In this document: positions 1 through 64,000 of the stretch, in pieces
How positions within the stretch are numbered: the stretch's first letter is position 1
Layout of the letters: each line of letters opens with the position of its first letter
Origin: a bacterium
GTDB lineage: Bacteria > UBA10199 > 2-02-FULL-44-16 > DYJF01
DNA length: 64,000 nt
NCBI GenBank assembly: GCA_041739675.1
Contig: JBGSNL010000003.1
Span: forward strand, 5,846-69,845
Reading direction: 5' to 3'
Translations under genes and position numbers: made by a program
Notes under the pieces: generated by a model
The model's input: the letters and a program-made list of their open reading frames with translations, nothing else
Database searches by the model: none
Told to the model about the DNA's origin: nothing

Positions 1-82
1 ATCAGCGAATTCAGGCAGTCGCCCCGAATCGTTGACGGTATCGAAAAATTGGCGGCGATGATACATTCAAAGTAGAGGGATT

Positions 83-1126
83 ATGAAAAAAATACTATTT
101 GTGGCGGTGCTCTTTTTGGCGGCGGGATGCGGAGGCAACAGTAACTTGAACAACGCGCCTGCAACGACATCTATATCAGACATGGAAATCAAGGTTGCGC
201 CCGAATCGATCCGCGTCGGAATGGAGGCCGGCCTATTTGTGAAGGTGACCCTGAGCACAGGTGAACAGATTGAGAATCTGACAAGAAGCTTTGAGGATCC
301 CGACGGCGGCGGGGAGCTCCCCATCGAATGGACAAGCTCTAACGAAGCGGTGGCCCATATAGATGAAGATTCGAAACTCGTTTCGGTGTCGCCGGGTTCC
401 GTTACTATAACGGCCTATTTAATGGGAAAATCGCAGTCGAAAACGGTTCGCATCTTCGATGCATATTCTTCCATCACCCCGTCTGCTGACGAAAGTGTTG
501 CGGAGGAGGAGACAGGCGGGGAGCCGACAGAGCCGCCGGCAATCGGTGAGGATACGCCGTGCACCGGTCACGCCGCCGCCGTAGTATCTTTTTCGCCGGG
601 TACCGGTTCCGGCTACGGGATGGATTCGTTGCCGGGTATCGTCATGGGCCCGCCTCACGGCGCGGGCAACGTCAGAGGTTCCACTCACGTGCTAAGCCTC
701 GGCAGGTTGGGTGAGATCGTTCTGGATTTGGGCGATTGCGCGCTTGTAGACGGGCCGGGCGCCGATCTGATCGTGTTTGAAAATGCATTTTTCATAAGCG
801 GCGATCCGGAAAATCCATATGCGGAGCTGGGCGTTGTGGGTGTAAGCGAAGACGGTGTGGATTTTGTTGAGTTTGCGTGCAGTGCGGACGATTTTCCGTA
901 CACCGGTTGCGCGGGGTGGAACCCCGTTTATTCATCAACATCGAACCGCATAAGCCCGTTCGATATCGCAAACGCAGGTGGGGATCATTTTGATCTGGCC
1001 GATTTGGATATAGGAGTTGCACATTATATAAAGATACGCGATGCCGGCACGGAAGGTTTTGGGACCTCGGTCGGTTTCGATCTGGATGCGATATCTGTCG
1101 TGCACGGCGTAAGGGAGACCCATTGA
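83..1126 (+). CDS. Lipoprotein with a bacterial Ig-like (Big_2) domain and a C-terminal domain of unknown function. First gene of the ABC importer operon.
   Basis: N-terminal MKKILFVAVLFLAAGCGG is a signal peptide with a lipobox. The middle region has a Big_2-like pattern (VSVSPGSVTITAY). Its stop overlaps the next start (ATGA at 1123-1126). Confidence 0.6.
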   Translation: MKKILFVAVLFLAAGCGGNSNLNNAPATTSISDMEIKVAPESIRVGMEAGLFVKVTLSTGEQIENLTRSFEDPDGGGELPIEWTSSNEAVAHIDEDSKLVSVSPGSVTITAYLMGKSQSKTVRIFDAYSSITPSADESVAEEETGGEPTEPPAIGEDTPCTGHAAAVVSFSPGTGSGYGMDSLPGIVMGPPHGAGNVRGSTHVLSLGRLGEIVLDLGDCALVDGPGADLIVFENAFFISGDPENPYAELGVVGVSEDGVDFVEFACSADDFPYTGCAGWNPVYSSTSNRISPFDIANAGGDHFDLADLDIGVAHYIKIRDAGTEGFGTSVGFDLDAISVVHGVRETH

Positions 1127-2121
1127 AACTTCTCACTTTCAAAAGATGGGCGGCGGTGAACGGTCTGCTACTTCTTTTGCTCGCGGGAGTGATCGTTGTC
1201 GGCGTTCTCATAGGCGCGGGCCATATAAATATTACGGATGCGATACGAAATACTGGCGGGCGCGACGGCGCGATACTTTTTTCATCAAGGTTGCCAAGGG
1301 TTCTTTTGGCGGCACTTGTCGGCATGGCCCTGGCCTCATCGGGCGGCGCGTTTCAGGCGTTGCTTAGAAATCCCCTGGCTGATCCCTTCATTCTGGGCGT
1401 TTCGGGCGGCGCGGCACTGGGAAGTGTCGCTGCGGTCGGTCTTCATCTTTCATTCGGTGCCATTTCCGCCGCCGCGTTTATATCGGCACTGCTCACGATT
1501 TTTTTCATCTTCGCCGTCGCAAGGACAAAGGGGAGACTTCCCACTCATACGCTGCTCCTCACTGGTGTCATCTTCAACGCATTTTGTTTTGCGCTCATCC
1601 TATTCATAAATGCGATCGTCACGATGGAACAGGCCTATCAGATAATATTTCTCCTGATCGGAAATCTTGAGGCCACAAATTACAAGACGATCGCGATAGT
1701 GGCTGCGTTTGTCTTGACGGGATTCGTTGCACTCACCGTATTTGCGTCAAAGATGAATGTGCTGACCTTGGGCGATGAACCGGCCTCCCATCTTGGCATC
1801 AATCCCGAAAGGCTCCGCGTGATAATATTCGTGGCGAGCTCGCTCATGGTGGGCGCCGCCGTTGCGGTGTCGGGGCTCGTGGGTTTCGTGGGACTTTTCA
1901 TCCCGCACATAATCCGCCTCATCTTCGGGCCCGACCACAGGCTTCTTATTCCGGCATCCGGTTTGTTGGGCGCCGCGTTTCTTGTTGCGTCGGACACGGC
2001 GGCGAGGACGATTCTCATGAACACAAGTTACGCAACGGAACTGCCGGTCGGCGTCATAACGGCTTTGATAGGCGCGCCGGCTTTTGTCTTCCTCTTAAAG
2101 AAACAGCAGAGAGCCATATAA
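1123..2121 (+). CDS. ABC transporter permease of the FecCD/BtuC family (iron-siderophore/cobalamin type)
   Basis: Polytopic membrane protein with the FecCD-family motif FILGVSGGAALG and a Gly/Ala-rich TM core. Translationally coupled to the flanking genes. Confidence 0.8.
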   Translation: MKLLTFKRWAAVNGLLLLLLAGVIVVGVLIGAGHINITDAIRNTGGRDGAILFSSRLPRVLLAALVGMALASSGGAFQALLRNPLADPFILGVSGGAALGSVAAVGLHLSFGAISAAAFISALLTIFFIFAVARTKGRLPTHTLLLTGVIFNAFCFALILFINAIVTMEQAYQIIFLLIGNLEATNYKTIAIVAAFVLTGFVALTVFASKMNVLTLGDEPASHLGINPERLRVIIFVASSLMVGAAVAVSGLVGFVGLFIPHIIRLIFGPDHRLLIPASGLLGAAFLVASDTAARTILMNTSYATELPVGVITALIGAPAFVFLLKKQQRAI

Positions 2122-2122
2122 A

Positions 2123-2902
2123 ATGATAGAGCTTCAAAACATATCCTTTTCGTACGATGACGGTCCGCATGCCTTGAGAGGTATCTCTCTAAAAGTAGGC
2201 AAGGGGGAGTTTGTGGGAATTCTGGGGCCGAACGGTTCGGGAAAAACCACACTTTTAAAAATCATCTCCGGTATACTTAAGGCCCAGCGGGGCGCGCTTT
2301 TTCTGGAGGGAAGACCGTTCGAAAAGGTGCAACACAAGAATCGCGCAAAATTTATTGCCGTTGTCCCGCAGGAGACCTCCATTCCGTTTTCCTTTTCGGC
2401 GGTTGAAGTCGTTCTGATGGGTCGGGCGCCGTATCTTAAGCCGTTCGGATTCGAGACGAAAGCAGACATTGTCATCGCGAAAAACGCAATGTCGGCTACC
2501 GATGTCTCGCATCTGTCCGAGAGAAATATTCAGGAGCTATCGGGCGGTGAAAAGCAGAGGGTGATAGTAGCCCGGGCGTTGGCGCAGGAGCCGCAACTTC
2601 TTCTTCTGGACGAGCCGACGACTTTTCTGGATATCAAACATCAGATGGAGCTTTACCGTTTGGTCAAAAAAAGAAACGAAGAGGACGGGCTGACGGTGAT
2701 AACGGTGCTGCATGACATCAATCTTGCGTCAACTTTCTGCGACAGGATAATATTTTTGAAGCAGGGGCAAATTGTCGCCGACGGCACGCCCCATGACGTG
2801 ATAAAGTACGCAAAGATAAAAGAAGTCTTTGATACCGAAGTTTATGTTGGTATAAACGATCTGACCGGAATGCCGTATTACGTGCCGTTTGCAAATAAAT
2901 GA
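2123..2902 (+). CDS. ABC transporter ATP-binding protein (FecE/BtuD-like)
   Basis: Walker A GPNGSGKTT, ABC signature LSGGEKQRV, Walker B LLLLDEPT. Confidence 0.85.
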   Translation: MIELQNISFSYDDGPHALRGISLKVGKGEFVGILGPNGSGKTTLLKIISGILKAQRGALFLEGRPFEKVQHKNRAKFIAVVPQETSIPFSFSAVEVVLMGRAPYLKPFGFETKADIVIAKNAMSATDVSHLSERNIQELSGGEKQRVIVARALAQEPQLLLLDEPTTFLDIKHQMELYRLVKKRNEEDGLTVITVLHDINLASTFCDRIIFLKQGQIVADGTPHDVIKYAKIKEVFDTEVYVGINDLTGMPYYVPFANK

Positions 2903-3477
2903 AGAAGACACTGAAAATCGCCATATTTGTTTCCGTTACCGTCCATGCCGCCGCCTTTCTGGGGATCGCAGGGTGGTCTCTCATTTCAGTCGCCGGTATC
3001 GGGGGCGGGGAGGGGATGGTGGAGGTGGGGATTGTAGGCAGCGAAGGCGTAAAAGCACAGGCGTTGCCAGTGCGCACGTCACTCCGCAATTCTATGACGA
3101 CGGATAAAGTGTCCGAAGCTTTGTCGGAGCCGAAAAGCGATTATATCGACGGTCATGGTGGCGGCGGAGGAACAGGCGGCGGCGACGGTGGAACGGGATT
3201 CGGCGTCGGCGATCCCAGGCTCACGCAAATCTGGAAAAAGATAAACCGCGCAAAATATTATCCCGAAATGGCAAGAAGGGACGGTGCAGAAGGAGCGCCC
3301 AAAATTGCTTTTTCAATTTCCGAAGACGGCAAAGTCGGCGGTGTGAAGATCGTTCAGTCATCAGGAAACGAAGTTTTGGACAATGCGGCTATAGAGGCAA
3401 TTCAAAACAGCGCCCCACTCCCGTTCTATCCCCAACCCATCACGATAGCCGTTCGCTATTCACTCAAGGATCACTAA
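2899..3477 (+). CDS. TonB C-terminal domain protein (energy transducer TonB-like)
   Basis: N-terminal TM anchor, a Gly-rich spacer (GGGGGTGGGDGG) and a C-terminal TonB-like segment (KYYPEMARRDGAEGAPKIAFSISEDGKV...AIEAIQNSAPLP). Start overlaps the stop of the ATPase gene. Confidence 0.7.
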   Translation: MKKTLKIAIFVSVTVHAAAFLGIAGWSLISVAGIGGGEGMVEVGIVGSEGVKAQALPVRTSLRNSMTTDKVSEALSEPKSDYIDGHGGGGGTGGGDGGTGFGVGDPRLTQIWKKINRAKYYPEMARRDGAEGAPKIAFSISEDGKVGGVKIVQSSGNEVLDNAAIEAIQNSAPLPFYPQPITIAVRYSLKDH

Positions 3478-3538
3478 GTTCTCAGTAGGCATACATTCAG
3501 CGCAGCTCCAAACCCCACTTCCCCGAAAGAAAATTTGA

Positions 3539-4486
3539 CTACTGGTACTTCTTCGCTTCTTCGGGCTGGCCCATTTTGGCATATCCAAAGAAAAGTAGCT
3601 TTTTGATCGTGTCTGTCTGGTTCTTCTGCCAGATTGGCAAAAGTTCACGCACCATGTCAGCGGTCATCTTGAATCTATAGTAGAGCTGCGCCGTCAAGAA
3701 TTTCTTTCCCTCTTCGGAGATGGAAAGTGCTTGAACCTTCGCCTTGTCCTCATTCAATTTCTTTTGTGCGGCCTCAGAAAGTACGCTGAAATTAAAGCGC
3801 CGGCTCTGCCCAGACATCTTTCCGTTTTGATTGGATGCGAAATACCAGCTGTAAGCCTTTCCGGGTGCCAGCTTGAGTTCAGATGCTTTGATTGCGATAC
3901 GGTTATTTGCAGGGGCGATTTTCTTATACGTGATCCGCTTCTTCGACGCATCGTCGACCACGATCACGGGATTTGCAAAATTTAACGGAATACGCTGGCT
4001 CCATAAGAATGTGATTTCGGGAGTCGACTCAATTGCCGTTTCGACAGGGTAGATAGCCTCGGGTCCCATTGTGCCTATTCCCGCAAGTGTCGGCTTCGGC
4101 TGGTTCACGCCCGGCTTGGTCATCTTTACCATACCGTGCACCGTGGGTCCTGCGCCGCCGGCTGCAACCTCGTTCATGGCAAGTGAGATGCCGTCGATCA
4201 TTGTTTTCTTGCCGGCAGGTTTTTCAGCCGCGCCTACCGTATATTTCTCGCCGGAGCCGATTTCCTGAATTGAGCCGTCCATGAGCATCACCGATGCGGA
4301 TGCGCCCGATGCAACGCTAACGCTTGTGCCATCCGGCAGCTCGGCGCCTATCTTCGCGGAGACATTTTGCCCGCCAGGCGCCGCTACGGAAACTTTTCCC
4401 TTTGCGTCCACAATGACGCCCGATGCAAAAACCGGTACTGAAAATGCCATTGCGCACATCACGACCGCAAATTTAAATATTTTCAT
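3539..4486 (-). CDS. Secreted FecR-domain protein
   Basis: Signal peptide MKIFKFAVVMCAMAFSVPVFA. FecR-domain-like pattern KGKVSV..G..V.AKIGAELPDGTSVSVASGASASVMLMDGSIQEIGSGEKYTV. Lies immediately 3' of the CHASE2 cyclase gene, which ends 12 nt upstream; this pairing is commonly seen. Confidence 0.6.
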   Translation of the reverse strand: MKIFKFAVVMCAMAFSVPVFASGVIVDAKGKVSVAAPGGQNVSAKIGAELPDGTSVSVASGASASVMLMDGSIQEIGSGEKYTVGAAEKPAGKKTMIDGISLAMNEVAAGGAGPTVHGMVKMTKPGVNQPKPTLAGIGTMGPEAIYPVETAIESTPEITFLWSQRIPLNFANPVIVVDDASKKRITYKKIAPANNRIAIKASELKLAPGKAYSWYFASNQNGKMSGQSRRFNFSVLSEAAQKKLNEDKAKVQALSISEEGKKFLTAQLYYRFKMTADMVRELLPIWQKNQTDTIKKLLFFGYAKMGQPEEAKKYQ

Positions 4487-4498
4487 AAATCCCCTCCA

Positions 4499-6577
4499 TT
4501 ATTTTGAAACAAGTTCAGTAACAAGATCCCACGCGGGATTCTCGCGCGCCTTTGCGCATCTTGCAAGGAGTTCTCTAGATGGGCCGTCCTCCATGTAGAT
4601 CCGCAAAAGTTCCCGTAAGATAGGCTCTGCCTCGTCAAAGGAGCGCTCTTCGAATTTCGCGAATGCGCTGGCGAATTCATCCGCGATGCGCCTTGAAGGT
4701 TCGAAATCGGGATCGTCTGCGGGCCCCATCACCTCATAGAGGAGCACCGCATCCGATTTCCCCTTCACACGCACACGATCGAGCGGACGGATGATGACCG
4801 ATTTGTCTATGGCCTTGGCCGTGCGCTCGGATACCATGACGCGCGTACCGTAAAACTTGTTGGCCCCTTCTAGGCGGCTGGCAAGATTGACCGTGTCGCC
4901 GATCGCAGTGTAATCGAAACGCGATTCGGAACCCATGTTGCCCACCACCGCTTCGCCGGTATTTATTCCAACGCGCGTCAGGATCGGCCGTCCGCAGATC
5001 GATTCCCATCTGCTCGTTATCTCATTGCTTGCGTTTTGAATTTCGATGGCCGAACGGACTGCGGCCATTTCATGATCCGAAACATCCAGGGGCGCGTTAA
5101 AGAATGCGATGACCGCGTCACCTTCGTACTTGTCTATCGTGCCGCCGTGGCGGAAGAGTATTTCGTTCATCCGGCTCAAATATTCATTCAGGAATTTCAC
5201 TAGGAGATCGGGATTGAGACGTTCCGATATCGAAGTGAACGATGCGATATCCGTGAATAGCGACGTGATCGTTCTTTTCTCTCCGCCAAGTTTCACGAGC
5301 TCGGGATTTTCGATTAACCGCGCAACGACGGTGGGCGGAACATATTGCGCAAATGTCTGCTTGATCCATTTTCGTTGTCTTCCTTCGGTTATGGCCTTCC
5401 ATCCGATGCCGAGGCCGAAGCCCGTGACCACTCCCAGTCCGGGAATGACAACGGGAACGACAATCGCCCACCTTCTGAAGAACAAGACCGCGCATCCGAT
5501 GAGCGCGCCCAACGTTAAAAGAAAAATGAAGCTCGATTTGAAAGGTGAATAAGAGGAAGCCGCGGCCGCCACTAATATAATGATAAGGGCGGCCAGGATC
5601 CAAAGCTGTCTCGGCTCAAAAGTATAATAAAATTGGGAAGTTAGAAGATTTGAGAGGATGTTTGAGTGGATCTCCACTCCGTTCATCCGGGCGTAGCCGG
5701 TAAATTTTGCGAAATATGGCGTCAGGTAAGCGTCTTGAAGGTCTTCATATGCGGCGCCGACGAGTATGATTTTTCCCTTGAGCCAGTCGGCTGGAACGAG
5801 TCCCTTGGCAAGGAGCTGGGCCGAAAAGATTTTGAACGTGTTTGATGTGCCTCCGATTTTTGAAGGGGGGCCGGCAAATCTTATGAACGTCTCGCCTGTC
5901 GGTTTTGCGAAAGGTGTGAGTTTCAAAGAACCGAGCTGCGGCCAGTTGGAGTCATCGGATATTGTGCCTGCAGCCGACTTACCCGTCGCCTTTTCGAAAA
6001 TGAGCGCTGCAAACGAAGGGGTTTTGCCGAGATCGGTAGAAAAATTGTATTTCGCATAACGCACTACGGAGTCGAACGGATTGAAAGGTAGATCGGCGAG
6101 CCCCAGCCCGTCTATCGTCTCGCGGAAGAGCGGCAACGGAAGATCGGCGCATCCGTCTGTGCCCGATTTTCCCGCGGCGCAACCGCCCATGCGCATCGGC
6201 ATCACTGCATAGACCTGCCCTTGGCTGAAACTTGCGGCAAGCGCGTTATCATAATCGGAATAGGACGGGTCCTTGAGAAAAATGTCATACGCGATGAGTT
6301 TGGGCTCCGCCTCAAGGAGTTTGTTATTGAGTTCGGTCAGGAAATCTCTGGGAACCGGCGAGCGGTAGGGAAGCTCCGCCATCGTTTTCTCGTCCAGCCA
6401 GATCATCACGATGTCGGGAGAGGCTTTTGTTTCAGGAGCGAATGCGATTTGCCGCAAATCAAAAGTCGTGGCCTCAAGACTTTCAATTATCTTCAAATGC
6501 GACAGCCCCCATACAATCCCAAACGCCACAAACGAGATCAGCGCCACGGAGACAAATTGTGCAAAACTTTTTTTCAT
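4499..6577 (-). CDS. Class III adenylate/guanylate cyclase with a periplasmic CHASE2 sensor domain
   Basis: N-terminal TM segment, a long extracytoplasmic region, a TM cluster, then a class III cyclase catalytic core (FTDIASFTSISERL...GDAVIAFFNAP...GINTGEAVVGNMGS). Confidence 0.8.
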   Translation of the reverse strand: MKKSFAQFVSVALISFVAFGIVWGLSHLKIIESLEATTFDLRQIAFAPETKASPDIVMIWLDEKTMAELPYRSPVPRDFLTELNNKLLEAEPKLIAYDIFLKDPSYSDYDNALAASFSQGQVYAVMPMRMGGCAAGKSGTDGCADLPLPLFRETIDGLGLADLPFNPFDSVVRYAKYNFSTDLGKTPSFAALIFEKATGKSAAGTISDDSNWPQLGSLKLTPFAKPTGETFIRFAGPPSKIGGTSNTFKIFSAQLLAKGLVPADWLKGKIILVGAAYEDLQDAYLTPYFAKFTGYARMNGVEIHSNILSNLLTSQFYYTFEPRQLWILAALIIILVAAAASSYSPFKSSFIFLLTLGALIGCAVLFFRRWAIVVPVVIPGLGVVTGFGLGIGWKAITEGRQRKWIKQTFAQYVPPTVVARLIENPELVKLGGEKRTITSLFTDIASFTSISERLNPDLLVKFLNEYLSRMNEILFRHGGTIDKYEGDAVIAFFNAPLDVSDHEMAAVRSAIEIQNASNEITSRWESICGRPILTRVGINTGEAVVGNMGSESRFDYTAIGDTVNLASRLEGANKFYGTRVMVSERTAKAIDKSVIIRPLDRVRVKGKSDAVLLYEVMGPADDPDFEPSRRIADEFASAFAKFEERSFDEAEPILRELLRIYMEDGPSRELLARCAKARENPAWDLVTELVSK

Positions 6578-6601
6578 GATTTCGTGGAATGGCGAGGCGT
6601 A

Positions 6602-6732
6602 GGAGCTGAGGTGTCATGGGGCGTCTCGGAGGCGATTGCATCTATGGATATAATGCTGCAATCGCCGAGAGACGAGGTGCGTTTTTGGGCCGTAACCCAA
6701 AAACGACGCCGTACCCATGACACCTCAGCTCC
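6602..6732. repeat. Nested inverted-repeat element. A perfect 19 bp outer stem encloses two inner hairpins. Candidate structured RNA, terminator or REP/MITE-like element.
   Basis: GGAGCTGAGGTGTCATGGG (6602-6620) is the exact reverse complement of CCCATGACACCTCAGCTCC (6714-6732). Inner hairpin 1: GGCGATTGCA / TGCAATCGCC (6631-6640 / 6657-6666), extended by CGTCTC / GAGACG. Inner hairpin 2: GTTTTTGGG / CCCAAAAAC (6681-6689 / 6696-6704). Confidence 0.6.
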
Positions 6733-6751
6733 GAAAGCCTCGCCCGTCGAT

Positions 6752-7909
6752 TTAAACATCATAACACCCTATCGCGCGCGAGATGACTATGCGCTGTATC
6801 TCGCTTGTGCCTTCGCCTATTTCTAAAAGTTTCTGGTCGCGGTAGAACCTCTCGATTTTGTATTCCTGCATGAGGCCGTAACCGCCGTGGAGCTGGACCG
6901 CGTGGTTCACGACGCGGTACATGACCTCCGAGCAGTAGAGCTTGGCCATCGCAGCCTCTTTTGAATAGGGTTTTTCATTGTCTTTCAGCCAGCAGGCCTT
7001 GTAGAGAAGGGAGCGCGCCGCTTCGATCTCGACTGCGCAGTCGGCCAGTTTGAACGCGTTGACCTGGAAAGTTGAAATGGGTTTTCCGAACTGCTTGCGT
7101 TCTTTCGCGTATTTCATGCCGAGCTCGAACGCACCCTGCGCGCCGCCCAACCCCATTGCCGCGATTGAGAGCCTTCCGGCGTCCAGTGTGTCCAACATCT
7201 GATGAAAACCCTCGTCGCGGTTGCCCAAAATGTGATCTTCCGGAACCTCAACGTTGTCGAAATAGAGTTCCGCGGTGTTTGAGGAGCGCCACACCATTTT
7301 ATTTTTCATAGCGCGTCTTGTGAATCCCTTGGAGTTGGACTCAACAATGATGCAGGAAAGTTCCTTTCTTCCGTCCGATCTCTTTCCGGTTGCCGCCTGA
7401 ACCGTGACGCCGGCAGTTATTTCCGTGGCGGCGTTCGTTATAAAGATTTTCGCGCCGTTGATTATCCATTTTCCGCCTTTGAGCTCAGCCGTGGTTTTTG
7501 TGGCGGCCGCATCGGAGCCGGCATCGGGTTCGGTTAGCCCGAAGCCCCAGAGTTTTTTGCCGGTGCAAAGTTCAGGCAGATATTTTTTCTTCTGTTTGTC
7601 GTTTCCAAATTTATAAAGAGGACCGATGCCAAGGGAATTTCCCGCGGCCACGGTTGCCGCCTGCGACCCGTCGATACGGGCCAGCTCCTCAACGAGGATG
7701 ATATACGAAAGATAGTCCATCCCCTGACCGCCGTATTTGGGATCGACCGTTATGCCGAAAAATCCCATCTCCCCCATTTTTTTAGTGATGTCGTAGGAGA
7801 ACTCCTCTTTGCGGTCTAACTCCTCCACTTTAGGAGCGATCTCCCCCTCAGCAAAATCGCGAACAGATTTTCTCAAAAGTTCCTGCTCCGGTAATAAATT
7901 GAAATCCAT
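6752..7909 (-). CDS. Acyl-CoA dehydrogenase (short/medium-chain type)
   Basis: Full-length ACAD architecture. N-terminus MDFNLLPEQELLRKSVRDFAEGEIAP and C-terminal YRDQKLLEIGEGTSEIQR motif. Confidence 0.85.
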   Translation of the reverse strand: MDFNLLPEQELLRKSVRDFAEGEIAPKVEELDRKEEFSYDITKKMGEMGFFGITVDPKYGGQGMDYLSYIILVEELARIDGSQAATVAAGNSLGIGPLYKFGNDKQKKKYLPELCTGKKLWGFGLTEPDAGSDAAATKTTAELKGGKWIINGAKIFITNAATEITAGVTVQAATGKRSDGRKELSCIIVESNSKGFTRRAMKNKMVWRSSNTAELYFDNVEVPEDHILGNRDEGFHQMLDTLDAGRLSIAAMGLGGAQGAFELGMKYAKERKQFGKPISTFQVNAFKLADCAVEIEAARSLLYKACWLKDNEKPYSKEAAMAKLYCSEVMYRVVNHAVQLHGGYGLMQEYKIERFYRDQKLLEIGEGTSEIQRIVISRAIGCYDV

Positions 7910-7917
7910 TTGCCCTC

Positions 7918-9354
7918 CTATGACGCTTCGAAAATATTTCCCCGCCCCAATATCCAGTTAGGATCGTACTGTTTTTTCCAGTCTTTCATCTTTTGTATGA
8001 CGCTCGCATTGTATTGTATAGGCATCAGGTTCGTGTGGATTTTTCCGATGCCGTGCTCGCCCGCGACCCCACCACCCAACTCCACCGCTTTTCTGCAACA
8101 ACGGATGAGCACATCTTCCGCAAGTTTCCACTCTTCGGGGGTTTTGGCAAATATATTTGTGTGCGGATGGCCCCTGCCAAGATGGGCATAGGCTATATAA
8201 GGAAGGTCGACGGCCGCAGCTTCCTTATAAAAGAAATTCATCATCTGGATGAGCCTTTCAACCGGCACCCACCAATCGCTCCCCACCTTGCCGCCATTAA
8301 CCTGCCAGTATTTTCGCCCCTCCTCGTTCGCCCACTCCGGTATCCGGTGGCGCCAGAGGCGGAAGTTCTCTTTTTGCCTTGGGGTATCGGCGACTATTAT
8401 CGAATCGGCAAATTTTTGAGGGATGGCGGAGGCTATTTTTTTGTACAATTTATCAAGCGCCGCGTCCTTTCCTTTTTCGTACTCTTCCTTGAAATATAGA
8501 AGGGCCTGTGTCCCTTCAGGAAATTGTGCGACACCCTCGGCAGTTTTCATGGCGCTCAAGGCGCCGCGGTCGATATATTCCAGCGTGCGTATCGAAGGCG
8601 TTCTATTTTTTACCATATCCACCAGGCATTCAAGTGCTGCCGTCTCCGAAGGGAAGGGTATGAGGGCAGAAAAAAATTCGGGAGACTTTGGAAGAAGTCG
8701 GAGTGTCACATCTGCGATAAATCCCAGAGTCCCCTCCGATCCTATGAAGAGATCGATCGGGTTTTTCCAGCCGGTGAAATAGCCGCCGCGGTTATGTGCG
8801 TCGGAAGGGATCTCGCCCGGTTCCCGTTTCAGTATCTTCTCGGATCCGTCCGCAAGAAAAACGCGTATGCTCTCGACATAACGCCTTATGGGGCCGTATT
8901 TGAAAGAATCCTCGCCGGTGGCGTTCGTCGAAATGTTGGCCCCGACGCGGCATTCGTCGCGCGAGGTGGGCGCAACCGGATAGAAAAAGCCGGCCTCGTC
9001 TATTTTTTTCTGCGCGTCGGCGACAATCGTTCCCGGGCGGATCGTCGCAGTGGGTTTGTCGTGCGCGGCGTCCACAGCCACTACGCCTTCAAGCTTTTCA
9101 GTGCTGATGAGAAGGCCCTCCATGGCGACGGAGGAACCTGTCATGGAGGTCTGCGACGCGCAAAAAGTTACCGGTATGCGGTTTTCGTTGCAGAAACGGA
9201 GCGCCTCTTTAACTTCCTTTTCGTCGCGCGCGCGCATCACTGCGTCGGGGTCGCCCGTCATCATCGTATCTTCAAGATAGGTCTCGATGCGCTCGTCCCC
9301 TTTGAAGATGAGATCGGGCGACCCTGGAATTCGGCTGAAGATTTTCTTGTCCAT
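7918..9354 (-). CDS. FAD-linked oxidase (GlcD/D-lactate dehydrogenase family, FAD_binding_4)
   Basis: Length and N-terminal FAD-binding-domain pattern (IPVTFCASQTSMTGSSV...) fit the FAD_binding_4 fold. The C-terminal HGIGKIH-type segment fits the FAD-linked oxidase C-terminal domain. Confidence 0.7.
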   Translation of the reverse strand: MDKKIFSRIPGSPDLIFKGDERIETYLEDTMMTGDPDAVMRARDEKEVKEALRFCNENRIPVTFCASQTSMTGSSVAMEGLLISTEKLEGVVAVDAAHDKPTATIRPGTIVADAQKKIDEAGFFYPVAPTSRDECRVGANISTNATGEDSFKYGPIRRYVESIRVFLADGSEKILKREPGEIPSDAHNRGGYFTGWKNPIDLFIGSEGTLGFIADVTLRLLPKSPEFFSALIPFPSETAALECLVDMVKNRTPSIRTLEYIDRGALSAMKTAEGVAQFPEGTQALLYFKEEYEKGKDAALDKLYKKIASAIPQKFADSIIVADTPRQKENFRLWRHRIPEWANEEGRKYWQVNGGKVGSDWWVPVERLIQMMNFFYKEAAAVDLPYIAYAHLGRGHPHTNIFAKTPEEWKLAEDVLIRCCRKAVELGGGVAGEHGIGKIHTNLMPIQYNASVIQKMKDWKKQYDPNWILGRGNIFEAS

Positions 9355-9431
9355 CGTTGAGGGTTTTCTATTTTATATCCCTCTTGTATTCAACTCAAAA
9401 ATGTTGGAAAATCAGCTCATTGGAGGTCTCT

Positions 9432-9839
9432 ATGATGACTCAATTTCTCGTCTTTGGAACCGTGGGGATGGTCGCGGAGGTTATCTTCACGTCCTTCAAG
9501 CGCCTCTTGAGCGACAGGACGTACGAGCTCAAGGGAGAGACCTCGCTTTGGATGTTTCCGGTCTACGGCCTGATCGCATTCATATTTCCGCTTGTAGTCT
9601 ACCGCATCGGCTCCTTCCCTTGGTATATCAGGGGCGCTGTCTATATGGTGATCTTCTTTATCGTGGAATATGTGAGCGGGTTAGTGCTCAGAAAGATGAA
9701 GGTGTGCCCGTGGAACTATCCGGCAAAATATTCGCTGAACGGGCTCATATATTTTCCCTACGCGCCGGTCTGGTTCGCGGCGGGGCTGGGTGTCGAGAGG
9801 ATCTATCCGGTGATCACGGCGCTTGGCAAAGCCATTTGA
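9432..9839 (+). CDS. Small polytopic membrane protein, function unknown
   Basis: Start chosen at MMTQFLVFGTVG with a GGAGG RBS. Four predicted TM helices. The 3' end overlaps the convergent hemY gene. Confidence 0.4.
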   Translation: MMTQFLVFGTVGMVAEVIFTSFKRLLSDRTYELKGETSLWMFPVYGLIAFIFPLVVYRIGSFPWYIRGAVYMVIFFIVEYVSGLVLRKMKVCPWNYPAKYSLNGLIYFPYAPVWFAAGLGVERIYPVITALGKAI

Positions 9840-11160
9840 CCGTCTTTTGGGAGACGCTTTTCGAGTGGGCGATTGTATCGGCAACTGAAATTCCCGTGAA
9901 ATAACTTCCCGTCAGAAAGATGCCCGGCAATTTTTTGATCCATCTTCCGATTTCATTCAACCTCTCCTGATGGCCGATCGTGTACTGCGGTATTGCCTGC
10001 GCGATTCTTGTGATGTTATGGAAGCGCGGCTCGGCGCGCACGTTCAGGGTCTGCTCCAGCCCCTGGCGGACATGGGCCAAAAGCTCGTGGTCGTAGAGGT
10101 CGATGGCGTGGGGATCGGTCGCTCCGCCGATAAAGCACGTCAAAAGGGTTTCGCCGTTGGGGGCCCGGTTCGGAAAGAGCGCAGACGACCAGATCGAACC
10201 CAAGAGCCTTATCTTTTCGCGGCGGGGGATCAGAAAGCCGAAACCTTCAAGATCGCGCGGAATTTCGCTGCGCTTGAACACCGCGTGAACGACAGCGAGA
10301 GAAACATAGGGGATTCCCATGAGCGGCGAGAATATCTCCGGCACATGCGGCATGAGAAGGCGCGACGCCTCATGCGCGGGTACTGCGATGACGACCGCAT
10401 CGCCTGTAATCTCTTCCCCCTGATGATCGGTTGAAACCACCCATTTGCCGTCCTCTGTCTTAACAATCGCTTCGGCCGTGGAGTGTATCCTGATCTCCTT
10501 TTTCATCAGATCGTGGAGCCTCGACGGAAGAGTTTGCATCCCCCAGAGGAAGGATAGAAGAGAGCTCTTTCCAAACGTGCCCTTGAGGTGGCGCATCCCT
10601 TTGAAGACGCTTCCGTAGAGATCCTCAATCTCGGCTATGCGCGGAAAAACACTTTTGATCTCAAGCTGAAAAGGATCGCCGGCGTAGACACCTGAAACGA
10701 AGGGATCGACCAGCGCCTCCAGAAGTTCTTTGCCGGCGCGTCTGGTCACGAACGCCGCGAGCGATTCGCCGTCATTGGTCTGTTTGCGGACGAACGGTTC
10801 GAAAAGTACGCGCAGCTTTCCCTTTCCTGAAAGAAGCGGAGAGAGCAGAAACTGCTTGGGGCCGATGGGAACTTCGTGAAGTTTTTCGCCGCGAAATACG
10901 AAGCGTTTCTTCGATTCGTTTTGCACGAGCTGACGTTCGATATCGAGCTCGCGTGTCAGTTCGAAAATAGAATCCGAAGAGCCCAGAAAAGTGTTGGGGC
11001 CCAGTTCCATGAGGTAGCGGTCGTTTTTCAAGACGGTCTTGATTGCGCCGCCGACCGCATCTTCCCTCTCGAGAAGTGTCACCGCCACTTTCTGTTTTTT
11101 GAGCTCGTGCGCGGCGGTCAAACCTGCGATGCCGCCTCCGATGACGATTACGTGTTTCAT
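9814..11160 (-). CDS. hemY: Protoporphyrinogen oxidase (FAD-dependent, amine-oxidase fold)
   Basis: N-terminal dinucleotide-binding motif VIVIGGGIAGLTAAHEL. Length about 450 aa. Sits in an operon with hemH, hemN and hemE. Confidence 0.75.
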   Translation of the reverse strand: MKHVIVIGGGIAGLTAAHELKKQKVAVTLLEREDAVGGAIKTVLKNDRYLMELGPNTFLGSSDSIFELTRELDIERQLVQNESKKRFVFRGEKLHEVPIGPKQFLLSPLLSGKGKLRVLFEPFVRKQTNDGESLAAFVTRRAGKELLEALVDPFVSGVYAGDPFQLEIKSVFPRIAEIEDLYGSVFKGMRHLKGTFGKSSLLSFLWGMQTLPSRLHDLMKKEIRIHSTAEAIVKTEDGKWVVSTDHQGEEITGDAVVIAVPAHEASRLLMPHVPEIFSPLMGIPYVSLAVVHAVFKRSEIPRDLEGFGFLIPRREKIRLLGSIWSSALFPNRAPNGETLLTCFIGGATDPHAIDLYDHELLAHVRQGLEQTLNVRAEPRFHNITRIAQAIPQYTIGHQERLNEIGRWIKKLPGIFLTGSYFTGISVADTIAHSKSVSQKTVKWLCQAP

Positions 11161-12029
11161 ATTTTGAGACCCGAAAACATTTTAACGATTGTTTCCGAAC
11201 TTCCCGGCGGTGCCGCCCTTCTAACATCGCGCATTCCGGCGCGTTTCGCAGCCGGGATGGCGACACGGTCGATATCAAACAAAGTCTCCACATTGTCAAA
11301 GAGAAAGCTTATGGGGACGACGAGGCAGTCTGAAATCCCTCTGTGGACGAATCTTGAAAGCTCCGTTTCCAACGGGGGGGAGCTCCAGCTTCTTCCCATC
11401 GCGCTCTGGTAGGCGACGCTCGTTGAATTTTTGGATCCCAAAGCCTTCGAGATGAGGCTTGCGGACTCTTCCACCTGTCTTTCGTAGGAATTGTCGCCCC
11501 GGTTGGGCGGCATGGCGTGGGCTGAGAAGATAATGTGCACTGAATCCCTGTTCTCGAATTCGCCCAACGATTTTTTGACCTGATCCGCCCATGCCTCGAT
11601 GAAAAGCGGGTGATCGTAAAACGGCCCCGCCCATCTGATGTGGATATTTCTGAAATATTGTTTTTTAAGTCGAGAAATTTTAGAGGCGATCTCGTCATAC
11701 ATTTCAAGGGTCGCGTGCGGATAGAGCGGCAAGATCCTCACGGTTTCGATTCCCTTTCCTTCAATTTCCGAAAGGGCATCTCCCATGGGAGGTTTTCCAT
11801 ATTGCGCCGCCACGAAAACATTTTCGCCCAATCTTTCCGTGAACCGGCGAATTTCGTCCGAAGCTGCGAATCCCACGGCATCATATTTTTTCAGCGCCCT
11901 GTGCCTTGCAAGGAACGCAACGGGTCTTGAAAAAAAACCCAGACGGGCCGCAAATATGTCGTTGATAAAGGGCCCGACTTCCTTGCGGTTTGCAGGCGAA
12001 CCGAAATGGACTAAAAGTGTCGCTGTCAT
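11157..12029 (-). CDS. hemH: Ferrochelatase
   Basis: Ferrochelatase-like sequence throughout (LLVHFGSP..., ILPLYPH...). Start overlaps the hemN stop (ATGA). Confidence 0.8.
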   Translation of the reverse strand: MTATLLVHFGSPANRKEVGPFINDIFAARLGFFSRPVAFLARHRALKKYDAVGFAASDEIRRFTERLGENVFVAAQYGKPPMGDALSEIEGKGIETVRILPLYPHATLEMYDEIASKISRLKKQYFRNIHIRWAGPFYDHPLFIEAWADQVKKSLGEFENRDSVHIIFSAHAMPPNRGDNSYERQVEESASLISKALGSKNSTSVAYQSAMGRSWSSPPLETELSRFVHRGISDCLVVPISFLFDNVETLFDIDRVAIPAAKRAGMRDVRRAAPPGSSETIVKMFSGLKI

Positions 12030-13426
12030 ACGGTCCTTGAATATCTATTTTCCTGTGCCTTGAGATGAGAATCAAAAAGTGCGGCGATGTTTCTGATAAA
12101 GAGGCGGCCCAGCGGCGTCACCTTGAACTCTTTTTCCGACTCGCTGATAAGGCCGTCGGCAAGGAAATCCTTGGAGGAAACGCCTTTGAAAAAATCGTCA
12201 AACGTGGTGCCGCACACGTGCGCAAACTCCTTCTTGTCTATGCCCTGGGAGCAAAATAGTTTTTGCATGACGAAGCGGCGGTTTACATCCTCCTCTGTGA
12301 GCCTGTATCCGCGGCAGACGGGAAGCCTTCCGCACGAGATTGCCCTGAAATAATCGGATAGGCGTTTCTCGTTTTGCACATAGAGGTTTCCAATTTCGCT
12401 GATCGACGAAACCCCTAGGCCGATGAGGCCGGAAGTCGGTTTTGCAGTGTACCCCTGGAACGTGCGCCTTAGTACGCCGTTTTTTTGAGCCTTTGCGAGC
12501 TCGTCCGTCTGTTTTGCAAAATGATCGAGGCCTATGAATTTGTATCCGGCCTTCAGGAACTTCTCTATGGCGGACATGAACATCGAAATCTTTATCTGCG
12601 GCGCGGGAAGCGTGGCCGGGTCTATTTTTCGCTGATGCGGAGCCGCCCATGGGACATAGGCGAAGTTGAAAAGGGAGATGCGGTCAGGGCCCAGACGCAC
12701 GACGTCCGAAATCGTCTTTTGAAAATTATCGCGGTTCTGAAGGGGGAGCCCGTAGCACAAATCTATGTTAACACTCTGGAAATTTGCCTTTCGCGCGTCC
12801 AAGATAAGAGCTTCGATGCAATGAACGTCTTGCACCCTGCCGCACGCTTCTTGAACGTCCTGATTCGTATCCTGCACGCCGAAGCTTATGCGGTTGAACC
12901 CGAGTTCAGAGGCCAGCCTGATCTTTTCGCCGGTTGTCTGACGCGGATCAGCCTCGATTCCTATCTCCGCGCCGGTCTCCAGAGAAAAGCACGAAAGGGT
13001 CGCCTTCATCAGGCGCTCCATCTGCTTTTCGGTCAGATACGTCGGAGAGCCGCCCCCCCAATGAAGGCTGGAGAGCGTCACAATCGGGGAATTCAAATTA
13101 TTGCGGATGATATCCATCTCGGAGATCAAGTTGTCGACGTATCGGTCTATGATATCGATTTTCGGTGTCGCTATGGCGTTGCACGCGCAAAACGTGCAGC
13201 GTGAGCGGCAGAACGGCAGATGCATATATAATGAAAGGGCGTTGGCGCACGTGTGCATAAGCGCATAAGTGAAATCGAAAAGGCCGACGTCGCCGTTCCA
13301 CGCCGGGGCGGGTGGATACGAGGTGTAGCGGGGGAGCGTCCGGTCGTACTTTTCGATGAGATAGGGCGTCAGCTCCACCCTGCACCCGTCGATGACCGCC
13401 GCCATGTCTTTATCTATATTTTGCAT
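12026..13426 (-). CDS. hemN: Oxygen-independent coproporphyrinogen III oxidase (radical SAM)
   Basis: Radical SAM CxxxCxxC (CRSRCTFCAC). HemN-like length and C-terminal HemN_C-like region. Confidence 0.8.
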   Translation of the reverse strand: MQNIDKDMAAVIDGCRVELTPYLIEKYDRTLPRYTSYPPAPAWNGDVGLFDFTYALMHTCANALSLYMHLPFCRSRCTFCACNAIATPKIDIIDRYVDNLISEMDIIRNNLNSPIVTLSSLHWGGGSPTYLTEKQMERLMKATLSCFSLETGAEIGIEADPRQTTGEKIRLASELGFNRISFGVQDTNQDVQEACGRVQDVHCIEALILDARKANFQSVNIDLCYGLPLQNRDNFQKTISDVVRLGPDRISLFNFAYVPWAAPHQRKIDPATLPAPQIKISMFMSAIEKFLKAGYKFIGLDHFAKQTDELAKAQKNGVLRRTFQGYTAKPTSGLIGLGVSSISEIGNLYVQNEKRLSDYFRAISCGRLPVCRGYRLTEEDVNRRFVMQKLFCSQGIDKKEFAHVCGTTFDDFFKGVSSKDFLADGLISESEKEFKVTPLGRLFIRNIAALFDSHLKAQENRYSRTV

Positions 13427-14441
13427 TTTTCACCGTGTCCACAAAAGCCGCAACGCTCGCAACGGGGGTTTTGGGAAGAACCCCGTGGCCGAGATTGGCG
13501 ATGTATCCGGATTCGTTGCCTGCGCCTTCAAGCATCCGGAGCGTCTCGCGTTCGACGGTTGAAGGGGACCTCAAAAGCGTTTCGGGATTCAAGTTTCCCT
13601 GGATCGCCGCGCTATTTTTTGCGCGCCCGATCGCCTCTTTGATATCGATGTCGGAGCCTACGCTCAAAACGTCCGCCCCCGATGATATCATCATGTCAAA
13701 GAGCTCAGAGCTGTTCCTGACATAAAGAATCGCAACGGCGCCCGTTTTTTTGATCTCCGAAACTATTTTTTTGACGTACGGCAGCGCGAATTTTTCATAT
13801 TCGAAAGGGGAAAGAAGCCCGCCCCACGTATCGAATATCTGTATGGCGTCGCTGCCTGCGCTGACCTGCTGGATGGCAAGCGAAGAAATAGTCGGTGTTA
13901 TTTTTTCAAGAAGAGCAGAAACAATTTCAGGCGATTCGCGCAGAAGTGAAATTGCGGAATCGAAACTGCCGCTCCCCCCTTCGATCATATAAGCTGCGAG
14001 GGTCCATGGCGCCCCTACAAATCCCAGAAGTGCCGTTTCCTCTTTGAGCTCGTGGCGGAGATTTTGGGTCGCTTCAAGAAGATGGGGCAGCGAAATGCGC
14101 ACGTTGGGGGAGGACAGGTTTTTTACATCGGCTGCCGTTGTAATTTTTGAATCGAATCTCGGGCCTACATTCTCTTCAAAACGGAGCTTCATCCCCATCG
14201 CATTGAGGGGAAGCAGGATGTCGGAAAAAACGATGACCGCATCCATCCCGAAGCGGCGCCACGGTTGCAGCGACACTTCGAAGATGAGGTCGGGCCTCCT
14301 GCACATCGTGAGGAAATCGTATTTTTCGCGGAGCTCCTGATATTCAGGAAGATATCTTCCTGCCTGGCGCATCAGCCAGACCGGCCTCCGGTCGACTGTT
14401 AACCGCCGGCACGCATTAACAAAGCGCTCGCGGGAGTTCAT
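13410..14441 (-). CDS. hemE: Uroporphyrinogen decarboxylase
   Basis: Classic HemE N-terminus PVWLMRQAGRYLPEY. Confidence 0.9.
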   Translation of the reverse strand: MNSRERFVNACRRLTVDRRPVWLMRQAGRYLPEYQELREKYDFLTMCRRPDLIFEVSLQPWRRFGMDAVIVFSDILLPLNAMGMKLRFEENVGPRFDSKITTAADVKNLSSPNVRISLPHLLEATQNLRHELKEETALLGFVGAPWTLAAYMIEGGSGSFDSAISLLRESPEIVSALLEKITPTISSLAIQQVSAGSDAIQIFDTWGGLLSPFEYEKFALPYVKKIVSEIKKTGAVAILYVRNSSELFDMMISSGADVLSVGSDIDIKEAIGRAKNSAAIQGNLNPETLLRSPSTVERETLRMLEGAGNESGYIANLGHGVLPKTPVASVAAFVDTVKNAKYR

Positions 14442-14477
14442 GAGCCGACAACATCAGAGTCGGAGGCAATTTTCAAG

Positions 14478-16676
14478 CTATTTGCGCCGACGCTTTGCGG
14501 CAAACAGCCCGATCGGCACTATAATCGCCAAAACCGACAGAATGCTCGTTGCAGGGGGCACGGGAACGACCATGCTTCCGCAACCCTTTCCTCCGTCACT
14601 TCCTCCCCCGCAGGTGCTTCCCGTGAAGCAGGATGTACCGGCGGTTATCTGCTGCATTGCGGAAAGGGCATCGACCTTTCCGTATCCGTATTGGAAGTCG
14701 GGAACAGTCGTCTGATCCGGCGCCGCCGCGGCGGTCGTCTGAAGCGTGCTTTTGATCTGGTTCGCGGTGAGGCAATTGTTTTTCTCAAGCATCAGGGCCG
14801 CGATGCCTGCAACGTGAGGAGATGCCATGGAACTCCCCTGCAGTTTGAAGTGAGTTTCGTTGCCCAAGATCGCATCGGGAACGCCGGTGACACCGCTTGC
14901 CAGTGTGGATATGATTGGCTCGCCAGGGGCCGATACGTCAGGTTTTACCCTTGGGCTCACAATTTCACCCGTGGGGCCGAGGCTTGAAAAGACCGAGGCG
15001 TTGCCGACCGTCCCGCCAAGGGCCCCTATGGAGGGATCGTAGACGTCCTGATTGTGCACGTTGCCGTTGATGTCGGTCCACGTGCCGCGGCCCATGTAAG
15101 AACCCACCGTGATAACGCTTGATGCCGTTCCGGGGATCGTCGTTGTCCTGTCGGAGTCGCCGTCCGCCAGATTGTAGCCGTCGGCGCCCGTCACGGACAA
15201 GGTGTCGATGTTCTTGTAAAAGTCGTTGAGCGACGTGTAATCCGGATAGAGCCACATCTCCGCCCTGCAGGAGAGCGACGGCACGCGGATTATGATATCG
15301 AAATCATATGCTGCGGCGATGAGTTGCGCCCAGCTCGATCCAGAGGCCGGCCCTATTCCAATCAGCGCTTCGGGACGGCTGTTTTGAGGATTGCTGTTAA
15401 TTGTTACAACATCGATATTTGCCTTACTGTCTGCGGCCGTTGTGCTGGTGTCGGCAGTATAATTGATGGGGCTTGTTTTAACCTTGTACTGAGACACATC
15501 GGATTCAAGGCCCTGCACATATGCCTTCACCTCGATGGTGGAGTTGCGGCATTCGGTTGTATTGTCGAGCCAGACGTCGACTATGGAGACTCCGTATGCA
15601 GAGAGATCGGTGTCTCTAAGCGTCATTCTCCAGCCGGTCGGAACGCCCGCGCTGACGTTGACGGAGGCGTGAATTCCGCCGAAGGTCGAAGACCCGGGAT
15701 CGCCGGGGACAAAGTTCTCGTTTCCGGCGGCGTCGACAACCACGCGTCCGGCCAACTCATTGCCGCTGCCGTCCAATATGGCCTCGTTCAAACCCTGTTC
15801 AAGAAGTGAAGTGTTATCGTGGGCGCCGAGCGATGTGCCTAGAGAAATATTTATGGCGCAGGGCAGATCGAAATCATCGGCTTGCGTGAAAATGGCGTCC
15901 ACCCCTTCCAGCACCGTCGTCGAAAATGTGCCGCTGGCGTCGGTGTCGGTGCCCGGCCTTAGAAAGGCGAACGCGATGAACGCCTGCGGTGCGACGCCCG
16001 TGTAGGGAGAATCCTGGCTGGCGGCGATTCCAGTGACATGAGTTCCGTGGCCGACGCTGCCGTCGCTACCGCCCTTGCTGACGGAACAAGTGCCGTCGTC
16101 GATTTCAGATTTCGAGCATTCAACCGATCCTCCCGCCGAAGTCATCTGGTCAAGGTAGCAGATGCGCGTTGTGCCGTCCGCGCCGTCGAAATCGGTGTTT
16201 TCCCAATCAAGGGCGCTGTCTACTATACCCACCATCACTCCCGTGCCGTTGTAGGCCCGGTCAAGGCCCGTGCCCGCCTGAACAAGATCGACTTTTGTGA
16301 ACTCGCGCGCCTTGTTCATTTTTACCGTCATGGGTTTTGCGGCTTCTATGTACGAAACCTCATTGAGGTCGGATATTTTTTCCATCGCGTCGAGCGGAAT
16401 CGAAACAGACATTATATGACCGATGACTGCGCGTGTCTGGCCGCCGGCCTCTTTTATGGCAGCGCTTGTCGCATCGGGGTCGGAGCTCTTGAGAAGGCAG
16501 CTTATGAACTCGCGGTCCGTTTCAACGGAGATCGCCTTGCCGAGCATCATCTTTCCCGTTTGAGGATGGGCAATGGTCATTTTCAGAAGGCCGTCCAGTT
16601 TCGCCTGGTCTGCACCGGCGGAAACCGAAACGGATGCCGCCACAAGAACGATCACGGCCGCGAAAATCTTTTTCAT
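14478..16676 (-). CDS. Secreted subtilisin-like serine protease (S8) with a MYXO-CTERM/PEP-CTERM-class C-terminal sorting tail
   Basis: Signal peptide MKKIFAAVIVLVAASVSVSA. Catalytic His (GHGTHVTGIAAS) and Ser (GSSMASPHVAGIAALM). C-terminus GGKGCGS-x10-ILSVLAIIVPIGLFAA-KRRRK is a Gly/Cys motif, a TM helix and a basic cluster. Confidence 0.8.
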   Translation of the reverse strand: MKKIFAAVIVLVAASVSVSAGADQAKLDGLLKMTIAHPQTGKMMLGKAISVETDREFISCLLKSSDPDATSAAIKEAGGQTRAVIGHIMSVSIPLDAMEKISDLNEVSYIEAAKPMTVKMNKAREFTKVDLVQAGTGLDRAYNGTGVMVGIVDSALDWENTDFDGADGTTRICYLDQMTSAGGSVECSKSEIDDGTCSVSKGGSDGSVGHGTHVTGIAASQDSPYTGVAPQAFIAFAFLRPGTDTDASGTFSTTVLEGVDAIFTQADDFDLPCAINISLGTSLGAHDNTSLLEQGLNEAILDGSGNELAGRVVVDAAGNENFVPGDPGSSTFGGIHASVNVSAGVPTGWRMTLRDTDLSAYGVSIVDVWLDNTTECRNSTIEVKAYVQGLESDVSQYKVKTSPINYTADTSTTAADSKANIDVVTINSNPQNSRPEALIGIGPASGSSWAQLIAAAYDFDIIIRVPSLSCRAEMWLYPDYTSLNDFYKNIDTLSVTGADGYNLADGDSDRTTTIPGTASSVITVGSYMGRGTWTDINGNVHNQDVYDPSIGALGGTVGNASVFSSLGPTGEIVSPRVKPDVSAPGEPIISTLASGVTGVPDAILGNETHFKLQGSSMASPHVAGIAALMLEKNNCLTANQIKSTLQTTAAAAPDQTTVPDFQYGYGKVDALSAMQQITAGTSCFTGSTCGGGSDGGKGCGSMVVPVPPATSILSVLAIIVPIGLFAAKRRRK

Positions 16677-16688
16677 AAAATCTCCTTT

Positions 16689-17096
16689 TTATTTTTTGAT
16701 CGACATCGGCACTGCCAGCTCCATGATCTTCACGAACGGAAGGGCCGCAACCTGGGGAACGTCTCCGGCGGCAATGCTTCCGGTTGATATTTTTCCGATG
16801 ACGCTTCGACGGTGAAAACCCGCCTCGTCCAGGGATTTCTTTTCAGCGTTGGTTGGTTTGCCCTGTGTTTTCAGAAGGCACTCGAACGATTTTTCAAAAT
16901 CCTTTTTTGTCATCGCGTTTTCCCACGCCGACCTGAATCTGCCGTCGAGCTTTTGCCATCCCTCTGAAGATTTGAAGATTTCGATCTGAGAGACGGGTTT
17001 CGGCGCACTCTCTTTTGAATTTTTTCCGGCGCATGAAGTGAACACGGGCACTGTGATAAAAAGTGCAGTCAAAATAACAAGTTTGGTTGTCTTCAT
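16689..17096 (-). CDS. Small lipoprotein, unknown function
   Basis: MKTTKLVILTALFITVPVFTSC is a signal peptide with a lipobox. Confidence 0.5.
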   Translation of the reverse strand: MKTTKLVILTALFITVPVFTSCAGKNSKESAPKPVSQIEIFKSSEGWQKLDGRFRSAWENAMTKKDFEKSFECLLKTQGKPTNAEKKSLDEAGFHRRSVIGKISTGSIAAGDVPQVAALPFVKIMELAVPMSIKK

Positions 17097-17275
17097 GGCG
17101 GCGGATTATATTGGATAGAAGGTAATGTGTCAAAAAATCGTTTTCAAAATGAGGATATATCAGATTGATAGACCCACACCTTTTATAACTCATTGATATT
17201 TCATGGCTTATCTATTATTATTGTGGCACATGACTTGCTGTTCAAAGCAGTGCTGAACTTGTTAAGGAGGATTTT

Positions 17276-18301
17276 ATGGAAAACGTTGCGCAAAAAATAT
17301 TCGCCGTGGTTTTGGGAGTCGCGCTTACATTGATGATGGCTCAATGCACGAAGAGCGGGAGTATTCCGTTCGGTGCGGAGCCGAACATTGAAGAGGGCAC
17401 GATCCCGTTTGACAAGACCGGGGTGGAGAATCTGGCGGGAGAGGCCGCGGTCGAAGGCGTCCCGGCGCAAAAGCCGCTTGTGGAGAGTATGCCGGAAGAG
17501 TTGACTTTGGTGTCTCATCCCGCGTCGCTTGTCTCAAATCTCCCTGATGGTTCGGAGGCGACCGTTCTCTTTTGCATGGACGGCGGAAAGGTTTTTTCAT
17601 CGGCAGTTTGGTCCGAACTTGTGAAGACCCCGACTCTCACAAAATTCGTCGAAAAAATGGAGTCGAAGGCCGGCCAGAATATCGAAGGGGCCTATTTGTG
17701 GACATTCGCCTGTTCGCCGCTTGCCGACAAGGATTGCGGCCAGAAGCTTCTTATCGTGGAACCCTTAAAAACAGTTTCCGCCGAAGAGGAAGCGGTTTCA
17801 TTAAAAATTCCTTTCGATACGGCGGGCCTGCCCATTTTATCTGCGGGTGGTTTCGATTCGTATAAGAAAGACGACGTGTTCTACGCCGTGAAGAACGGCA
17901 AGATGATGGTTTCGAACAATGAGCCCCTAATGAAAGCGGCGCTGCTGAACGATATGCTGTCACCGAAAATTCCCGCCGATTCCGTAGCTGTCCTGATTGC
18001 AAAAATGCCCGCAAAGGTTCTGGAGAAAATTGATTTCTTCAAGCCGAACGCTGCGAATGTGAAGCCGGTTCAAAAGATGGTGGCGTTCCTCAAGATAGCT
18101 CCGGATGAAAATCCGGAATTGGACATAAAATATTATGCGGGGGACTATGTGGCGGCTGCAACCGTCGTGAGACTCGACATCGAGCTCGTCGATTGGGATA
18201 AGTTGTTTAATTTCTTTAAGTCTGAAGATTCGAAAGATACAAAGACCGAAGTCGATTCGGCGAATAAACCGGTGACTAATTCCAATTCCAAAACCGAGTG
18301 A
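17276..18301 (+). CDS. Secreted lipoprotein, unknown function
   Basis: GGAGG RBS. Signal peptide plus lipobox (ALTLMMAQC). Followed by an intrinsic terminator. Confidence 0.5.
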   Translation: MENVAQKIFAVVLGVALTLMMAQCTKSGSIPFGAEPNIEEGTIPFDKTGVENLAGEAAVEGVPAQKPLVESMPEELTLVSHPASLVSNLPDGSEATVLFCMDGGKVFSSAVWSELVKTPTLTKFVEKMESKAGQNIEGAYLWTFACSPLADKDCGQKLLIVEPLKTVSAEEEAVSLKIPFDTAGLPILSAGGFDSYKKDDVFYAVKNGKMMVSNNEPLMKAALLNDMLSPKIPADSVAVLIAKMPAKVLEKIDFFKPNAANVKPVQKMVAFLKIAPDENPELDIKYYAGDYVAAATVVRLDIELVDWDKLFNFFKSEDSKDTKTEVDSANKPVTNSNSKTE

Positions 18302-18323
18302 GGTGCGAATCTTGTCTGGGCAA

Positions 18324-18352
18324 GCCCGAGGGAGAAACTCTCGGGCTTTTTT
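18324..18352 (+). terminator. Rho-independent terminator after the 17276-18301 gene
   Basis: GCCCGAG-loop-CTCGGGC stem followed by TTTTTT. Overlaps the hemA stop codon. Confidence 0.65.
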
Positions 18353-19619
18353 ATTCTTCGTTCAAGCGGAAGAGCCTGCAGAGGGTGTCGGCAAGGATGA
18401 TGCGTTCAAGGTCGTCTGATCCGCCGTCTTTGAGCTCTCTTGCGGCGTCGTGAAGAATCTTGGCGACTATGGATTGGGTTCCGGCCTCAATGATCTTTTT
18501 TTGCCTGTCATCAAGGCCCGAAAGTTTAGCGAGAGTTTTTTCAGCTTCCTGGGCGCCCAGGGCCTCCAGCTTTCGGCCCAGCATCGCAATTGTTGTAAGG
18601 AATTCGGGTTTTGAAAGTTCGAGAAAAAATTTGTCCGATTCTTCGCTTACCATGGCCTCGGCTTTTTGGGCTTCCATCGCGCGTCTTTCGCTGTTCTCTT
18701 TCGCGATGTGGCTCAAGTCATCTATGTTGAAAAGATGCACGTTCCTGATTTCGGAGACCTCCGGTTTCACATCCCTGGGTGTTCCTAGATCTATAATCAC
18801 CATGGGACGCGAGCGGGATTTGGCCGCACCCGCTATCATTTGTTCATCAATTATCGGCCGGTTCGCACCCGTTGAGGAAACTATTATGTCGGCGCGTCTC
18901 ATCGCCGATGAGAGATCGTCCCAGCCGATTGCCTCTCCTCCAGTGTGCTCTGCTATTAGCACGGCTTTTTCAAACGTCCGGTTCGCTACAAGGATGCGGC
19001 CGGTTCCGTATTTTTTGAGCTGTCTCACGACCAGCGCGCCCATCTCGCCGGCGCCCACCACGAGCACCGTCAAATTGGACAGATCTTCCAGATGTCTGGC
19101 CGCCAGATCCACGGCGACTGAAGCTATGGAGACCTGGCCCTTTCCAATCCCTGTCTCGGTGCGGATTTTTTTGGCCACGCCAATCGCTTTCAGCATTGCG
19201 CGGTCGATGAAGGGACCGGTTGTGCCCTGCTCCCTGGCTCTTGAATAGGCCTCTTTGATCTGTCCTAATATCTGCGCCTCGCCAACGACCATCGCGTCAA
19301 GACTCGATGCGACGCGGAACAGGTGCCTCATCGCATCCGGCCCCGTTTTTTCGTACCAGAAATCCGCCGACGAAGAAGGATCGACGCCCGCTTCCACGCA
19401 GAGCTCGTGTCGGAGTTTGCCGCCGACGGACCGTTCTCCGTCTGTTACCGCATAAATCTCAAAACGGTTGCACGTGGCCAGATACAAAGCTTCATTGATG
19501 ATCGAGCTGCCTTTAAGTCTGCCAAGAAATTCGTAGGCGTCATCGGGCTCGAAGGCGAACCGCTCCCGGAGCGAAATAGGCGCTTTCCGATGATTTATTC
19601 CGATGGTTAAAAATTCCAT
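18351..19619 (-). CDS. hemA: Glutamyl-tRNA reductase
   Basis: N-terminus LTIGINHRKAPISLRERFAF and the catalytic Cys context ATCNRFEIY. Confidence 0.9.
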   Translation of the reverse strand: MEFLTIGINHRKAPISLRERFAFEPDDAYEFLGRLKGSSIINEALYLATCNRFEIYAVTDGERSVGGKLRHELCVEAGVDPSSSADFWYEKTGPDAMRHLFRVASSLDAMVVGEAQILGQIKEAYSRAREQGTTGPFIDRAMLKAIGVAKKIRTETGIGKGQVSIASVAVDLAARHLEDLSNLTVLVVGAGEMGALVVRQLKKYGTGRILVANRTFEKAVLIAEHTGGEAIGWDDLSSAMRRADIIVSSTGANRPIIDEQMIAGAAKSRSRPMVIIDLGTPRDVKPEVSEIRNVHLFNIDDLSHIAKENSERRAMEAQKAEAMVSEESDKFFLELSKPEFLTTIAMLGRKLEALGAQEAEKTLAKLSGLDDRQKKIIEAGTQSIVAKILHDAARELKDGGSDDLERIILADTLCRLFRLNEE

Positions 19620-19620
19620 T

Positions 19621-20595
19621 TTATTTCCAGACGCCCGGGATCTTTTCGTTGCAGAACCTGCAATAACCGTCTTTCAGGTTGTTTTCAAGGACTATGTAAC
19701 CGCTTCTTTTTATGACGATTTTTTTGCATTTGGGGCATTTTGTGTTCTCAAACTCGTTTGGCGGTACATTTCCGACGTAAACGTATTTGAGTCCGGCATC
19801 TACCGCCGCCCGGGCGGTATCCATAAGTGTGGCTACAGGCGTCGGATATAAATTTGTGAGCCTGTAGAGCGGGAAGAAACGGGTGAAATGGATCGGCACA
19901 TCGGGGCCCATCTCGTTTAAAACCCACGAGATGATTTCTTTTAACTGTTCCGGCTTGTCGTTCATCGTCGGAACGACGAGATGGATGATCTCGAAGTGCA
20001 CGCCCAATTTTTTCGCGATCTTCAAATATCTTTCGACCGGACCCCGCGTGCCGCCGACAACGTTTCTGTAAAATTCGGGGTTCCCCTTGAACGTGATGGA
20101 CGCGCCGTCTGTCACGGAGAGAATTTCGTGCGCCGGAGCGTCGTTTAAAAACGCGGCCGTCACGAGAACGTTTTTTATCCCTTTCGCGTGCGCGGCCCGG
20201 CTCGTGTCCAGCGCGTATTCATAAAACGTGCTGGGGTCGGAATATGTGTACGCGATGGAAGGGCATTTGTTTTTCTCCGCCTCGCGCACGACGTCTTTCG
20301 GCATCATCTCCATGGATTCCACTTCGTCGGGATATTTCTGGCTGATGTCCCAGTTCTGGCAATAGAGACAGTGAAGGTTGCAGCCTGCGGTGGCGATGGA
20401 AAAGATGGAAGACGACGGCAGAAAATGGAAAAGAGGTTTTTTCTCGACGGGATCGATATGGGCGGCACACGGTTTTCCATAAACCAGCGTTAAGAGCTCG
20501 CCCTCGCGGTTGTAGCGCGAACGACAATAGCCGTGTTTGCCCGGTTTGATCGTGCAGCCGCGCGGACAAAGTTCGCACAAAATATCTTTGCTCAC
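19621..20595 (-). CDS. Radical SAM enzyme, PflA-like, probably the AmmeMemoRadiSam-system type (AmrS)
   Basis: Cys-rich N-terminus (CELCPRGC...GYC). Radical SAM motif CNLHCLYCQNW. C-terminal CPKC...CRFC zinc-ribbon-like pairs. Confidence 0.55.
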   Translation of the reverse strand: MSKDILCELCPRGCTIKPGKHGYCRSRYNREGELLTLVYGKPCAAHIDPVEKKPLFHFLPSSSIFSIATAGCNLHCLYCQNWDISQKYPDEVESMEMMPKDVVREAEKNKCPSIAYTYSDPSTFYEYALDTSRAAHAKGIKNVLVTAAFLNDAPAHEILSVTDGASITFKGNPEFYRNVVGGTRGPVERYLKIAKKLGVHFEIIHLVVPTMNDKPEQLKEIISWVLNEMGPDVPIHFTRFFPLYRLTNLYPTPVATLMDTARAAVDAGLKYVYVGNVPPNEFENTKCPKCKKIVIKRSGYIVLENNLKDGYCRFCNEKIPGVWK

Positions 20596-20870
20596 GGTTT
20601 CGCCTCCCCGGCTATCTTCAGGTGGCGCGCGGGCTCGCTTGAAAGTTTTCCGTCCTTGATCATCTTCTCGGTGACGGCCGTGCGGTTGCCTTCCTCCTTC
20701 AGCCGCTCCCTGTAGGTCGATTCAAAAAAATTCTCCGGTTGAGCCCGCTGCGGTTGCGCTGCGGCAGCCGGTTCGGGCGCTGCCTTCTCGGACGTTTTGT
20801 AAACCGCCCATGCGGTGGCGGCCAGGATCGCAAGTATTATCGGTATGAGGACGAGATTTTTGAGCTTCAT
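20592..20870 (-). CDS. Small membrane-anchored protein, unknown function
   Basis: Single N-terminal TM helix. Reading frame nested tightly between the polyferredoxin gene and the radical SAM gene, with overlapping stop/start codons. Confidence 0.4.
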   Translation of the reverse strand: MKLKNLVLIPIILAILAATAWAVYKTSEKAAPEPAAAAQPQRAQPENFFESTYRERLKEEGNRTAVTEKMIKDGKLSSEPARHLKIAGEAKP

Positions 20871-20871
20871 A

Positions 20872-22041
20872 TTATCTCCGGAATTTCAGGCGCACCTTTG
20901 TGCCCAGCCTTGAAAGCAACTCCACAACGAGCCCCGTGGGACAGAAGATGCGGCACCACGGGCGCCTTAGAAAAAGCGCCGCGACGAGAATTGTCCCGGA
21001 CTGGATCCAGACCGCGCTTCCGGCGTCGGGAGCAAAACAGCGCGAGAATGGCTCCACGTTTCTGAATGCCGGCACGTTGAAAGCGACGACCGCCACGATC
21101 ACCGCTGCCAGGACCAGCCACCTGATCCGGCCGGCGTGCTTCATCCATTTATCGTCTACTCCGCATTTGGGAATCTTTGCGGCGGAGGCCGCGTCCTGCA
21201 TCGCTCCGAACGGGCAGAGATATGAGCAGTAAAGCGGGCCCTTGAAGAGCGCGGAGACGACGGCGAATATAAGAAGCGAGAGAAGTGCCAGATTGTTGAT
21301 GCCGGGAATATCGCCATATCCGAGATCCAGAAAATTTCCGATCGACACCGGTGTGTTGAAGAGAAGGCCGATCACGATGAATGAAAGAAGGAGCGAGGAG
21401 GAGCGAAGTATGCGTTTCCCGGGCATGTAGACCGCGAGGATTGAAAATCCGATGAGAAAAAGCGCCGCGATGCCCGCGATCTTGGGCCTGTCGATAATGA
21501 CGTTACTTATTGCCGATTTTTTTTTTGACGCTTCGGAGAAAATTCCGCTCTTCAGAACCTTGTCAGCGGCCGCAAGAGACGCGGCGTGAATATCCTCTTT
21601 CATGGCCTGGGAAGATATCGTGGCGCCTGTCACGGTTTCGATTCTGCTCCAGTCGTCGGTGGGTTTCATTCCAAGAAAGCGTTTGAAAAATCCTGCGGAG
21701 ATTATTCGCTGCATGTGTTCGGGGCTGTCCTGATGGGCCAGAAGTTTTGTCCCGGTGATCGCACCCGATTTATCGACGCCCACAAGGACCGATAGCTCGT
21801 CCCTGTAACCGCCTATTTCAGGCGGAACCCTGGTTGTGATGACGGCGACCCCTGCCAGGCTGCCTTCGGAGTCAAAAAGGCTGTAACAGTCGATGGGCTC
21901 ACTGAGATGTTTGAAGCTTTTGGCCCCGGGGACCATGGAAAGGATATCCTTTTGAGAGGGCTCGGAAACGGGGCCGGCGGCGAATGCGCCAGCCGAGATG
22001 AGGATGATCAGAAAAATTGTAATTTGCCTGATCGCGGACAT
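20872..22041 (-). CDS. Membrane FMN-binding-domain protein with two 4Fe-4S CxxxCP motifs (NosR/NapH-like polyferredoxin)
   Basis: Start chosen at MSAIRQITIFLIILISAGAFA (signal peptide). Periplasmic FMN_bind-like segment (TGATISS). TM helices. CSYLCPFG and CRIFCPTG motifs. Confidence 0.6.
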   Translation of the reverse strand: MSAIRQITIFLIILISAGAFAAGPVSEPSQKDILSMVPGAKSFKHLSEPIDCYSLFDSEGSLAGVAVITTRVPPEIGGYRDELSVLVGVDKSGAITGTKLLAHQDSPEHMQRIISAGFFKRFLGMKPTDDWSRIETVTGATISSQAMKEDIHAASLAAADKVLKSGIFSEASKKKSAISNVIIDRPKIAGIAALFLIGFSILAVYMPGKRILRSSSLLLSFIVIGLLFNTPVSIGNFLDLGYGDIPGINNLALLSLLIFAVVSALFKGPLYCSYLCPFGAMQDAASAAKIPKCGVDDKWMKHAGRIRWLVLAAVIVAVVAFNVPAFRNVEPFSRCFAPDAGSAVWIQSGTILVAALFLRRPWCRIFCPTGLVVELLSRLGTKVRLKFRR

Positions 22042-22102
22042 GGCCGGAGTATGGGCCGACTCCCCTTGACGTGTCAATAGCAGGGGTTGTATAGGCCGGT
22101 TT

Positions 22103-22486
22103 ATGTATAAATGGACTCTATTGCTTTGTCTTTTGGTTGTCATTTCCTGCGGAGGCACCTCTTCCGATTCCGGATTTTTCGACGATGTGCCCACCGGTTC
22201 GTCTCCGGTCGTTTCGCGGCTGGATCCGGCCTCCGGCCCCGTCGGAACTTTGGTGACAATTTACGGTCTGGGATTTTCATATATCGCGCCGACGAATATT
22301 ATTGCGATGGGAACCGGGGCCGCTGTTGCGGAGAGTTATTCTATTTTAGCTGCCCCTACCACCGACGAGATCGAAACACTCACCTTCACGGTGCCGACGG
22401 GGCTTGCACCCGGAGCTTATCCGGTGGTAGTTGTCGTGCACGAAATTCCAAGCAACTCCGACGTGCAATTCACGGTGACGCCATGA
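22103..22486 (+). CDS. Small lipoprotein with an IPT/TIG-like Ig-fold domain
   Basis: Signal peptide plus lipobox (LLVVISCGG). PVVSRLDPASGPVGTLVTIYG is IPT-like. Stop overlaps the downstream kinase start (ATGA). Confidence 0.5.
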   Translation: MYKWTLLLCLLVVISCGGTSSDSGFFDDVPTGSSPVVSRLDPASGPVGTLVTIYGLGFSYIAPTNIIAMGTGAAVAESYSILAAPTTDEIETLTFTVPTGLAPGAYPVVVVVHEIPSNSDVQFTVTP

Positions 22487-23520
22487 CGGAACTTTCAAAA
22501 GATCGCCTGAACACGATGTTTCGCGAGACACTGAAAAGCGACTCGCCCGTGCGAACGATTACAAAGCTCCACGGCGACGCCTCATACCGCACATATTTCC
22601 GGGCCACATTGGAGGACGGGCGCACTTTCATACTGATGAAGATGCCTCTGGGAAAAGCCTCCGCCTCGGAGGAGATAACCAACTTCAACGGCACGCACAA
22701 GGAGCTCCCCTTCATAAATGTCGCACGCTTTCTGAAAAGCCACGGGATCAACGTCCCCGAGGTGCGCCGCTATTATGAAGACGACCACATAATGATCCTT
22801 GACGATCTTGGCGATAACATCATGGCGAAGATTGTGGAAGGAGGCGGCGACGATGTGAGGCAGGCGTGGTACAGGCGCGCGGTCGATCTTTTGATCGAGC
22901 TCCAGAAAAAAACGTCGGTCTCGCACAAGTTCGAGTGCGTGGCCCTGCAGCGTTCGTTCGACGCCACGCTTTTGAACTGGGAGTTCGATCATTTTCTGGA
23001 ATACGGAATCGAGGAGCGGAGGCTCAAGAAGATGGGCGATGCCGACAGGGACCTGTTCGTGAAGGAGACAAGAAAAATATCGGCTGCTATCTCGGAGCTC
23101 CCCTACGGTTTCACTCACCGCGATTTTCAGAGCCGCAACATTCTCATAGTGGGAGACGATCTCTACCTCATCGATTTTCAGGACGCGCTTATGGGCCCTG
23201 CTGCATACGATCTTGTCTCGCTCTTACGCGACTCGTATGTGAAGCTCTCTGAACCGCTTCTCGATCGCCTCATCGAATATTACTGCGACAAGAAAGGCAG
23301 GGACTGCAAAACTTTCAGGCACGAATTCGATCTTGTCACCTGCCAGAGAAAGTTGAAGGATGCCGGACGGTTCGTCTACATCGACCGCGTGAAGAAAAAT
23401 CCCGATTTCCTGAAATATATACCGACGTCTCTGGGCTATGTGCAAAGTGCCATGATAAAACTTCCCGAATGCCAGCCTTTATACGAGATGCTCAAAAAAT
23501 ACGTTCCGGAGTGGAATTGA
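22483..23520 (+). CDS. Aminoglycoside-phosphotransferase-fold kinase, AmgK-like (anomeric MurNAc/GlcNAc kinase candidate)
   Basis: APH-family catalytic motifs HRDFQSRNILI and IDFQDA. Translationally coupled (TGATG) to an NTP-transferase gene, as in the AmgK-MurU arrangement. Confidence 0.6.
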   Translation: MTELSKDRLNTMFRETLKSDSPVRTITKLHGDASYRTYFRATLEDGRTFILMKMPLGKASASEEITNFNGTHKELPFINVARFLKSHGINVPEVRRYYEDDHIMILDDLGDNIMAKIVEGGGDDVRQAWYRRAVDLLIELQKKTSVSHKFECVALQRSFDATLLNWEFDHFLEYGIEERRLKKMGDADRDLFVKETRKISAAISELPYGFTHRDFQSRNILIVGDDLYLIDFQDALMGPAAYDLVSLLRDSYVKLSEPLLDRLIEYYCDKKGRDCKTFRHEFDLVTCQRKLKDAGRFVYIDRVKKNPDFLKYIPTSLGYVQSAMIKLPECQPLYEMLKKYVPEWN

Positions 23521-24251
23521 TGGAAGGCGAAATCAAAAAAGCGATGGTGCTTGCGGCGGGGCTGGGAACGAGGCTTAGGCCCCTCACATACAAAGTTCCG
23601 AAGCCGCTTCTGAAGCTGGATTTGCACAGGCTGATCGACTATTCATTATATTATCTTTCGCGCTACGGAATTTCAGGGGTGATGATAAATCTCCACCATC
23701 TCGGCGATATGATACGCGAATATGTCGGGGACGGCAGCCGATATAATCTCAAGGTCTCATATTCGCATGAACCTGAAATTCTGGGGACCGGCGGCGGGAT
23801 AAAAAACTGCGAGTCCTTCTTTGAGGGAAAACCTTTTGTCTCGATCAACTCGGATTCTCTTTTGAATGTGGATCTCGCATCGGCGATCAAAAAACATTTT
23901 CAGAGCGGGGCCCAAGCTACGATGGTCTTGAAAAAACGTGATTCCTCCGATCCGTATGACGGCATTGAAATAGAAAACGGGTTCGTCAAAAAAATCGGAG
24001 GAGATGGCGGCTATTTTTATACAGGGCTGCAAATAATAGGCCCCGAACTTTTAAAGGAGCTGCCTCCGAAGGGGACGGCCTCCTGTCTCATCAAAGACGG
24101 ATACCGGAGGTTGATGGAAAAGGGCGGAAAAGTTGCTGCGTTCATCTACGACGGTTACTTCAACGATCTGGGCACACCGGAGCGTTACGAGCAGGCAAAA
24201 AAAGACGTGGCAAGCGGCGCCTACGGGCTGGAGGCCGTTTCCAGATTGTAG
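23520..24251 (+). CDS. Nucleotidyltransferase, MurU-like (sugar-1-phosphate uridylyl/guanylyltransferase family)
   Basis: N-terminal MVLAAGLGTRLRPLT...KPLL NTP-transferase motif. Confidence 0.65.
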   Translation: MEGEIKKAMVLAAGLGTRLRPLTYKVPKPLLKLDLHRLIDYSLYYLSRYGISGVMINLHHLGDMIREYVGDGSRYNLKVSYSHEPEILGTGGGIKNCESFFEGKPFVSINSDSLLNVDLASAIKKHFQSGAQATMVLKKRDSSDPYDGIEIENGFVKKIGGDGGYFYTGLQIIGPELLKELPPKGTASCLIKDGYRRLMEKGGKVAAFIYDGYFNDLGTPERYEQAKKDVASGAYGLEAVSRL

Positions 24252-26686
24252 ATCTCGATCCCGCATGTGTCAGACGAAGCCAAGAGCCGGTTTTCAAATT
24301 CATCAAACATCGCAAGCCCGTTGAAGCGGCAAGTGTCGCAGCTCGAATCCACCTTCGGGACCTTCGGGTCCGATATGTCAATCACCCAGAATGGTTTTGA
24401 CGCGCCTTCAGGCGTGGCGACGTAGAGTTTTTTGGATGTTGCAACGATGGAGGAATTTGAAAATCTTTCCGTCGCTGCAGCCGAGGCGGGCAGCGCGGTT
24501 GCCGAGATGTCGGTCGTTGGATCGGCAGCACTTCTTATCTTGATGGTCTTGCCTTGTATGAATGCAAACGTTTCTCCCGTCTCATCGAAATCGAGATCCA
24601 TCACGTTTTCGAGAGGCGTGGTGAGACTATTTATCGCCGACGGCGCCGCTCCCGATGACGGATTTATGTCGAACGAGAAAAGGCCGGCGGCGCAGGAAAA
24701 CGTGACGGTGTAAACGCCGGCATCGCTTTTCGTTATCTTTTGAATGCGCGCCCGCTTGTCTCTCTCATCGCCCTTGTAGGAGATGGTGCTCGTGGTGCCC
24801 TGAAGGTTGGGATTGAATTTTGAGTCCGCGAACCCGCCGCCGTAGACAGTTCCCTGATAATAATGTTTTCCGCCCGCGTAGCCGTAAAGCAGCGCGAATA
24901 GCTTGCCGCTATAGAGAGCGATATCGGCCACGCCGCGCCCCTGTTCAAGGGCGTCCTTGTCGCTTGCCGAAACTGGAGGGAAATCCTTGAAATGTTTTGA
25001 GTCACCGGTGCGCGGGAAGGAGAGCTGCCCTCTCGTGGTCGTATCTTCCCCCTTCTGCCATTCTATGCGCCACGCGTCGCCGGGGGCCGACCATGCGAAC
25101 GCCAGGTTTTCCCCCTTGTAGGCGGCGCGCGCGACGTAGGAACCGGGTGTAGGCGTTGCAATCGAAATTTTTTTGCGCTCCTTGTCGTTTTCAAGATAGA
25201 GAATTCCGCCCATTTCGGATTCGAGATCCATTGAGACGATGTAGAGGCCGTTTGCATCCTCCATCCGCGTCCTGATGGCGCCGGTGTCGACGATGAGAAA
25301 CGTGCCGTCCGGCTGAACCACCTCAAGAGACGAGGCGCCGCTTCCGTCTTCGCGTTTCACCGCCACGAACGTCGCAGCGGTGTAGTTAGCACCGCTGATA
25401 GTCGCCACACCAAGGTTAGCCGGTACGCCGCCCAGAAGGTCGTTTCGTCCGTCAAACGATGAGCTTGTATTCCAGAGCTCTTCGCCCGTCACCGGGTCCG
25501 TGGACCTTGTCATCACCGCAAGGAAGTTGGGCGCGCGCAAGGTGATGATGTCGTTTCCCGCGGCCATGTGGAAGATGAGCGGCGGGGCGTTCTCGTTTAT
25601 TTGATAGACGAACGGGGCGCGCGCAAAGTAGGCGGCCTTTTCGGTTACCTTGGTGAGATCGCGATAGATGAAAAATCCGGCCGTGAAAGCGTCGAATCCG
25701 CCGCTTGTTTTGGCCTTTGTGAGATCCCCGCTTTTCGCTTTTTCGCGCATGCAGGCGAGCTTTTCAGCGTCGGTAGACTTGTCGCATTTTGTAATTAGGA
25801 AATTCTGGGCCGCCGCATTTTCATAGGCCAGTCCCGCAACGTAGAAGTTGACCCCGTCGGTGGAGACGTCCGTCGGGATGAAAGAATCGAAGCCCGTGAA
25901 CTTCCCCGCCTCCGGTGTGAACGAAACATTCGTAACCGCTTTCGTTCCGATATCGACCATGCGGACAATTGTTTCGGCCTGGCCCGTCATAATATTTTGA
26001 AGAATCGGATCGAACACCTGTTCGAATGTTGGAGTGAGCCCTCCCTGCACGGTTTTTTGCGCGAGCAGGAATATCTTCGATTCGGTGACTGCAAGTCTCA
26101 CGGGCAGATACGCCGTTTCGCCGTCCTTGAGTTCAGCCGACGATACGATCTTTGACGGTGCGGTCTTGCTTGCCACTCCGTCTTCGGTCGTCGACATCAC
26201 GCTTCCGTCGCCCGTTATGAAATAGAAATTCTTTTTATCACCGGTCTTGGCAATTGCGACGGCAACCACCCCTTCAGGAACCGACAGGAAGGCTTTTTCG
26301 GCCAACGTTCCGTCATCGGCAAGAATGACAACACCCACGCCGCGTTCGGTACCGTAAAATATTTTTGGATCCGCGCCGGTGCCGAAAGAGGCCATATCGG
26401 TCACGGCGCCCTGATTCTTAAGAAGAAGCGGACCCAGTGTCACGCCGCTCGATGCGTACTGTATCGAGGAGCCCAGCCCCCAGATGATCAGCGGAATCGG
26501 TTCCGAATCCGGGATCGAGACAAGGGTACTGGCGACCGCGCGTATCTGGCCGCCGATGCCTCCCTGATAATAGTTGAGGATGTTATCGGCTTCGCTCAAG
26601 TCCTGAGTGCTTTTACCGCCGCCGCTGCAGGTCCATACAAAAGCGAGAAGGGGCAGGCAGATTAAAAGAAGTAACAGTCGTTTCAT
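24221..26686 (-). CDS. Large secreted lipoprotein, unknown function
   Basis: Start chosen at MKRLLLLLICLPLLAFVWTCSGGG. No recognisable catalytic motifs. Beta-rich composition. Confidence 0.45.
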   Translation of the reverse strand: MKRLLLLLICLPLLAFVWTCSGGGKSTQDLSEADNILNYYQGGIGGQIRAVASTLVSIPDSEPIPLIIWGLGSSIQYASSGVTLGPLLLKNQGAVTDMASFGTGADPKIFYGTERGVGVVILADDGTLAEKAFLSVPEGVVAVAIAKTGDKKNFYFITGDGSVMSTTEDGVASKTAPSKIVSSAELKDGETAYLPVRLAVTESKIFLLAQKTVQGGLTPTFEQVFDPILQNIMTGQAETIVRMVDIGTKAVTNVSFTPEAGKFTGFDSFIPTDVSTDGVNFYVAGLAYENAAAQNFLITKCDKSTDAEKLACMREKAKSGDLTKAKTSGGFDAFTAGFFIYRDLTKVTEKAAYFARAPFVYQINENAPPLIFHMAAGNDIITLRAPNFLAVMTRSTDPVTGEELWNTSSSFDGRNDLLGGVPANLGVATISGANYTAATFVAVKREDGSGASSLEVVQPDGTFLIVDTGAIRTRMEDANGLYIVSMDLESEMGGILYLENDKERKKISIATPTPGSYVARAAYKGENLAFAWSAPGDAWRIEWQKGEDTTTRGQLSFPRTGDSKHFKDFPPVSASDKDALEQGRGVADIALYSGKLFALLYGYAGGKHYYQGTVYGGGFADSKFNPNLQGTTSTISYKGDERDKRARIQKITKSDAGVYTVTFSCAAGLFSFDINPSSGAAPSAINSLTTPLENVMDLDFDETGETFAFIQGKTIKIRSAADPTTDISATALPASAAATERFSNSSIVATSKKLYVATPEGASKPFWVIDISDPKVPKVDSSCDTCRFNGLAMFDEFENRLLASSDTCGIEIYNLETASSP

Positions 26687-26748
26687 ATTTCCACCTCTCT
26701 TAACCCCCTCGGAAATCATAGCACACATGCGCATTGGAGGGAAGCGGG

Positions 26749-27336
26749 CTATTTCTCAAATACGAGAATGCACCTCTTCTCGCCTGCTGCAGCCTGGTAC
26801 TGGTGATTGGAGGAGAGCTTGAGGCCGTATTTTTTAATCGTCTTATCGGCGGTTTTAAGCTCCTGCTGCCATTTTGCGCCTTTCATGGCTATGATCCTTC
26901 CACCGGCCTCGAAGTAGGGCTCCCCAAGCTCAAGGTATAGCTCCAAAGGCCACGTCGCGCGGGAAACGACCGCGTCGAAGGGGCCGTGTGTCCTGAAAAA
27001 CTCAGGGTCCTCGGCGCGCCCCTGATACGCCTCGATCCCTTTGAGTCCCAGCTCGAAGACCACCTGCCTCAAAAAATTCACCTTCTTCCTGTTGGAGTCC
27101 AGAAGGGAGACATGGATATCGGGGCATTCTATTTTGATGGGGATGCCGGGAAATCCCGCGCCGCTCCCGATGTCGATGAGAGTTTTTGACCGGCCGAGAA
27201 AGGGGATCACCGCCTTCGAGTCGTCAAAATGTTTTGTGCGTATTTCGGCGGGATGGGTCGCGGCGGTTAAGTTCACAATCTTCGACCACTTTGCGATGAG
27301 GCCCAAGTAGTGATCGTATTGTTCTTCCTTGGTCAT
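26749..27336 (-). CDS. rsmG: 16S rRNA (guanine527-N7)-methyltransferase
   Basis: SAM motif IDIGSGAGFPGIPIKI. RsmG-like N-terminus and length. Confidence 0.8.
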   Translation of the reverse strand: MTKEEQYDHYLGLIAKWSKIVNLTAATHPAEIRTKHFDDSKAVIPFLGRSKTLIDIGSGAGFPGIPIKIECPDIHVSLLDSNRKKVNFLRQVVFELGLKGIEAYQGRAEDPEFFRTHGPFDAVVSRATWPLELYLELGEPYFEAGGRIIAMKGAKWQQELKTADKTIKKYGLKLSSNHQYQAAAGEKRCILVFEK

Positions 27337-28169
27337 ATCGATATCTTCGTAAGTTCCCGCGAGAGTTTTACTTTCACGTCAAGCCCCATGCGGCGGACAA
27401 ATTTCAGCGCCTCTTTGCCGATGCGGTCCAGATTCCTGTCGGCCGCCCACGGATCATAGTGGAAGAGGAAAAGCCGGCCCACGCCCGCCGCCGCGGCGAG
27501 CATTATGGGATAGTTGACGGGGCTGTGTCCCCAGCCGATCTTCCCTTTGTACTGTTCAGGCGTGTACTGCGCGTCGTGGATCAAAATGTCCGCGCCCTTG
27601 AGCCAGCGGATGAAGGCCATACCCTTTCTGACCGACGGCTCGTTATCGCTTGCATAGACGACCGTTTTTTTATCCGGCAAAATAAATTTTAGGGCATATG
27701 ATCCGTCAGGATGATTGCATTGGAAAGTTTCAACCTTCACCGGTCCTATTTTGATCCGGCCCTTCGAAAATTTTCCGAAGCGGACATTGGCCTGCGTCTT
27801 CAAAATATTTACAGGAAAATACGGCGGGCTCAAAAGTTTTTTGAGGCTCGATTTAAGGCCGGCGCTTGTTCTTCCCGGACTTGCAATCGTCAATCGGCTC
27901 CCTTTTTTGTAGAGCGGCTTGAAAAATGGAAGGCCCATCACGTGATCCAGATGAAGATGCGAAAGTAAAATCGTTGCCTCAGTTTTTTTTCTTCTGACCA
28001 GGTCTCTGCCCAGGGCCCTGATGCCCGTGCCCGCATCGCATATAATGATGCTTTTTCCGGATTTTATTTCGACGCAGGGGGTGTTGCCGCCGTATTTTGC
28101 AGTGTCAGGGCCCGGCGAGGCCGTTGAGCCTCTCACTCCCCAGAAGGTTATTTCGATTTTTTTCGGCAT
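27333..28169 (-). CDS. MBL-fold metallo-hydrolase
   Basis: HxHxDH motif (LSHLHLDHVMGLPFF). Confidence 0.65.
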   Translation of the reverse strand: MPKKIEITFWGVRGSTASPGPDTAKYGGNTPCVEIKSGKSIIICDAGTGIRALGRDLVRRKKTEATILLSHLHLDHVMGLPFFKPLYKKGSRLTIASPGRTSAGLKSSLKKLLSPPYFPVNILKTQANVRFGKFSKGRIKIGPVKVETFQCNHPDGSYALKFILPDKKTVVYASDNEPSVRKGMAFIRWLKGADILIHDAQYTPEQYKGKIGWGHSPVNYPIMLAAAAGVGRLFLFHYDPWAADRNLDRIGKEALKFVRRMGLDVKVKLSRELTKISI

Positions 28170-28234
28170 GAGAAAAACCCTAGCGCAATTTCAATAAATG
28201 AGTATAGTAGGATCGCTTTATATAGCAAGGACTT

Positions 28235-29719
28235 ATGAGCATATTTTCCGACATTCTCTCCCAGCCGGCCGTTGTGGCGGCGATAGCCGTCGTCTTCATT
28301 ATATACTGGAGGATCGCGGCGAGAAGCACAAAGTTTCCGCATATACCGCTGGGTCTTTTCATACTTTACCTTCTGATTGATTTTGCGCGGATATTGCTGC
28401 TGTCTTACAACCTGCCTCAATGGGCGGCCCGTCTGGATCTCATCTCGATCATAGTCCTTTACTGCGCGGCGGCGCGTCTTGTCTTTTATGTCTTTGTCGA
28501 TATCTGGCTCACGCGCAAGCTCAAGTTCCAGCTTCCTAAAATCACGAGGGATGTGGCGCTTGCCGTCATATTTGCCGTCATCGTCATAATTCTTCTCCAC
28601 AAAAAAGGTGGCGTGAACCTCGCCTCACTTATCACCACGTCCGCCGTCCTTACGATGGTCATAGGTCTTGCGCTGCAGGACACGCTTGGAAATCTCTTTT
28701 CGGGGCTGGCGCTTCAAACCGAAAAACTCCTTCAGATCGGGGAGTGGATATCGTTCCGCGAACACGTGGGGCAGGTTGTGGGGATGACGTGGAAATCCAC
28801 GCTCATAAAGACGCTGGAAAACGAGATCGTCTATATTCCCAACAACGTGATCTCCAAAGAGATCGTGAAAAATTATTCGCGGCCGGAACCCTCCCATGTG
28901 GCATACATAGAGATAGGTATTCAGTACGAGGCGCCGCCCAACAAGGTGCGGGAAGTCATTTTAGACACCCTTGCGGAGTATGACAAGGTTCTGAAAGTTC
29001 CGCCTCCGCAAGTTCGTCTCATCATGTTCGGCGACCACGCGATAACTTATCAGATAAGATTCTGGAACAACGATTTCGGCGGGGAGAAGCTTCTCAAAGC
29101 CGAGATCATGAACATGCTCTGGTACGCGTTTAAGCGCAATGGCATACAGATCCCGTTCCCGATAAGGGATGTGCGTTTCCATCACGTCGAGCGGGCGAAT
29201 GAGGAACATAAAAGAGAGGGGATTCGCTCAGCTATTACGGCGAAGCTCAAAAATATTCCTGTCCTTACGCCGCTTCCGCCCGAGGACATCGAGCTTCTGG
29301 CAAAGCGTGTTTCATTTGAACTTTTTGGAAACGGCGAATCGATCGTCCATCAGGACGAGCTAGGCGATTCGATGTATATCATACACAGCGGCGGCTGCGA
29401 CATCGTCTTGGAGGGCGGTGAGAGAAAAGTCGTTGCCACTTTGAAGGAAGGGGATTTCTTTGGAGAGATGAGTTTGCTCACCGGCGAGCGGCGCACGGCG
29501 ACCGTCGTTGCGAAAGGCGACACAGAGGTTTTCATGATCGACAAAAAATCTTTTGCCGATATCCTAAAGGCTCATCCGGCCATCTCGGAAACACTGGGGC
29601 AGGCGCTTGTCACGCGCCAGACCTATCTTGCCGCAATGCAGGGCAGAAAAGAAGCTCCCTCGCCATCAGCCACCTCGCAGCTCGTATCCAAGATCAAATC
29701 ATTTTTTGGAATTGGATAA
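28235..29719 (+). CDS. Mechanosensitive channel (MscS family) fused to a C-terminal cyclic-nucleotide-binding domain
   Basis: N-terminal TM helices and an MscS-like core. C-terminal CAP-type cNMP-binding signature GDFFGEMSLLTGERRTATVVA. Confidence 0.75.
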   Translation: MSIFSDILSQPAVVAAIAVVFIIYWRIAARSTKFPHIPLGLFILYLLIDFARILLLSYNLPQWAARLDLISIIVLYCAAARLVFYVFVDIWLTRKLKFQLPKITRDVALAVIFAVIVIILLHKKGGVNLASLITTSAVLTMVIGLALQDTLGNLFSGLALQTEKLLQIGEWISFREHVGQVVGMTWKSTLIKTLENEIVYIPNNVISKEIVKNYSRPEPSHVAYIEIGIQYEAPPNKVREVILDTLAEYDKVLKVPPPQVRLIMFGDHAITYQIRFWNNDFGGEKLLKAEIMNMLWYAFKRNGIQIPFPIRDVRFHHVERANEEHKREGIRSAITAKLKNIPVLTPLPPEDIELLAKRVSFELFGNGESIVHQDELGDSMYIIHSGGCDIVLEGGERKVVATLKEGDFFGEMSLLTGERRTATVVAKGDTEVFMIDKKSFADILKAHPAISETLGQALVTRQTYLAAMQGRKEAPSPSATSQLVSKIKSFFGIG

Positions 29720-31429
29720 CAGCTTTTCGCTTGCAGCCAGACGGGCGCGGATATCCCGCTCATATACATCGAAATCGATAGTCTTGTAGCCCAATATGTC
29801 CGCGACTTCGTCGGCCGTGAGCTTGTCGCCGGCAAAAAAGAGTTTGTCCTTCAGAAATTTCCCGACATCCTTGTTTTCGTGCCATTTCCCGCCAAATTTC
29901 TCGGAGAGGGTATCATCGATTTGCGTGGCCAAAACGAACGAGCGGACGTAATCGACCGCGTAAAGGAACTCGTCGATATCGGTTAAATATCTTTCAGAGT
30001 CGGTGGCTTCCATCGGGAAGCCGTATGCTTTTTCAAAAAGTGTGCGATACATCTCCCGCTTGTCGGTGCTCTGCCCGTTGTAGATTCCGGCCCACCACTT
30101 GGGATCGTCGCCGTGATATGCCGATTCATAAACGAGCTTCGCGCCGCCGTATCTGCGCATGAAATAAAGATCGTTGAAGAGGGCGAAGCGCACAAGCTTT
30201 GCAATGTCGACATCGGTCAGTACGGGAACCTTTTTGTCGGCGGGCTGCTTTTTGTTCCACTCCACGATGAAATCGCGGTAGTAGCGCAGGAAATCGGGGT
30301 CCGAAAAACGGCCTTCGAAAAGACCCGCATAGGCCTCCGTTGCGGCGTAATCGCCCAGATATTTGAAGGCCCACTCGGGAACCGTCGTGTTGGCAAAATG
30401 TTCGGCGTGGCCCGTTTCATGGAAGAGAGGTGTGAAATCGCCGATGCCGCCCTGGGGGGCTATCGTCATCCTTATGTCGGAAGGGACGACAATGTTGTAG
30501 CACGCGGCGCGCGGATTTTTCTTGGGCCGCTGTTCGTCGTCCAAGAGAATCTGGTGGCCGTCCGCAGTCGTGAAATCAAGCCCTATGTCCGCCAGAAAAT
30601 ATTTGAGGAACGGGACCATCGCGTCGGCCGGAAAATAAGAGACGTAAGTATCGAGGCGGAAGATTTTCTGGAGATCGCTTCTTCGCATGTCCTCAACCTT
30701 CATGTTCAAAAGATCTTTTGCGTGTTCGGCGAGAAGCGTTTTGTAAATCGAATCGGTCTTCTTTCCAAAGTTATCTGCGTCCCTGATGATTTTTTTGAAA
30801 TCCTTAACGTTTCGCGCCTCAAGAGAGAAATCGAGATACGATTTATAGCCCAGGCTCTTTATTATCTCGTGGGCCTTCGCATCGCGCTCGGCGACAATGG
30901 GGTTGAGTTTCTCGCGCTGGACTTCGGCAGTCAGAAGCTGGAGCTCCTTGCGTTTTTTGGCGTCGTTCTCCTTGGCCATGACTATGGGGATCTCGCGGTA
31001 CGCCACCTCTTTTTTCAGCCACGGCACTTTTACGGTGGTTTTGGATTCCGTGTTGGTGAGTTTGTCGTCGAGCGAGACGACCTCGCGCCCGACGTGCTGC
31101 TCAACCAGATAATCCTTGAAATATGTCCGCGCGCGCTTCTCGTCTGGGGAGATTCCGGGTTCATTCATTTTTTCGTCCACGAACTTGATGGCGTCGGGCG
31201 TGAAGAGCCACTCGTAGCCTTTGTAGGTCGATTCAAAATCCACCGGCGTGCCCTTGATGCGGTTATTCCAAGACATCGTGGCCTGCGTGCGCATGAGTTC
31301 GTCGGCGGCTGAAATCATTTTGTCGAGTGTAAGTGGCCCCTGCGGTTTGGATTTGCCGGCGACCGATAAGCCTGAGTTCATAATCATTGCTGCCCCCATT
31401 AGAATTGTTAAATAAATTTTTAGACGCAT
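29699..31429 (-). CDS. Secreted zinc metallopeptidase (HExxH; M3/M32-like oligopeptidase)
   Basis: Start chosen at MRLKIYLTILMGAAMIMNSGLSVA (signal peptide). HETGHAEHF zinc-binding motif. Confidence 0.5.
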   Translation of the reverse strand: MRLKIYLTILMGAAMIMNSGLSVAGKSKPQGPLTLDKMISAADELMRTQATMSWNNRIKGTPVDFESTYKGYEWLFTPDAIKFVDEKMNEPGISPDEKRARTYFKDYLVEQHVGREVVSLDDKLTNTESKTTVKVPWLKKEVAYREIPIVMAKENDAKKRKELQLLTAEVQREKLNPIVAERDAKAHEIIKSLGYKSYLDFSLEARNVKDFKKIIRDADNFGKKTDSIYKTLLAEHAKDLLNMKVEDMRRSDLQKIFRLDTYVSYFPADAMVPFLKYFLADIGLDFTTADGHQILLDDEQRPKKNPRAACYNIVVPSDIRMTIAPQGGIGDFTPLFHETGHAEHFANTTVPEWAFKYLGDYAATEAYAGLFEGRFSDPDFLRYYRDFIVEWNKKQPADKKVPVLTDVDIAKLVRFALFNDLYFMRRYGGAKLVYESAYHGDDPKWWAGIYNGQSTDKREMYRTLFEKAYGFPMEATDSERYLTDIDEFLYAVDYVRSFVLATQIDDTLSEKFGGKWHENKDVGKFLKDKLFFAGDKLTADEVADILGYKTIDFDVYERDIRARLAASEKLLSNSKK

Positions 31430-31541
31430 GGTTTTCCTCCCGTTTGTAAAGTTCTGATAGCCCAAGCTCTTTCCAGAGTCCACCCTTTTCCTTTGACAGG
31501 TCAAACGGGCGCAATTACGCTTGGAAACGCGGAGGTGATTT

Positions 31542-31712
31542 ATGCAAATTACACGCAGACAATTCGGGCTGGCGATGGTCCTTGGAGCTTTGGCATTGGC
31601 ACTTTCAAGGATGTTCGGATTTCTTTTCCATAAGAGACCGGCTGACAGGGAAGTTTCGGGCGGAGGATACCCCGCCAAATACTGGAAACGCGCGGATCAT
31701 TTGGGCGGATAG
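31542..31712 (+). CDS. 56-codon small ORF encoding a twin-arginine-type signal peptide (leader/uORF or 5' duplication remnant)
   Basis: GGAGGTG RBS 4 nt before the ATG. MQITRRQFGLAMVLGALALALS is Tat-like (TRRQF followed by an h-region). Ends 20 nt before the Memo-AMMECR1 start. Confidence 0.3.
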   Translation: MQITRRQFGLAMVLGALALALSRMFGFLFHKRPADREVSGGGYPAKYWKRADHLGG

Positions 31713-31731
31713 TGTAAGCAAAGGGGGCGCC

Positions 31732-33201
31732 ATGCAGAGACGCAACGTTTTTTATATCTTGCTTGCGGCGTGTCTTCTTTTTCCGGGCGAGGGCTGCTCC
31801 AAGGTTAAGGCCCCGGCCGAAAAGAAGGCGGAACAGACAGTCGTGAAACCCGCAGTTGCGGGGGCGTTTTATCCCGCCGACAAAGAGATATTAAGCACGA
31901 CAATCGAAAAATATTTGAACGAGGCCGCTCCTGCGCCTGTGAGCGAGCACATATTCGGTATCGCGGTCCCGCACGCGGGTTATCAATATTCGGGGCCGGT
32001 CGCGGCATACGCCTACAAATCGATAGAGGGGAAAAAATATTCGACTGTTGTCGTCATGGCCCCGTCACATCGGGTCGGTTTTGAAGGTATCGCCCTCACG
32101 ACAAAGGATTTTTACGAGACGCCGCTGGGCCGGATCCCCATCGCAAAAGAGCTCTCGCAAAAACTCATGAGCGATTTTTCCTGGGCCAAAGACGATCCGC
32201 GCCCATACGGTATTGAGCATTCACTTGAGGTGGAGCTCCCCTTTTTGCAGACGGTGCTCAAAGATTTCAAAGTCCTTCCCATAATAGTCGGCGTTACAAA
32301 TCCCAACATGCTTTCAAAGCTGGCGGCAAAATTGAACGAGATGCTCCCCGGCGGGGATGTCCTTTTTGTCGCGAGCACCGATCTTTCCCACTACCACCCT
32401 TATAATGATGCGGCGGCGAGGGATAAAAAGACCATAAAAATCATCGAGGATATGAACGTTGCGGCGTTCGCTGCGGCGGAACTGAAGGGGGAGGCCGAGC
32501 TTTGCGGCGGCGCACCTGTCGAAACGCTCATGGAGATCGCAAAGCTTAGAAAGGGCAAGGCGAAGCTTGTGAAATACGCCAACTCCGGCGACGTTACGGG
32601 CGACAAGTCGCGCGTCGTGGGCTACGGGGCTTTTGTGTTCACAGGCGGGGCGGCAGCGGAAGAGGGTGCTCTTTCGGAGACGCAGAAAAAAACGCTGCTC
32701 GCGATTGCGAGAAATTCGATCGAGGCCGAGGTGTCAGGAAAGCCGCAGCCAAAGTTTGACATAAAAGATCCCGTTCTTCTCAAAGACGGCGCGGCATTTG
32801 TGACCATCAGGGAACACGGGGATTTGAGGGGCTGCATCGGCCACATCATGGCGGTGGGGCCGCTTTACAAATCGGTGCGCGATAACGCCGCCTCCGCGGC
32901 ATCGCAGGACCCGCGTTTTCCTCCGGTGAGGCCGGATGAACTTAAAAATATCGATCTTGAAATATCGGTTCTCACGCCGCCAGAGCCTCTTTTAAAACCG
33001 ATGGATGTCAGGATCGGAACCGACGGTCTCATCATACAAAAAGGATATAACCGCGGAGTCCTTCTGCCGCAGGTTCCCGGCGAGCAGGGCTGGGGAAAAG
33101 AAGAGTTTCTGGAAGGTATCTGCCGCAAGGCCGGCATGTCCGCCGGCTGCTGGAAAGACGCCAACCTCATGCGCTTCCAGGCTATCGTTTTTCATGAATA
33201 A
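31732..33201 (+). CDS. Memo-like (AmrB) and AMMECR1 (AmrA) fusion protein with an N-terminal signal-like segment
   Basis: Memo motifs AGAFYP, APSHRVGFEG and DLSHYH. C-terminal AMMECR1 motif LRGCIGHI. N-terminus MQRRNVFYILLAACLLFPG is signal-peptide-like. Confidence 0.75.
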   Translation: MQRRNVFYILLAACLLFPGEGCSKVKAPAEKKAEQTVVKPAVAGAFYPADKEILSTTIEKYLNEAAPAPVSEHIFGIAVPHAGYQYSGPVAAYAYKSIEGKKYSTVVVMAPSHRVGFEGIALTTKDFYETPLGRIPIAKELSQKLMSDFSWAKDDPRPYGIEHSLEVELPFLQTVLKDFKVLPIIVGVTNPNMLSKLAAKLNEMLPGGDVLFVASTDLSHYHPYNDAAARDKKTIKIIEDMNVAAFAAAELKGEAELCGGAPVETLMEIAKLRKGKAKLVKYANSGDVTGDKSRVVGYGAFVFTGGAAAEEGALSETQKKTLLAIARNSIEAEVSGKPQPKFDIKDPVLLKDGAAFVTIREHGDLRGCIGHIMAVGPLYKSVRDNAASAASQDPRFPPVRPDELKNIDLEISVLTPPEPLLKPMDVRIGTDGLIIQKGYNRGVLLPQVPGEQGWGKEEFLEGICRKAGMSAGCWKDANLMRFQAIVFHE

Positions 33202-33210
33202 AATGTTTGG

Positions 33211-35031
33211 CTATTGCGCTGTGCCCAGTTTCTGCCGGATGGAAGTGATCATTCCCGATATCTCTGCGTCCTGTTGCATGTCGGCGGGCATCAGTTGAAA
33301 CATGCTTTCAAAGAATTGCTTTGTGAAGTCGGAGGGTCTTCCATTAAGCGTAAATCCGTCGGCGACTACATGTAACGCTTCAGTAGCAGTATTTCTTTTT
33401 CCCAGAATCCAATCTATGCTTGATGTTATGAATAAAAATTCAATTTTAGAGATATCAAAAAATGTTTCGTCGCCAAAAGTCTTTACCAATGGATTTCCCA
33501 TCCATTTTTTAACTATGTAAACCGTCAAATTGTGTTGCACGTCATTGCGGTTTTCAGACTTCAATTGGAGACAGTGAGCGAGATCATTTATTGCCATGCT
33601 CAAATTCCCCTTTTGTAACCAGATAGTGCCACGGACAAAAAAGTAGTTTGAAGATGAGTAGATGTCGATGGCTTGTGTGCAAAAGTCTATTGCATCATCT
33701 AATGAATTCATTTGCCGCGAAATATTGCTAAGGGCGAGAAGTGCGTTAGCATTCATGTCATCCAACAGAATTGCCGTGCGCGCAGCATCTTCGGCTGCTG
33801 CTAAATTGTTATCTTGCACCAATAGGCAAGCTGAATTTGAATAAAATATGCTTAATGCTTGGCGCAATGCTAGAGGGAAATTTTTGCGATATTGCGCATC
33901 GCTTTGATAAAATATTGGATCAAAGAGACGTCGTTGATTATCAAGTTGCAGGCTGATGCAGAAATGATTGAAATCCGGATTGGATTTTGTCGCTCTCTCA
34001 AGTAGGGTGTTAGATCGTGTTCTGAGGCTTTCAGGGCCATCTAACAACGCGACGTCTTCCACTCCAAGACTTACCTGAAGAAATATGGGGTTGAGCCCAG
34101 CAGTTTCAAATACCGAAAAAAGGATCTTGGAGACCTCTGAACAATCTCCCTCGGTCCTATTAATGGCTTCTAGTGCCGTGTATTCCACCTCATTATATTT
34201 CGGACGCAGGCCGCCTCGACGCACGAGAAAATTTGCGAATTCTCCGAATTCAAATTTATTCAGTTCTTCGTTGGCGTAAAGCAAAAAATCCGGATTCAGT
34301 GTGGACAAGCCGGCAGGAGGAGTCGTTGTAAGCCAAAAAAGACCAAAGGCAAGCCGCTTTTTATATTCCTCCGTTCCTTCTACAAAGCCCTTTCTTGTTA
34401 TGATATCCTTTAGCAGGTTGATTGCGTCTGTCACTTTCGTTTGAATATCTTCATCAAAAGTTGTTTCCGGATTCAAGTCGTCGAGCACCCACGGGAGGGG
34501 ATGGCCAAGTGTGGCCTCTATGAGATTTCGAAAACGCTCATAGTTGTTCATGGCATATTCAAAGACCTCTTGAGAATCTATTTTCAGGTCATTGGCCCCT
34601 TTGATGCAGGATTTTTCTTCCTGTGACGCACAATATTTGCCGTCGAAATTTATGACATTGTAACCTTTATCAATATCACTTTGCGCAACCCCTTCTCTCA
34701 AAAGACCCTGATATAATTTGTATGCCTGCGGATTGTCCGACTCCTCAAAATTTAACGTTATCCTCGGAGCGGACGGCTCGCTTCCTTTATTTGTACAACC
34801 CGCTCCGAAAAGCATGAAGGGCCAGCCGAAAACTATTGCGGGGAGCATTGCTGGTTTTTCAGCATAGAAATCATAAACAGTTTTTACTCCATCAACGATT
34901 GCGCCCGGCGCAGCATCAACGGTTTCTTTTGCCGTCTCCGCTATGGTTTCAAGATCCGTGCAGTAATCGCCTATGCACGCCTCGTAATTGAATGGATTTA
35001 GGTCGCTCCAGCTGATGCCGCCAGAATACAT
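33211..35031 (-). CDS. Family member A: conserved N-terminal module (MYSGGISWSDLNPFNYEACIGDYCTDLETIAE), an internal hydrophobic segment and TPR-like repeats
   Basis: RBS GGAGGAAAC then ATG. 32-residue N-terminal near-identity with the 42247-44529 protein. No Sec signal. TPR-like C-terminal half. Visibly more A/T-rich than its neighbours. Confidence 0.6.
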   Translation of the reverse strand: MYSGGISWSDLNPFNYEACIGDYCTDLETIAETAKETVDAAPGAIVDGVKTVYDFYAEKPAMLPAIVFGWPFMLFGAGCTNKGSEPSAPRITLNFEESDNPQAYKLYQGLLREGVAQSDIDKGYNVINFDGKYCASQEEKSCIKGANDLKIDSQEVFEYAMNNYERFRNLIEATLGHPLPWVLDDLNPETTFDEDIQTKVTDAINLLKDIITRKGFVEGTEEYKKRLAFGLFWLTTTPPAGLSTLNPDFLLYANEELNKFEFGEFANFLVRRGGLRPKYNEVEYTALEAINRTEGDCSEVSKILFSVFETAGLNPIFLQVSLGVEDVALLDGPESLRTRSNTLLERATKSNPDFNHFCISLQLDNQRRLFDPIFYQSDAQYRKNFPLALRQALSIFYSNSACLLVQDNNLAAAEDAARTAILLDDMNANALLALSNISRQMNSLDDAIDFCTQAIDIYSSSNYFFVRGTIWLQKGNLSMAINDLAHCLQLKSENRNDVQHNLTVYIVKKWMGNPLVKTFGDETFFDISKIEFLFITSSIDWILGKRNTATEALHVVADGFTLNGRPSDFTKQFFESMFQLMPADMQQDAEISGMITSIRQKLGTAQ

Positions 35032-35104
35032 GTTTCCTCCTGTCAATCCTGTCAGGGATAGGTCATATCTAATTGATCGGGCGATGTATAGAGGAAATTG
35101 GGCC

Positions 35105-35141
35105 AAAAAAAAGGCCACTTGGTTGCCCAAGCGGCCCTTTT
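35105..35141 (-). terminator. Bidirectional Rho-independent terminator between the BNR lipoprotein gene and gene A
   Basis: 10 bp stem GGCCACTTGG / CCAAGCGGCC with loop TTGC. A-run on one side and T-run on the other. Confidence 0.65.
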
Positions 35142-35155
35142 TGGTTTCATTTCAA

Positions 35156-37753
35156 TTAGTGCGTTATTATCATCGGACTCAATGGCCTTGTCATGACTCT
35201 GAATGAGCTCGAAGGTTCAGTCGGCGTTTCCTCCGATGTCGGCGGAGCGGCCCCAACATCCACGCCACCCATGGTAGAACCGTCTCCGACTGCAGAGACT
35301 TTGTAGGTCACCTTAGCACCGGAAACAGTTGCTGCGATGGCGACGCTTCTCACTTCGCCCAGGTCAACCGCTTCGGGTGAATTGAGTACCGACCAGAACT
35401 CTCCGCCGTTGCGTGTGACCGCCATGCCAGTCGCTGTTCCTGCGAGAACGACCGGTCCGGTCTCATCCTGATTGTAAGCGGGATCGATTGCCAGTGATAG
35501 AACTGGGCCGGCAAGAGTCCCGGTTGTTTTCGTCCAGTTTGCGCTATCTTTATTGCTCACGTATACGCCGTCATCGGTTCCTGCGAAGAGCATGTCCGAC
35601 TTGGCGTCATAGGCGATGCTGTACACCGGTTGCGTACCGTCAAGCGCTCCACCTACAAACTGTGCCCAGCCTATTCCATTGCCGCTTTCGTTGACGTAGA
35701 CTCCACTGTTGGTTGCGGCGAAGATTTTTGTTCCGACTTCTTCCAAGTCATGCGCAACCTTTGAACCGTCTCTCGAATAGACGCCGTTCGTATCTTGATT
35801 TCTTGCCCCGATCCACGGTGTTCGCACTCTGTCCGCCGCGTGCTTGGCGGCATCCTCGGTAACGAGTATTCCGCGGTCATAGGCAACGATCAGGCGGCCG
35901 TCTTCTTTTGCTATCATGTCGCAAATCTGCCCCATCGAAACGATGTCGGCTGAGCTTGGTGCGTTGGAGATGCCGGTCTGTGTCTTGCCCGCGCACGTCT
36001 TATGGCTGCCCGAATATCCATCTCTCCTTGCGTAGAAGAAGATGTCGAACGGTTTCCAATCGCTGTCTTTTTCTCCTCCATTAGTTGTATACATGATGAG
36101 ACCGGTTGTGCCTACGTAAACAACGTTCGGATCGCCCTTTTTCACCGCGATGGCGTTCACGGGATAGGTTTTCACATAATTTGAGAAGAAATTGTTGTTC
36201 TGCCAGAGACCTCCGAGTTCAAAGGCATTCTTTATCGGATCCTCTATGCCGATGCCGTCCGCAAGTTCCTTGCTATCGGCAAAATTGCTCAGGCGATATA
36301 CTGAAATTTCACCGAATGCTTCGCGTTTCACGCCGTAATAGAAACGGCTTGCATCATTGGGATCGGCTATGACGCGTGTCACGGGCAATGCGTCACCAAC
36401 ACCGCCATGGAAGAACTGATGGCTCATCATCGGGATGATGCTCTGGATAGGATGTTGTGTCTCGGGAGTAGAAATTCCGATACGATTAATGACAATCGGG
36501 ATTCCCGACAAATCCGGGACCCTTGCTTTCACCTTTGTTCCTGCGACGAGATCTGCCTTATTAACGGCCTTACCGCCAACCGTGAGAGAGTCGATTCCGC
36601 TCACCGTTGCGGCGTCAGCCTGCACTTCAATCTCAACTTCTTCGGAGACGAAAGCCCACGGGCCGGCCTTGATGTCGAGGGCTGTCGTGTTGCCGCTCTG
36701 AAGGGCTACGACGACTGCGGCGCGGGCGCTATTCTCGCCCACCTGAGCGATCATGTCGAAGCGTGTATCAGAGGTCAGCGTGCAGAGGCTGTCCTGCATT
36801 CCGCCGGTCAAAACCTGTGCGGTCGGGAGCGCGGGCTCGCACGTCACGGGCTTGTCTGCTGTTACAGTCACCTGTGCACTTGCGGGGATCGCTTCATAAT
36901 GGACCGTTACTTGATCGGTGAAATTTGGAACCGTCACCAACGCTTCTTGTCCGTTGGCAGTGATCGTCGCTCTGATGTTGGATGCGTTGACCTGAATCGT
37001 GACGTCGTCGGTCTTTTCCTGACCGTCGGCGCATATGGCCTCAACAGTGTATTTCGTCGTCGCGGAAGGCGTCACCGTAGCTTCGCCTGACGTCGGGAAC
37101 GTATCGGCAACCGGCGTTCCGTCAGCTGCCACAACAGTTACCTGCGTCACGTCCGGACTTGCCGTCCATGTGATCGTCGTCGGGTCGCCGGCATTTACAG
37201 GAGTATCGCCTGCGCCGGATACGATGTCTACCGAACATTCGGATGCCGCAACTACAGCTACTGTAATAGTAGCCTGCGAGGTCACCGGTCCTGTCGGTAC
37301 AGGGTTCTCGGAAGGTGTTGGAACCGGCGGTTCTCCCGGAAGCGGTATCTGACCGGACTTGGACAGTTTGGATATGACGACTATCGCAGCCGCGCTTTCA
37401 TCGGCCGCCGCAAAAGTCTTGGATGCGGTGAGGATAAAGTCCGTCGTGTTCGTTATGCCATCCACCTGTGTGGAGCCCGAAAGCTCTTCAAAGGGGCCGG
37501 CATGGAACTGGAACACACCCTCCGGTGCTGATGCGACCTCTATCGAGTCCGCGTCCTCCACTTCCCAGTAGATCGTCGTGGATCCGCCAAGCGGAACCTG
37601 AGGCGGATCGGCCCTGAAGACCTTGATCACCGGTGGAGGCGGCGTGATATTCGCGCTCTGGCCGAGCTGAAGCTCGCCGTCGGAGCACGCGGCTGCGAAG
37701 GCCGCAATCGCGACCACCGCTATCATCCGCCATATTTTCGTTGTGTTCATCAT
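35156..37753 (-). CDS. Large lipoprotein with Ig-like domains and BNR/Asp-box (Ycf48/sortilin-like) beta-propeller repeats
   Basis: MMNTTKIWRMIAVVAIAAFAAAC is a lipoprotein signal. Repeated S-x-D-x-G-x-x-W-type Asp-box motifs (TNGGEKDSDW, SNKDSANWTK, TRNGGEFWSV). Thr/Val-rich Ig-like repeats. Confidence 0.6.
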   Translation of the reverse strand: MMNTTKIWRMIAVVAIAAFAAACSDGELQLGQSANITPPPPVIKVFRADPPQVPLGGSTTIYWEVEDADSIEVASAPEGVFQFHAGPFEELSGSTQVDGITNTTDFILTASKTFAAADESAAAIVVISKLSKSGQIPLPGEPPVPTPSENPVPTGPVTSQATITVAVVAASECSVDIVSGAGDTPVNAGDPTTITWTASPDVTQVTVVAADGTPVADTFPTSGEATVTPSATTKYTVEAICADGQEKTDDVTIQVNASNIRATITANGQEALVTVPNFTDQVTVHYEAIPASAQVTVTADKPVTCEPALPTAQVLTGGMQDSLCTLTSDTRFDMIAQVGENSARAAVVVALQSGNTTALDIKAGPWAFVSEEVEIEVQADAATVSGIDSLTVGGKAVNKADLVAGTKVKARVPDLSGIPIVINRIGISTPETQHPIQSIIPMMSHQFFHGGVGDALPVTRVIADPNDASRFYYGVKREAFGEISVYRLSNFADSKELADGIGIEDPIKNAFELGGLWQNNNFFSNYVKTYPVNAIAVKKGDPNVVYVGTTGLIMYTTNGGEKDSDWKPFDIFFYARRDGYSGSHKTCAGKTQTGISNAPSSADIVSMGQICDMIAKEDGRLIVAYDRGILVTEDAAKHAADRVRTPWIGARNQDTNGVYSRDGSKVAHDLEEVGTKIFAATNSGVYVNESGNGIGWAQFVGGALDGTQPVYSIAYDAKSDMLFAGTDDGVYVSNKDSANWTKTTGTLAGPVLSLAIDPAYNQDETGPVVLAGTATGMAVTRNGGEFWSVLNSPEAVDLGEVRSVAIAATVSGAKVTYKVSAVGDGSTMGGVDVGAAPPTSEETPTEPSSSFRVMTRPLSPMIITH

Positions 37754-37782
37754 ATCCTAAGCCCCTTTCTTCCTTAGATTGC

Positions 37783-39708
37783 TTATTGACCTATCCCAGG
37801 AAACGTTACTCCAAGTGTTGTAGAAACCGCCCAGTCGAAACCGTATTCTTCACCGGTCATGCTTGCCCCATCTCTCCCCATGAGATCGAGAGCTAACTCG
37901 CCAGTCAGCTTGCTGCCGTCGTCTCCGAATGGCGTTTCAAAACCAAGCTGTAAGCGTCCGACTGGCGAATCGTATCCTCTGTCATCACAGAAGGTATTCC
38001 CAGTGTCGGATTCAGTGAAACACGCATCGCCGTGGTTTCCGTAGTACAACATTGATACACCGGGAATCAGTTTGAATCTATCGGAGATACTGATCGGGAA
38101 ATTGGCGTATGCTTCCATATCGATGCGATACGCTTCGTAAGGCTGAACCGCTCTCCATGCATACGCTGTCAGAAGGTTCAATCCTATGACGACGTTTTCA
38201 TGGACTGTTCCTTCGATTTCAAGTTTTACTCTGACGACACCGGTTGCATCTGCGAGACCATAGCCGCCTACGGAACCCCCGATCGTAAGATCACCGTCTA
38301 AAAGATCTGCGCTTGCACCGACAACTGCGCCGCCGCCGTTTTCGCCGGTAACTGCGTCGGTCGTGGTTGTCACTTCACCGGTCGCCGGATCGGTCGTAGG
38401 GATGAGTCCGATGGATACACTCTGACCGCCGACGGCTTCGGCTGTAAGGGTCACATTATCTGTCACGGGGTATCGCATGCTGACATCCGCTCCGGCGAAT
38501 GATCTGCCGAAGAGCGATACCAGACCGCCGTTAACTCCGACGAATCCGCGCTTCTTGAATACTTCGTTTTCCGTTAAGAAGTAGTTCGCGCCTAAGGCAA
38601 GGTCCGTGATGTTGGCGGAATCGGATATTCCGTTGACAAGCTGGAGCAGTGCAATATCTTCGCTAGTAACCCTGTAATCCTGAGATCCCGCGGCCTCGAT
38701 TTTCATGCGAAGCAAGTTGATTGCCCAGTCTTTGATTACATAGGCGACGCCGCCGTCGAAGGAGAGCTCGCCTGACCATCCCAGAGAGCCGAAACCGCCC
38801 GATCCGCTTGCTACAAGACGCCAGAGCCAGCTTTCATCGTCATCAAAATTGACGACGCCCGGCATTCCACCCCCTGTGGGCCCTGCCACTACCGGATAGC
38901 GCGCAAGTTCAACGGTAATAATGCTGATTTCGTCTGCGCTGATAACTGTGTCGCCGTCAGTGTCCGAACCGGCTACGGTCACGTTGCTGATATAAGTTGT
39001 AAACAGGCGATTTAAAAGACCTTGCGCATCAAGATTTTCATCCCGCTGAATCTGGTCAATCTGTCCCACTAAGGCATCACCTATGGCCTCTTGGACATCG
39101 GGGTTGTCCTGCAAATTATCAGGCACCTGCGACATTGCGCTTTCATGCAGGCCGATAATTACGTCTCCTGTGGGCCTTCTGTACTGGCGATTTTGAAATG
39201 CTTCGGTGAGAGGATCGACCAGTGCATCTATCCCATTCAGAGTCGATCGCTGGACATTGTAATCCAAGAGATCCTGATTAGCCAAATCTCTCAGTGTCGT
39301 ACCCTCTAATGCCAACTCGCGCGCTTTACCGAACCAAGCTGGATATGTGAATCCTTCAAAGAACGGGATTATCTTGAGCGACTCTGATTGTGCCTGACGA
39401 AGCAAAGCTATATCCAAGCCGTCGACGGCTTGAGCTGTGCACTGATCGGCAGCTGTATATGCCGGATTGGAGTCTTCGCCCGGGTTCAACTGAAATGCGT
39501 ACCGGAGGCATGCCGATGTCGCCGATTCTGTTCCGACCATAACATATGTGTCATAGATACGAAGTTGTGCCGGAGTTAGGTCTTGCACGTTAGTGTCGTA
39601 CAGTCCTTCCACTGTAGTCCGGCACTCGGCGTTTTCCAGACCGCACATAGCAGTCGTTATTTGCCCACGATATTGGCTCTGACTGGTTACTTGTCCACCT
39701 GGCAACAT
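37783..39708 (-). CDS. Family member D: MLPGG N-terminus, beta-rich Gly/Asp-rich protein, no Sec signal
   Basis: RBS AAGGAGGAAAC then ATG, identical to gene A. Begins M-L-P-G-G. 29 nt upstream of the BNR lipoprotein gene. Confidence 0.5.
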   Translation of the reverse strand: MLPGGQVTSQSQYRGQITTAMCGLENAECRTTVEGLYDTNVQDLTPAQLRIYDTYVMVGTESATSACLRYAFQLNPGEDSNPAYTAADQCTAQAVDGLDIALLRQAQSESLKIIPFFEGFTYPAWFGKARELALEGTTLRDLANQDLLDYNVQRSTLNGIDALVDPLTEAFQNRQYRRPTGDVIIGLHESAMSQVPDNLQDNPDVQEAIGDALVGQIDQIQRDENLDAQGLLNRLFTTYISNVTVAGSDTDGDTVISADEISIITVELARYPVVAGPTGGGMPGVVNFDDDESWLWRLVASGSGGFGSLGWSGELSFDGGVAYVIKDWAINLLRMKIEAAGSQDYRVTSEDIALLQLVNGISDSANITDLALGANYFLTENEVFKKRGFVGVNGGLVSLFGRSFAGADVSMRYPVTDNVTLTAEAVGGQSVSIGLIPTTDPATGEVTTTTDAVTGENGGGAVVGASADLLDGDLTIGGSVGGYGLADATGVVRVKLEIEGTVHENVVIGLNLLTAYAWRAVQPYEAYRIDMEAYANFPISISDRFKLIPGVSMLYYGNHGDACFTESDTGNTFCDDRGYDSPVGRLQLGFETPFGDDGSKLTGELALDLMGRDGASMTGEEYGFDWAVSTTLGVTFPGIGQ

Positions 39709-39769
39709 GTTTCCTCCTTAATTTCCCCCGATTCACCTTCAATTCATCTCAATTTGAAAAAACTCCTTC

Positions 39770-39882
39770 ATAATTATCTAGGTATGCATGCGATTCCGTC
39801 ATCCGGTGCTCCATAAGCCATGTCAGCGGGTCCGCCGATTTCAGTCGGGCGTACTCTGATCTCTCTGCACGCCGCTTGTGTC
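39770..39882. repeat. DNA-level repeat, copy 1 (3' end of gene C plus its 3' UTR). Near-identical to 42242-42350.
   Basis: Shares the exact runs GTCAGCGGGTCCGCCGATTTCAGT and GGGCGTACTCTGATCTCTCTGCACGCC and overall high identity with the second copy. Confidence 0.7.
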
Positions 39883-41204
39883 GGTTGCGTCGGTTCAGTC
39901 GGCTGAGTCTGCTGATTCGGCACGCAATGTCCGTGGTCTCTGTGTTCTCCAGGAGGACACGTGCGCGGCGTGGTCGGCCTTACAGGCGGTGTCACAGGCG
40001 GTGTCGGTTCGGTTGCGACCGGCTCTGCGGGAACAAATCCATAGATGCTGTTCATGATCCACTGCACGAGTTCCCTGCGCTCCGGATCGGAAATGAATCC
40101 AAGATATACGTTCATCACAGCATCAGAAGGTCTCTGTTCGGGAAGAGCGCAACTGCTAAAAAGTTTCGCAAGGGCATCGCGTGCTCTTGCAATGTAGGTA
40201 TTGGCGTACTCGGCCTGTCCCGTCGCCTGCGAACTGTTGGCCGCTCTCACATACCATGCGGCCATGACGATGTCGGCCATCTGGTTGTCCTGAAATTTCA
40301 CTGTCGAAGACAGGGCGGTCAGGGCCGCTTTTACCTGAGTTTCATTGAGGCCTTCAACCGGCGCAACTGCGGCCAGGAAGTAATCGATCGGGAAGGTTGC
40401 GGATGTTATCGTGCCGCAAGTCGTCGCACCGAATTTTTTGAATGCTTCCTGAACGGCCGCGATATAGGCGTCCACATTTGTGTTTGCCTCGGCCGCAAAT
40501 GACCATCTGGCCTGCGCGATGTTGCTGTACTCGCCAACGTAATCGAGGACGTCCGGATGCCACGTTGTGACGCCGGAGAGTGTGAGAATGTCGAAGATCT
40601 GTTTCTGTTCGCCGGCGTATCTGGATTCAATGTTGACATTCACGGGAACGCGTTCCGGCGTAAAGTACGTTCCGTCCGCCCACGTATACCACTTGTCGAC
40701 GTGGCACACGTTGTCCATGGTGAAAGGTCCCGTCCATGATTGCGTCATCGTCCAGTCTATTGCGTTGTCCGCCGTGAGACCTTTTTCACGTCCCCACAAA
40801 GAAAGAAGGGATCTGAACGAGGCATTGGTCATTCTTGCGTTGATCTGAATGTCGTTTTGTATGACCTTGCAGTAGCTGTCTTCCGGATTGAAATAAGTTC
40901 TTGGAGCTACGGGAGCTGCAGGAGCCGGTTGAGGCGCCGGAGCTGCTGTTTCCGGTTTTGCTGCGTCTTGTGCGACAAGTGCTACCGTTTCATCATCTTC
41001 ACCGCAGGCCGATGCTACAGCAACGAAACCTGTCACTGGCAAAACAATTTCAGGCGCCAAAATTGCAGCCGCTACCCATGCGGCGGCTCCCAGAGCCGCC
41101 AAGAGGTCTTCAGGATCTTCATGTGAAGCATTGGCATGCAATTGGCCGGTTGCAAAATCGTGTTCCCATTTTACGAGTCCGCCATCAAATCCACCTGAAA
41201 ACAT
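39774..41204 (-). CDS. Family member C: MFSGG N-terminus, internal hydrophobic segment ending VASAC, C-terminal Cys-bracketed motif
   Basis: RBS AAGGAGGAAAT then ATG. C-terminal ACREIRVRPTEIGGPADMAYGAPDDGIACIPR is shared with the 42247-44529 protein. A Pro-rich linker precedes it. Confidence 0.55.
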   Translation of the reverse strand: MFSGGFDGGLVKWEHDFATGQLHANASHEDPEDLLAALGAAAWVAAAILAPEIVLPVTGFVAVASACGEDDETVALVAQDAAKPETAAPAPQPAPAAPVAPRTYFNPEDSYCKVIQNDIQINARMTNASFRSLLSLWGREKGLTADNAIDWTMTQSWTGPFTMDNVCHVDKWYTWADGTYFTPERVPVNVNIESRYAGEQKQIFDILTLSGVTTWHPDVLDYVGEYSNIAQARWSFAAEANTNVDAYIAAVQEAFKKFGATTCGTITSATFPIDYFLAAVAPVEGLNETQVKAALTALSSTVKFQDNQMADIVMAAWYVRAANSSQATGQAEYANTYIARARDALAKLFSSCALPEQRPSDAVMNVYLGFISDPERRELVQWIMNSIYGFVPAEPVATEPTPPVTPPVRPTTPRTCPPGEHRDHGHCVPNQQTQPTEPTQPTQAACREIRVRPTEIGGPADMAYGAPDDGIACIPR

Positions 41205-41397
41205 ATTTCCTCCTTACAAACTAAATAAGCCCGAGGACGCGCTGAATTTCATCGTTACGCTACCCAGTTGCATTATCGGATGACCCCCAAAAATGTTGCG
41301 TCCTTTTTTCTACCATCCCCCTCAATTCGCCCACTTCTTGGTGGGAACCCGCCGAAGTTTCAGTGGCGGGGCCCTCATCCTTATTTTCGTGCGAAAT

Positions 41398-41440
41398 AGA
41401 AAAAAGTTGCGCGGTATTTTTAAGCAATACCGCGCAACTT
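41398..41440 (-). terminator. Rho-independent terminator after gene E (14 bp perfect stem)
   Basis: AAGTTGCGCGGTAT-loop-ATACCGCGCAACTT followed on the minus strand by a U-run. Confidence 0.7.
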
Positions 41441-41466
41441 GTAATACGCTGATATTATTAAGTATT

Positions 41467-42213
41467 TTAGTGCTGTCCTTGTGCCCCTTGGCCTGCTGTC
41501 CACGGCACTTGGAATCCGCGTCCGGTGCCCGCATCGGCTGCAGGAGGAGGAGAAGGAGGAGGTGGCGGCGGCGTGGTCGTCGGACCGCCTTCACTCGAAC
41601 ACCTTTCAGCAGCCCTTTGCCTTGCACACTCGATATCCCCTTGGCATTGTGTAATTTCCGTGGCTGTTGGCTGGCAATTACTAGTAGATGGCGGCTGCTC
41701 GTTCATTTCGCGATGTGAACATCTGTCTTGAATACAAGCCGCGTAATCTTGAACATCCGGTCTTGAACATAATACTGTGTCTGAAGGTGTCGGCACACAT
41801 TCATAATGTGCCTGGCATTCTGTTCCCGCCAGGCCGGCTCGTATGTCGTCAACGGAACAAGGCGGCAACTGTGTGGCAACGTTTTGGCCGCTTAGTCTGT
41901 TTGCAAGCTCGAGCAAGAAGGAGGCAAAAGTATATGTACCGCCCCACAAGTTGATGCCTCCGTTTGATGAGCACATTTCGTTTGATTCAGCGGTGGGGCA
42001 AGTTTTGAATATCGTGTTTGCGATCACATAAGCAAAGCCTTCAAAAATAGCTTTAAGATTTTCCGGCACACGCTGCAGGTTGAGCGTGTAGGTATTGGTC
42101 GTATCCTGTACGCACTGAGTTATCTTGTCTTCAGTCTGCTCATTAGCGCATGCGAGCGAGGTGATTCTATCAAGCGTACTTCCGACATTTTGCGTCTGTC
42201 CTGCTGAAATCAT
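41467..42213 (-). CDS. Family member E: MISAGQ N-terminus, Cys-rich and Pro-rich small protein
   Basis: RBS AAAGGAGG then ATG. M-I-S-A-G fits the family start. Many Cys residues. C-terminal poly-Pro stretch (PPPPPPSPPP). Confidence 0.45.
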   Translation of the reverse strand: MISAGQTQNVGSTLDRITSLACANEQTEDKITQCVQDTTNTYTLNLQRVPENLKAIFEGFAYVIANTIFKTCPTAESNEMCSSNGGINLWGGTYTFASFLLELANRLSGQNVATQLPPCSVDDIRAGLAGTECQAHYECVPTPSDTVLCSRPDVQDYAACIQDRCSHREMNEQPPSTSNCQPTATEITQCQGDIECARQRAAERCSSEGGPTTTPPPPPPSPPPAADAGTGRGFQVPWTAGQGAQGQH

Positions 42214-42241
42214 AAGGCCTCCTTTTGAAGCGTTGTTCAAT

Positions 42242-42350
42242 ATAAATTATCTGGGTACACAAGCAATGCCGTCATTTGGCTCTCCATAAGCTCTGTCAGC
42301 GGGTCCGCCGATTTCAGTTGGGCGTACTCTGATCTCTCTGCACGCCGGAG
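42242..42350. repeat. DNA-level repeat, copy 2 (3' end of gene B plus its 3' UTR). Near-identical to 39770-39882.
   Basis: Same exact runs as copy 1. Conservation extends past the stop codon into the AATTAT-rich 3' flank. Confidence 0.7.
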
Positions 42351-44529
42351 GCGGAGGAGGTGGTGGTGCTACGACTATCTTGCAATTATCGTCACAATTC
42401 GGAGTGCCGTCGCATTCCTCGCCGCGTTCCACTCTGCCGTTGCCGCATTCGATGGTAGGCGGTGGAACCGCATTCCTTGTGCAATCGTTTCTGCAGCCGT
42501 CGTTGTTATTTGTATTTCCGTCGTCGCACTGCTCGCGTCCTTCCACAACATGATCGCCGCACCTGATCGTGTGCACAGGCTCACCTTGAGGTGTCACGCA
42601 CGAACCGGCTAAACCCGTCGTCGTCGCCTGTCCGTCGGGGCACGGTTCGCAGCTGCAATCTTCCGGATTGAGCACTTGCGGCGGTGTGTTCTGGCTGAAG
42701 CACCACTCTGCGGCAGTCATCTGCATGTTGCACTGCTGCGTAGCCTCAACGAACATCCTGGCAGGGCTCTGCTCATGGCAGCACTCTCCCGGCGTGACAA
42801 CATGCGGCTGCCTTATGCGGTCTCGCAACGTTTCTTCTCCATGTATCGGCTGTCCACCCAGCGGCCAGAAGTCGAAGGCGATTCCGTCATTCATCTTCTG
42901 GATGTATTCAAGCAGAAGGCGTGACCAGTAGTGGTCATCGGCGCAGGTGGGGCAACGATCATACGAGCGTTGTACCGCACCGTTGATCTCCTTTAGTATC
43001 TCCGTCCTGATCGTCTCTTTGGTTTCACCCGCGCGGCGCCAGATATAATCGTTGGCGTATTGGCGGATGGACATCCTCATGTCGAGCCCCGTCGCTGGAT
43101 CGGCAAAGCCTCCCATGACGAGAATGATGTTGTCCTGCTCGTCCAACTCGACCCACCACTCGCCCGTGTCTATCTTGCCCGTGCTGTCCGCGTTTGACAG
43201 TTCGTCCCAGCGCATGTGGTAAATGGCGGCTGTCTGGAAATACAAAGATGCGGCATGGCCCGCCAAAGGTGTAGCCCAATCAATACGGTTGGACTGCGCG
43301 CGGCCCGGAGTTCCCCAATCGATGTCCCGCCAGGTGAAATCGAAGTCGAACTTATGCATATCGGGGTATTTGACCCCGGCGGCTGCGGTCATATTCATTA
43401 GCACAAGCTCGTATCTTTGGACCGCGTCGGGGTTGTTGTTAGAAAGGTCGGTCATAAGCACGGAGACTTCGTTCATCCTATTCCTGATATCATCTTGTAT
43501 TTGACCTATTAAAACATCATCCGCTTCAATGATAGTCTGGTCTTTCCCATCACTTACATCTTTCTCTCTTTTGGCGACGGCTTCTTCAAGTTTCTTGAAG
43601 AGGTCTTGGAGGTTGAAAGGCAAGCGCCGGAGGTTATCTTCCAGCGCATATTCCAGCGGCGTCCTGGGCAGAGTATAATCTGGTTCGAAGAATTTCTTGA
43701 AATCCTCAAGGAAGGCGGCGCGAACGTCGGGATAACGCGATGACACCAGCAGATTTGCAGTGTGGTTGAGATACTCCGTGGCCTCTACGAGATTCGGGGG
43801 CCAGAAAAACCAGCCGGGTATTGCGCTGGTGAGCCTTGTCGCCTCCATCAGTTTTATGATGGACCATACTCTCGAATCATCGTCATTGAGACCGTTTGAA
43901 AAACTCCAGAAAGAGGCGGGCGTGTCCGACCACGTCCAGAAGCCGTCGGTTTCAAGGATGTTGCGTCCGCATATGACGTCTTTGTGATCGGGGTTGTAGA
44001 TGCGCCACGCATTAAAGGAACAAGTATCTTGCGCCCCGAAAAAGCCCGTAAAGTTGCCGGGGTGGTCGGAGCAGATAATTCCACCGTGCACCATCGAGCC
44101 CCAGAATTCGAAAGACTCCTGGCTTCCGCGCGAGCGACATGCGCCGAGGTCCTCGTCGTAATAATCAGTGAGCGATTTGTCGGCAAGCTCATCATAGTTG
44201 ACATAGTCCTCTCTCAGATATTTCCTTTCAGCGAGAGGCGTTGTCTCTTTTCTGGGGTCGGGCGTGGGGATTTCGTTGCCGCCACAGCCCGCGCCTAAAA
44301 TACTGAGCGCCACTTTTCCGATCGCACGCTCCGGCGCTGTAAAATTATCGACGAAATTCCCAAGTGGATCGTCGCTCGTGACGTACGCCTCTTCCAACGC
44401 TTCACGAAAGAAATTGTTGGCTGCGGAGTACTGTTCGGCAACTGTGTCCAAACTGGTACAGTAGTCACCTATGCACGCTTCATAATTGAACGGATTAAAG
44501 TCGCTTAATGAAATGCCCCCTGAAAACAT
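42247..44529 (-). CDS. Family member B: conserved N-terminal module, Myxococcus-type cysteine-rich repeats and the C-terminal Cys-bracketed motif
   Basis: RBS AGGAGGCAAC then ATG. MFSGGISLSDFNPFNYEACIGDYCTSLDTVAE matches gene A. C-terminal region has CGDHVVEGREQCDDGN...DGC and CGNGRVERGEECDG repeats. The last 31 aa match gene C. Confidence 0.6.
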   Translation of the reverse strand: MFSGGISLSDFNPFNYEACIGDYCTSLDTVAEQYSAANNFFREALEEAYVTSDDPLGNFVDNFTAPERAIGKVALSILGAGCGGNEIPTPDPRKETTPLAERKYLREDYVNYDELADKSLTDYYDEDLGACRSRGSQESFEFWGSMVHGGIICSDHPGNFTGFFGAQDTCSFNAWRIYNPDHKDVICGRNILETDGFWTWSDTPASFWSFSNGLNDDDSRVWSIIKLMEATRLTSAIPGWFFWPPNLVEATEYLNHTANLLVSSRYPDVRAAFLEDFKKFFEPDYTLPRTPLEYALEDNLRRLPFNLQDLFKKLEEAVAKREKDVSDGKDQTIIEADDVLIGQIQDDIRNRMNEVSVLMTDLSNNNPDAVQRYELVLMNMTAAAGVKYPDMHKFDFDFTWRDIDWGTPGRAQSNRIDWATPLAGHAASLYFQTAAIYHMRWDELSNADSTGKIDTGEWWVELDEQDNIILVMGGFADPATGLDMRMSIRQYANDYIWRRAGETKETIRTEILKEINGAVQRSYDRCPTCADDHYWSRLLLEYIQKMNDGIAFDFWPLGGQPIHGEETLRDRIRQPHVVTPGECCHEQSPARMFVEATQQCNMQMTAAEWCFSQNTPPQVLNPEDCSCEPCPDGQATTTGLAGSCVTPQGEPVHTIRCGDHVVEGREQCDDGNTNNNDGCRNDCTRNAVPPPTIECGNGRVERGEECDGTPNCDDNCKIVVAPPPPPPPACREIRVRPTEIGGPADRAYGEPNDGIACVPR

Positions 44530-44726
44530 GTTGCCTCCTAATCAAGGTCGTTGTTTTAATTGACCTCAACCCCTTATCGCGGTTTTTCAAAAATAGTTGC
44601 TTGGTTTTTTAAGGTACCCTGAGAGGCCCGTTTATCAATAAGAATAGGGGTATGGCAAGCCGGAAAAGAGCTTTATTGCTTATTGGCGGAAAGTCTGCTA
44701 GGGAGCCCCCAACAATCGGAGGTAAA

Positions 44727-46127
44727 ATGAAGCCCGATATCAATGAGTTAGTAAGCGCGCATCAGGGAAGGCAGTGGGAGCTTTTTGGAAAATACGTCAA
44801 TCCGCAGCTCGCCTGCGTCGTCAAAACAATAGGTTTCAACCGCAACTATGTCCGTGCCGACGGGCCCTTTCTATATGATGAAGAAGGAACAGAGTATCTG
44901 GATTTTCTGGCGGGCTACGGCGTCTACAACATGGGGCGGAACAACAAGACGATAAAAGAAGAATTGCACAAGGCCCTCGACGCAAACTGGCCCAACATGG
45001 TGCAGATGGACACGCCGCTTCTCGCGGGACTTCTGGCGGAGAGACTTTTGTCGGTGGTGAATCAGTCGGGTGAAAGGCTGGACACCGTTTTTTTCACGAA
45101 CTCCGGAACTGAGGCGAACGAGGGCGCGATAAAATTCGCGCGCAAGGCGACGGGCCGCCCGCGCATCCTATTCTGGGAACACGCGTTTCACGGCCTGACC
45201 ACCGGCTCGCTGGCGCTCAACGGCAACAAGGAATTCAAAAAAGGATTCGGCGATCTGCTTCCGGGCTGCATGCCTATTCCCTTCAACGATCTTTCCGCGC
45301 TTGAGAATGAGTTGAAGAAAAAAGACTGCGCGGCATTTATCATTGAAGCAGTTCAGGGCAAGGGTGTCTACGTTGCCGATCCTCAATTTTACACAGAAGC
45401 GCAAAATCTCTGCCGCAAATACGGTACGCTTTTTGTGATCGACGAGGTGCAGACCGGGTTCGGCCGCACCGGCAAATGGTTCGCCCATCATCATTGGGGG
45501 CTGTCGCCCGATATCGTCACCGTGGCAAAGGCGCTCTCCGGCGGCTACATCCCCGTGGGCGCGATCTGCTTCAGACGCGAGATCTACGACAAGGTATTCA
45601 ACGGAATGGAGCAGTGCGTGGTCCACTCCAACACTTTCGGACGCAACGTGCTTGCGATGACCGCGGGGCTCGCATCGATAGATTACATGGAAAAAGAGGG
45701 AGTCATCGAGAACGCGGCACGCATGGGCGAAAAAATCGTGACGGGTCTCCGCGAAATGGCCGGAAGATATGAGATGATAAAAGAGGTGAGGGGGCTGGGG
45801 CTCATGGTTGGAATTGAGTTCGGCGAGCCGAAATCTTTTTCGCTCAAGGCCGGTTGGAAGCTTCTGCACGCGGTGAACAAAGGGCTCTTCGGCCAGATGG
45901 TCGTGGTGCCTTTGATGTGCGATCACCACATACTCACGCAGGTTGCGGGCCACGATGTGGATATCGTAAAACTGTTGCCGCCTCTCATCATCAACGAGTC
46001 TCATGTCGAGCGCTTCCTCACGGCGTTCGATTGCGTCATGAAGGAGTGCCACCGCTTCCCCGGCAACGCATGGACGGTCGGCAAGAGACTTGCGACAGAA
46101 GCACTCAAGGCAAAAAAAGCAATCTAA
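44727..46127 (+). CDS. Class III (PLP-dependent) aminotransferase, ornithine/acetylornithine aminotransferase-like (HpnO-like candidate)
   Basis: GGAGG RBS. Class III motifs FTNSGTEANEGAIKFAR and DEVQTGFGRTG. PLP-Lys context AKALSGG. Confidence 0.8.
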   Translation: MKPDINELVSAHQGRQWELFGKYVNPQLACVVKTIGFNRNYVRADGPFLYDEEGTEYLDFLAGYGVYNMGRNNKTIKEELHKALDANWPNMVQMDTPLLAGLLAERLLSVVNQSGERLDTVFFTNSGTEANEGAIKFARKATGRPRILFWEHAFHGLTTGSLALNGNKEFKKGFGDLLPGCMPIPFNDLSALENELKKKDCAAFIIEAVQGKGVYVADPQFYTEAQNLCRKYGTLFVIDEVQTGFGRTGKWFAHHHWGLSPDIVTVAKALSGGYIPVGAICFRREIYDKVFNGMEQCVVHSNTFGRNVLAMTAGLASIDYMEKEGVIENAARMGEKIVTGLREMAGRYEMIKEVRGLGLMVGIEFGEPKSFSLKAGWKLLHAVNKGLFGQMVVVPLMCDHHILTQVAGHDVDIVKLLPPLIINESHVERFLTAFDCVMKECHRFPGNAWTVGKRLATEALKAKKAI

Positions 46128-46130
46128 TCG

Positions 46131-48863
46131 TTGGCGGCTTGGGGGTTCTTCGCCGATTCTATGCGCACGAGATTTTTCACCTGGCTTGGAAATTTCATAC
46201 CGCGGCACCCGTGGAAGATAGTCGTCACGGCCCTCGTCCTCACGGCGGTCTCCGGGGTGCTCGCGATAACGAGTCTTTCGCTCGACGCCGATCAGGACAA
46301 CCTCATTTCAGAAAAACTTGAGTATCATAAGCGCTACAAGGATTTCCTGCGGGAGTTCGGCGATCAGGAATATCTCTATCTCGTCGTGGAATCGGGCGGC
46401 GACCTTGCCCGCGCAAAAAAATTCGTCAAGTCGGCTGCCGACAGGATTTCGCGTCTGCCCGACATCAGCGAGGTGACGTACAAGATAGACAACCCCGCGT
46501 TAGAGAAAAGTTTTCTGCTTTTGTTGAATCAGGACCAGTTGAGATCTCTGGCCGATATGGTGGGCGGAGGGACCTTTTCGATACAGAGGTTCGCCTCTCT
46601 TTCAAGTCTTGAGGAGCTTTTTTCCGTCATCAATGAAGAGATCCAAAAACCGGTCTCTCCCAAAGAAGAGGAGAAACTGACTTTAGGTTTCAAGTTTTTA
46701 GACGGACTTGTCGGTTCACTGGACAGCGCGGTCACAAACGGCACGCCCTACGAATCTCAGCTGGAGAATCTCTTTTTCGGCGAGGGGAGCTTCGATCCCG
46801 AAGGCTACCTCGTCACAAAAAACAAAAAATTTCTCATCTGCCTCATAATGCCCGCAAAAAATTATGGAACGCTCGCGGTCATCGAAGAGCCGCTTAAGAG
46901 AATCAGAAACGCGATTGAAGAGACAAGATGGGAGTTTCCGGGAATCAAAGCCGGCCTGACGGGCAGGCCCGTTCTGGCAGCGGACGAAATGGCCACGTCA
47001 AACCGTGACATGAACATGGCTACGATACTTTCTCTGATCGCGGTGGCCGTGGTCTTCATAATCGCCTTTCGGAGTGCGGCGCGCCCACTGCTTGCAATGG
47101 CGGCCCTTGTCATGGGGATCGCCTGGACATACGGGTTCGTGACCGTTGCATTCGGGACCTTGAATCTTCTCTCCATAGTATTTGCGATCATACTTGTGGG
47201 CGCATCGATTGAATACGGCATCCACGTCGTCGCAAGATATCAGGAGGAGCTCTCGCGCCACAGAAACATCGACGAGGCGGTGAAAAGAATGCTTCTGGCG
47301 ATAGGCAAAGCCGATCTCACCAGTGCCGCGACAACGGCGGGAGCGTTCGCCACGCTTCTCTTCACGAACTTTCGCGCGTTAAAGCAGCTGGGCGCCATTG
47401 CGGGCATGGGCATTGTATTCTGTGTTTCCGCCATGCTCTTTGTTCTGCCCGCGCTTCTCGTGATCAGGGACCACAAACTGTACGGTGACAGGAAAATGCC
47501 GGCGTGGGCAAAGCCCAAGCCAGCAATGCAGGTGACGGCCATCACGAAGCTTTACCGCCGCCCCGCGTTCCTGCTTGCAGGCGCTGCAATCGTCACGATT
47601 GCGTTATCCCCCTTCGTTCGAAAGATTTTTTTCGATTTCAATCTTTTAAATCTCCAGGCCAAGGGGATCGAGTCCGTCGAATACGAACGGAAGCTAATCA
47701 CGGAATCGGATGAATCGACATGGTTCGCGAACGCCGTTGCGAAAACACCGGAGGAGTCCGCAAAGCTTGCCGAAAAATTCAGAAAACTTCCGGTGGTGAA
47801 AAAGGTGGAGGATATAACATCCATCGTCCCGCTCGATCAGAAGGCGAGGATGTTTCTCATAAGAAGGATGGCGCCGGCGTTTGAAAATATAAAAGGCATA
47901 AAATTCGATGGCGGCAATGTGCCGGTCGACGCAGCGACGCTGGCAAGGCAGATATCGTCATTCGACAGCTCGCTCAGCCGTCTTGAGGAGGAGGCCTTTT
48001 CCGCCGGACGCATAGATGCTGTTGAGGAGCTTGAAGGATTCAGGGACAGGGTTTCAAAACTGGCGCGTGATATCGAAGCGGCGCCTGAGGCGTCATTTCG
48101 CATCGCTGAATTCGAAAAGGCCTTTTTCGGCGATCTCCACGACAAACTTGATCTTCTCGCCTCCGGTATGCACCCTGCGCCCTTGAAAATAGGGGATATG
48201 CCGCCCGCGATCCAGCGAAGGTTCATAAGCCCCAAAGGGAATTACGCGATATACATAACGCCCGCTGAGGACATCTGGAACGAGGAGAGTCTCAAGCGTT
48301 TTGTCACGGAGATAAGAAAAGTCGATCCGCTTGTTCTGGGAACGCCGATAGAAGTTTACGAATCGGGACGGATCATGGTCCGCGCGTTTCTGATCTCCGG
48401 CGTGCTTGCGTTCATAGTCATCTACATGCTGGCGCTCATAGACTTCAAGTCCATCAGGGCGGCGGCGATGGCGACAATGCCGCTTTTTTTAGGCGGCCTC
48501 TGGCTCGTTTCGATCATGGGGCTTTTTGGGATCCCTTTCAATCTGGCGAACTTTTTTGCTATTCCAATCATAATAGGAGTGGGCGTGGACAGCGGCGTCC
48601 ATATCATCCATCGTCTGAAGCAGGAGCGTGAGCTTCCCGCCCTGGGCCGTGCAACGGGAACGTCTGTTTTGCTCACCGCCGCCACAAACGCGATAGGGTT
48701 CGGAATGATGATGATTGCGGCTCACAGGGGGATAGCGAGTTTAGGAATGATCATGGCGATCGGGACCATCTGCTGTGCGGTTGCAGCACTTCTTGTCATG
48801 CCGCCGATCGCATGGAGATTTTTGGGTTTTCATGATGAAAAATCCCGAGGGGGGATAAAATGA
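46131..48863 (+). CDS. MMPL/RND-superfamily lipid exporter (HpnN-like candidate)
   Basis: Two-lobed architecture: each lobe has an N-terminal TM helix, a large periplasmic domain and a cluster of five or more TM helices. About 910 aa. Confidence 0.7.
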   Translation: MAAWGFFADSMRTRFFTWLGNFIPRHPWKIVVTALVLTAVSGVLAITSLSLDADQDNLISEKLEYHKRYKDFLREFGDQEYLYLVVESGGDLARAKKFVKSAADRISRLPDISEVTYKIDNPALEKSFLLLLNQDQLRSLADMVGGGTFSIQRFASLSSLEELFSVINEEIQKPVSPKEEEKLTLGFKFLDGLVGSLDSAVTNGTPYESQLENLFFGEGSFDPEGYLVTKNKKFLICLIMPAKNYGTLAVIEEPLKRIRNAIEETRWEFPGIKAGLTGRPVLAADEMATSNRDMNMATILSLIAVAVVFIIAFRSAARPLLAMAALVMGIAWTYGFVTVAFGTLNLLSIVFAIILVGASIEYGIHVVARYQEELSRHRNIDEAVKRMLLAIGKADLTSAATTAGAFATLLFTNFRALKQLGAIAGMGIVFCVSAMLFVLPALLVIRDHKLYGDRKMPAWAKPKPAMQVTAITKLYRRPAFLLAGAAIVTIALSPFVRKIFFDFNLLNLQAKGIESVEYERKLITESDESTWFANAVAKTPEESAKLAEKFRKLPVVKKVEDITSIVPLDQKARMFLIRRMAPAFENIKGIKFDGGNVPVDAATLARQISSFDSSLSRLEEEAFSAGRIDAVEELEGFRDRVSKLARDIEAAPEASFRIAEFEKAFFGDLHDKLDLLASGMHPAPLKIGDMPPAIQRRFISPKGNYAIYITPAEDIWNEESLKRFVTEIRKVDPLVLGTPIEVYESGRIMVRAFLISGVLAFIVIYMLALIDFKSIRAAAMATMPLFLGGLWLVSIMGLFGIPFNLANFFAIPIIIGVGVDSGVHIIHRLKQERELPALGRATGTSVLLTAATNAIGFGMMMIAAHRGIASLGMIMAIGTICCAVAALLVMPPIAWRFLGFHDEKSRGGIK

Positions 48864-49504
48864 AAAAATTCGCTTTCTTGCTGGCGCTGGCGCTCGGTTT
48901 CCTTTTTGTGGTTCCGGCGCAGGCCGAAGAGAAGGACATGTTGCGGAAGGGTGTTGACCGCAGATACCGTCTGTCAAAGAAACTCCAGAGCGAGATAAAC
49001 ATCAACGGCGGTGATTTTCTGGGCGATGAGACGCATAATTCCTGGAGCGTGGGCGCAAAATATTTTCTTCACATTAACAACACGATCGCGGTCGGCGCGT
49101 CATATATGTACACGCCGATCTACACCGATTTCGATTCTACGTTCGGCAAAACGGTGAAAAGCAGACAGCAGCACTTCATTGACGGCGAGGTGATGTTTTC
49201 AAACGACGCGGCGCTTCGCGCGGGGAACAGCGTTATCGAATTCGATCTGTTCGGAACATTGGGCATGGGAACAGAATGGATCAACAGGCATTGGGAGCCG
49301 GTCGGGGTGATCGGCGGCGGCATAATAGTTTACACTCCCTGGCCCTGGTTTGCGGCCCGCGTCGACGTCACCAACTATATCCATCCCACCCCCAATCCCA
49401 GCGGGGACACAATCAACGCGGATATAAATTTCGCCGCGGGAGTTTCGTTCTTTTTTCCTGTGAAGAGAATCAACGAAGAGGGCGGGCCCGTTTTGAGCCC
49501 GTAA
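48860..49504 (+). CDS. Outer-membrane beta-barrel protein, unknown function
   Basis: Signal peptide MKKFAFLLALALGFLFVVPAQA. Alternating amphipathic strands. C-terminal aromatic-rich segment. Translationally coupled (ATGA) to the MMPL gene. Confidence 0.5.
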   Translation: MKKFAFLLALALGFLFVVPAQAEEKDMLRKGVDRRYRLSKKLQSEININGGDFLGDETHNSWSVGAKYFLHINNTIAVGASYMYTPIYTDFDSTFGKTVKSRQQHFIDGEVMFSNDAALRAGNSVIEFDLFGTLGMGTEWINRHWEPVGVIGGGIIVYTPWPWFAARVDVTNYIHPTPNPSGDTINADINFAAGVSFFFPVKRINEEGGPVLSP

Positions 49505-49544
49505 TTCGTTGACAATCAATTGTTTTATCGGATAGGTAATAAAT

Positions 49545-49781
49545 GTGCAGCCGAATCGTATGGAAAGATGCTGGCGCAGTTTGAAGCCTGAAATACTTGC
49601 CAGATGGGACAAGCTCTCGGAGTACGATTTAACGGGCATCGGCGGCGATTTCGACGGTTTGGTCGAGATCATAAGACAGCGCTATTTTCCCGGCAGATCG
49701 AAGCTCTCAATTGAAGCGGAAATCAGAGATTGGTTGGTTTTGCAGATGGATGAGTTGGAAAAAAGTGAACTTTGCGAGTGA
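49545..49781 (+). CDS. CsbD-like small stress-response protein
   Basis: W..L...DL....G..D.LVEIIRQRY....EAEIRDWL matches the CsbD family consensus. Confidence 0.45.
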   Translation: MQPNRMERCWRSLKPEILARWDKLSEYDLTGIGGDFDGLVEIIRQRYFPGRSKLSIEAEIRDWLVLQMDELEKSELCE

Positions 49782-49791
49782 AGGAGGGGTC

Positions 49792-50913
49792 ATGAAAGAT
49801 AGAGAAAAATTCTCGGTATTGGACAAGCCCGCCGGTTATAATTTTCCGGAGCTCTCAAAAGAAGACTCGGCCAAAAAGCGCGAAATACTGTCCAGAACCG
49901 TGGAGTCGGTCGACCTTGAAAAAATAAAAGACATCGGCGATCTGGTTGCCGCATATGGGAACGCATCTGTGCAGGCCAGGAACATCGGCGCGTGCGCGCA
50001 GATCTACGACCGCATGCTGCGCGACCGCGACCGCCCGACCGTCATGCTGGGGCTCGCGGGCCCGCTCATTGCAGCGGGGCTGCGCAAAGTTATCAGGGAC
50101 ATGGTCGCCCACAACATGGTCGATGTCATAGTATCCACAGGCGCCATCCTCTATCAGGACCTCTATCAGTCGCAGAATTTTAAGCACTACACCGGCACGC
50201 CAAACGCGGACGACAAAGAGCTCCGCGATCTCTACATCGACCGCATCTATGACACATATGTGGATGAGTCGCAGTTCTGGCGTCTGGATTGCTCGGTCGG
50301 CAGTTTTGCGGACAAGCTTCCCCCGGGGCGATATTCTTCCAGACATTTTTTGGAGGAGCTGGGCCGCTCAGTGAACGATGAAAACTCAATTCTCGCCACG
50401 GCGGCCAAGCACGGAATTCCGGTCTTTTCGCCGGCGATCAACGATTCGTCGATAGGAATCGGTCTCACTGAACATTATCACCGCTGCGTGAAAGAGAACC
50501 GCCGCGGCGTCACGATAGACTCTATCCAGGACAACTACGAACTGACCCAGATCGTCGTCAAATCGAAGGCGACCGCCGCGGTCTACATCGCGGGCGGTGT
50601 TCCCAAAAATTTCATCAACGACTCCGTTGTCATGGCCTACATCTTCAACATGGACACTGGCGGCCACCGCTACGCGATCCAGCTGACCACCGACGTGCCG
50701 CATTGGGGCGGGCTCTCCGGTTCAACCCTCTCCGAGGCGACGAGCTGGGGCAAGGTCTCCAAGGAGGCCACGCACTGCATGGCCTTTGTCGAGCCGTCCG
50801 TCTCACTGCCGCTGGTCGTGGGCTCCGTGTTCAAGGGCTGGCAGGCAACGAAGAGGCCCAGGCTCTCGTTCGAATGGGATCCGCCGATCCTCAAAAACCT
50901 GAAGACAACCTAG
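49792..50913 (+). CDS. Deoxyhypusine synthase family protein (DHS-like / homospermidine-synthase-like)
   Basis: GAAGGAGG RBS. DHS-like core including VDVIVSTGAILYQDL and the GGVPKNF Rossmann-like segment. Confidence 0.6.
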   Translation: MKDREKFSVLDKPAGYNFPELSKEDSAKKREILSRTVESVDLEKIKDIGDLVAAYGNASVQARNIGACAQIYDRMLRDRDRPTVMLGLAGPLIAAGLRKVIRDMVAHNMVDVIVSTGAILYQDLYQSQNFKHYTGTPNADDKELRDLYIDRIYDTYVDESQFWRLDCSVGSFADKLPPGRYSSRHFLEELGRSVNDENSILATAAKHGIPVFSPAINDSSIGIGLTEHYHRCVKENRRGVTIDSIQDNYELTQIVVKSKATAAVYIAGGVPKNFINDSVVMAYIFNMDTGGHRYAIQLTTDVPHWGGLSGSTLSEATSWGKVSKEATHCMAFVEPSVSLPLVVGSVFKGWQATKRPRLSFEWDPPILKNLKTT

Positions 50914-50917
50914 CGTC

Positions 50918-51631
50918 ATGGACGCATCGGAACTCGAAAAACTTACGCTCGGCCAGGATATGGATGCCCGCTCCGCCACGGAGATCGTGGGTTGGGCGTG
51001 GGAAACCTTCAAAGACGATCTTGTTTTTTCCTGCAGCTTCTCCGCTGGCGACATGGTCCTTCTGGATATGCTGGCAAGGATCGACGCAAAACCGAAAATA
51101 ATTTTTGTAGATTCCTGCCGCCTGATTCCGGAGACGTATGAGTTCATCGACGTCGTGATGGATCGCTACCGCATAAAACCCGTTTTTTATTTTCCCGATA
51201 CGAAAAAACTTGCGGCCTATCTTTCAGAGAACGCTCCTAATGCGTTCCGGCACGATCGCGAGCTGAGACTCGCCTGCTGCGAGATAAGAAGGCACGAGCC
51301 TTTGAGACGCGCGAACGCGGGCCACAAAGCGTGGATGGCGGGCTTGAGGCGTTCTCAATGTGAGACGCGGAGGGCCGTAACGAAAGTGTCCATGGATCCG
51401 GTGCATGAAGGGATCGCCAAGATATGTCCAATTGCAGACTGGAGCTGGGAACAGGTTTTCACATATGCAAAAGAGCACAGCGTTCCGGTGCAGCCGCTCT
51501 ACGAACGGGGCTACATGAGCATCGGCTGTGCGCCGTGCACGAGGGCCTCGTCCTCAGGGGACGAGCGGGCCGGCCGCTGGTGGTGGGAGTCCTCCTCAGA
51601 GAGGGAAGACGGGGTTCACTTCATTTTCTAA
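50918..51631 (+). CDS. PAPS/APS reductase family protein (CysH-like, with an Fe-S Cys pair and CxxC)
   Basis: N-terminal [12 protein letters not shown] (PP-loop-like). CC (LACCEIRR) plus SIGCAPCT cysteines as in APS reductases. Starts 5 nt after the DHS-like gene. Confidence 0.6.
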
Positions 51632-53309
51632 GATGCACCATCAAAATTGAAATGGCGGCGGGCGTAATGCCGGGGATGCGCGATGCCTGGGCGAGGCTCA
51701 CGGGTCTTATTTTTTGGAGTTTTTCTCTCACCTCGTTTGACAAACCGTTGACCGGCCCGTAGGCGAATTGACGCGGGATCAGAAAATCTTCCAGTTCGCC
51801 CAGTCTTGCGGCCATGCGTTTCTGCGATTTGAGATAACCATCGTATTTGAGTTGGATTGTCGCGGCCTCAACCACTTCATCGTCAAACGTTCCTGACTTC
51901 CCCGCATTTTTCTGAAGAATTTCGACCGCCTCTTCAATTCGCTGTCTCTTCTTCTCAAAATGGTTCCATTCCGGGTCGCCCACGAGGCCGGCTTTTCTCC
52001 CGACCGTTCGTAATCTTATGTCCGCATTGTCCTCACGAAGCAAAAGCCTGTGCTCCGCGCGCGACGTGAACATCCTGTAGGGTTCGCTCGTCCCCTTTGT
52101 CACGAGATCGTCTATCAGGACGCCGATGTAGGCTTCGCTTCGTTTGAGGATGAGAGGTTCTTTTCCCCTCAATGCGAGCGCCGCATTGATTCCTGCCATG
52201 AGCCCCTGTGCCGCCGCTTCTTCATAACCCGAAGTTCCGTTTATCTGGCCGGCAAGATAAAGACCGGCTATCCGTTTTGTTTCAAGCGTGGGATCAAGCT
52301 GCGTGGGGAAGACAAAATCGTATTCGACGGCATATCCCGGCTGGAGGATTTTTGCGTTCTCAAGCCCCGGAATGGTTCTGAGCATTTCATATTGCACATC
52401 AAGCGGAAGCGAGGTGGAAAGCCCGTTCACATATATCCAGTCGGTTGCGAGCCCTTCTGGCTCAAGGAAGAGCTGATGGCGCTCTTTGTCGGCGAAGCGC
52501 ACTACCTTGTCTTCGATGGAGGGGCAATATCTCGGGCCTACGCCCGCAATCTTTCCCGAATAGAGAGGCGAGCGGCTAAGACTTTTCATGATAACGTCGT
52601 GCGTTTGTTTGTTCGTGTATGTGATGTAGCAGACCATCTGCGGCAGAAGCGGGGCCTTTTCAAAAAATGAAAAGCGCGGCGGAGGATCGTCGCTCTCCTG
52701 TTTCTGGCAGGCAGAAAAATCGATTGTGTTCTTGTCAAGGCGGGGGCAGGTGCCGGTCTTGAGCCGCCCCATTTCAAAGCCAAGATTTCTTAACGACGCA
52801 GAAAGGCCTTTGGATGCAAAATCGTCTATGCGTCCACCGTCTTTGTGCTCCATCCCGAAGTGGAGAAGGCCGTTCAAAAACGTTCCGGTCGTGATGATAA
52901 CTTTTTTTCCTCTTTCTAAAAGCGCTGGAATATCTTCGGCTATTTCCTCACGCAGAGTGATGTTGGGTTCGTGCTCAAGGACTTCACGCATTCTTTTGTG
53001 ATAAAGCGCGCGGTCGGATTGGCAGCGTGTCGAGCGGACGGCAGGTCCTTTGCTCATGTTGAGGCGGCGGAACTGTATGCCAGTGGCGTCGGCGGTGCGC
53101 CCCATCTCGCCGCCAAGTGCGTCGATCTCGCGGACGATATGTCCTTTGGCCAGGCCGCCTATCGCCGGGTTACAGCTCATCTGGGCTATTGTATCCAGGC
53201 GCCCCGTGAGAAGGAGGACCTTCGCGCCCATGCGCGCGGCCGCCAAGGCCGCCTCGCATCCGGCATGACCTGCTCCGACAACGATTATATCGTATTTTGC
53301 TGGGGTCAT
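51621..53309 (-). CDS. mnmG: tRNA uridine 5-carboxymethylaminomethyl modification enzyme MnmG (GidA)
   Basis: N-terminus [23 protein letters not shown] and GidA-like sequence throughout. Confidence 0.85.
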
Positions 53310-53355
53310 AATCTTATGAGCGGCTTAAAGCATAATCATGACGGAAACGGCAAAT

Positions 53356-53386
53356 AAAAAAGGCGGCCTTTTCGGCCGCCTTTTCT
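53356..53386. terminator. Bidirectional Rho-independent terminator between mnmG and the TSP3 gene
   Basis: AAAAA-GGCGGCC-TTTTC-GGCCGCC-TTTTCT. Confidence 0.6.
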
Positions 53387-53401
53387 GCATCGTATCTTTA
53401 A

Positions 53402-54292
53402 TTACTTGAGCTTCCTGCGTATCGCCAGAGGGGCAATAGAGATGGCGAGAATCAGAATAGAGACCACATTTGACGCGTGACCCGTGTTGACGATAGTCGA
53501 GCTGCATCCGCCGCCGGTGGAGGCGCTGCCGGTATCGCATGCATCGCCTATTCCGTCGCCGTCCGTATCGATCTGGTCCGCATTCTCTTCAGCAACGCAG
53601 TTATCGACGTCATCAAAAAGTCCGTCTGCGTCTGTGTCGGGGCAGCCCCACTCATTGACCGCGGTGCTGGCAGGTGTATCCACGCAAAGATCGTCAACGT
53701 CGGCTACTGTGTCGCCGTCCGTGTCTATCGGGAGAGAACCGGTGAGATCGGGGTCGTCAGCAATTATGGTGCATCCGACTTCGTCCACTTCGGTATCTGC
53801 GGGGGTATCGCCGCATTCGTCGTCGCCATTACGGATTCCGTCGCCATCGTTATCAAGAGTCGGCCATGCAGAAACCTCTGGTCTCAATGGATAGGCGGAA
53901 AGTATCTCAATTGGGCAACCGTGACTATCGACCGTGGTTCCCGGTACCGTGTATAGACAATCATCTTCACTGTCCAAAACGTCATCGCCGTCGTCGTCGT
54001 TATCGAAGAGATCCCTTATTCCGTCATCATCGTAATCACCGAACATAGATGGAGGGCAACCGTTTCTGGCGGGGTTGGTATTGGCTATACCCTGCTTATC
54101 AGGGCAAGCGTCTACGCTGTTTGCGATGCCATCGCTATCAGTGTCGGAAGAAGGCAGCGTTCTGCTCACCCCGACATCTATTTCATAGCCACTGAGTGCT
54201 ATGTCGTCACTCGCCGGTTCCGCCATCACTTTGGCGCCGACCAGCAAGCCGGCAACGACTATCAGGGCAAACACAAAAAACTTTGACTTCAT
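53402..54292 (-). CDS. Secreted thrombospondin-type-3-like Ca-binding repeat protein with a MYXO-CTERM/PEP-CTERM-class C-terminal tail
   Basis: Start chosen at MKSKFFVFALIVVAGLLVGAKVMA with a GGGAGGAAC RBS. Repeated DxDxDGxxDxxD motifs. C-terminus GGGCSS-x10-VVSILILAISIAPLAI-RRKLK. Confidence 0.65.
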   Translation of the reverse strand: MKSKFFVFALIVVAGLLVGAKVMAEPASDDIALSGYEIDVGVSRTLPSSDTDSDGIANSVDACPDKQGIANTNPARNGCPPSMFGDYDDDGIRDLFDNDDDGDDVLDSEDDCLYTVPGTTVDSHGCPIEILSAYPLRPEVSAWPTLDNDGDGIRNGDDECGDTPADTEVDEVGCTIIADDPDLTGSLPIDTDGDTVADVDDLCVDTPASTAVNEWGCPDTDADGLFDDVDNCVAEENADQIDTDGDGIGDACDTGSASTGGGCSSTIVNTGHASNVVSILILAISIAPLAIRRKLK

Positions 54293-54495
54293 AGTTCCTC
54301 CCACTGTTTGTTCAGCCTGATATAAAGCAAGAAGAATGCCAAATTCGCATGGAGAAAAAGTCAATGATTGTGAAGTGTTAAAGTTTGGTGATATGAAACC
54401 CACATTATATATATGGAGAATCGGTCCAAATATGGGGTCTTGAGTCACCATAAGAAATCTTGCCTTTTATTGATTCTTTCCATAGGCTGCGCCTC

Positions 54496-55218
54496 ATGAA
54501 AAACGGAAAAGCTTTGATCACGGGTTCCACGGGTGCCATCGGCGGGGCAATTGCCGTTGAGCTGGCAAAGAGGGGCTACGATCTGGCCCTTCATTATAAT
54601 ACGAATAAAAAGAAGGCCATGCAATTGGCCGAACAGACAAGATCGGTCGGTAAGAAGGTTTTTGCAGTGGGCGCCGATATCGGGCAGGTGGGGGAGATAA
54701 AAAAGCTCGTTGAAAGCGCCGTGTCCGGTTTGGGGGGGTTGAGCCTTCTGGTCCACTGCGCCGCGGTTTTTATGAAGACCTCATTTGAAGATGTGAAAGA
54801 AGAAGTCTTTGACGACATCATAAATATCAATCTCAAGGCCGCTTTTTTTGTCGCGCAGGAGGCCTCGCGCGTGATGGAAGAGGAAGGCCGGATGATCTTC
54901 ATGAGCGATATTGCCGCCGTAAAGCCGTATGCGGGATATCTGCCGTACTGCATCGCGAAGGCGGCGGTTGATAGCCTGGTTCGCGGGCTCGCGAAAAAAT
55001 ATGCGCCCAGAATTGCGGTCAATGCGATCGCGCCCTATATCGTTACGCGCCCTAAAGGGATGAGCGATGCAGGCTGGAACGATCTCATCAGCAAGACGCC
55101 GGCCAGGCGCGAGAGCCCGCCGCAAGAAATTGCGCAGATTGTGACGTTTCTGGCAAAGGCTTCGCCGTCGCTGACGGGACAGATCATCGCGGTGGACGGG
55201 GGTCGATTATTGCGGTGA
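54496..55218 (+). CDS. SDR-family oxidoreductase (possibly pteridine-reductase-like)
   Basis: TGSTGAIGGAIA Rossmann motif. YxxxK in YCIAKAAVD. Followed by a queD/PTPS-family gene. Confidence 0.65.
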   Translation: MKNGKALITGSTGAIGGAIAVELAKRGYDLALHYNTNKKKAMQLAEQTRSVGKKVFAVGADIGQVGEIKKLVESAVSGLGGLSLLVHCAAVFMKTSFEDVKEEVFDDIININLKAAFFVAQEASRVMEEEGRMIFMSDIAAVKPYAGYLPYCIAKAAVDSLVRGLAKKYAPRIAVNAIAPYIVTRPKGMSDAGWNDLISKTPARRESPPQEIAQIVTFLAKASPSLTGQIIAVDGGRLLR

Positions 55219-55337
55219 AGGCGGAGGCGTAGGGCAACTCTTCGCAGTCTCTCGGCTTGGCTGGTGCACACCAGATTATGGGCGTGGGAGAGAGACGAGA
55301 AGAGTTGGCCGAGAGCGTCCGCCGTCGAGGAGAAAAA

Positions 55338-55739
55338 ATGTATTCCATCAGCAAATCGTTTTCATTCTGTTACGGTCACAGGCTGCTTGGCGACAAGGGC
55401 AAGTGCAGGAACCTTCACGGGCACACCGCAAAAGTGGTCATACATCTGGAATCGGGTATTTTGGACGAGAACGGGATGGTCTGCCACTTCGACAATCTGA
55501 AAAATACGATCGGAAAATGGATCGAGGAGAATCTCGATCACGCGATGCTGCTCTCAAAAGACGATCCTGCGGCGAAGGTGTTAAAAGAGATCGGCGAGCG
55601 TCTGTATGTCATGGAGACAAATCCCACGGCCGAAAGCATCGCGAAGCTGATTCACACGCAGGCGAAATCCCAAAAGTTGCCCGTTGCGCGAGTAGAAATG
55701 TGGGAATCCGACACGGCCAAAGCTTCATACAGCGTGTAA
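55338..55739 (+). CDS. queD: 6-carboxy-5,6,7,8-tetrahydropterin synthase / 6-pyruvoyl-tetrahydropterin synthase family
   Basis: FSFCYGHRLLGDKGKCRNLHGHT matches the PTPS/QueD Cys/His-motif family. About 133 aa. Confidence 0.7.
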   Translation: MYSISKSFSFCYGHRLLGDKGKCRNLHGHTAKVVIHLESGILDENGMVCHFDNLKNTIGKWIEENLDHAMLLSKDDPAAKVLKEIGERLYVMETNPTAESIAKLIHTQAKSQKLPVARVEMWESDTAKASYSV

Positions 55740-55766
55740 AGCGAGTTGGTCGAAAGCCCTCGAGCT

Positions 55767-55994
55767 TTACACCGAAATCACTTCTTTTAATTCCGGAAAC
55801 GAATCGCGAAGAATCTGCTCCACGCCCGCCTTCAATGTCATCAAAGAAAAGGGGCAGCAGCCGCAGGCGCCGGTGAGCTTCACGACGATCGTGTTGTCGT
55901 CTTTGATTTCCACCAGATCCACTCCGCCGCCGTCGGCCTGAAGCCTGGGCCTGATTTTTTCGTTCAATACCTTTTCAACTTCCTCGCGCTTCAT
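55767..55994 (-). CDS. NifU-like (Nfu-type) Fe-S cluster scaffold domain protein
   Basis: LQADGGGVDLVEI...GACGCCPFS is the CxxC Nfu motif. Confidence 0.65.
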   Translation of the reverse strand: MKREEVEKVLNEKIRPRLQADGGGVDLVEIKDDNTIVVKLTGACGCCPFSLMTLKAGVEQILRDSFPELKEVISV

Positions 55995-56095
55995 TGGGCC
56001 TCCCTTTGGTCTTGTTCGAACGCGGCGGACCCTAGCAATTATTGGATTCCCGCGCAAGTGATTTGACGGCTTGACTTAACAGTGCCGGATCGGGC

Positions 56096-56779
56096 ATGAA
56101 ATATGCCCTTATGCTTTCACCCGCAGAGAAAAAGGAGAAGAGGAACTGGTTTTTCTTTATCCTGGGATATTTTGCCGGCGGATATTTGCTCATCAACTGG
56201 ATCAATCAGTTCCGCACCCACTATTATGACGTTTCATTTTCATTTGAGAAATCAATTCCATTCATCCCGGCTATGATCTTCGGTTACATACTCGTTTATT
56301 TCAGCGTCCTTCTTTTGTATTTCCTGATCGACGACATCGCTGATTTCCGCCGCGCCGTGGTCGCCTATCTTCTGCTGACGACGGTCCACTACATTTTTTT
56401 CCTTGTCCTGCCCGTGAGATACGAGCTGCGGCCTGATTTGGCCGCGGTGACCGGATTCGGCGTGGGCGTCACGAGGCTCTATTATTTCATCGACATGCCC
56501 TACAACTGCTTTCCCTCGCTGCATGTGGCTTATCCGGCGCTGGCGGCGCTTATTTCGTGGCGCCATCACCGGTATTCAAGCGGAATTTTCATAGTGATGA
56601 CGGTGATCATTGCCGCGTCGGTCATATTCGTGAAGCAACATTACATTCTGGACGTGGTGGCGGGGGCTCTGACTTCGATCATTTTGTTCAAGACGGTGAC
56701 GATGACCGAAGGATGGTGGCTGAGGCTCTTCAGACTTTCGAATGCTTCACCTGGGTTATCTCAACCCCGTTCTCTGTAG
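56096..56779 (+). CDS. PAP2-superfamily-like polytopic membrane protein
   Basis: Six TM helices. Degenerate PAP2 motifs (RP, PSLH, HYILD). Overlaps the convergent thyX 3' end by 50 nt. Confidence 0.4.
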   Translation: MKYALMLSPAEKKEKRNWFFFILGYFAGGYLLINWINQFRTHYYDVSFSFEKSIPFIPAMIFGYILVYFSVLLLYFLIDDIADFRRAVVAYLLLTTVHYIFFLVLPVRYELRPDLAAVTGFGVGVTRLYYFIDMPYNCFPSLHVAYPALAALISWRHHRYSSGIFIVMTVIIAASVIFVKQHYILDVVAGALTSIILFKTVTMTEGWWLRLFRLSNASPGLSQPRSL

Positions 56780-57515
56780 CTATTTCAATATCCCCGAAAA
56801 TGTTGGGTGATTCTTCTTTTAGTATCTTTGCGATCATGACCGCCAGATTTCTGATCTCGCTGTCTGCATGAGCCGACCCCCGCATCTCGCAGAAATGGCG
56901 CCATGAGCGCGCGTTGGCGGTAACGAAGAGTTTTGTTTCGCAGGCGTTTGGAAGCACGGACCTGGCCGACTGGCGCACGAGTTTTCTACGTTCGGTTCCG
57001 GCAAGTTCCGGATATTTCGCCGCGACAAACTTATCGGTTTCCTCCACGAGCTCGCAATAACTCTTATGAGCCTGGGCGACTGAGGCCTCCCACTTTGCCC
57101 TCAGATCCGAATTTTCGTGATAGAGCGGCGGAACGACGTATCTCGTGTCGGATTCGTCGACGTAGCGCTGGCTCTCCTGGCTGTATGCAAAGCCGGCGCG
57201 ATGGCGGATTAACTCATGCGTGAGCGAGCGGCTGATGCCCGTGATTATAAAGCTCCATGTCACGTGCTCCAGAACCGAGCCATGATGGGAGGCTATGATA
57301 TTTTCAAGATATTCCGCGTTCGATTTGCGTCCCTTGCCGAACGAGAGATAACATATCCTCCCCGCCGATTCGGCGAGTATTTCCGAATCTATTTTCGTAT
57401 CGGTCTCGAAGGACATCCCTTCGTCGTCAAGGAATGCCTTGAGCATGTCGGCATCCATGTGGGATTTCCCGACAAGATAAACGCGCGGTTCCGTGACAAT
57501 TTGTTTTCTATCCAT
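56730..57515 (-). CDS. thyX: FAD-dependent thymidylate synthase
   Basis: ThyX motif RHRAGFAYSQESQRY (RHRxxxxxS). Confidence 0.8.
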   Translation of the reverse strand: MDRKQIVTEPRVYLVGKSHMDADMLKAFLDDEGMSFETDTKIDSEILAESAGRICYLSFGKGRKSNAEYLENIIASHHGSVLEHVTWSFIITGISRSLTHELIRHRAGFAYSQESQRYVDESDTRYVVPPLYHENSDLRAKWEASVAQAHKSYCELVEETDKFVAAKYPELAGTERRKLVRQSARSVLPNACETKLFVTANARSWRHFCEMRGSAHADSEIRNLAVMIAKILKEESPNIFGDIEIATENGVEITQVKHSKV

Positions 57516-60500
57516 CTATGAACATCCCATTGAGTTGCCGCAGTTTAAGCACTTGTAACACGCGCCGTTTCTGACCGTCACATGGCCGCACTGGTCGCAG
57601 AAGGGGGCGTCCCCCATCATCGTGGAAAGGTGCGCATCGGTTATAGAGGTCGAAGCACTCCCGCGTTTTGCATCGGAGATTGAGACCACAACGCCTGAAG
57701 AAGTTGCGACGGTCTGGAGCTGGCCCATTGCGGACGCGGCACCTTCCGCCCTTGCGGCGACGGGCACGGCCATCGGAAGCTCGTCTTCTTCGGGGAGTTC
57801 CGATGCGCGGGATATCATTTTTTCCGCAGTGGCAGGCTGAGGCTGCGGGACGACCATCGTTCTTTTGGGCTCCTCATTCTTTTGTTCGTCTTCGATCTTC
57901 TGAATTTCAAGTTTCACGTCTTCATCTTTCGTGGGCTTCACCTGAACGAAATCGGTGCGGCCCATATATTCCATGCCGAGGACGCGGAAGATGAAATCGA
58001 CGACGGATGTCGCCATCTTGATATTGGGATGGTCAACGACCCCCTGCGGTTCGAAGCGTGTAAAGGTGAAGCAATCTACAAACTCCTCAAGCGGGACGCC
58101 GTACTGAAGGCCCAGAGAAACGGCGATGGCAAAGCAGTTCATGACGCTTCTGAACGCCGCGCCTTCCTTGTGCATATCGATGAAGATCTCGCCCAGGGCG
58201 CCGTCTTCATATTCGCCGGTGCGGACGTAAACCTTGTGGCCGCCGACGCGCGCCTCCTGCGTGAAGCCGCGGCGCTTCTTCGGTAGCCTTTTTCTTCTAA
58301 GGACCGCAACTTGGGGTTCCTGTGAAGTCGAATGGGCAGCGATTCCCTGTTCCCTTTGCGTCGAATCCAGTTTTTTTTTGATATCGTCCGCTACCGCGTT
58401 CAAAGGTTGAGCAAGTTTAGAGCCGTCGCGATAGAGGGCGACCGCTTTGACGCCCATGCGCCACGCCTCGATATAGAGGCGCTCTATCTCTTCCGCAGTG
58501 ATCTTGTTGGGAAGATTGATCGTCTTGGAAATTCCGCCGGAGAGAAACTTCTGCGCGGCCGCCATCATTTTCAGATGGGCCATCGGGGCGAGATAACGCT
58601 CACCGTATTTTCCGCACCGGTTGGCGCAATCAAAAACCGGCAGGTGCTCGTCTCTCAAATGGGGAGCGCCTTCGATCGTCATCTTTCCGCAGATGTGGAT
58701 ATTCGCCTCTTCGATCTGCTCGTTTGAAAATCCCAGCTCTTTCAACAGATTGAAATAGGGTTTTGCGTACTGCTCTTCGGTGAAGCCGAAGCGCGCCATT
58801 GCCTCCGGCCCCAGCGTTCCGGGATTGAACGCAAACGAGAGCTCAAAGATGCGGGCAAGCGCATTTGCGATTTTTTCAAGATCCGCGTCGTTGAAGCCCT
58901 TGTCGCGCAAGCTGTGCTCATTGATGTGCGGGCTGCCTTCAAGCGAAGAGGTTCCCGACACATAACGGACGATATCGTCTATCTCGTTCGGCGTGTATCC
59001 CAGACGTTTGAGCGCCAGCGGAACCGACTGGTTGACGATCTTGAAATAGCCTCCGCCGGCGAGCTTTTTGAATTTGACGAGCGTGAAGTCTGGCTCGATT
59101 CCGGTTGTGTCGCAGTCCATCAAAAGCCCGATCGTTCCCGTGGGGGCCAGAACCGTAACCTGCGCGTTTCTGTATCCCCAGCGCGAACCGTCGGCGAGAC
59201 AGCGATCCCACACCTGTTTTGCGGCATGAGCCAGATACTCCGGGCAGTGGTGTTCGGGAATTTCGTAGGCCGCGTCGCGGTGCATGCGGATCACTTCAAG
59301 CATCGGTTCGCGGTTCTTTGCATATTCCGCAAATGCGCCTTTCTGGGATGCAATCTCCGATGATGCGCGATTTGCCGCCCCGTGCATGATAGCCGTGATT
59401 GCAGCTGCAACAGCGCGCCCCTCGTCGCTGTCATAAGGAAGGCCCATGACCATGAGGAGCGTTCCCATGTTGGCGTATCCCAGACCCAACGGTCTGAACA
59501 GATGACTGTTCCTCGTTATTGCGGAGGTTGGATATGAAGAGAAATCCACCAGTATCTCCTGCGCCATGATGAATATGCGGCAGGCGTGCACGAACGATTC
59601 AATGTCGAACTGGCCCGTCACTTCATCATAGAATTTCATGAGATTGACCGAGGCCAGGTTGCACGCGCTGTTGTCCAAAAAGAGGTATTCACTGCACGGG
59701 TTGGAGGCGTTGATTCTTCCTGATGCCTTACACGTGTTCCACTTGTTGATAGTCGTGTCGAACTGGATGCCGGGATCGGCGCAGCTCCACGTCGCTTCGG
59801 AGACAAGATGCATGAGGTCGCGCGCGCGGCGTGTTTCATACGGCTCGCCGGTTGTGCGAAGGGTCGTCTTCCACGGTTCGTCGTTCAAATACGCGTACAT
59901 GAATGTGTCAGGTATGCGGATCGAGTTGTTCGAATTCTGTCCGGAGACCGTGCGATACGCTTCTCCGTTGAAGTCGGATGTGTAGCCGGCGGCTATCATC
60001 GCGGCGACCTTCTTTTCCTCATTCACTTTCCAGTTGATGAAATCGACTATCTCCGGGTGATCGATGTCGAGACAAACCATCTTCGCCGCGCGGCGGGTCG
60101 TGCCGCCCGACTTTGTGGCGCCCGCGCCCCTATCTAGCACTTCCAAAAACGACATGAGACCAGATGATGTGCCGCCGCCGGAAAGTTTTTCGTATTTGCT
60201 TCTAAGCCTGCTGAAATTTGTTCCCGTACCCGAACCGTACTTGAAAAGTTTCGCCTCGCTTTTGGCCAGTTCGAATATCGACATCAGGTCGTCGTCCACC
60301 GATTGAATGAAACACGCCGACGCCTGAGGGGATTCGTAGGAATTTTTCGTGAGTTGCGGCTCTCCTGATTCTTCATCCCAGTGCCAGTTTCCGCCGCTGC
60401 CTTCGATGTGATATGAATGGTAGAGTCCACAGTTGAACCACACCGGGGAATTGAACGCCCCCGTCTGATTCAAAAGCATGTGAGTGAGCTCGGCCTCGAA

Positions 60501-60878
60501 TGTGTCGGCGTCTTCGGCAGATGCGAAATATCCGTTTTCTTCTCCCGCCCATCTGATCGTGTGCGCTACACGCGTTACAACCTGGCGGATGGAAGTTTCA
60601 TGGCCGGCACCCGGAACGCCGCGCTTTCTGAAATATTTTGAAACAAGAATATCCGTAGCAAGCTGCGACCACCCATCGGGGACTTCGACATCATCCATCC
60701 TGAAGACGATGGAGCCGTCGGGGTTCGTGATCAGCGAAGATCTTTTTTCGTAGCGGACTTCATCGAGAGGGTTCACTCCGCGGCGTGTGAAACAGCGGGG
60801 GACAGAAAGGCCTTTTTCGATGGCGCTGATGTGAGACTTTTTCTTAGCTTTTACCCCCCTGACAGCCTTTATGACCAT
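57516..60878 (-). CDS. nrdJ: Class II (adenosylcobalamin-dependent) ribonucleotide reductase, long form with C-terminal zinc ribbon
   Basis: RNR catalytic-core similarity and 1120 aa length. C-terminal CDQCGH...CYKCLNCG zinc ribbon. Adjacent to thyX. Confidence 0.75.
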   Translation of the reverse strand: MVIKAVRGVKAKKKSHISAIEKGLSVPRCFTRRGVNPLDEVRYEKRSSLITNPDGSIVFRMDDVEVPDGWSQLATDILVSKYFRKRGVPGAGHETSIRQVVTRVAHTIRWAGEENGYFASAEDADTFEAELTHMLLNQTGAFNSPVWFNCGLYHSYHIEGSGGNWHWDEESGEPQLTKNSYESPQASACFIQSVDDDLMSIFELAKSEAKLFKYGSGTGTNFSRLRSKYEKLSGGGTSSGLMSFLEVLDRGAGATKSGGTTRRAAKMVCLDIDHPEIVDFINWKVNEEKKVAAMIAAGYTSDFNGEAYRTVSGQNSNNSIRIPDTFMYAYLNDEPWKTTLRTTGEPYETRRARDLMHLVSEATWSCADPGIQFDTTINKWNTCKASGRINASNPCSEYLFLDNSACNLASVNLMKFYDEVTGQFDIESFVHACRIFIMAQEILVDFSSYPTSAITRNSHLFRPLGLGYANMGTLLMVMGLPYDSDEGRAVAAAITAIMHGAANRASSEIASQKGAFAEYAKNREPMLEVIRMHRDAAYEIPEHHCPEYLAHAAKQVWDRCLADGSRWGYRNAQVTVLAPTGTIGLLMDCDTTGIEPDFTLVKFKKLAGGGYFKIVNQSVPLALKRLGYTPNEIDDIVRYVSGTSSLEGSPHINEHSLRDKGFNDADLEKIANALARIFELSFAFNPGTLGPEAMARFGFTEEQYAKPYFNLLKELGFSNEQIEEANIHICGKMTIEGAPHLRDEHLPVFDCANRCGKYGERYLAPMAHLKMMAAAQKFLSGGISKTINLPNKITAEEIERLYIEAWRMGVKAVALYRDGSKLAQPLNAVADDIKKKLDSTQREQGIAAHSTSQEPQVAVLRRKRLPKKRRGFTQEARVGGHKVYVRTGEYEDGALGEIFIDMHKEGAAFRSVMNCFAIAVSLGLQYGVPLEEFVDCFTFTRFEPQGVVDHPNIKMATSVVDFIFRVLGMEYMGRTDFVQVKPTKDEDVKLEIQKIEDEQKNEEPKRTMVVPQPQPATAEKMISRASELPEEDELPMAVPVAARAEGAASAMGQLQTVATSSGVVVSISDAKRGSASTSITDAHLSTMMGDAPFCDQCGHVTVRNGACYKCLNCGNSMGCS

Positions 60879-60972
60879 TTCACCCTCCGTTTACAAGCCT
60901 GTGAATAACTAAAAATGTCTATTAATATCATTAAGATAGGTATTTATTGAGGCTTTAATATCGACCCTTTAT

Positions 60973-61021
60973 CCACAATATGTTGTATAGTGAACTGATG
61001 TTTAGACACTATATATTGTGG
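60973..61021. promoter_or_regulatory. Tandem NrdR boxes upstream of the nrdJ-thyX operon
   Basis: CCACAATATGTTGTAT (60973-60988) and ACACTATATATTGTGG (61006-61021) match the NrdR-box consensus acaCwAtATaTwGtgt. Their centres are about 33 bp apart. Confidence 0.6.
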
Positions 61022-61164
61022 TGTCAAAGGAAAAGAGACTGCGTCTCTTTTTTTTGTTCATGATGCAGCCACTGATTTGAAATTGTGGATATTTTCCTCA
61101 AATCCTTCCGTAACATGCGTTTTACCTTGCTAATGCGAAAAAAATGGCTGTATAGGGTCACAAA

Positions 61165-62367
61165 ATGGAAACGTCAGGATTCAATAAACCCGCTCTTCCA
61201 CAGGATCTCCACCGCTTTTCCTCATTTGTAATTCACTACGGGGAGATTGCTCTGAAAAAAGGCAACCGAGATTACTTCGAGGATTGCCTCATGAGGAATA
61301 TCCGTCTAGCCATTGATAGGAAGGATGTTTGCGAGGTTCGACGCCTGCAAGGCCGCATACATGTTGAGTTTGCCAATCCAGCCATCGGCCAACCCATGAT
61401 GGACAGATTGAAGAGGGTCTTTGGTGTTGCAAGTATTTCTGCGGCCGTAAGATCTGAGCCTGCTATTTCACCGATCAGAGAGGCGGTGCAAAATATTGTT
61501 GCGGGACGCACGTTTGAAAGCTTTGCCGTTCGCACGCGACGCGCGGAAAAATCTTTTCCGATGTCATCGCAGAAAGTGAATGAAGAGATCGGCGCGCTCG
61601 TTCAAAAAATGACGGGTGCAAAGGTCGATCTTGAAAATCCGAAACTCACAGTGGCGGTTGAGATCACAAAAAAACACGCCTTCATTTTTCTGGATCACGT
61701 TAAAGGGCCGGGCGGGCTCCCTGTGGGTATCAGCGGAAGGGTGGCGTGTCTTATCTCCGGGGGAATTGACTCGCCTGTGGCGGCTTGGCGCGTAATGAAG
61801 CGCGGCTGTCTTCCTGTTTTTATCCATTTTCACTCGGCGCCTTTCACCTCTGCCGCTTCGCAGGAAAAGGTGGAAGAGATGATCTCTCTTCTGATGGAAG
61901 GACAGCCCAGGACCCGCCTTGTCACGGTTCCCTTCGGCCCGATTCAGCAAAAAATCGTGGTAGGCGTGCCCATGGCATATCGCATCATCATATATAGACG
62001 CTTCATGGTGAGGATCGCCGAAAAAATTGCGAGAGAACAAAGGGCGCAGGCGCTGGTGACTGGCGAGGCCCTCTCGCAGGTGGCGTCACAGACCCTCTCT
62101 AACCTGACTACAATCGAATCCGTATCGACGATGCCGATACTGCGCCCATTAATTGGAATGGATAAGCAGGAGATAGTGGATGAGGCTAAAAAAATAGGGA
62201 CCTATGACATCGCTATAATCCCGCACGATGACTGTTGCAGCTTTTTGATGCCCAGAAACCCGGTTACGCGCACAACCAACTCAGAGGTTGAAAAAGTGGA
62301 GCAGAACCTGGATATAGAGGCCCTTGTGCAAATGGGGCTTGATGGAAAAGAAATTCGTGATATGTGA
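61165..62367 (+). CDS. thiI: tRNA 4-thiouridine synthase ThiI
   Basis: N-terminal THUMP-like region (IHYGEIALKKGNR). PP-loop SGGIDSPVAAW. Confidence 0.8.
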   Translation: METSGFNKPALPQDLHRFSSFVIHYGEIALKKGNRDYFEDCLMRNIRLAIDRKDVCEVRRLQGRIHVEFANPAIGQPMMDRLKRVFGVASISAAVRSEPAISPIREAVQNIVAGRTFESFAVRTRRAEKSFPMSSQKVNEEIGALVQKMTGAKVDLENPKLTVAVEITKKHAFIFLDHVKGPGGLPVGISGRVACLISGGIDSPVAAWRVMKRGCLPVFIHFHSAPFTSAASQEKVEEMISLLMEGQPRTRLVTVPFGPIQQKIVVGVPMAYRIIIYRRFMVRIAEKIAREQRAQALVTGEALSQVASQTLSNLTTIESVSTMPILRPLIGMDKQEIVDEAKKIGTYDIAIIPHDDCCSFLMPRNPVTRTTNSEVEKVEQNLDIEALVQMGLDGKEIRDM

Positions 62368-62373
62368 GGCAAG

Positions 62374-63213
62374 ATGAGCCATCTCAAAGAATACAAGAGC
62401 AACGCCAAATCGCCCGAAGACAGGAACTTGGGAGACGAGTGGATCGATTGGGACGGCCACGATGAAGGACATACAATTGATGAAGGGAAGGGTCTCTTTC
62501 TCTGGTTCACTTTCGGTGTCGTGCTGCTTGCAGATGCGCTTCTTGTCATCCTCGTTTATCTTATCACGCCGCGCCTTGCCTCATTTATAGAGGAGTTGCC
62601 GGTGGCGGCGTGGACGCTGGCCGGCCTTTTCATTGCGGCGACCGCATTCTGGTATGTGGAGCTTGTTTTCACGGCCTATCACGAAAAAAATTTCTTTTTG
62701 TTTCGCTCGCGGCCCCATTTCTTGTTTGAGCTCATCTACACGCGCGTAATCAAGCTCAGCAGAGTTTTCGGGGTCTCCCGCGACCGCCTCGGACACTCGT
62801 TTGTAAAGGTCTCAAATGCCGTTTCAAGGGCCATGAGGAAGAAGGTTGAAACCGAACGGCTTTTGGTCCTGCTGCCGCGCTGCCTGTCCAAAGAGGAGCT
62901 GAAAAAAGCCATGGCACTCAAGGAGCGCTACACTTTTGAGATTTTCACCGTTTCAGGCGGCGAGCTTGCGAGAAAAAAGGTGAAAGAGATTAGGCCCACG
63001 GCGGTCATAGGCGTGGCCTGCGAGCGCGACCTCGTTTCCGGAATCCGCGATGTTGGCGGCCGCCTCTCGATCATAGGCATACCAAACAAGCGTCCGCACG
63101 GCCCGTGTAAAGATACGCATATCGATTTGAACGCCCTTGAAGACGCCATAAAATTCTACGTCGGCCCGCCCCGCCATATAGAGGAAAAAGACGAATCTCG
63201 CACTGCGTCATGA
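62374..63213 (+). CDS. Membrane protein, DUF116-like, unknown function
   Basis: Two or three TM helices followed by a soluble domain. Immediately downstream of thiI. Confidence 0.35.
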   Translation: MSHLKEYKSNAKSPEDRNLGDEWIDWDGHDEGHTIDEGKGLFLWFTFGVVLLADALLVILVYLITPRLASFIEELPVAAWTLAGLFIAATAFWYVELVFTAYHEKNFFLFRSRPHFLFELIYTRVIKLSRVFGVSRDRLGHSFVKVSNAVSRAMRKKVETERLLVLLPRCLSKEELKKAMALKERYTFEIFTVSGGELARKKVKEIRPTAVIGVACERDLVSGIRDVGGRLSIIGIPNKRPHGPCKDTHIDLNALEDAIKFYVGPPRHIEEKDESRTAS

Positions 63214-63275
63214 CAATCTTCCTTTTCGTTGCTTTTCTTCAGCTCCGTTGCTAAAAAAATAGCCGGCAACAATTT

Positions 63276-64000
63276 ATGCATAAATTCCAAATGAAGATCG
63301 TCTGCGCGGCAATCATTGTGTCGATGTTTTCCGCCTGCGGAATGAAGAAGGTGGCCACCGCGACCATAGGCAAGCTCGCGGTTGACGGCACGTCGGTCCT
63401 TGAATCCGAACAGGATATCGAACTCGCAAAAAATTCCACCCCATCGCTCATCTTGACCCTTGAAGTTCTGGCCAAGGGAAATCCGAATGACAAAAGGATG
63501 CTCACATTACTCGCCAGATCGTACGGCCAGTACGCCTTCGGGTTTTTGGAAGAGGATATCCTGAAATATAAGGATACGGACCCATCATTATATAAGAAGG
63601 CATCAGACAGGGCGGATCTCTTCTACAAGCGCGGGAGAGATTATGGTCTTTCGGCCCTTTGGTCGAAAAAAGAGCAGGAGAGGGTATTGTCCCTTCCGCA
63701 GGACGCGTTTGAAAAAGAACTCCTGAAATTCGGAAAGGGGAGGGCGGGATCGCTTTTCTGGACAGCCTTCTGTTGGGGTAACTTCATAAATCTTCATCGC
63801 GACGATGTTTTGATATTTGCCGATATCTCCCGCGTAGAGGCAATTGTTAAAAGAGTGTTGAAGCTCGATCCTTCATTCTATTACGGCTCGGCCCACAGCT
63901 TTTTGGGTTCGATCGCCTCTTCCAAACCCGCGATGCTGGGCGGTCAGCAAAAAACCGCCGAAGACGAATTCAAAGCGGCAATGGAAGTCAGCAGCGGCTA
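63276..64000 (+). CDS. Lipoprotein with TPR-like repeats (TatT-like), partial; runs off the window end
   Basis: MHKFQMKIVCAAIIVSMFSAC is a lipoprotein signal. The open frame continues to position 64000. Confidence 0.4.
   Translation, partial: MHKFQMKIVCAAIIVSMFSACGMKKVATATIGKLAVDGTSVLESEQDIELAKNSTPSLILTLEVLAKGNPNDKRMLTLLARSYGQYAFGFLEEDILKYKDTDPSLYKKASDRADLFYKRGRDYGLSALWSKKEQERVLSLPQDAFEKELLKFGKGRAGSLFWTAFCWGNFINLHRDDVLIFADISRVEAIVKRVLKLDPSFYYGSAHSFLGSIASSKPAMLGGQQKTAEDEFKAAMEVSSG

Follow-up and report, generated by a model that had tools for sequence, protein, structure and literature searches.

The spacer between an acyl-CoA dehydrogenase gene (acd) and a gene encoding a CHASE2 and class III cyclase is filled, in the 64-kb stretch of bacterial DNA analyzed here (the window), by a long nested palindrome. 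Is this structure a signal that serves the two genes, or a piece of DNA that came from elsewhere? An earlier note on this DNA had named the two flanking genes and their common strand as we find them. It had proposed that the palindrome could be a complex terminator or attenuator, a cis-regulatory 5' UTR structure of the cyclase, a small structured RNA, or a mobile repeat similar to REPs or MITEs. Our analysis favors the last of these readings. The palindrome is probably one copy, of around 166 nt, of a non-autonomous and multi-copy mobile palindromic repeat, similar to MITEs and REPINs, whose family resides in an uncultivated Bdellovibrio-like clade.

Anatomy of the element

The coordinates of the element and of its surroundings are given in Table 1. 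Its most conspicuous part is a pair of arms of 19 nt each (GGAGCTGAGGTGTCATGGG and its partner), which are 100% complementary and have 93 nt between them. This 19-mer occurs only at these two sites in the 64-kb window, where 0.01 chance matches are expected. The arms enclose two hairpins, P2 and P3, and are themselves the inner part of a longer stem, P1. The earlier description of perfect 19-bp arms around two hairpins is thus borne out by the sequence and by the folds. P2 was also found as described, with a stem of 10 plus 6 bp (GGCGATTGCA/TGCAATCGCC above CGTCTC/GAGACG) and a loop of 16 nt, which contains ATGGATAT. For P3, the loop CCGTAA had been identified correctly, but the stem is longer than the reported 9 bp: it has 10 bp (CGTTTTTGGG/CCCAAAAACG), extended by four pairs (GGTG/CGCC) across a bulged A. 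The folds revealed an additional outer stem of 8 bp (GGCGAGGC/GCCTCGCC). Between it and the 19-bp stem lies an internal loop in which GTA is opposite GAAA, and the fold thus spans 6591-6744, beyond the limits first drawn for it. Two distances had to be corrected: the 19-bp arms lie 24 nt, not 25, from the cyclase start codon (6575-6577), and a gap of 19 nt separates them from the acd stop codon (6752-6754), which they had been said to follow directly.

Table 1. Positions of the element, its parts, its surroundings, and the copies of the second family (window coordinates unless a locus is named).
Feature	Position	Strand	Remarks
CHASE2 and class III cyclase gene	4499-6577	-	
Block near-identical between the window and L004	6350-6900		82-98% nucleotide identity to L004 (sliding identity); 92-98% over 6449-6848
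Whole acd-cyclase spacer	6578-6751		174 nt; inserted relative to orthologous loci
GATTT, left (candidate 5-bp target-site duplication)	6578-6582	+	Abuts the cyclase start codon
Proposed element proper	6583-6748	+	166 nt; GATTT direct repeats at both ends
P1 outer stem, 5' half (GGCGAGGC)	6591-6598	+	Pairs with 6737-6744; from folds
Conserved internal loop GYA (here GTA)	6599-6601	+	Opposite GARA at 6733-6736 (here GAAA)
P1 inner stem, 5' arm	6602-6620	+	19 nt; perfect complementarity
P2	6622-6674	+	Lower stem CGTCTC 6622-6627 / GAGACG 6669-6674; internal loop GGA / GA; upper stem GGCGATTGCA 6631-6640 / TGCAATCGCC 6657-6666; 16-nt loop TCTATGGATATAATGC 6641-6656
P3	6676-6710	+	GGTG 6676-6679 and CGTTTTTGGG 6680-6689; loop CCGTAA 6690-6695; CCCAAAAACG 6696-6705, bulged A6706, and CGCC 6707-6710
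P1 inner stem, 3' arm	6714-6732	+	19 nt; perfect complementarity
P1 outer stem, 3' half (GCCTCGCC)	6737-6744	+	From folds
GATTT, right (candidate target-site duplication)	6749-6753	+	Overlaps the acd stop codon
Acyl-CoA dehydrogenase gene (acd)	6752-7909	-	
Family B copies	L063 2915-3095, 13756-13901, 17701-17805; L032 5860-5978; L013 314-434; L021 8441-8514		

Folded as RNA, the 174-nt spacer reaches -101.5 kcal/mol on the minus strand (z -12.8) and -110 kcal/mol on the plus strand (z -12.2). Folded as DNA, it reaches -63.9 and -61.4 kcal/mol (z -11.9 and -10.8). No shuffled sequence attained these energies, as RNA or as DNA and on either strand. By alignment with the family, the sense strand of the element corresponds to the plus strand of the window, i.e., it is antisense to both acd and the cyclase gene. 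A covariance model built from ten copies (R1) matches the window at 6596-6739 on this strand with 166.1 bits (E ~1e-36), and reaches 35 bits on the minus strand.

Comparison with orthologous junctions

We fetched orthologous loci and contigs via homologues of the cyclase protein. In L006 and L007, whose cyclases are 73% identical to that of the window, the acd stop and the cyclase start overlap by 11 nt. The TAA is directly followed by the ATG (0 nt) in L008 (cyclase 71%), and the spacer measures 13 nt in L009 (63%). In L060, which is the best non-self match (cyclase 80% identical over the part covered), the two genes overlap in ATGTATAA. When these five loci are aligned to the window by BLAST, the alignments end at the acd stop codon and start again around 50 nt inside the cyclase gene. 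Among the acd-cyclase loci compared, the 174-nt spacer was present only in the window and in L004 (contig DYJF01000033.1, from a MAG labelled 'Bdellovibrio sp.'), which was found by a scan with the 19-mer. Since five related loci, including the closest relative, have no such spacer, the comparison indicates that the element is an insertion into a junction where the two genes overlap or abut in relatives.

Excising the element together with one GATTT leaves TAA-ATC-ATG, a tight junction resembling those of the relatives; the reconstructed empty site of the window locus reads ...GTTTAAATCATGAAA.... The GATTT repeats at both ends would then be a target-site duplication, for which they are weak evidence, because such direct repeats are found in only 2 of the 11 full copies. 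These are the copies of the window (GATTT) and of L013 (TAATA), both with perfect 5-bp repeats, and the other 9 have none. We also considered that the element might have entered a pre-existing palindrome, such as the loop of a terminator, and rejected this idea: the empty sites are free of any palindrome, and the copies in L032/L056 and in L013/L055 share homologous outer stems while their flanks are unrelated.

The copy shared by the window and L004 lies at the center of a block of around 500 nt that runs into both flanking genes (7150-7700 in L004). Over the rest of these genes, identity between the window and L004 amounts to 60-80%, and it declines on either side of the block. For comparison, L060 aligns to the window with 81% and 76% nucleotide identity, and L004 with 75% including the block. 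In other words, L060 is overall at least as close to the window as L004, yet its site is empty. The simplest reading of these identities is that the block is a homologous-recombination tract, through which the insertion passed from one lineage to another. This copy would thus have reached the second lineage via homologous recombination of its flanks, with no second transposition.

The relatives have a different small hairpin, CCCCTCCTT...AAGGAGGGG, in the spacer between the cyclase gene and the next gene (around 2185-2215 in L008, 3750-3830 in L006, and 4400-4480 in L007). It would sequester a Shine-Dalgarno-like GGAGG, and a further palindrome lies within its loop in L006 and L007.

Copies at other sites

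The earlier note had proposed a search for other copies, on the grounds that several of them would indicate a REP or a MITE. Multiple copies were indeed found: there are at least 12 further independent copies at other intergenic sites of related metagenomic contigs (13 matches). The taxonomy of the copies outside the window, all on metagenomic contigs, is deduced from synteny and one NCBI label. A BLAST search of the fetched loci with the spacer as query yielded two more copies. One is a second copy in L004 (5182-5326), which is oppositely oriented and separates the cyclase stop from the following gene; in the window, the spacer at this site measures 12 nt. The other is a partial copy at a contig end in L006 (4800-4888). 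We then scanned a metagenome collection with a motif conserved among copies, GCCGAGANNCGAGGNGCGTTT, and obtained 48 loci, of which 7 have a complete element and 41 are chance matches. The model R1 recovered all known copies at 138-169 bits. It added a second copy in L016 that is strongly diverged (113 bits), a copy at a third site of the same neighborhood in L060 (3129-3268, 94 bits), and a partial copy at a contig end in L061 (3120-3181). Apart from those in L004, L006, L060, and L061, the copies are in L013/L021, L016 (two, counting the diverged one), L032, L036, L055, and L056. Empty orthologous sites are known for two insertions. The loci fetched via the cyclase protein, which were not selected for the element, hold 6 copies in around 111 kb, and R1 run with filters off over the 64-kb window found one copy only. 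Empty orthologous junctions, together with copies at unrelated sites and in both orientations, thus agree with the mobile repeat that the earlier note had listed among its candidates.

Some matches were set aside. A 22-nt exact match (the arm plus 3 nt) in a Thermodesulfobacteriota MAG (L003 5288-5309), located at the start of an ABC-transporter ATPase gene (MTPQLLLS...), is without a partner arm and was judged a chance match. The same holds for L005, a hit of the 19-mer in the scan of genome contigs, where a single arm lies inside a coding region. No real match was found in a collection of viral contigs, and a distant blastn search against plasmids and phages gave no match.

Four contigs end inside a copy (L001 1-53, L002 3915-3962, and the partial copies of L006 and L061). 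Two of these, L001 and L002, are Logan contigs from SRR28170473, a sample that has the exact proteins of the window. Contigs commonly end inside repeats in de Bruijn assemblies, and several copies have P3 segments that match each other exactly over more than 31 nt. The contig ends suggest that segments identical over at least the k-mer length are present elsewhere in those samples.

The neighbors of the copies are housekeeping genes: surE-pcm-[element]-nlpD-like, htrA-like, thiolase, 3-hydroxyacyl-CoA dehydrogenase, aldolase, and RNase E/G. There was no transposase beside any copy examined. Around five copies are in the sense orientation relative to the local genes and around five are antisense. 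As the nearby copy pairs in L004 and L016 are oppositely oriented, there is no strict strand bias of insertion. One copy is not intergenic: in L055 (2133-2291, minus strand), it lies in frame and free of stops inside an ORF of 833 residues (437-2938, plus strand), where it adds around 53 Gly/Pro-rich residues between radical-SAM domains and a DUF2344 domain.

The two loci with two copies each, L004 (5182-5326 on the minus strand and 7401-7544 on the plus strand) and L016 (11478-11621 on the minus strand and 13686-13826 on the plus strand), have the same divergent arrangement. The copies are around 2 kb apart with their 5' ends toward the enclosed genes, which could be due to chance. The enclosed genes are the cyclase gene in L004, and a DNA methylase gene and one for a 246-aa protein with no Pfam match in L016. 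L013 and L021 are one locus from two samples, in which the 3' arm differs at two positions (CCCCCTGGCCCCC vs. CCCCCAGACCCCC). The flanks shown are identical, and the arms may mutate faster than their surroundings.

A second, sister family (B) has the same architecture as the family of the window copy (A), i.e., a long stem and a three-way junction, and the two have in common some of the junction sequence (..GCCGTA before the 3' arm). Its conserved motifs are CGAGCGGCGT, CGCAGGCG, and GCCGTAGC. Family B coexists with family A in the same contigs (Table 1), and the window has no copy of it. One of the family B copies of L063 carries an extra perfect nested palindrome in the P3 loop (CCTGCCTGCCGGCAGGCAGG, around 17790-17830).

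Conservation of the fold

All copies share one fold, a three-way junction of P1, P2, and P3. The outer part of P1 (8-16 bp) is the most variable region and follows a loose consensus, GAAyTCGGnGGC / GCCnCCGArTTC. The inner part measures 19-20 bp across copies and has compensatory double changes at 11 of 18 pairs; between subfamilies, its arms differ at 7 or more of the 19 positions. The G and the A of the GYA/GARA internal loop between these two parts are invariant in the family alignments. Covariation also affects 7 of the 9 pairs of the P2 upper stem, above which the loop motif RTCnATGGwTATnAT is conserved, and 8 of the 14 pairs of P3, where the loop is conserved as CCGTAA or CCGTTA and an A is bulged. 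In an alignment of 13 copies fitted to the covariance model, a procedure that favors the structure, 96.1% of the 596 cells are paired, as compared with 40-47% when the partners are slid by 1-3 columns. In this alignment, 29 of the 52 pairs changed on both sides, and none of 500 shuffles reached the observed values. An independent analysis with MAFFT and RNAalifold, including the outer stem, gave 26 covarying pairs out of 60. The fold and the loops are under selection.

The pairs comprise 532 Watson-Crick, 10 G-T (in the sense strand), 5 A-C (i.e., G-T in the antisense strand), and 13 of other types. As they are almost purely Watson-Crick, both strands can fold, as in a DNA palindrome. The sense strand is more stable by 4-12 kcal/mol in 8 of 10 copies, partly by virtue of the shared loops. 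The element measures 160-175 nt across copies and has no conserved ORF; an indel of 1 nt in the P3 loop (CCGTAA vs. CCGTAAT) shifts any reading frame. Small ORFs starting at an ATG in the arm or in the P2 loop were considered and discarded, because the copies differ in the start codon and indels put them out of frame. Resemblances of the loops to IHF sites, DnaA boxes, Fur boxes, and K-turns were noted by eye and are too weak to claim.

Terminator, cyclase regulator, or RNA

Might the element be a regulator specific to the cyclase, acting as a terminator or attenuator after acd or as a 5'-UTR sensor for the CHASE2 cyclase? It occupies the spacer from acd to the cyclase gene, it folds into a very stable structure 24 nt away from the start codon, and it was retained in two lineages. 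It also resembles an intrinsic (Rho-independent) terminator in having a GC-rich stem downstream of a stop codon. However, it has no U-tract on either strand, the stem being followed by ATTCCACGAAATC on the minus strand and by CGTCGATTTAAAC on the plus strand. It also encloses a branched region of 93 nt and appears to be a mobile multi-copy insertion. The sole call of a terminator scan was a weak 6-bp internal stem, whereas the genome does have proper terminators: a canonical one at 41404-41440 (minus strand), downstream of the gene at 41467-42240, has a perfect 15-bp stem and a 7-nt loop, then TTTTTTCTATTT. The terminator or attenuator suggested in the earlier note is therefore not supported. 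Its suggestion of a cis-regulatory 5' UTR fares no better, as the element is absent upstream of five orthologous cyclases, is found beside pcm/nlpD, htrA, thiolase, and other unrelated genes, and has its better-folding sense strand antisense to the cyclase in the window. Because of its absence from the orthologous junctions and its presence beside unrelated genes, together with the lack of an Rfam match (see below), a dedicated cyclase regulator is practically excluded.

A functional structured RNA is a more serious alternative. The element would then be a multi-copy sRNA gene or a cis-acting mRNA element (a processing site, a stabilizer, or an insulator), with the three-way junction and the loops selected at the RNA level and mobility being secondary. 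This would fit the strong covariation in all helices, the conserved loop and junction nucleotides, and the greater stability of the sense strand in most copies; position 85-116 even runs through C-G, U-G, and U-A. Yet G-U accounts for only 1.8% of the paired cells and its excess over A-C (10 vs. 5) is not significant, so that a strand-specific G-U bias had to be dropped as evidence for an RNA. Relative to the transcription units around them, the copies are as often sense as antisense, once even inside an ORF, and they share neither a promoter nor a U-tract terminator, with flanks that are unrelated between copies. Compensatory changes do not require a function as RNA, since REPINs have them too (PMC3116915). 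The Rfam covariance-model search that had been proposed earlier gave no family at the gathering threshold over the whole window. At permissive E-values, the element and a family B copy gave hits at chance level, mir-153 (E 0.084) and MIR6297 (E 0.0018), both far below threshold. A scan for tRNA and tmRNA found none, and a promoter scan of the element found no sigma-70-like promoter. We considered a promoter in the P2 loop (TATnAT) and rejected it: it has neither a -35 element nor a correctly spaced TG, and some family B copies lack the motif. With no Rfam match, no promoter or terminator of its own, almost exclusively Watson-Crick pairs, and no strand bias, the small structured RNA of the earlier note, and a functional RNA in general, seem very unlikely.

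Elsewhere in the window, a suspected ORF-free gap (21233-22110) proved to be covered by an ORF of 440 aa on the minus strand.

Relation to known repeats

Like MITEs, the element is small (below around 500 bp) and non-coding, has terminal inverted repeats (P1 arms of 27-35 bp in every full copy), and occurs as dispersed copies with presence/absence polymorphism. The termini of MITEs, which are the binding site of the transposase, are conserved among copies, whereas the outermost stem is here the most variable part. REPINs are short non-coding palindromic extragenic repeats, with hairpins predicted in single-stranded DNA or mRNA that compensatory changes keep (PMC3116915). The element shares with REPINs and BIMEs, which are mobilized by RAYTs (REP-associated tyrosine transposases), its extragenic location in both orientations, a hairpin kept by compensatory changes, the lack of a transposase inside, and the occurrence of several sequence families in one genome. 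However, a REPIN consists of two inverted palindromic REPs that form a symmetric hairpin. The arms of the element are not self-palindromic, and what they enclose lacks symmetry: two hairpins, unrelated to each other, meet there in a three-way junction. The RAYT gene of a REPIN system is a single-copy gene that the repeats typically flank; none was found next to any copy examined.

Correia elements (NEMIS, in Neisseria) and ERIC (in enterobacteria) form long RNA hairpins that RNase III can cut or that can change mRNA stability, depending on orientation. They are comparable to the element in that they lie between genes, as inverted repeats of 100-160 bp, and are transcribed along with their neighbors, but they have no sequence relationship to it. 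The 26-bp terminal repeats of Correia elements are conserved and come with a TA duplication, whereas our element has variable ends and no consistent duplication. Neither Correia nor ERIC elements feature the three-way junction and the conserved loops that it has. The copy of L055 recalls the Rickettsia palindromic elements (RPE), as a palindromic repeat in frame within a protein-coding gene. This is one case among around 13 copies, the rest of which are intergenic, and RPE differ in host clade and in sequence. Our literature search on Bdellovibrio together with REP or MITE found nothing relevant. The element is best filed as a member of a previously uncatalogued family, accompanied by a sister family, of bacterial miniature palindromic mobile repeats.

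Mode of mobility

A mobile repeat has to be reconciled with the single copy of the 64-kb window, which speaks against it, and with loops and covarying hairpins that exceed what a junk DDE-type MITE needs and would also fit a functional RNA. We propose that an enzyme whose gene lies elsewhere in the genome produces the copies in trans. There is perhaps an even chance that the substrate of this enzyme is the folded single strand, recognized by its structure as with HUH/RAYT or IS200-type enzymes. We favor this route because conservation is strong in the fold and the loops and weakest at the termini. It is less likely that a DDE transposase acts on the inverted-repeat ends in double-stranded form.

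The corresponding view of the whole family is that of an ordinary DDE-type MITE. It would be an internally deleted insertion sequence whose terminal inverted repeats are bound by a classical transposase, with 5-bp duplications and with internal hairpins that are incidental. The long inverted arms, the small size, the lack of an ORF, and the AT-rich flanks all agree with it, as do the perfect 5-bp repeats of the window and L013 copies and the plausible TAA-ATC-ATG restored by excision of the window copy. It does not explain why the outermost ends are the least conserved and the internal loops the most conserved, nor why P2 and P3 covary strongly, as a transposase that binds terminal repeats would not select for that. 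In addition, 9 of the 11 copies are without a target duplication, and the loci examined yielded no insertion sequence with matching ends that could be the parent. On balance, we consider a DDE-type MITE unlikely.

A different and tentative proposal, which we find possible if still doubtful, is that families A and B are not decayed DDE-type MITEs but structure-dependent replicators. They would propagate as a single strand (DNA, conceivably RNA) folded into the three-way junction. A dedicated enzyme would recognize the P2 and P3 loops and the GYA/GARA internal loop. If true, this would be a new REPIN-like system of element and enzyme in uncultivated Bdellovibrio-like bacteria, with an architecture unlike that of REP doublets. 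The conserved loops would in that case indicate a specific enzyme, and a co-occurrence analysis could identify it.

Possible consequences for the locus and for the clade

The operon transcript would carry the antisense strand of the element, with a predicted hairpin of around -100 kcal/mol made of a near-perfect duplex of 19+8 bp. This very stable stem would lie 13-24 nt ahead of the cyclase start codon, for which there is no Shine-Dalgarno sequence. Translation of the cyclase, ancestrally coupled to that of acd from stop to start, would thus have lost this coupling. By analogy with the elements discussed above, the long duplex could plausibly be an RNase III or processing site in the operon transcript. 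The element may affect the expression of the cyclase.

For annotation, the structure should not be read as a riboswitch, an attenuator, or an sRNA of the cyclase. The finding adds to a poorly studied clade of predatory bacteria an uncatalogued repeat superfamily with at least two families and with no Rfam, plasmid, or phage match. In three respects, the repeats depart from what is usual in bacterial MITEs: selection acts on a branched fold and on the sequence of the loops rather than on the ends; a gene tolerates one copy in its reading frame; and one insertion seems to have passed from lineage to lineage through homologous recombination of its flanks. The insertion between a fatty-acid enzyme gene and a signalling cyclase gene is a natural experiment on the expression of an operon.

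Follow-up and report, generated by a model that had tools for sequence, protein, structure and literature searches.

The subtilisin-family (S8) serine peptidase and the thrombospondin-type-3 (TSP3) repeat protein encoded in the window, by which we mean the whole stretch of 64,000 nucleotides analysed here, end in tails of one and the same design, and on sequence grounds these tails are most likely a diverged and uncatalogued relative of the MYXO-CTERM surface-sorting tag. The tail is a lineage-specific variant that no current hidden Markov model (HMM) recognises. It is tripartite in architecture, conserved, modular and evolutionarily continuous with verified MYXO-CTERM domains. Both tails are probably C-terminal sorting domains of the Cys-containing tripartite class and, by analogy with Myxococcus xanthus, would commit their proteins to a myxosortase-type pathway.

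The definition of this Cys-containing class and the mechanism of MrtX come from Haft (2023; bioRxiv 10.1101/2023.06.07.544157) and from Guo, Haft and Wall (2025; PMC11980579), and such sorting tags and their CPBP myxosortases have been defined only between 2023 and 2025. Descriptions of MYXO-CTERM confine it to myxobacteria, and according to Haft lineage-specific models are often required (bioRxiv 10.1101/2023.06.07.544157). If our reading is correct, the occurrence of an HMM-invisible variant in a different uncultured lineage would mean that this surface-anchoring pathway is more widespread than so far described, and that current annotation pipelines miss clients of this kind.

The preliminary description of this DNA had proposed classical N-terminal signal peptides on both proteins, and inspection of the translations bears this out (Table 1): the S8 protein starts with MKKIFAAVIVLVAASVSVSA followed by GADQ, its residues 2-16 being helical in the AlphaFold model, and the TSP3 protein starts with MKSKFFVFALIVVAGLLVGAKVMA followed by EPAS. 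At the other end, the S8 protein finishes as ...GGSDGGKG-C-GS-MVVPVPPATS-ILSVLAIIVPIGLFAA-KRRRK (positions 14478-14640 hold the final 53 codons of the gene and its stop) and the TSP3 protein as ...STGGG-C-SS-TIVNTGHASN-VVSILILAISIAPLAI-RRKLK. The layout that had been described for both, with a spacer of about 10 residues, a hydrophobic helix and a basic end, is present as such: the spacer measures 10 residues, the helix 16, and the distance from Cys to the basic cluster 28 in each protein. The G-G-x-G-C-[GS]-S ending that had been assigned to both holds exactly for the S8 protein (GGKGCGS), but not for the TSP3 protein, which reads T-G-G-G-C-S-S. Each tail has a single Cys and a Pro within the helix, and no other open reading frame (ORF) of at least 100 codons in the window has a C-terminus that combines a Gly-rich, Cys-containing motif with a transmembrane (TM) helix and a basic end.

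Table 1. Features of the two tail-bearing genes and of the gene adjoining the first of them (window positions).
Feature	Positions	Strand	Details
S8 (subtilisin-family) serine peptidase gene, passenger protein 1	14478..16676	-	732 aa; ORF and PF00082
S8 Sec-type signal peptide	16614..16676	-	residues 1-21, MKKIFAAVIVLVAASVSVSAG; translation inspected by eye
S8 tail part 1, Gly-rich signature motif	14574..14606	-	residues 691-701, GGSDGGKG-C699-GS; pLDDT <50
S8 tail spacer	14544..14573	-	residues 702-711, MVVPVPPATS; Pro at Cys+6
S8 tail part 2, hydrophobic TM helix	14496..14543	-	residues 712-727, ILSVLAIIVPIGLFAA; internal Pro conserved
S8 tail part 3, basic cluster KRRRK	14481..14495	-	followed by stop codon 14478-14480
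135-aa lipoprotein gene (context, outside the signal)	16689..17096	-	directly upstream of the S8 gene
TSP3-repeat protein gene, passenger protein 2	53402..54292	-	296 aa; ORF
TSP3-protein Sec-type signal peptide	54221..54292	-	residues 1-24, MKSKFFVFALIVVAGLLVGAKVMA; translation inspected by eye
TSP3 tail part 1, signature motif TGGG-C263-SS	53498..53518	-	Cys kept in orthologues P0129 and P0229 and at locus L082
TSP3 tail spacer TIVNTGHASN	53468..53497	-	without Pro at Cys+6
TSP3 tail part 2, hydrophobic helix VVSILILAISIAPLAI	53420..53467	-	internal Pro
TSP3 tail part 3, basic cluster RRKLK	53405..53419	-	followed by stop codon 53402-53404

The S8 passenger matches PF00082 (E 1.8e-34; 119.8 bits for a Pfam cutoff of 21.8), and in an alignment of 37 orthologues at 38-58% identity (alignment A1) its catalytic residues D153, H210 and S616 are invariant, as is the column of the tail residue C699. 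In the AlphaFold model (mean pLDDT 84.8) the passenger is folded, residues 692-711, the Cys among them, are disordered (pLDDT <50), and a single terminal helix follows at 711-731. The lipoprotein encoded just upstream corresponds, as a separate paralogue, to the propeptide region at the S8 N-terminus (30% identity to S8 residues 26-119, E 2e-7), and its gene adjoins the S8 gene in 17 loci. The best relative among GTDB representative genomes is 53% identical; source databases give the protein and its relatives no label beyond "S8 family serine peptidase" and "hypothetical".

For the TSP3 gene, the start used previously, which yields 296 residues, is preferable to that of the longest ORF (349 residues), because a GGGAGGA Shine-Dalgarno sequence lies 5 nt upstream of the ATG at 54292. 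The protein scores 23.5 bits on PF02412, for which the curated Pfam cutoff is 25, and its homologues are mostly PF02412 proteins. It also matches NF047638 (MtsC) with an E-value of 1.5e-12, but at 47 bits against a cutoff of 350 it is not an MtsC equivalog. The gene has no tandem repeats at the DNA level.

The tail is conserved in both families. It is complete, with its Gly/Ser-rich run, Cys, TM helix and basic end, in 86 of the 120 S8 homologues, where the modal distance from Cys to the basic cluster is 28 residues; the Cys is invariant across 32 aligned tails, and in type-A tail alignments a Pro at Cys+6 and another at Cys+22 are each at least 90% conserved. The S8-clade consensus is a Gly-rich run followed by C-G-[GS]-x-[IVL]-[VA]-P, and all clients have a conserved helix Pro, placed in the C-terminal half. 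In the TSP3 protein the tail is the best-conserved part (51-61% identity to its orthologues, as against 42-46% over aligned passenger residues), the helix core L-I-x-A-I-S-x-x-P-L-x-I-R-R is invariant in three orthologues, and the tail is kept on a syntenic metagenome contig of 46 kb (locus L082). Cys tails occur on 14 TSP3-repeat homologues, the two closest of which share the Pro-containing helix of the window type; the remainder look canonical for MYXO-CTERM by eye, one of them being source-named Myxococcales.

The same tail is also found on different passengers. An HMM trained on 26 S8 tails, from which the TSP3 tail had been excluded, gave the TSP3 C-terminus 25.4 bits and the next window ORF 5.5. 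When the tail profile was run against 1.84e9 representative proteins, all 11 matches at E<=1e-3 fell on the last residues, and the passengers belonged to three families: S8 peptidases, TSP3 proteins (P0127, P0129) and an unrelated protein of 617 residues (P0131). A metagenome scan with three TSP3-type tails returned TSP3 orthologues only. The 64-kb window holds two clients, and the flanks of the lineage loci (well under 1.2 Mb) hold only one further tail-bearing ORF; so small a number speaks against the sorting-tag reading, MYXO-CTERM genomes having several to dozens of unrelated clients. The preliminary description had named as a refutation that the tail is restricted to the S8 and TSP3 proteins and that the genome has no candidate sortase family; in the lineage as a whole the tail is clearly found on other proteins as well. 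It could still be argued that the two C-termini, which are short, compositionally simple and only 29% identical to each other, are low-complexity sequences whose likeness is due to chance and reflects no common function. This is effectively refuted: with the tail alone, the TSP3 C-terminus scores 30.1 bits and none of 1000 shuffles more than 9.1, the two tails show the same spacing, dozens of orthologues have the Cys without exception, and every database match is terminal.

The likeness to MYXO-CTERM is extensive. In both cases a tripartite tail sits at the extreme C-terminus of Sec-exported proteins and comprises, within roughly 34-40 residues, a Gly/Ser-rich run with an invariant Cys as its last residue, then a short spacer, a single TM helix and Arg residues at the end; the clients are unrelated to one another and include S8 proteases and TSP3-repeat proteins (compare MtsC); and no sorting enzyme is encoded next to the clients. 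For MYXO-CTERM the enzyme is a CPBP-family myxosortase with the NF040914 core (MrtX/MrtC/MrtP), encoded in the same genome. Continuity between the two is seen within the S8 family itself, where two distant orthologues with GCGC-type tails, P0112 (Pendulispora rubella, a myxobacterium) and P0115 (no source name), carry MYXO-CTERM at the same position, and a profile-profile alignment of window-type with canonical-looking tails aligned the G-x-G-C motif at a probability of 93.9%. An NCBIfam scan of both whole proteins and both isolated tails returned no CTERM model at E<=10, including TIGR03901.2 and TIGR03382. This is not an artefact of the tool, since P0112 and P0115, used as positive controls, reached 25.0 and 32.4 bits on TIGR03901.2 (cutoff 20). 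Type-A relatives scored at most 14.3 bits on this model, through the helix and Arg portion only. By source annotation, P0102 is named "MYXO-CTERM domain-containing protein" (JGI).

Besides falling below TIGR03901.2, the window-type tails differ from MYXO-CTERM in having a single Cys and never GCGC, whereas a second Cys is frequent in MYXO-CTERM; in having Pro inside the helix, where MYXO-CTERM is described as having neither Pro nor charged residues; and in the S8-clade motif C-G-[GS]-x-[IVL]-[VA]-P. They apparently also differ in their hosts, which for MYXO-CTERM are Myxococcota and Bradymonadales and here would be Bdellovibrio-like, judging from the NCBI titles of relatives: among the closest syntenic ones these read "Bdellovibrio sp. 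FI88_57_8" and "uncultured Pseudobdellovibrionaceae", and others name Deltaproteobacteria, Pseudomonadota or Myxococcales MAGs. A literature search tying MYXO-CTERM to Bdellovibrio found nothing relevant. Of the original label, then, the resemblance to MYXO-CTERM stands, given the modular Cys-containing tripartite tail and the verified MYXO-CTERM in GCGC-type S8 orthologues; membership proper is not supported, given the missing TIGR03901.2 match at E<=10 and the Pro conserved in the helix; and neither is the PEP-CTERM/exosortase part, with no PEP motif and no model match.

A variant of that last idea deserves separate mention, namely that the tails are signals of the PEP-CTERM family in which V-P-V takes the place of P-E-P and which an EpsH-type exosortase cuts. 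The S8 clade does show a PEP-CTERM-like spacing, with Pro at Cys+6 in at least 90% of tails, within [IVL]-[VA]-P-[VA], and then the helix and Arg residues. Yet the TSP3 tail and those of its orthologues lack this Pro (their spacers begin TIVNTG, MLVNTG and LIENAS), so that the two families do not have it in common as a recognition element, and the element that is invariant is the Cys. The window tails match neither TIGR02595 nor any PEP-variant model at E<=10; among ten related tails, PEP-family matches lay far below cutoff and on one type-B tail only; and no exosortase-like ORF occurs in the window or in the relatives' loci. We consider this explanation very unlikely.

It is somewhat easier to imagine that the tails are never cleaved and simply anchor both proteins in the inner membrane, facing the periplasm, with the Cys serving some other use such as a disulfide with the Cys of the S8 SCFTGSTC motif. 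One terminal helix with a cytoplasmic basic cluster suffices for anchoring, there is no processing enzyme among the multi-TM ORFs of the window, and the S8 family has two more conserved Cys residues just upstream. The TSP3 protein nevertheless keeps its tail Cys although it has no upstream pair of the S8 type, the Cys lies within a disordered Gly-rich linker in the model, and a verified MYXO-CTERM occupies the same position in P0112 and P0115. A further difficulty comes from some 20 S8 orthologues that have no helix and always keep the Cys, with 3 to 14 residues after it (e.g., G-C-S-L-I-R), which is hard to explain if the helix is the functional part. Recoding or a frameshift behind these short tails was considered and rejected, as locus L080 has a clean stop followed by a ribosome-binding site and the next gene, and other downstream frames encode no helix. 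On balance, uncleaved anchoring is unlikely, though less so than an exosortase signal.

The preliminary description had placed the cognate sorting enzyme outside the window, and a motif and TM screen of the ORFs together with Pfam scans agrees with this in finding none inside it. The multi-TM ORFs of the window, other than a presumed ABC permease at 1123-2121, encode a CHASE2-cyclase, an FMN-binding/4Fe-4S membrane protein and MscS, PAP2, DUF116 and MMPL proteins, and none is a CPBP, rhomboid or exosortase protein by Pfam. No member of these three families was found in about 1.2 Mb of loci surrounding the relatives' S8 genes either, which weighs against the sorting-tag reading, and the syntenic 46-kb metagenome contig with the TSP3 orthologue holds no sortase. 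Conserved neighbours of the S8 gene in 78 genome loci are limited to the propeptide-like lipoprotein, a secreted protein of about 880 residues, hemE, the CHASE2 cyclase and ABC-2/GldG-like genes. Multi-TM ORFs near the relatives' S8 genes were considered as sortases and proved to be SecF, ABC-2, ATP synthase a, ZIP and Na/Pi transporters; an ORF with "EEGLFRG" in an Anaerolineae locus was spurious; and a search seeded by two MrtX peptides from Haft (2023) joined by X's gave no candidates. Housekeeping myxosortases are not expected beside their clients (bioRxiv 10.1101/2023.06.07.544157), and the absence of a sortase beside the S8 and TSP3 genes fits this.

A pathway can be envisioned by analogy with M. 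xanthus. The N-terminal signal peptides would direct both proteins into Sec export, and the C-terminal helix would then hold them in the inner membrane, its Arg/Lys cluster on the cytoplasmic side. Lipidation would follow at the invariant Cys, which ends a flexible Gly-rich linker about 10 residues outside the membrane. A "myxosortase" with a housekeeping role, an intramembrane glutamic protease of the CPBP family (Rce1-like) whose gene would lie elsewhere in the genome, would cut just after the Cys and free the helix. [quoted passage not shown] For this organism, the predicted outcome is surface display of two proteins, a subtilase and an adhesin-like protein that binds calcium. If this is right, the Pro in the helix, the spacer motif and the helix-less, CaaX-like ends offer natural variation for sortase recognition.

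Other known sorting systems share parts of this design. JDVT-CTERM (MrtJ; sporadic in beta-/gamma-proteobacteria) resembles the window tails in its single invariant Cys, a conserved downstream Pro and a similar length. It differs in a near-invariant D-P nine residues past the Cys, one client per genome and an adjacent protease gene, whereas the window tails have no DP motif and at least two clients, and neither in the window nor at 49 lineage loci does a CPBP gene adjoin them. Synerg-CTERM (TIGR04564, MrtS, Synergistota) likewise has a Ser/Gly-rich cluster leading to a single invariant Cys, a Pro in the TM helix and an Arg cluster; it is shorter and has no spacer between Cys and helix, where the window tails have 10 residues, and TIGR04564 did not match the window tails in the NCBIfam scan.

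GlyGly-CTERM is a looser parallel. Secreted serine proteases are typical GlyGly-CTERM clients, and the S8 protein, with its Gly-rich motif, TM helix and basic tail, recalls signals such as that of Vibrio cholerae VesB, which is cut by rhombosortase and for which surface retention after the T2SS is expected. That the window tails are themselves signals of this kind is extremely unlikely, since for all their Gly-rich run ahead of the helix they do not match TIGR03501, the conserved residue is the Cys, which GlyGly-CTERM lacks, and the GG that abuts the helix there lies about 12 residues off here; the enzyme belongs to another family, and neither the window nor the relatives' loci yielded a rhomboid-like ORF.

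The mechanistic template for the preferred myxosortase-type reading is CaaX processing (eukaryotic and archaeal; Rce1/MmRce1, CPBP family), in which the cut is made just after a lipid-modified Cys. CaaX substrates are cytosolic, prenylated and without a TM helix, whereas the proteins described here are Sec-exported and carry one; the roughly 20 S8 orthologues that end 3 to 14 residues past the Cys look CaaX-like all the same. This invites a bolder reading, possible though doubtful, in which the tails would be the fifth member of the Cys-containing tripartite class, evolving separately in an uncultured Bdellovibrio-like ("delta-proteobacterial") lineage outside Myxococcota and served by a dedicated CPBP sortase of the Mrt family adapted to a helix kinked by Pro, and in which helix-less orthologues (such as those ending G-C-S-L-I-R) would be genuine CaaX-like substrates of the same enzyme in bacteria. 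If true, these helix-less orthologues would provide a mechanistic link between CaaX processing in eukaryotes and the long tags of bacteria.

Two of the window's genes, encoding an S8 protease and a protein with thrombospondin type 3 (TSP3) repeats, end in a Gly-rich run with a Cys, a spacer, a hydrophobic helix and a basic cluster, and no third C-terminus of this kind was found among window ORFs of at least 100 codons. In translation the protease begins with MKKIFAAVIVLVAASVSVSA, continuing GADQ, and ends GGSDGGKG-C-GS / MVVPVPPATS / ILSVLAIIVPIGLFAA / KRRRK; the TSP3 protein begins with MKSKFFVFALIVVAGLLVGAKVMA, continuing EPAS, and ends TGGG-C-SS / TIVNTGHASN / VVSILILAISIAPLAI / RRKLK. The consensus proposed in the preliminary description, G-G-x-G-C-[GS]-S, fits the protease exactly and is one residue off in the TSP3 protein (T-G-G-G-C, not G-G-x-G-C), the two tails being otherwise alike in spacer (10 residues), helix (16) and Cys-to-basic distance (28). 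An exosortase-type signal built on a "V-P-V" such as the protease spacer contains is quite improbable, and is weakened because TSP3 tails lack that Pro. The originally chosen TSP3 start is preferable to that of the longest ORF, since a Shine-Dalgarno sequence, GGGAGGA, lies 5 nt 5' of its ATG at 54292. The TSP3 protein scores 23.5 bits against PF02412, slightly below cutoff, and weakly matches NF047638 (MtsC, a M. xanthus MYXO-CTERM adhesin family).

Window features referred to in the text
Feature	Coordinates	Strand	Description
S8 protease gene	14478-16676	minus	732-aa subtilase, PF00082 E 1.8e-34
S8 protease C-terminus	14478-14640	minus	last 53 codons plus stop
TSP3 protein gene	53402-54292	minus	296 aa, Asp-rich, thrombospondin type 3 repeats
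Lipoprotein gene	16689-17096	minus	135 aa, lipobox ...FTSC, immediately upstream of S8 gene
Secreted-protein gene	35156-37753	minus	~865 aa, no Pfam match
Large ORF	39774-41204	minus	shared 32-residue C-terminus
Large ORF	42247-44529	minus	shared 32-residue C-terminus; weak DUF4215 "Myxococcus Cys-rich repeat" match
Presumed ABC permease	1123-2121		multi-TM
Segment collinear with L027	4499-16676		eight genes, 50-92% aa identity
Segment collinear with L082	44652-63213		shared: TSP3, mnmG, deoxyhypusine synthase, MMPL, RNR, PAP2, DUF116

The presence of the tails on both proteins is confirmed, and five lines of evidence show their likeness to be more than chance. Among the S8 protease homologues listed, 86 of 120 keep the Gly/Ser-rich run, Cys, hydrophobic helix and basic cluster, with a modal Cys-to-basic distance of 28. 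Aligned over their full length, 37 S8 orthologues (38-58% identity) show no variation at the tail Cys, C699, or at the catalytic D153, H210 and S616. An HMM built from 26 S8 protease tails only, the TSP3 tail excluded, gave the TSP3 C-terminus 25.4 bits and the next window ORF 5.5 bits; the TSP3 tail alone scored 30.1 bits against 9.1 for the best of 1000 shuffles, so the resemblance is not compositional, and coincidence is hardly credible. A 27-tail profile returned 11 matches at E<=1e-3 from 1.84 billion representative proteins, all ending within the last few residues of their proteins; among them are P0127 and P0129, TSP3-type proteins that did not contribute to the profile, and P0131, an unrelated protein of 617 aa. 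Finally, no other part of the TSP3 protein is as well conserved as the tail (51-61% identity, versus 42-46% over aligned passenger residues), which is also kept in a syntenic 46-kb metagenome contig.

In a neighbour-joining ordering of S8 proteases, tail type tracks clade: type A tails, the window's included, form one group and type B tails (C-[SA]-L...) fill the remaining groups, Cys, spacing, helix and basic end being shared by both. The two types occur within one genome in JAJZQH01 (loci L008, L018, L039) and in CAXXGI01 (L011, L036).

About 20 of the 120 S8 orthologues (P0018, P0022, P0023, P0028, P0039, P0040, P0045, P0053, P0054, P0059, P0065, P0076, P0078, P0088, P0092, P0093, P0097, P0101, P0103, P0111) end 3 to 14 residues past the invariant Cys, with neither helix nor Arg cluster, for example in ...GGCSLIRR, ...GCSLIR or ...NCTLIPY directly before the stop. 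These short forms occur in at least five separate places in the S8 tree, with the Cys in all and nearly always [ST]-L-[IVL] after it; at L080:5100-5450, in a relative's locus, the stop is real, with an RBS and an 81-aa gene after it. They resemble a CaaX-like form of the tag that lacks the helix, or else the outcome of repeated anchor loss in which the Cys was kept. In type-B and short-tail relatives the 3' end of S8 is often adjoined or overlapped by a small conserved gene, whose ~76-81-aa product starts MQPNRLE(R)xW...DLIVE or MQENLLDRYW; it was seen downstream of S8 or nearby in L009, L014, L034, L038, L080, L081 and L082.

The lipoprotein gene is kept beside S8 in 17 related loci. Its product shares 30% identity with the propeptide region at the S8 N-terminus (residues 26-119) and might act on its own as a propeptide-like inhibitor or chaperone. 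In 16 related loci, homologues of the secreted protein lie directly upstream of S8; the window has ~18 kb between the two. The two large ORFs, unrelated over most of their length, have in common an 88% identical extreme C-terminus, ACREIRVRPTEIGGPAD[MR]AYG[AE]P[DN]DGIAC[IV]PR followed by the stop, with two Cys: a second shared C-terminal module of the window, in two copies only.

The host appears to be a Bdellovibrio-like lineage, an assignment drawn from record titles and synteny. The best S8 protease match among GTDB species representatives has 53% identity; L027 (DYJF01000033.1) is titled "Bdellovibrio sp. isolate FI88_57_8", the next relative "uncultured Pseudobdellovibrionaceae", and farther ones carry the labels Deltaproteobacteria, Pseudomonadota or Myxococcales MAGs. 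L082 is a JGI metagenome contig (Ga0315291_10000641).

Each Cys-containing tripartite tag pairs with a CPBP-family (Rce1-like) intramembrane glutamic protease, MrtX/C/P, MrtJ, MrtS or MrtA, and a housekeeping myxosortase is not expected near its clients (Haft 2023, bioRxiv 10.1101/2023.06.07.544157). For the MYXO-CTERM of TraA, Cys-dependent cleavage by MrtX has been shown, and MrtX is required for surface localisation, itself type II secretion system-dependent (Guo, Haft and Wall 2025, PMC11980579). We infer, as a probable course at every step, that both window proteins would be exported by Sec, held transiently in the inner membrane through their C-terminal helices, the basic cluster lying on the cytoplasmic side, lipidated on the Cys and cut just after it by a CPBP-type sortase encoded elsewhere, and that the lipid-anchored subtilase and adhesin-like protein would then be moved to the cell surface. 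The AlphaFold prediction for the protease (mean pLDDT 84.8, pTM 0.85) is confident over the passenger, falls below pLDDT 50 at residues 692-711, Cys included, and has one terminal helix (711-731). That the tails are plain, uncleaved membrane anchors is unlikely. As the preliminary description had held, no cognate enzyme was seen in the window: all of its multi-TM ORFs but the presumed permease received a Pfam identity, none of them as a CPBP, rhomboid or exosortase protein, and motif, TM and phmmer screens found none in ~1.2 Mb around relatives' S8 genes. A rhombosortase signal is very improbable. For the favoured CPBP-type cleavage, this absence agrees with the housekeeping-myxosortase expectation, an agreement that is no evidence that the enzyme exists.

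The strongest tie of the window tails to MYXO-CTERM is evolutionary, judging from homologous C-termini. On the MYXO-CTERM model TIGR03901.2 (cutoff 20 bits), distant S8 orthologue tails score 25.0 (P0112, from the myxobacterium Pendulispora rubella) and 32.4 bits (P0115, GCGC-type), and another S8 homologue bears the JGI name "MYXO-CTERM domain-containing protein". Cys tails occur on 14 TSP3-repeat homologues; the two closest have the window helix, LI-x-AIS-xx-PL-x-IRR, and more distant ones, one source-named Myxococcales, are canonical in appearance. Profile-profile alignment of window-type with canonical-looking tails matched the G-x-G-C signature at 93.9% probability. The original assignment of the tails finds support at the level of the Cys-containing tripartite class; neither strict MYXO-CTERM membership nor the PEP-CTERM half of the original label does.

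The finding is of moderate interest for protein-sorting specialists. No NCBIfam sorting-domain model matched either window tail at E<=10, alone or in the whole protein, and same-type close relatives score no higher than 14 bits on TIGR03901.2, confined to the helix and Arg part. Unlike the published MYXO-CTERM logo, window-type tails have a single Cys, never GCGC, and those of the S8 protease clade alone share a conserved C-G-[GS]-x-[IVL]-[VA]-P; whereas MYXO-CTERM is described as lacking a helix Pro, they carry one in the helix's C-terminal half, with conservation of at least 90% among S8 proteases of the clade and no exception among TSP3-type tails. Synerg-CTERM has the helix Pro in common with them but no spacer, JDVT-CTERM differs in its D-P motif and neighbouring protease gene, and the PEP-CTERM and GlyGly-CTERM signatures are absent. 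The tails are best filed as a previously uncatalogued variant within the known Cys-containing sorting-signal class.

Follow-up and report, generated by a model that had tools for sequence, protein, structure and literature searches.

A candidate membrane-wired AmmeMemoRadiSam variant with a split radical SAM protein and an appended hemA gene

In the 64-kb stretch of bacterial DNA analyzed here (the window), hemA is the last of four tightly packed genes that also encode a radical SAM protein and a membrane protein with an FMN-binding domain, which raises the question of which of these neighbors belong together functionally. The earlier note on this DNA had offered two leads, a role of the radical SAM system in tetrapyrrole-related chemistry or its redox supply by the FMN-binding protein. 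Our preferred answer, which on balance we are inclined to accept with modest confidence, is that the locus encodes a variant AmmeMemoRadiSam system wired to the membrane, to which hemA has been appended as a passenger.

Gene content and family assignments

Table 1. Features of the locus (positions in the 64-kb window)
Feature	Position	Strand	Remarks
Promoter-like site TTGACA-18-CATACT	22048-22077	-	putative; just upstream of the operon's first gene
FMN_bind/NapH-like gene	20872-22041	-	first of four genes; 389 aa
Small TM ORF	20592-20870	-	92 aa
amrS core	19621-20595	-	324 aa; GTG start
hemA	18351-19619	-	last gene of the transcription unit
Hairpin terminator	18322-18348	.	11-bp stem, 7 GC pairs; directly after the hemA stop
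Memo (AmrB)-AMMECR1 (AmrA) fusion	31732-33201	+	489 aa

The TAA of the FMN_bind/NapH-like gene is separated by a single T from the ATG of the 92-aa ORF, the TGA of the latter overlaps the GTG start of amrS by 4 nt (GTGA), and the TAA of amrS is followed by one A and the ATG of hemA. This confirms the overlapping or 1-nt spacing of four minus-strand genes described previously, and recurrence of the gene string in independent metagenome contigs rules out a chance arrangement of ORFs. The promoter-like site is putative, by virtue of a consensus match alone (10 of 12 positions). The hairpin with its T-run was called on the plus strand by the scan and sits between the convergent hemA and 17276-18301 genes; its A-rich upstream flank could make the terminator bidirectional.

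The third gene was assigned by HMM to the subfamily that the earlier note had proposed, its product scoring 328.8 bits against TIGR04337 (AmrS; cutoff 220). Two other classes were rejected, namely an AhbD/NirJ-like haem-pathway enzyme (TIGR04545, 20 bits versus a cutoff of 500; no SPASM match in Pfam) and a PflA-type activase (TIGR02493, 47.7 bits versus 231.75). PflA and other glycyl-radical activases are nonetheless the nearest characterized or solved relatives, although scoring far under the cutoff (PflA as a weak structural match, PflA and NrdG in the NCBIfam search). Apart from the CxxxCxxC motif (C72/C76/C79), the core carries cysteines C7, C10, C14 and C24 as well as C287, C290, C312 and C315, all invariant among 23 homologues; these extra N- and C-terminal sets distinguish AmrS from PflA, as does the absence of a glycyl-radical enzyme nearby.

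The Memo and AMMECR1 domains indeed reside in one fused ORF at a distance of 11 kb, with 275.1 bits against TIGR04336 (AmrB/Memo; cutoff 26) and 179.9 bits against TIGR04335 (AmrA/AMMECR1; cutoff 99). The AMMECR1 motifs RGCIG and DPRF are visible, and PDB relatives comprise MEMO1 and the archaeal AMMECR1 proteins PH0010, ST0229 and MM0484. The N-terminus of the fusion is signal- or lipoprotein-like (MQRRNVFYILLAAC LLFPGEGC...), from which its export is predicted. The neighborhood of AMMECR1, radical SAM and ring-opening-dioxygenase genes, including fusions, was noted by Balaji & Aravind 2007 (PMC2034487). The fusion of Memo with AMMECR1 is thus far from new as an architecture; the published prediction for the system was RNA base modification. 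All three AmmeMemoRadiSam proteins are thus present above cutoff. The window deviates from the known system in several respects: its AmrS comes as two pieces (anchor and core), a conserved membrane redox protein has joined as the fourth partner, and the Memo-AMMECR1 gene, equipped with an export signal, is displaced, with hemA occupying its former slot.

Distribution of hemA at AmrS loci

The hemA product is a regular family member (TIGR01035, 398.8 bits versus a cutoff of 209.55; GlutR_N, Shikimate_DH and GlutR_dimer all present). If its co-transcription with amrS were functional, the AmrS system might modify a tetrapyrrole or its precursors, or control glutamyl-tRNA reductase. The 1-nt amrS-hemA junction, which has no terminator in between and is shared by three sub-lineages within the close clade, would be in line with this idea, as would the presence of hemE, hemN, hemH and hemY, encoded on this strand 4 kb downstream. 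The latter are ordinary genes, however, that already cover the late haem steps, and the low AhbD score of AmrS does not fit a haem-pathway enzyme. Moreover, hemA follows AmrS solely in the closest clade (AmrS identity 71-80%), where it is missing at L004 (L004/L005), and sister lineages (50-59% identity) lack it as well, e.g., L095, L098, L099, L101 and L168-L170, with Memo-AMMECR1 in the slot after AmrS. Across phyla, hemA was absent from the flanking DNA covered (up to 10 kb a side) at all 80 sampled AmrS loci. The one exception among the sister lineages is a divergent copy (L094) in which hemA adjoins the module in another orientation, an arrangement that might reflect some deeper association. 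From this distribution, hemA is best read as a lineage-specific passenger of the AmrS operon, and we consider a functional tie to tetrapyrroles very improbable. By the earlier note's own criterion, conservation of the hemA linkage in relatives, the neighborhood survey thus refuted the tetrapyrrole lead while upholding, as detailed below, the linkage of AmrS to the membrane protein.

The membrane partner and the split-off anchor

The NapH-like protein starts with a signal or anchor segment (residues 1-22), followed by an extracytoplasmic RnfG/NqrC-like FMN domain with the flavinylation motif TGAT at residues 138-141, and has five TM helices and two CX3CP motifs (C272/C276/P277 and C363/C367/P368). 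In an alignment of 31 sequences, C272, C276, P277, C363 and C367 were invariant, and G139, A140, T141 and P368 nearly so. Pfam assigned PF04205 (FMN_bind, 40.5 bits) and, over two stretches corresponding to the two CX3CP units, PF12801 (61.5 bits). Considering the helices of the AF2 model (pLDDT 87.5) in conjunction with the positive-inside rule, both CX3CP motifs are predicted to face the cytoplasm and the FMN domain to face outward. By Foldseek, the N-terminal half matched PDB chains of RnfG and NqrC (E 1.6e-4 to 1.3e-2), and RnfG HMMs gave weak matches as well; comparison of the model with the PDB gave no solved structural match for the membrane part. The FMN domain thus shares the fold of RnfG/NqrC, the covalently flavinylated periplasmic Rnf/Nqr subunits, but unlike these it is joined to a membrane domain of the NapH type and encoded outside any Rnf/Nqr gene set.

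The designation as an FMN_bind/CxxxCP polyferredoxin in the earlier note was correct in its first two elements only. The protein gave no Fer4-type Pfam match and ends about 20 residues past the second CX3CP motif, and hence has no C-terminal domain with two [4Fe-4S] clusters; it is rather a NapH/NosR-like polytopic membrane protein, albeit one below all NapH, NosR and RnfG NCBIfam cutoffs (NapH, 50.7 versus 234 bits; napH subfamily, 47.4 versus 213; NosR, 39.5 versus 1000). Flavinylated NapH-like transmembrane electron-transfer systems (NosR, PceC, NapH) were described by Meheust et al. 2021 (PMC8238504), with electron carriage across the membrane as their proposed role; radical SAM, Memo and AMMECR1 proteins are all unmentioned there. 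The protein encoded here has in common with these systems the extracytoplasmic FMN_bind domain with its [ST]GA[TS] motif, the polytopic domain and the two CX3CP motifs. Apart from its low scores and the missing ferredoxin domain, it differs in that neither a periplasmic terminal reductase nor an ApbE flavin transferase is encoded among the ORFs of the window, its partner being a radical SAM enzyme instead; the ApbE for its flavinylation may be encoded elsewhere in the genome.

Its linkage to AmrS is conserved. The string of NapH-like gene, small ORF and amrS is intact in all relatives with 71-80% AmrS identity, and AmrS comes next in all homologues of the NapH-like protein with at least 36% identity and enough downstream DNA. 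At L094, L095, L098, L099, L101, L150, L168, L169 and L170, this order is continued by Memo/AMMECR1. Two further architectures recur in other phyla. In MAGs of Auribacterota, UBP3 and Chlamydiota, a DsbD_2+FMN_bind+Fer4_5 fusion immediately precedes a TM-anchored AmrS, and in Planctomycetes-like loci a spermidine-synthase-like+FMN_bind+Fer4_5 fusion immediately follows AmrS and Memo/AMMECR1. The redox-supply lead has thereby gained support. In a sample picked on AmrS alone, with up to 10 kb a side per locus, the membrane protein was encoded near none of the 49 AmrS proteins with a Tat motif versus 7 of the 20 short or TM-anchored ones (Fisher p = 7e-5), a complementary distribution even though four of the eight short forms in this sample lacked it within the same distance. 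In a neighbor-joining tree, short-form AmrS proteins made up one clade that is almost wholly linked to the NapH-like protein.

The adjacency might of course be functionless, the NapH-like protein being an independent quinol-linked respiratory module that merely shares the AmrS operon. Many paralogues with about 30% identity indeed occur in unrelated housekeeping contexts, next to PriA, TyrRS, PilZ and other genes, and NapH-like proteins pair in modular fashion with many oxidoreductases (PMC8238504). This explanation is hardly tenable given that the adjacency persists over AmrS identities of 45-100% and identities of 25-100% for the membrane protein, in three separate domain architectures and in correlation with the AmrS N-terminal type, with no terminal reductase nearby in the window. 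We thus view AmrS with a split-off anchor and a flavin/iron-sulfur membrane carrier as a partnership recurring across bacterial phyla, hemA being a local passenger.

The split concerns the very N-terminus of AmrS. The match of the core begins at position 11 of the TIGR04337 profile, so that the core polypeptide lacks the N-terminal EA.YY strand (positions 1-10), which by our alignments is encoded by the separate 92-aa ORF; we therefore read this ORF as a split-off N-terminal anchor piece of AmrS. Its product, which has no Pfam or NCBIfam match, consists of a TM helix, a linker and a C-terminal strand motif, the copy in the window being degenerate (...GKLSSEPARHLKI..., PARHLKI). A small TM ORF was found between the NapH-like gene and short AmrS at every such locus, and alignment places the C-terminal motif of this ORF, G.LS..PA+Y[WY]K, over the L.EA.[FY]Y.KL segment ahead of the first Cys motif of one-piece AmrS. 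In an HMM test, 8 of 12 real anchors outranked 600 shuffles, bar one exception; the anchor of the window taken alone gave no score. In an AF2 model of a one-piece AmrS, the segment is folded (pLDDT 96) and forms a hairpin together with a second strand that runs into the first Cys. An origin of the small ORF from a frameshifted AmrS was rejected, as frames and spacers differ among loci.

Sidedness and possible electron flow

In our preferred reading, the functional unit would consist of the NapH-like protein, the small anchor, the AmrS core and the exported Memo-AMMECR1 fusion, the latter being the fourth operon gene in sister lineages. The AmrS core, which like all short forms lacks both a signal peptide and an anchor of its own, would remain on the cytoplasmic side, tethered to the membrane through the anchor protein. 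The C-terminal strand of the latter would complete the N-terminal hairpin, which is uninterrupted in one-piece AmrS. With the CX3CP iron-sulfur site of the NapH-like protein on the cytoplasmic face and its covalent FMN on the outer face, electrons would therefore cross the membrane via this protein, between AmrS and the cytoplasmic side on the one hand and the side of the exported Memo-AMMECR1 on the other. The NapH-like protein would in this way substitute for the co-localization that other bacteria appear to reach by exporting AmrS itself. The sidedness, physical contacts, direction of electron flow and substrate are inferred in this scheme, whereas the order of the genes, their families, their conservation, the split and the complementary distribution were observed. 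Several points were counted against it. Ordinary flavodoxin could serve as the reductant of a cytoplasmic AmrS, so that a need for electrons from the NapH-like protein is not obvious; the TM helix of the anchor is flanked by basic residues on both sides and hence ambiguous in topology, and its motif is degenerate in the window. The lack of ApbE in 64 kb, the paralogues at about 30% identity, the half of the short forms without the membrane protein, the hemA gene beside the L094 module and the one-piece forms discussed next also weigh against it.

Most bacterial AmrS proteins surveyed carry Tat- or Sec-like N-terminal signals, none of them with the NapH-like protein encoded nearby; a [RK]R.[FY][LIVMF] motif is present in 43 of 80 N-terminal extensions versus 6% of control ORFs. 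One-piece TM-anchored AmrS proteins, such as L016, L028 and L041 as well as those beside the DsbD_2-FMN-NapH fusions, seem to be oriented N-in/C-out when judged by the positive-inside rule, so that their catalytic domain would lie outside; the DsbD_2 module serves to export reducing power. Among radical SAM reductants, FMN is the usual cofactor. Combined with the signal peptides on Memo/AMMECR1 proteins, this could mean that the whole system is extracytoplasmic, with the AmrS core and anchor exported by an unrecognized route and the FMN domain acting as the periplasmic equivalent of a flavodoxin, which would reduce the radical SAM cluster with electrons received from the cytoplasm via CX3CP and driven in part by the membrane potential. 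We regard this as possible but unlikely for the window, since its AmrS core and all other short forms lack any signal, the anchors show no consistent twin-arginine motif, and Pfam TAT_signal matched none of ten long-form AmrS proteins at E <= 0.05. Furthermore, no route is known by which SAM would be supplied, or Fe-S clusters assembled, beyond the cytoplasm.

AmrS may alternatively act as a membrane-tethered cytoplasmic maturase that modifies Memo-AMMECR1 before export, for example at the conserved RGChG cysteine, in analogy to anaerobic sulfatase-maturating enzymes, the NapH-like protein being merely an electron sink or source. That its nearest characterized relatives, PflA and NrdG, are protein-activating enzymes would fit such a role, as would the export of Memo-AMMECR1 but not of the AmrS core and the additional invariant cysteines, which could hold auxiliary clusters. 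We nevertheless consider it improbable, as the relation to PflA is weak and both the outward-facing FMN and the export signals on most other AmrS proteins would be left unexplained.

Extending our preferred reading beyond this locus is a tentative step, as we would call it conceivable rather than probable that AmmeMemoRadiSam in bacteria at large is a membrane/envelope system instead of a cytosolic RNA-modifying one, in which most AmrS proteins are exported, Memo-AMMECR1 is secreted or a lipoprotein, and the NapH-like protein plus anchor electrically reconnect with the outside an AmrS that has lost its signal, as in the window. The RNA base modification prediction fits poorly with exported components. 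If the extension holds, one would expect a substrate located in the membrane or periplasm (for instance a lipid, an isoprenoid/quinone or a compound of the polyamine type), and AmrS would be the first radical SAM family to work largely outside the cytoplasm. As to the survey loci themselves, Memo/AMMECR1 genes were present in the DNA covered around AmrS (up to 10 kb a side) in 44 of 80, and Memo genes encode signal-like N-termini in nearly all bacterial loci surveyed. The bacterial system frequently has a fourth partner in the form of a polytopic membrane protein that is spermidine-synthase-like.

Operon architecture and gene identities

Direct reading of the sequence bore out the arrangement described in the earlier note, four minus-strand genes with overlapping or 1-nt junctions: a flavin-binding membrane protein (here termed the conduit), a 92-aa single-TM protein (the anchor), the radical SAM gene, and hemA (see table). 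The string is bounded by a promoter-like site and a 3' hairpin, and a terminator scan revealed no comparable terminator within it, sequence features that support the notion of one transcription unit. In HMM searches, the radical SAM gene proved to be a member of the AmrS subfamily, as had been proposed (328.8 bits on TIGR04337, cutoff 220), the AhbD/NirJ and generic PflA identities being rejected by scores far below cutoff (AhbD 20 vs. 500; PflA 47.7 vs. 231.75). HemA reached 398.8 bits on TIGR01035 with 3/3 GluTR domains, and the Memo-AMMECR1 (AmrB-AmrA) gene is indeed a single fused ORF (TIGR04336, 275 bits; TIGR04335, 180 bits). Both the three-gene AmmeMemoRadiSam system and this fusion are known (NCBIfam; PMC2034487), the fusion architecture having been noted already in 2007 (PMC2034487). 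The anchor ORF gave zero matches in Pfam and NCBIfam searches.

The label 'polyferredoxin' given to the first gene was a misnomer, as the 389-aa product lacks a ferredoxin domain; it consists of PF04205 FMN_bind and two PF12801 CX3CP units, with only sub-threshold matches to NapH, NosR, and RnfG models. In its AF2 model (pLDDT 87.5), a helix at the N terminus is followed by an alpha/beta domain and then by five long helices. In PDB comparison, RnfG and NqrC chains matched the N-terminal half; the membrane part found no PDB match, the PDB holding no solved NapH-like membrane domain, and no solved AmrS structure was found there either. Across an alignment of 31 homologs, little or no variation was seen at G139, A140, and T141 of the flavinylation site motif, in either CX3C pair, or at P277. 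Judged from helix order and basic loops, both CX3CP motifs would lie at the cytoplasmic face, provided that the FMN domain is outside, in agreement with the description of NapH-like proteins (PMC8238504). Flavinylated NapH-like proteins are a known class in which few partners have been identified, and radical SAM, Memo, and AMMECR1 are absent from the text of the survey that defined it (PMC8238504). One of many such orphans gains a defined partner here. An ApbE gene was sought among the ORFs of the 64-kb window and none was found.

Features of the window and of related loci (window coordinates unless a locus is named)
Feature	Coordinates	Strand	Remarks
Four-ORF string	22041 to 18351	-	ORF calls
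Junctions		-	conduit/anchor TAA-T-ATG; anchor/AmrS GTGA overlap; AmrS/hemA TAA-A-ATG (sequence reading)
Promoter-like site TTGACA-18-CATACT	22077-22048	-	just 5' of first start codon
Hairpin, 11-bp stem + T-run	18322-18348		directly 3' of hemA stop, between hemA and convergent gene
Heme string: hemE (TIGR01464), hemN (TIGR00538), ferrochelatase (hemH), hemY (TIGR00562)	9814-14441	-	tightly packed
Memo-AMMECR1 fusion	31732-33201	+	single ORF
TIG-domain lipoprotein-like ORF, AmgK-like kinase, MurU-like uridylyltransferase	22103-24251	+	divergent from operon
Five large ORFs (837, 659, 865, 641, 476 aa)	24221-26734, 29699-31678, 35156-41204	-	
Deoxyhypusine-synthase-family protein	49711-50913	+	PF01916, 300 bits
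Spermidine-synthase-like membrane protein, examples	L013:3582-5774, L022:8300-10510 (of L008-L087); L168:10728-12929; L170:4352-6043		
Spermidine-synthase-like + FMN_bind+Fer4_5 fusions	L012:12754-16635, L160:5532-9092		also L036, L043, L147, L027, L083
RseC/MucC-family protein + PNP_UDP_1 phosphorylase	L016:311-1651, L028:6594-7917		
GIY-YIG nuclease-domain ORF	L169:9374-9658		

Genomic linkage of AmrS

The coupling of AmrS to a flavin/Fe-S gene, the part of the earlier lead that held up, is conserved when approached from either side. Searched from the AmrS side, the conduit is present in all close AmrS relatives. From the conduit side (alignment of 31 homologs, 80 metagenome loci fetched), every homolog of at least 36% identity with enough downstream DNA has AmrS as its next gene, and 16/80 metagenome loci carry AmrS. 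Paralogs of about 30% identity that are unlinked to AmrS sit beside PriA, PilZ, TyrRS, and similar housekeeping genes, so that exclusivity to AmrS does not hold for the conduit family at large. That conduit and AmrS are neighbors by chance strikes us as scarcely credible.

We further sampled 80 loci across many phyla, with AmrS as the sole selection criterion among the matches listed (no more than 53% identity to the window AmrS). A conduit homolog of at least 70 bits occurred at 7/80 of these loci, among the matches listed, in two further architectures. In MAGs of Auribacterota, UBP3, and Chlamydiota, the gene for a DsbD_2+FMN_bind+Fer4_5 fusion of 555-581 aa immediately precedes AmrS, which in these cases brings its own TM helix at the N terminus. 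In Planctomycetes-like loci, FMN_bind+Fer4_5 forms the C-terminal third of a 1186-1293-aa protein with a spermidine-synthase-like membrane domain as its N-terminal part; its gene comes directly after AmrS and Memo-AMMECR1. At two loci, genes for an RseC/MucC-family membrane protein and a PNP_UDP_1 phosphorylase adjoin the DsbD_2 fusion on the opposite strand; the phosphorylase, of the size of MTA phosphorylases, could clear SAM by-products.

A spermidine-synthase-like membrane protein, polytopic and 560-730 aa long, was encoded up to 10 kb per side at 46/80 AmrS loci, as often as Memo/AMMECR1 (44/80, up to 10 kb per side; both counts among the matches listed). It matches Pfam Spermine_synth, with SpeE scores far below cutoff, and appears to be a recurrent fourth member of the AmmeMemoRadiSam system; neither the window nor its closest relatives were found to encode it. 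Because of this neighbor of AmrS elsewhere, we note that the window encodes a deoxyhypusine-synthase-family protein, in a bacterium. Enzymes of this family use spermidine.

The hemA linkage, the part of the earlier lead that could suggest tetrapyrrole-related chemistry, fared differently, being restricted to one narrow clade: hemA was found at 0/80 sampled AmrS loci among the matches listed, up to 10 kb per side. Relatives with 80% and 71% AmrS identity retain the full string of conduit, small ORF, AmrS, and hemA (L001-3, L006-7, L088-89), and L004/5 (75%) keeps the first three genes with a reverse-strand gene in the hemA position. In sister lineages with 50-59% AmrS identity (L094, L095, L098, L099, L101, L168, L169, L170), the Memo-AMMECR1 fusion follows AmrS; L094 additionally carries a frameshifted hemA divergent from the conduit gene. 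In one sister lineage (L169), a GIY-YIG ORF intervenes between AmrS and Memo-AMMECR1, suggestive of an insertion by a mobile element. Most simply, hemA would have come to occupy a slot left empty when Memo-AMMECR1 relocated; the latter gene lies 11 kb away in the window and, in L006, some 8 kb away on the opposite strand. Ordinary hemE, hemN, hemH, and hemY genes lie on the same strand as hemA, 4 kb downstream of it (a peptidase S8 gene, a small lipoprotein-like ORF, and a convergent gene intervene; the ferrochelatase scores just below the TIGR00109 cutoff), in a layout shared by the relatives, so that no late heme step is left for AmrS. A functional association with hemA thus appears highly improbable, and we consider this lead not worth pursuing as a clue to function.

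Export signals and a putative split anchor

Once each AmrS homolog had been extended to its earliest start codon, a twin-arginine-type N-terminal motif (e.g., SRREFLK, TRREFLK, SKREFIK) followed by a hydrophobic stretch was apparent in most of the 80 sequences from across the phyla, among the matches listed; others had Sec- or lipoprotein-type peptides or TM helices. A loose twin-arginine motif occurred in 43/80 extensions, among the matches listed, versus 6% of control ORFs; Pfam TAT_signal gave no match on ten long-form AmrS, and the Tat call thus refers to the motif pattern only. Export-type N-termini are unexpected for a radical SAM enzyme. In the L008-L087 and P0045-P0120 sets, most bacterial homologs and two archaeal ones have twin-arginine-, Sec-, or lipoprotein-type N-termini. 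Several Tat-motif AmrS (P0055, P0060, P0068, P0088, P0098, P0103, L010, L056) bear an extra insertion, placed after the signal and ahead of the first Cys motif, with CxxCH and CH.PH; it could be a heme-c-type or other metal site. Memo genes in nearly all surveyed loci begin with signal- or lipoprotein-like peptides, the window fusion starting with MQRRNVFYILLAAC.... That the system includes a maturase acting before export is an idea we regard as improbable.

Conduit-linked AmrS proteins are the forms without an export signal. Scored up to 10 kb per side in the AmrS-chosen sample, among the matches listed, the conduit accompanied 0/49 Tat-motif AmrS versus 7/20 short or TM-anchored ones (p = 7e-5). 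In an NJ tree of AmrS, the short forms constitute one clade, almost entirely conduit-linked, and the DsbD_2-type loci a second, separate one. Export signal and conduit thus follow a clean either/or pattern, which provides a concrete testable constraint.

In every case of a conduit preceding a short AmrS, a small ORF lies in the gap; its product has a single TM helix and carries G.LS..PA+Y[WY]K as a C-terminal motif. When the sequences are right-aligned on the first cysteine, the counterpart in one-piece AmrS is L.EA.[FY]Y.KL, ahead of C.LCP. With an HMM of the 18-residue segment, 8/12 real anchors ranked above all but one of 600 shuffles; the window copy (PARHLKI) is too degenerate to score by itself, and the window anchor shares 65% and 51% identity with those of L001 and L006, in both of which the motif is retained. 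AF2 modeling of a one-piece AmrS (pLDDT 88.3) gives the segment a folded structure (block pLDDT 96), a strand in a hairpin with the strand leading to the first cysteine, the TM helix and linker being disordered; the hairpin loop is where the split genes are broken. Recoding, by a frameshift or read-through joining small ORF and AmrS, was rejected in view of frame offsets of 0, 1, and 2, stops in the core frame, and spacers ranging from a 4-nt overlap (-4) to about 300 nt across loci. Motif alignment, the folded hairpin strand, and exclusion of recoding together lead us to read the 92-aa protein as the N-terminal anchor part of AmrS, split from the core and expected to bind it. The positive-inside rule gave no decision on anchor topology.

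A membrane-wired model and neighboring genes

On balance, we lean toward the locus being a membrane-wired AmmeMemoRadiSam variant. The anchor piece would hold the signal-less AmrS core at the inner membrane face, and the NapH-like conduit would link this side, via its CX3CP iron-sulfur site, to covalent FMN on the outer face, where the exported Memo-AMMECR1 fusion would also reside; other bacteria may achieve equal proximity by exporting AmrS. Electron-flow direction, contacts, and substrate are all inferred in this model. The main rival, with the catalytic domain outside in all AmrS forms and the FMN domain as reductant, would better accommodate the fusions with DsbD_2, as well as one-piece AmrS of apparent N-in/C-out topology, but offers no export route for the signal-less core and seems unlikely to us. 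Both Memo and AMMECR1 show conservation reaching from archaea to humans, and links to disease exist for MEMO1 and AMMECR1. The locus and its relatives supply testable constraints on the chemistry of the three-gene system, namely a dedicated transmembrane flavin/iron-sulfur partner, a split membrane anchor of a radical SAM enzyme, an exported Memo-AMMECR1, and the either/or pattern. Combined, they favor redox chemistry located at the membrane or spanning it over the older guess of RNA modification, at least in bacteria.

Literature searches found no functional study for AmmeMemoRadiSam, AMMECR1 + radical SAM, or radical SAM + twin-arginine, and no paper describing the conduit link, split anchor, or AmrS signal peptides; Burroughs et al. 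2019 (J Biol Chem 294:10211), reportedly an extension of Memo contexts, lay outside the search scope, and a prior description of the conduit or the spermidine-synthase-like partner there is possible.

The window AmrS protein had no exact match among database records. By MnmG, the best named relatives of this uncultured bacterium, on which its placement is based, are MAGs labeled 'Deltaproteobacteria/Pseudomonadota bacterium' (58-66% identity).

A gene group transcribed divergently from the operon, only 61 nt separating the two start codons, encodes a lipoprotein-like protein and AmgK- and MurU-like enzymes, the latter two below equivalog cutoffs; this synteny is retained in all close relatives. 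Five large minus-strand ORFs gave no Pfam or NCBIfam match, and the 837-aa one is conserved at the same position in relatives.
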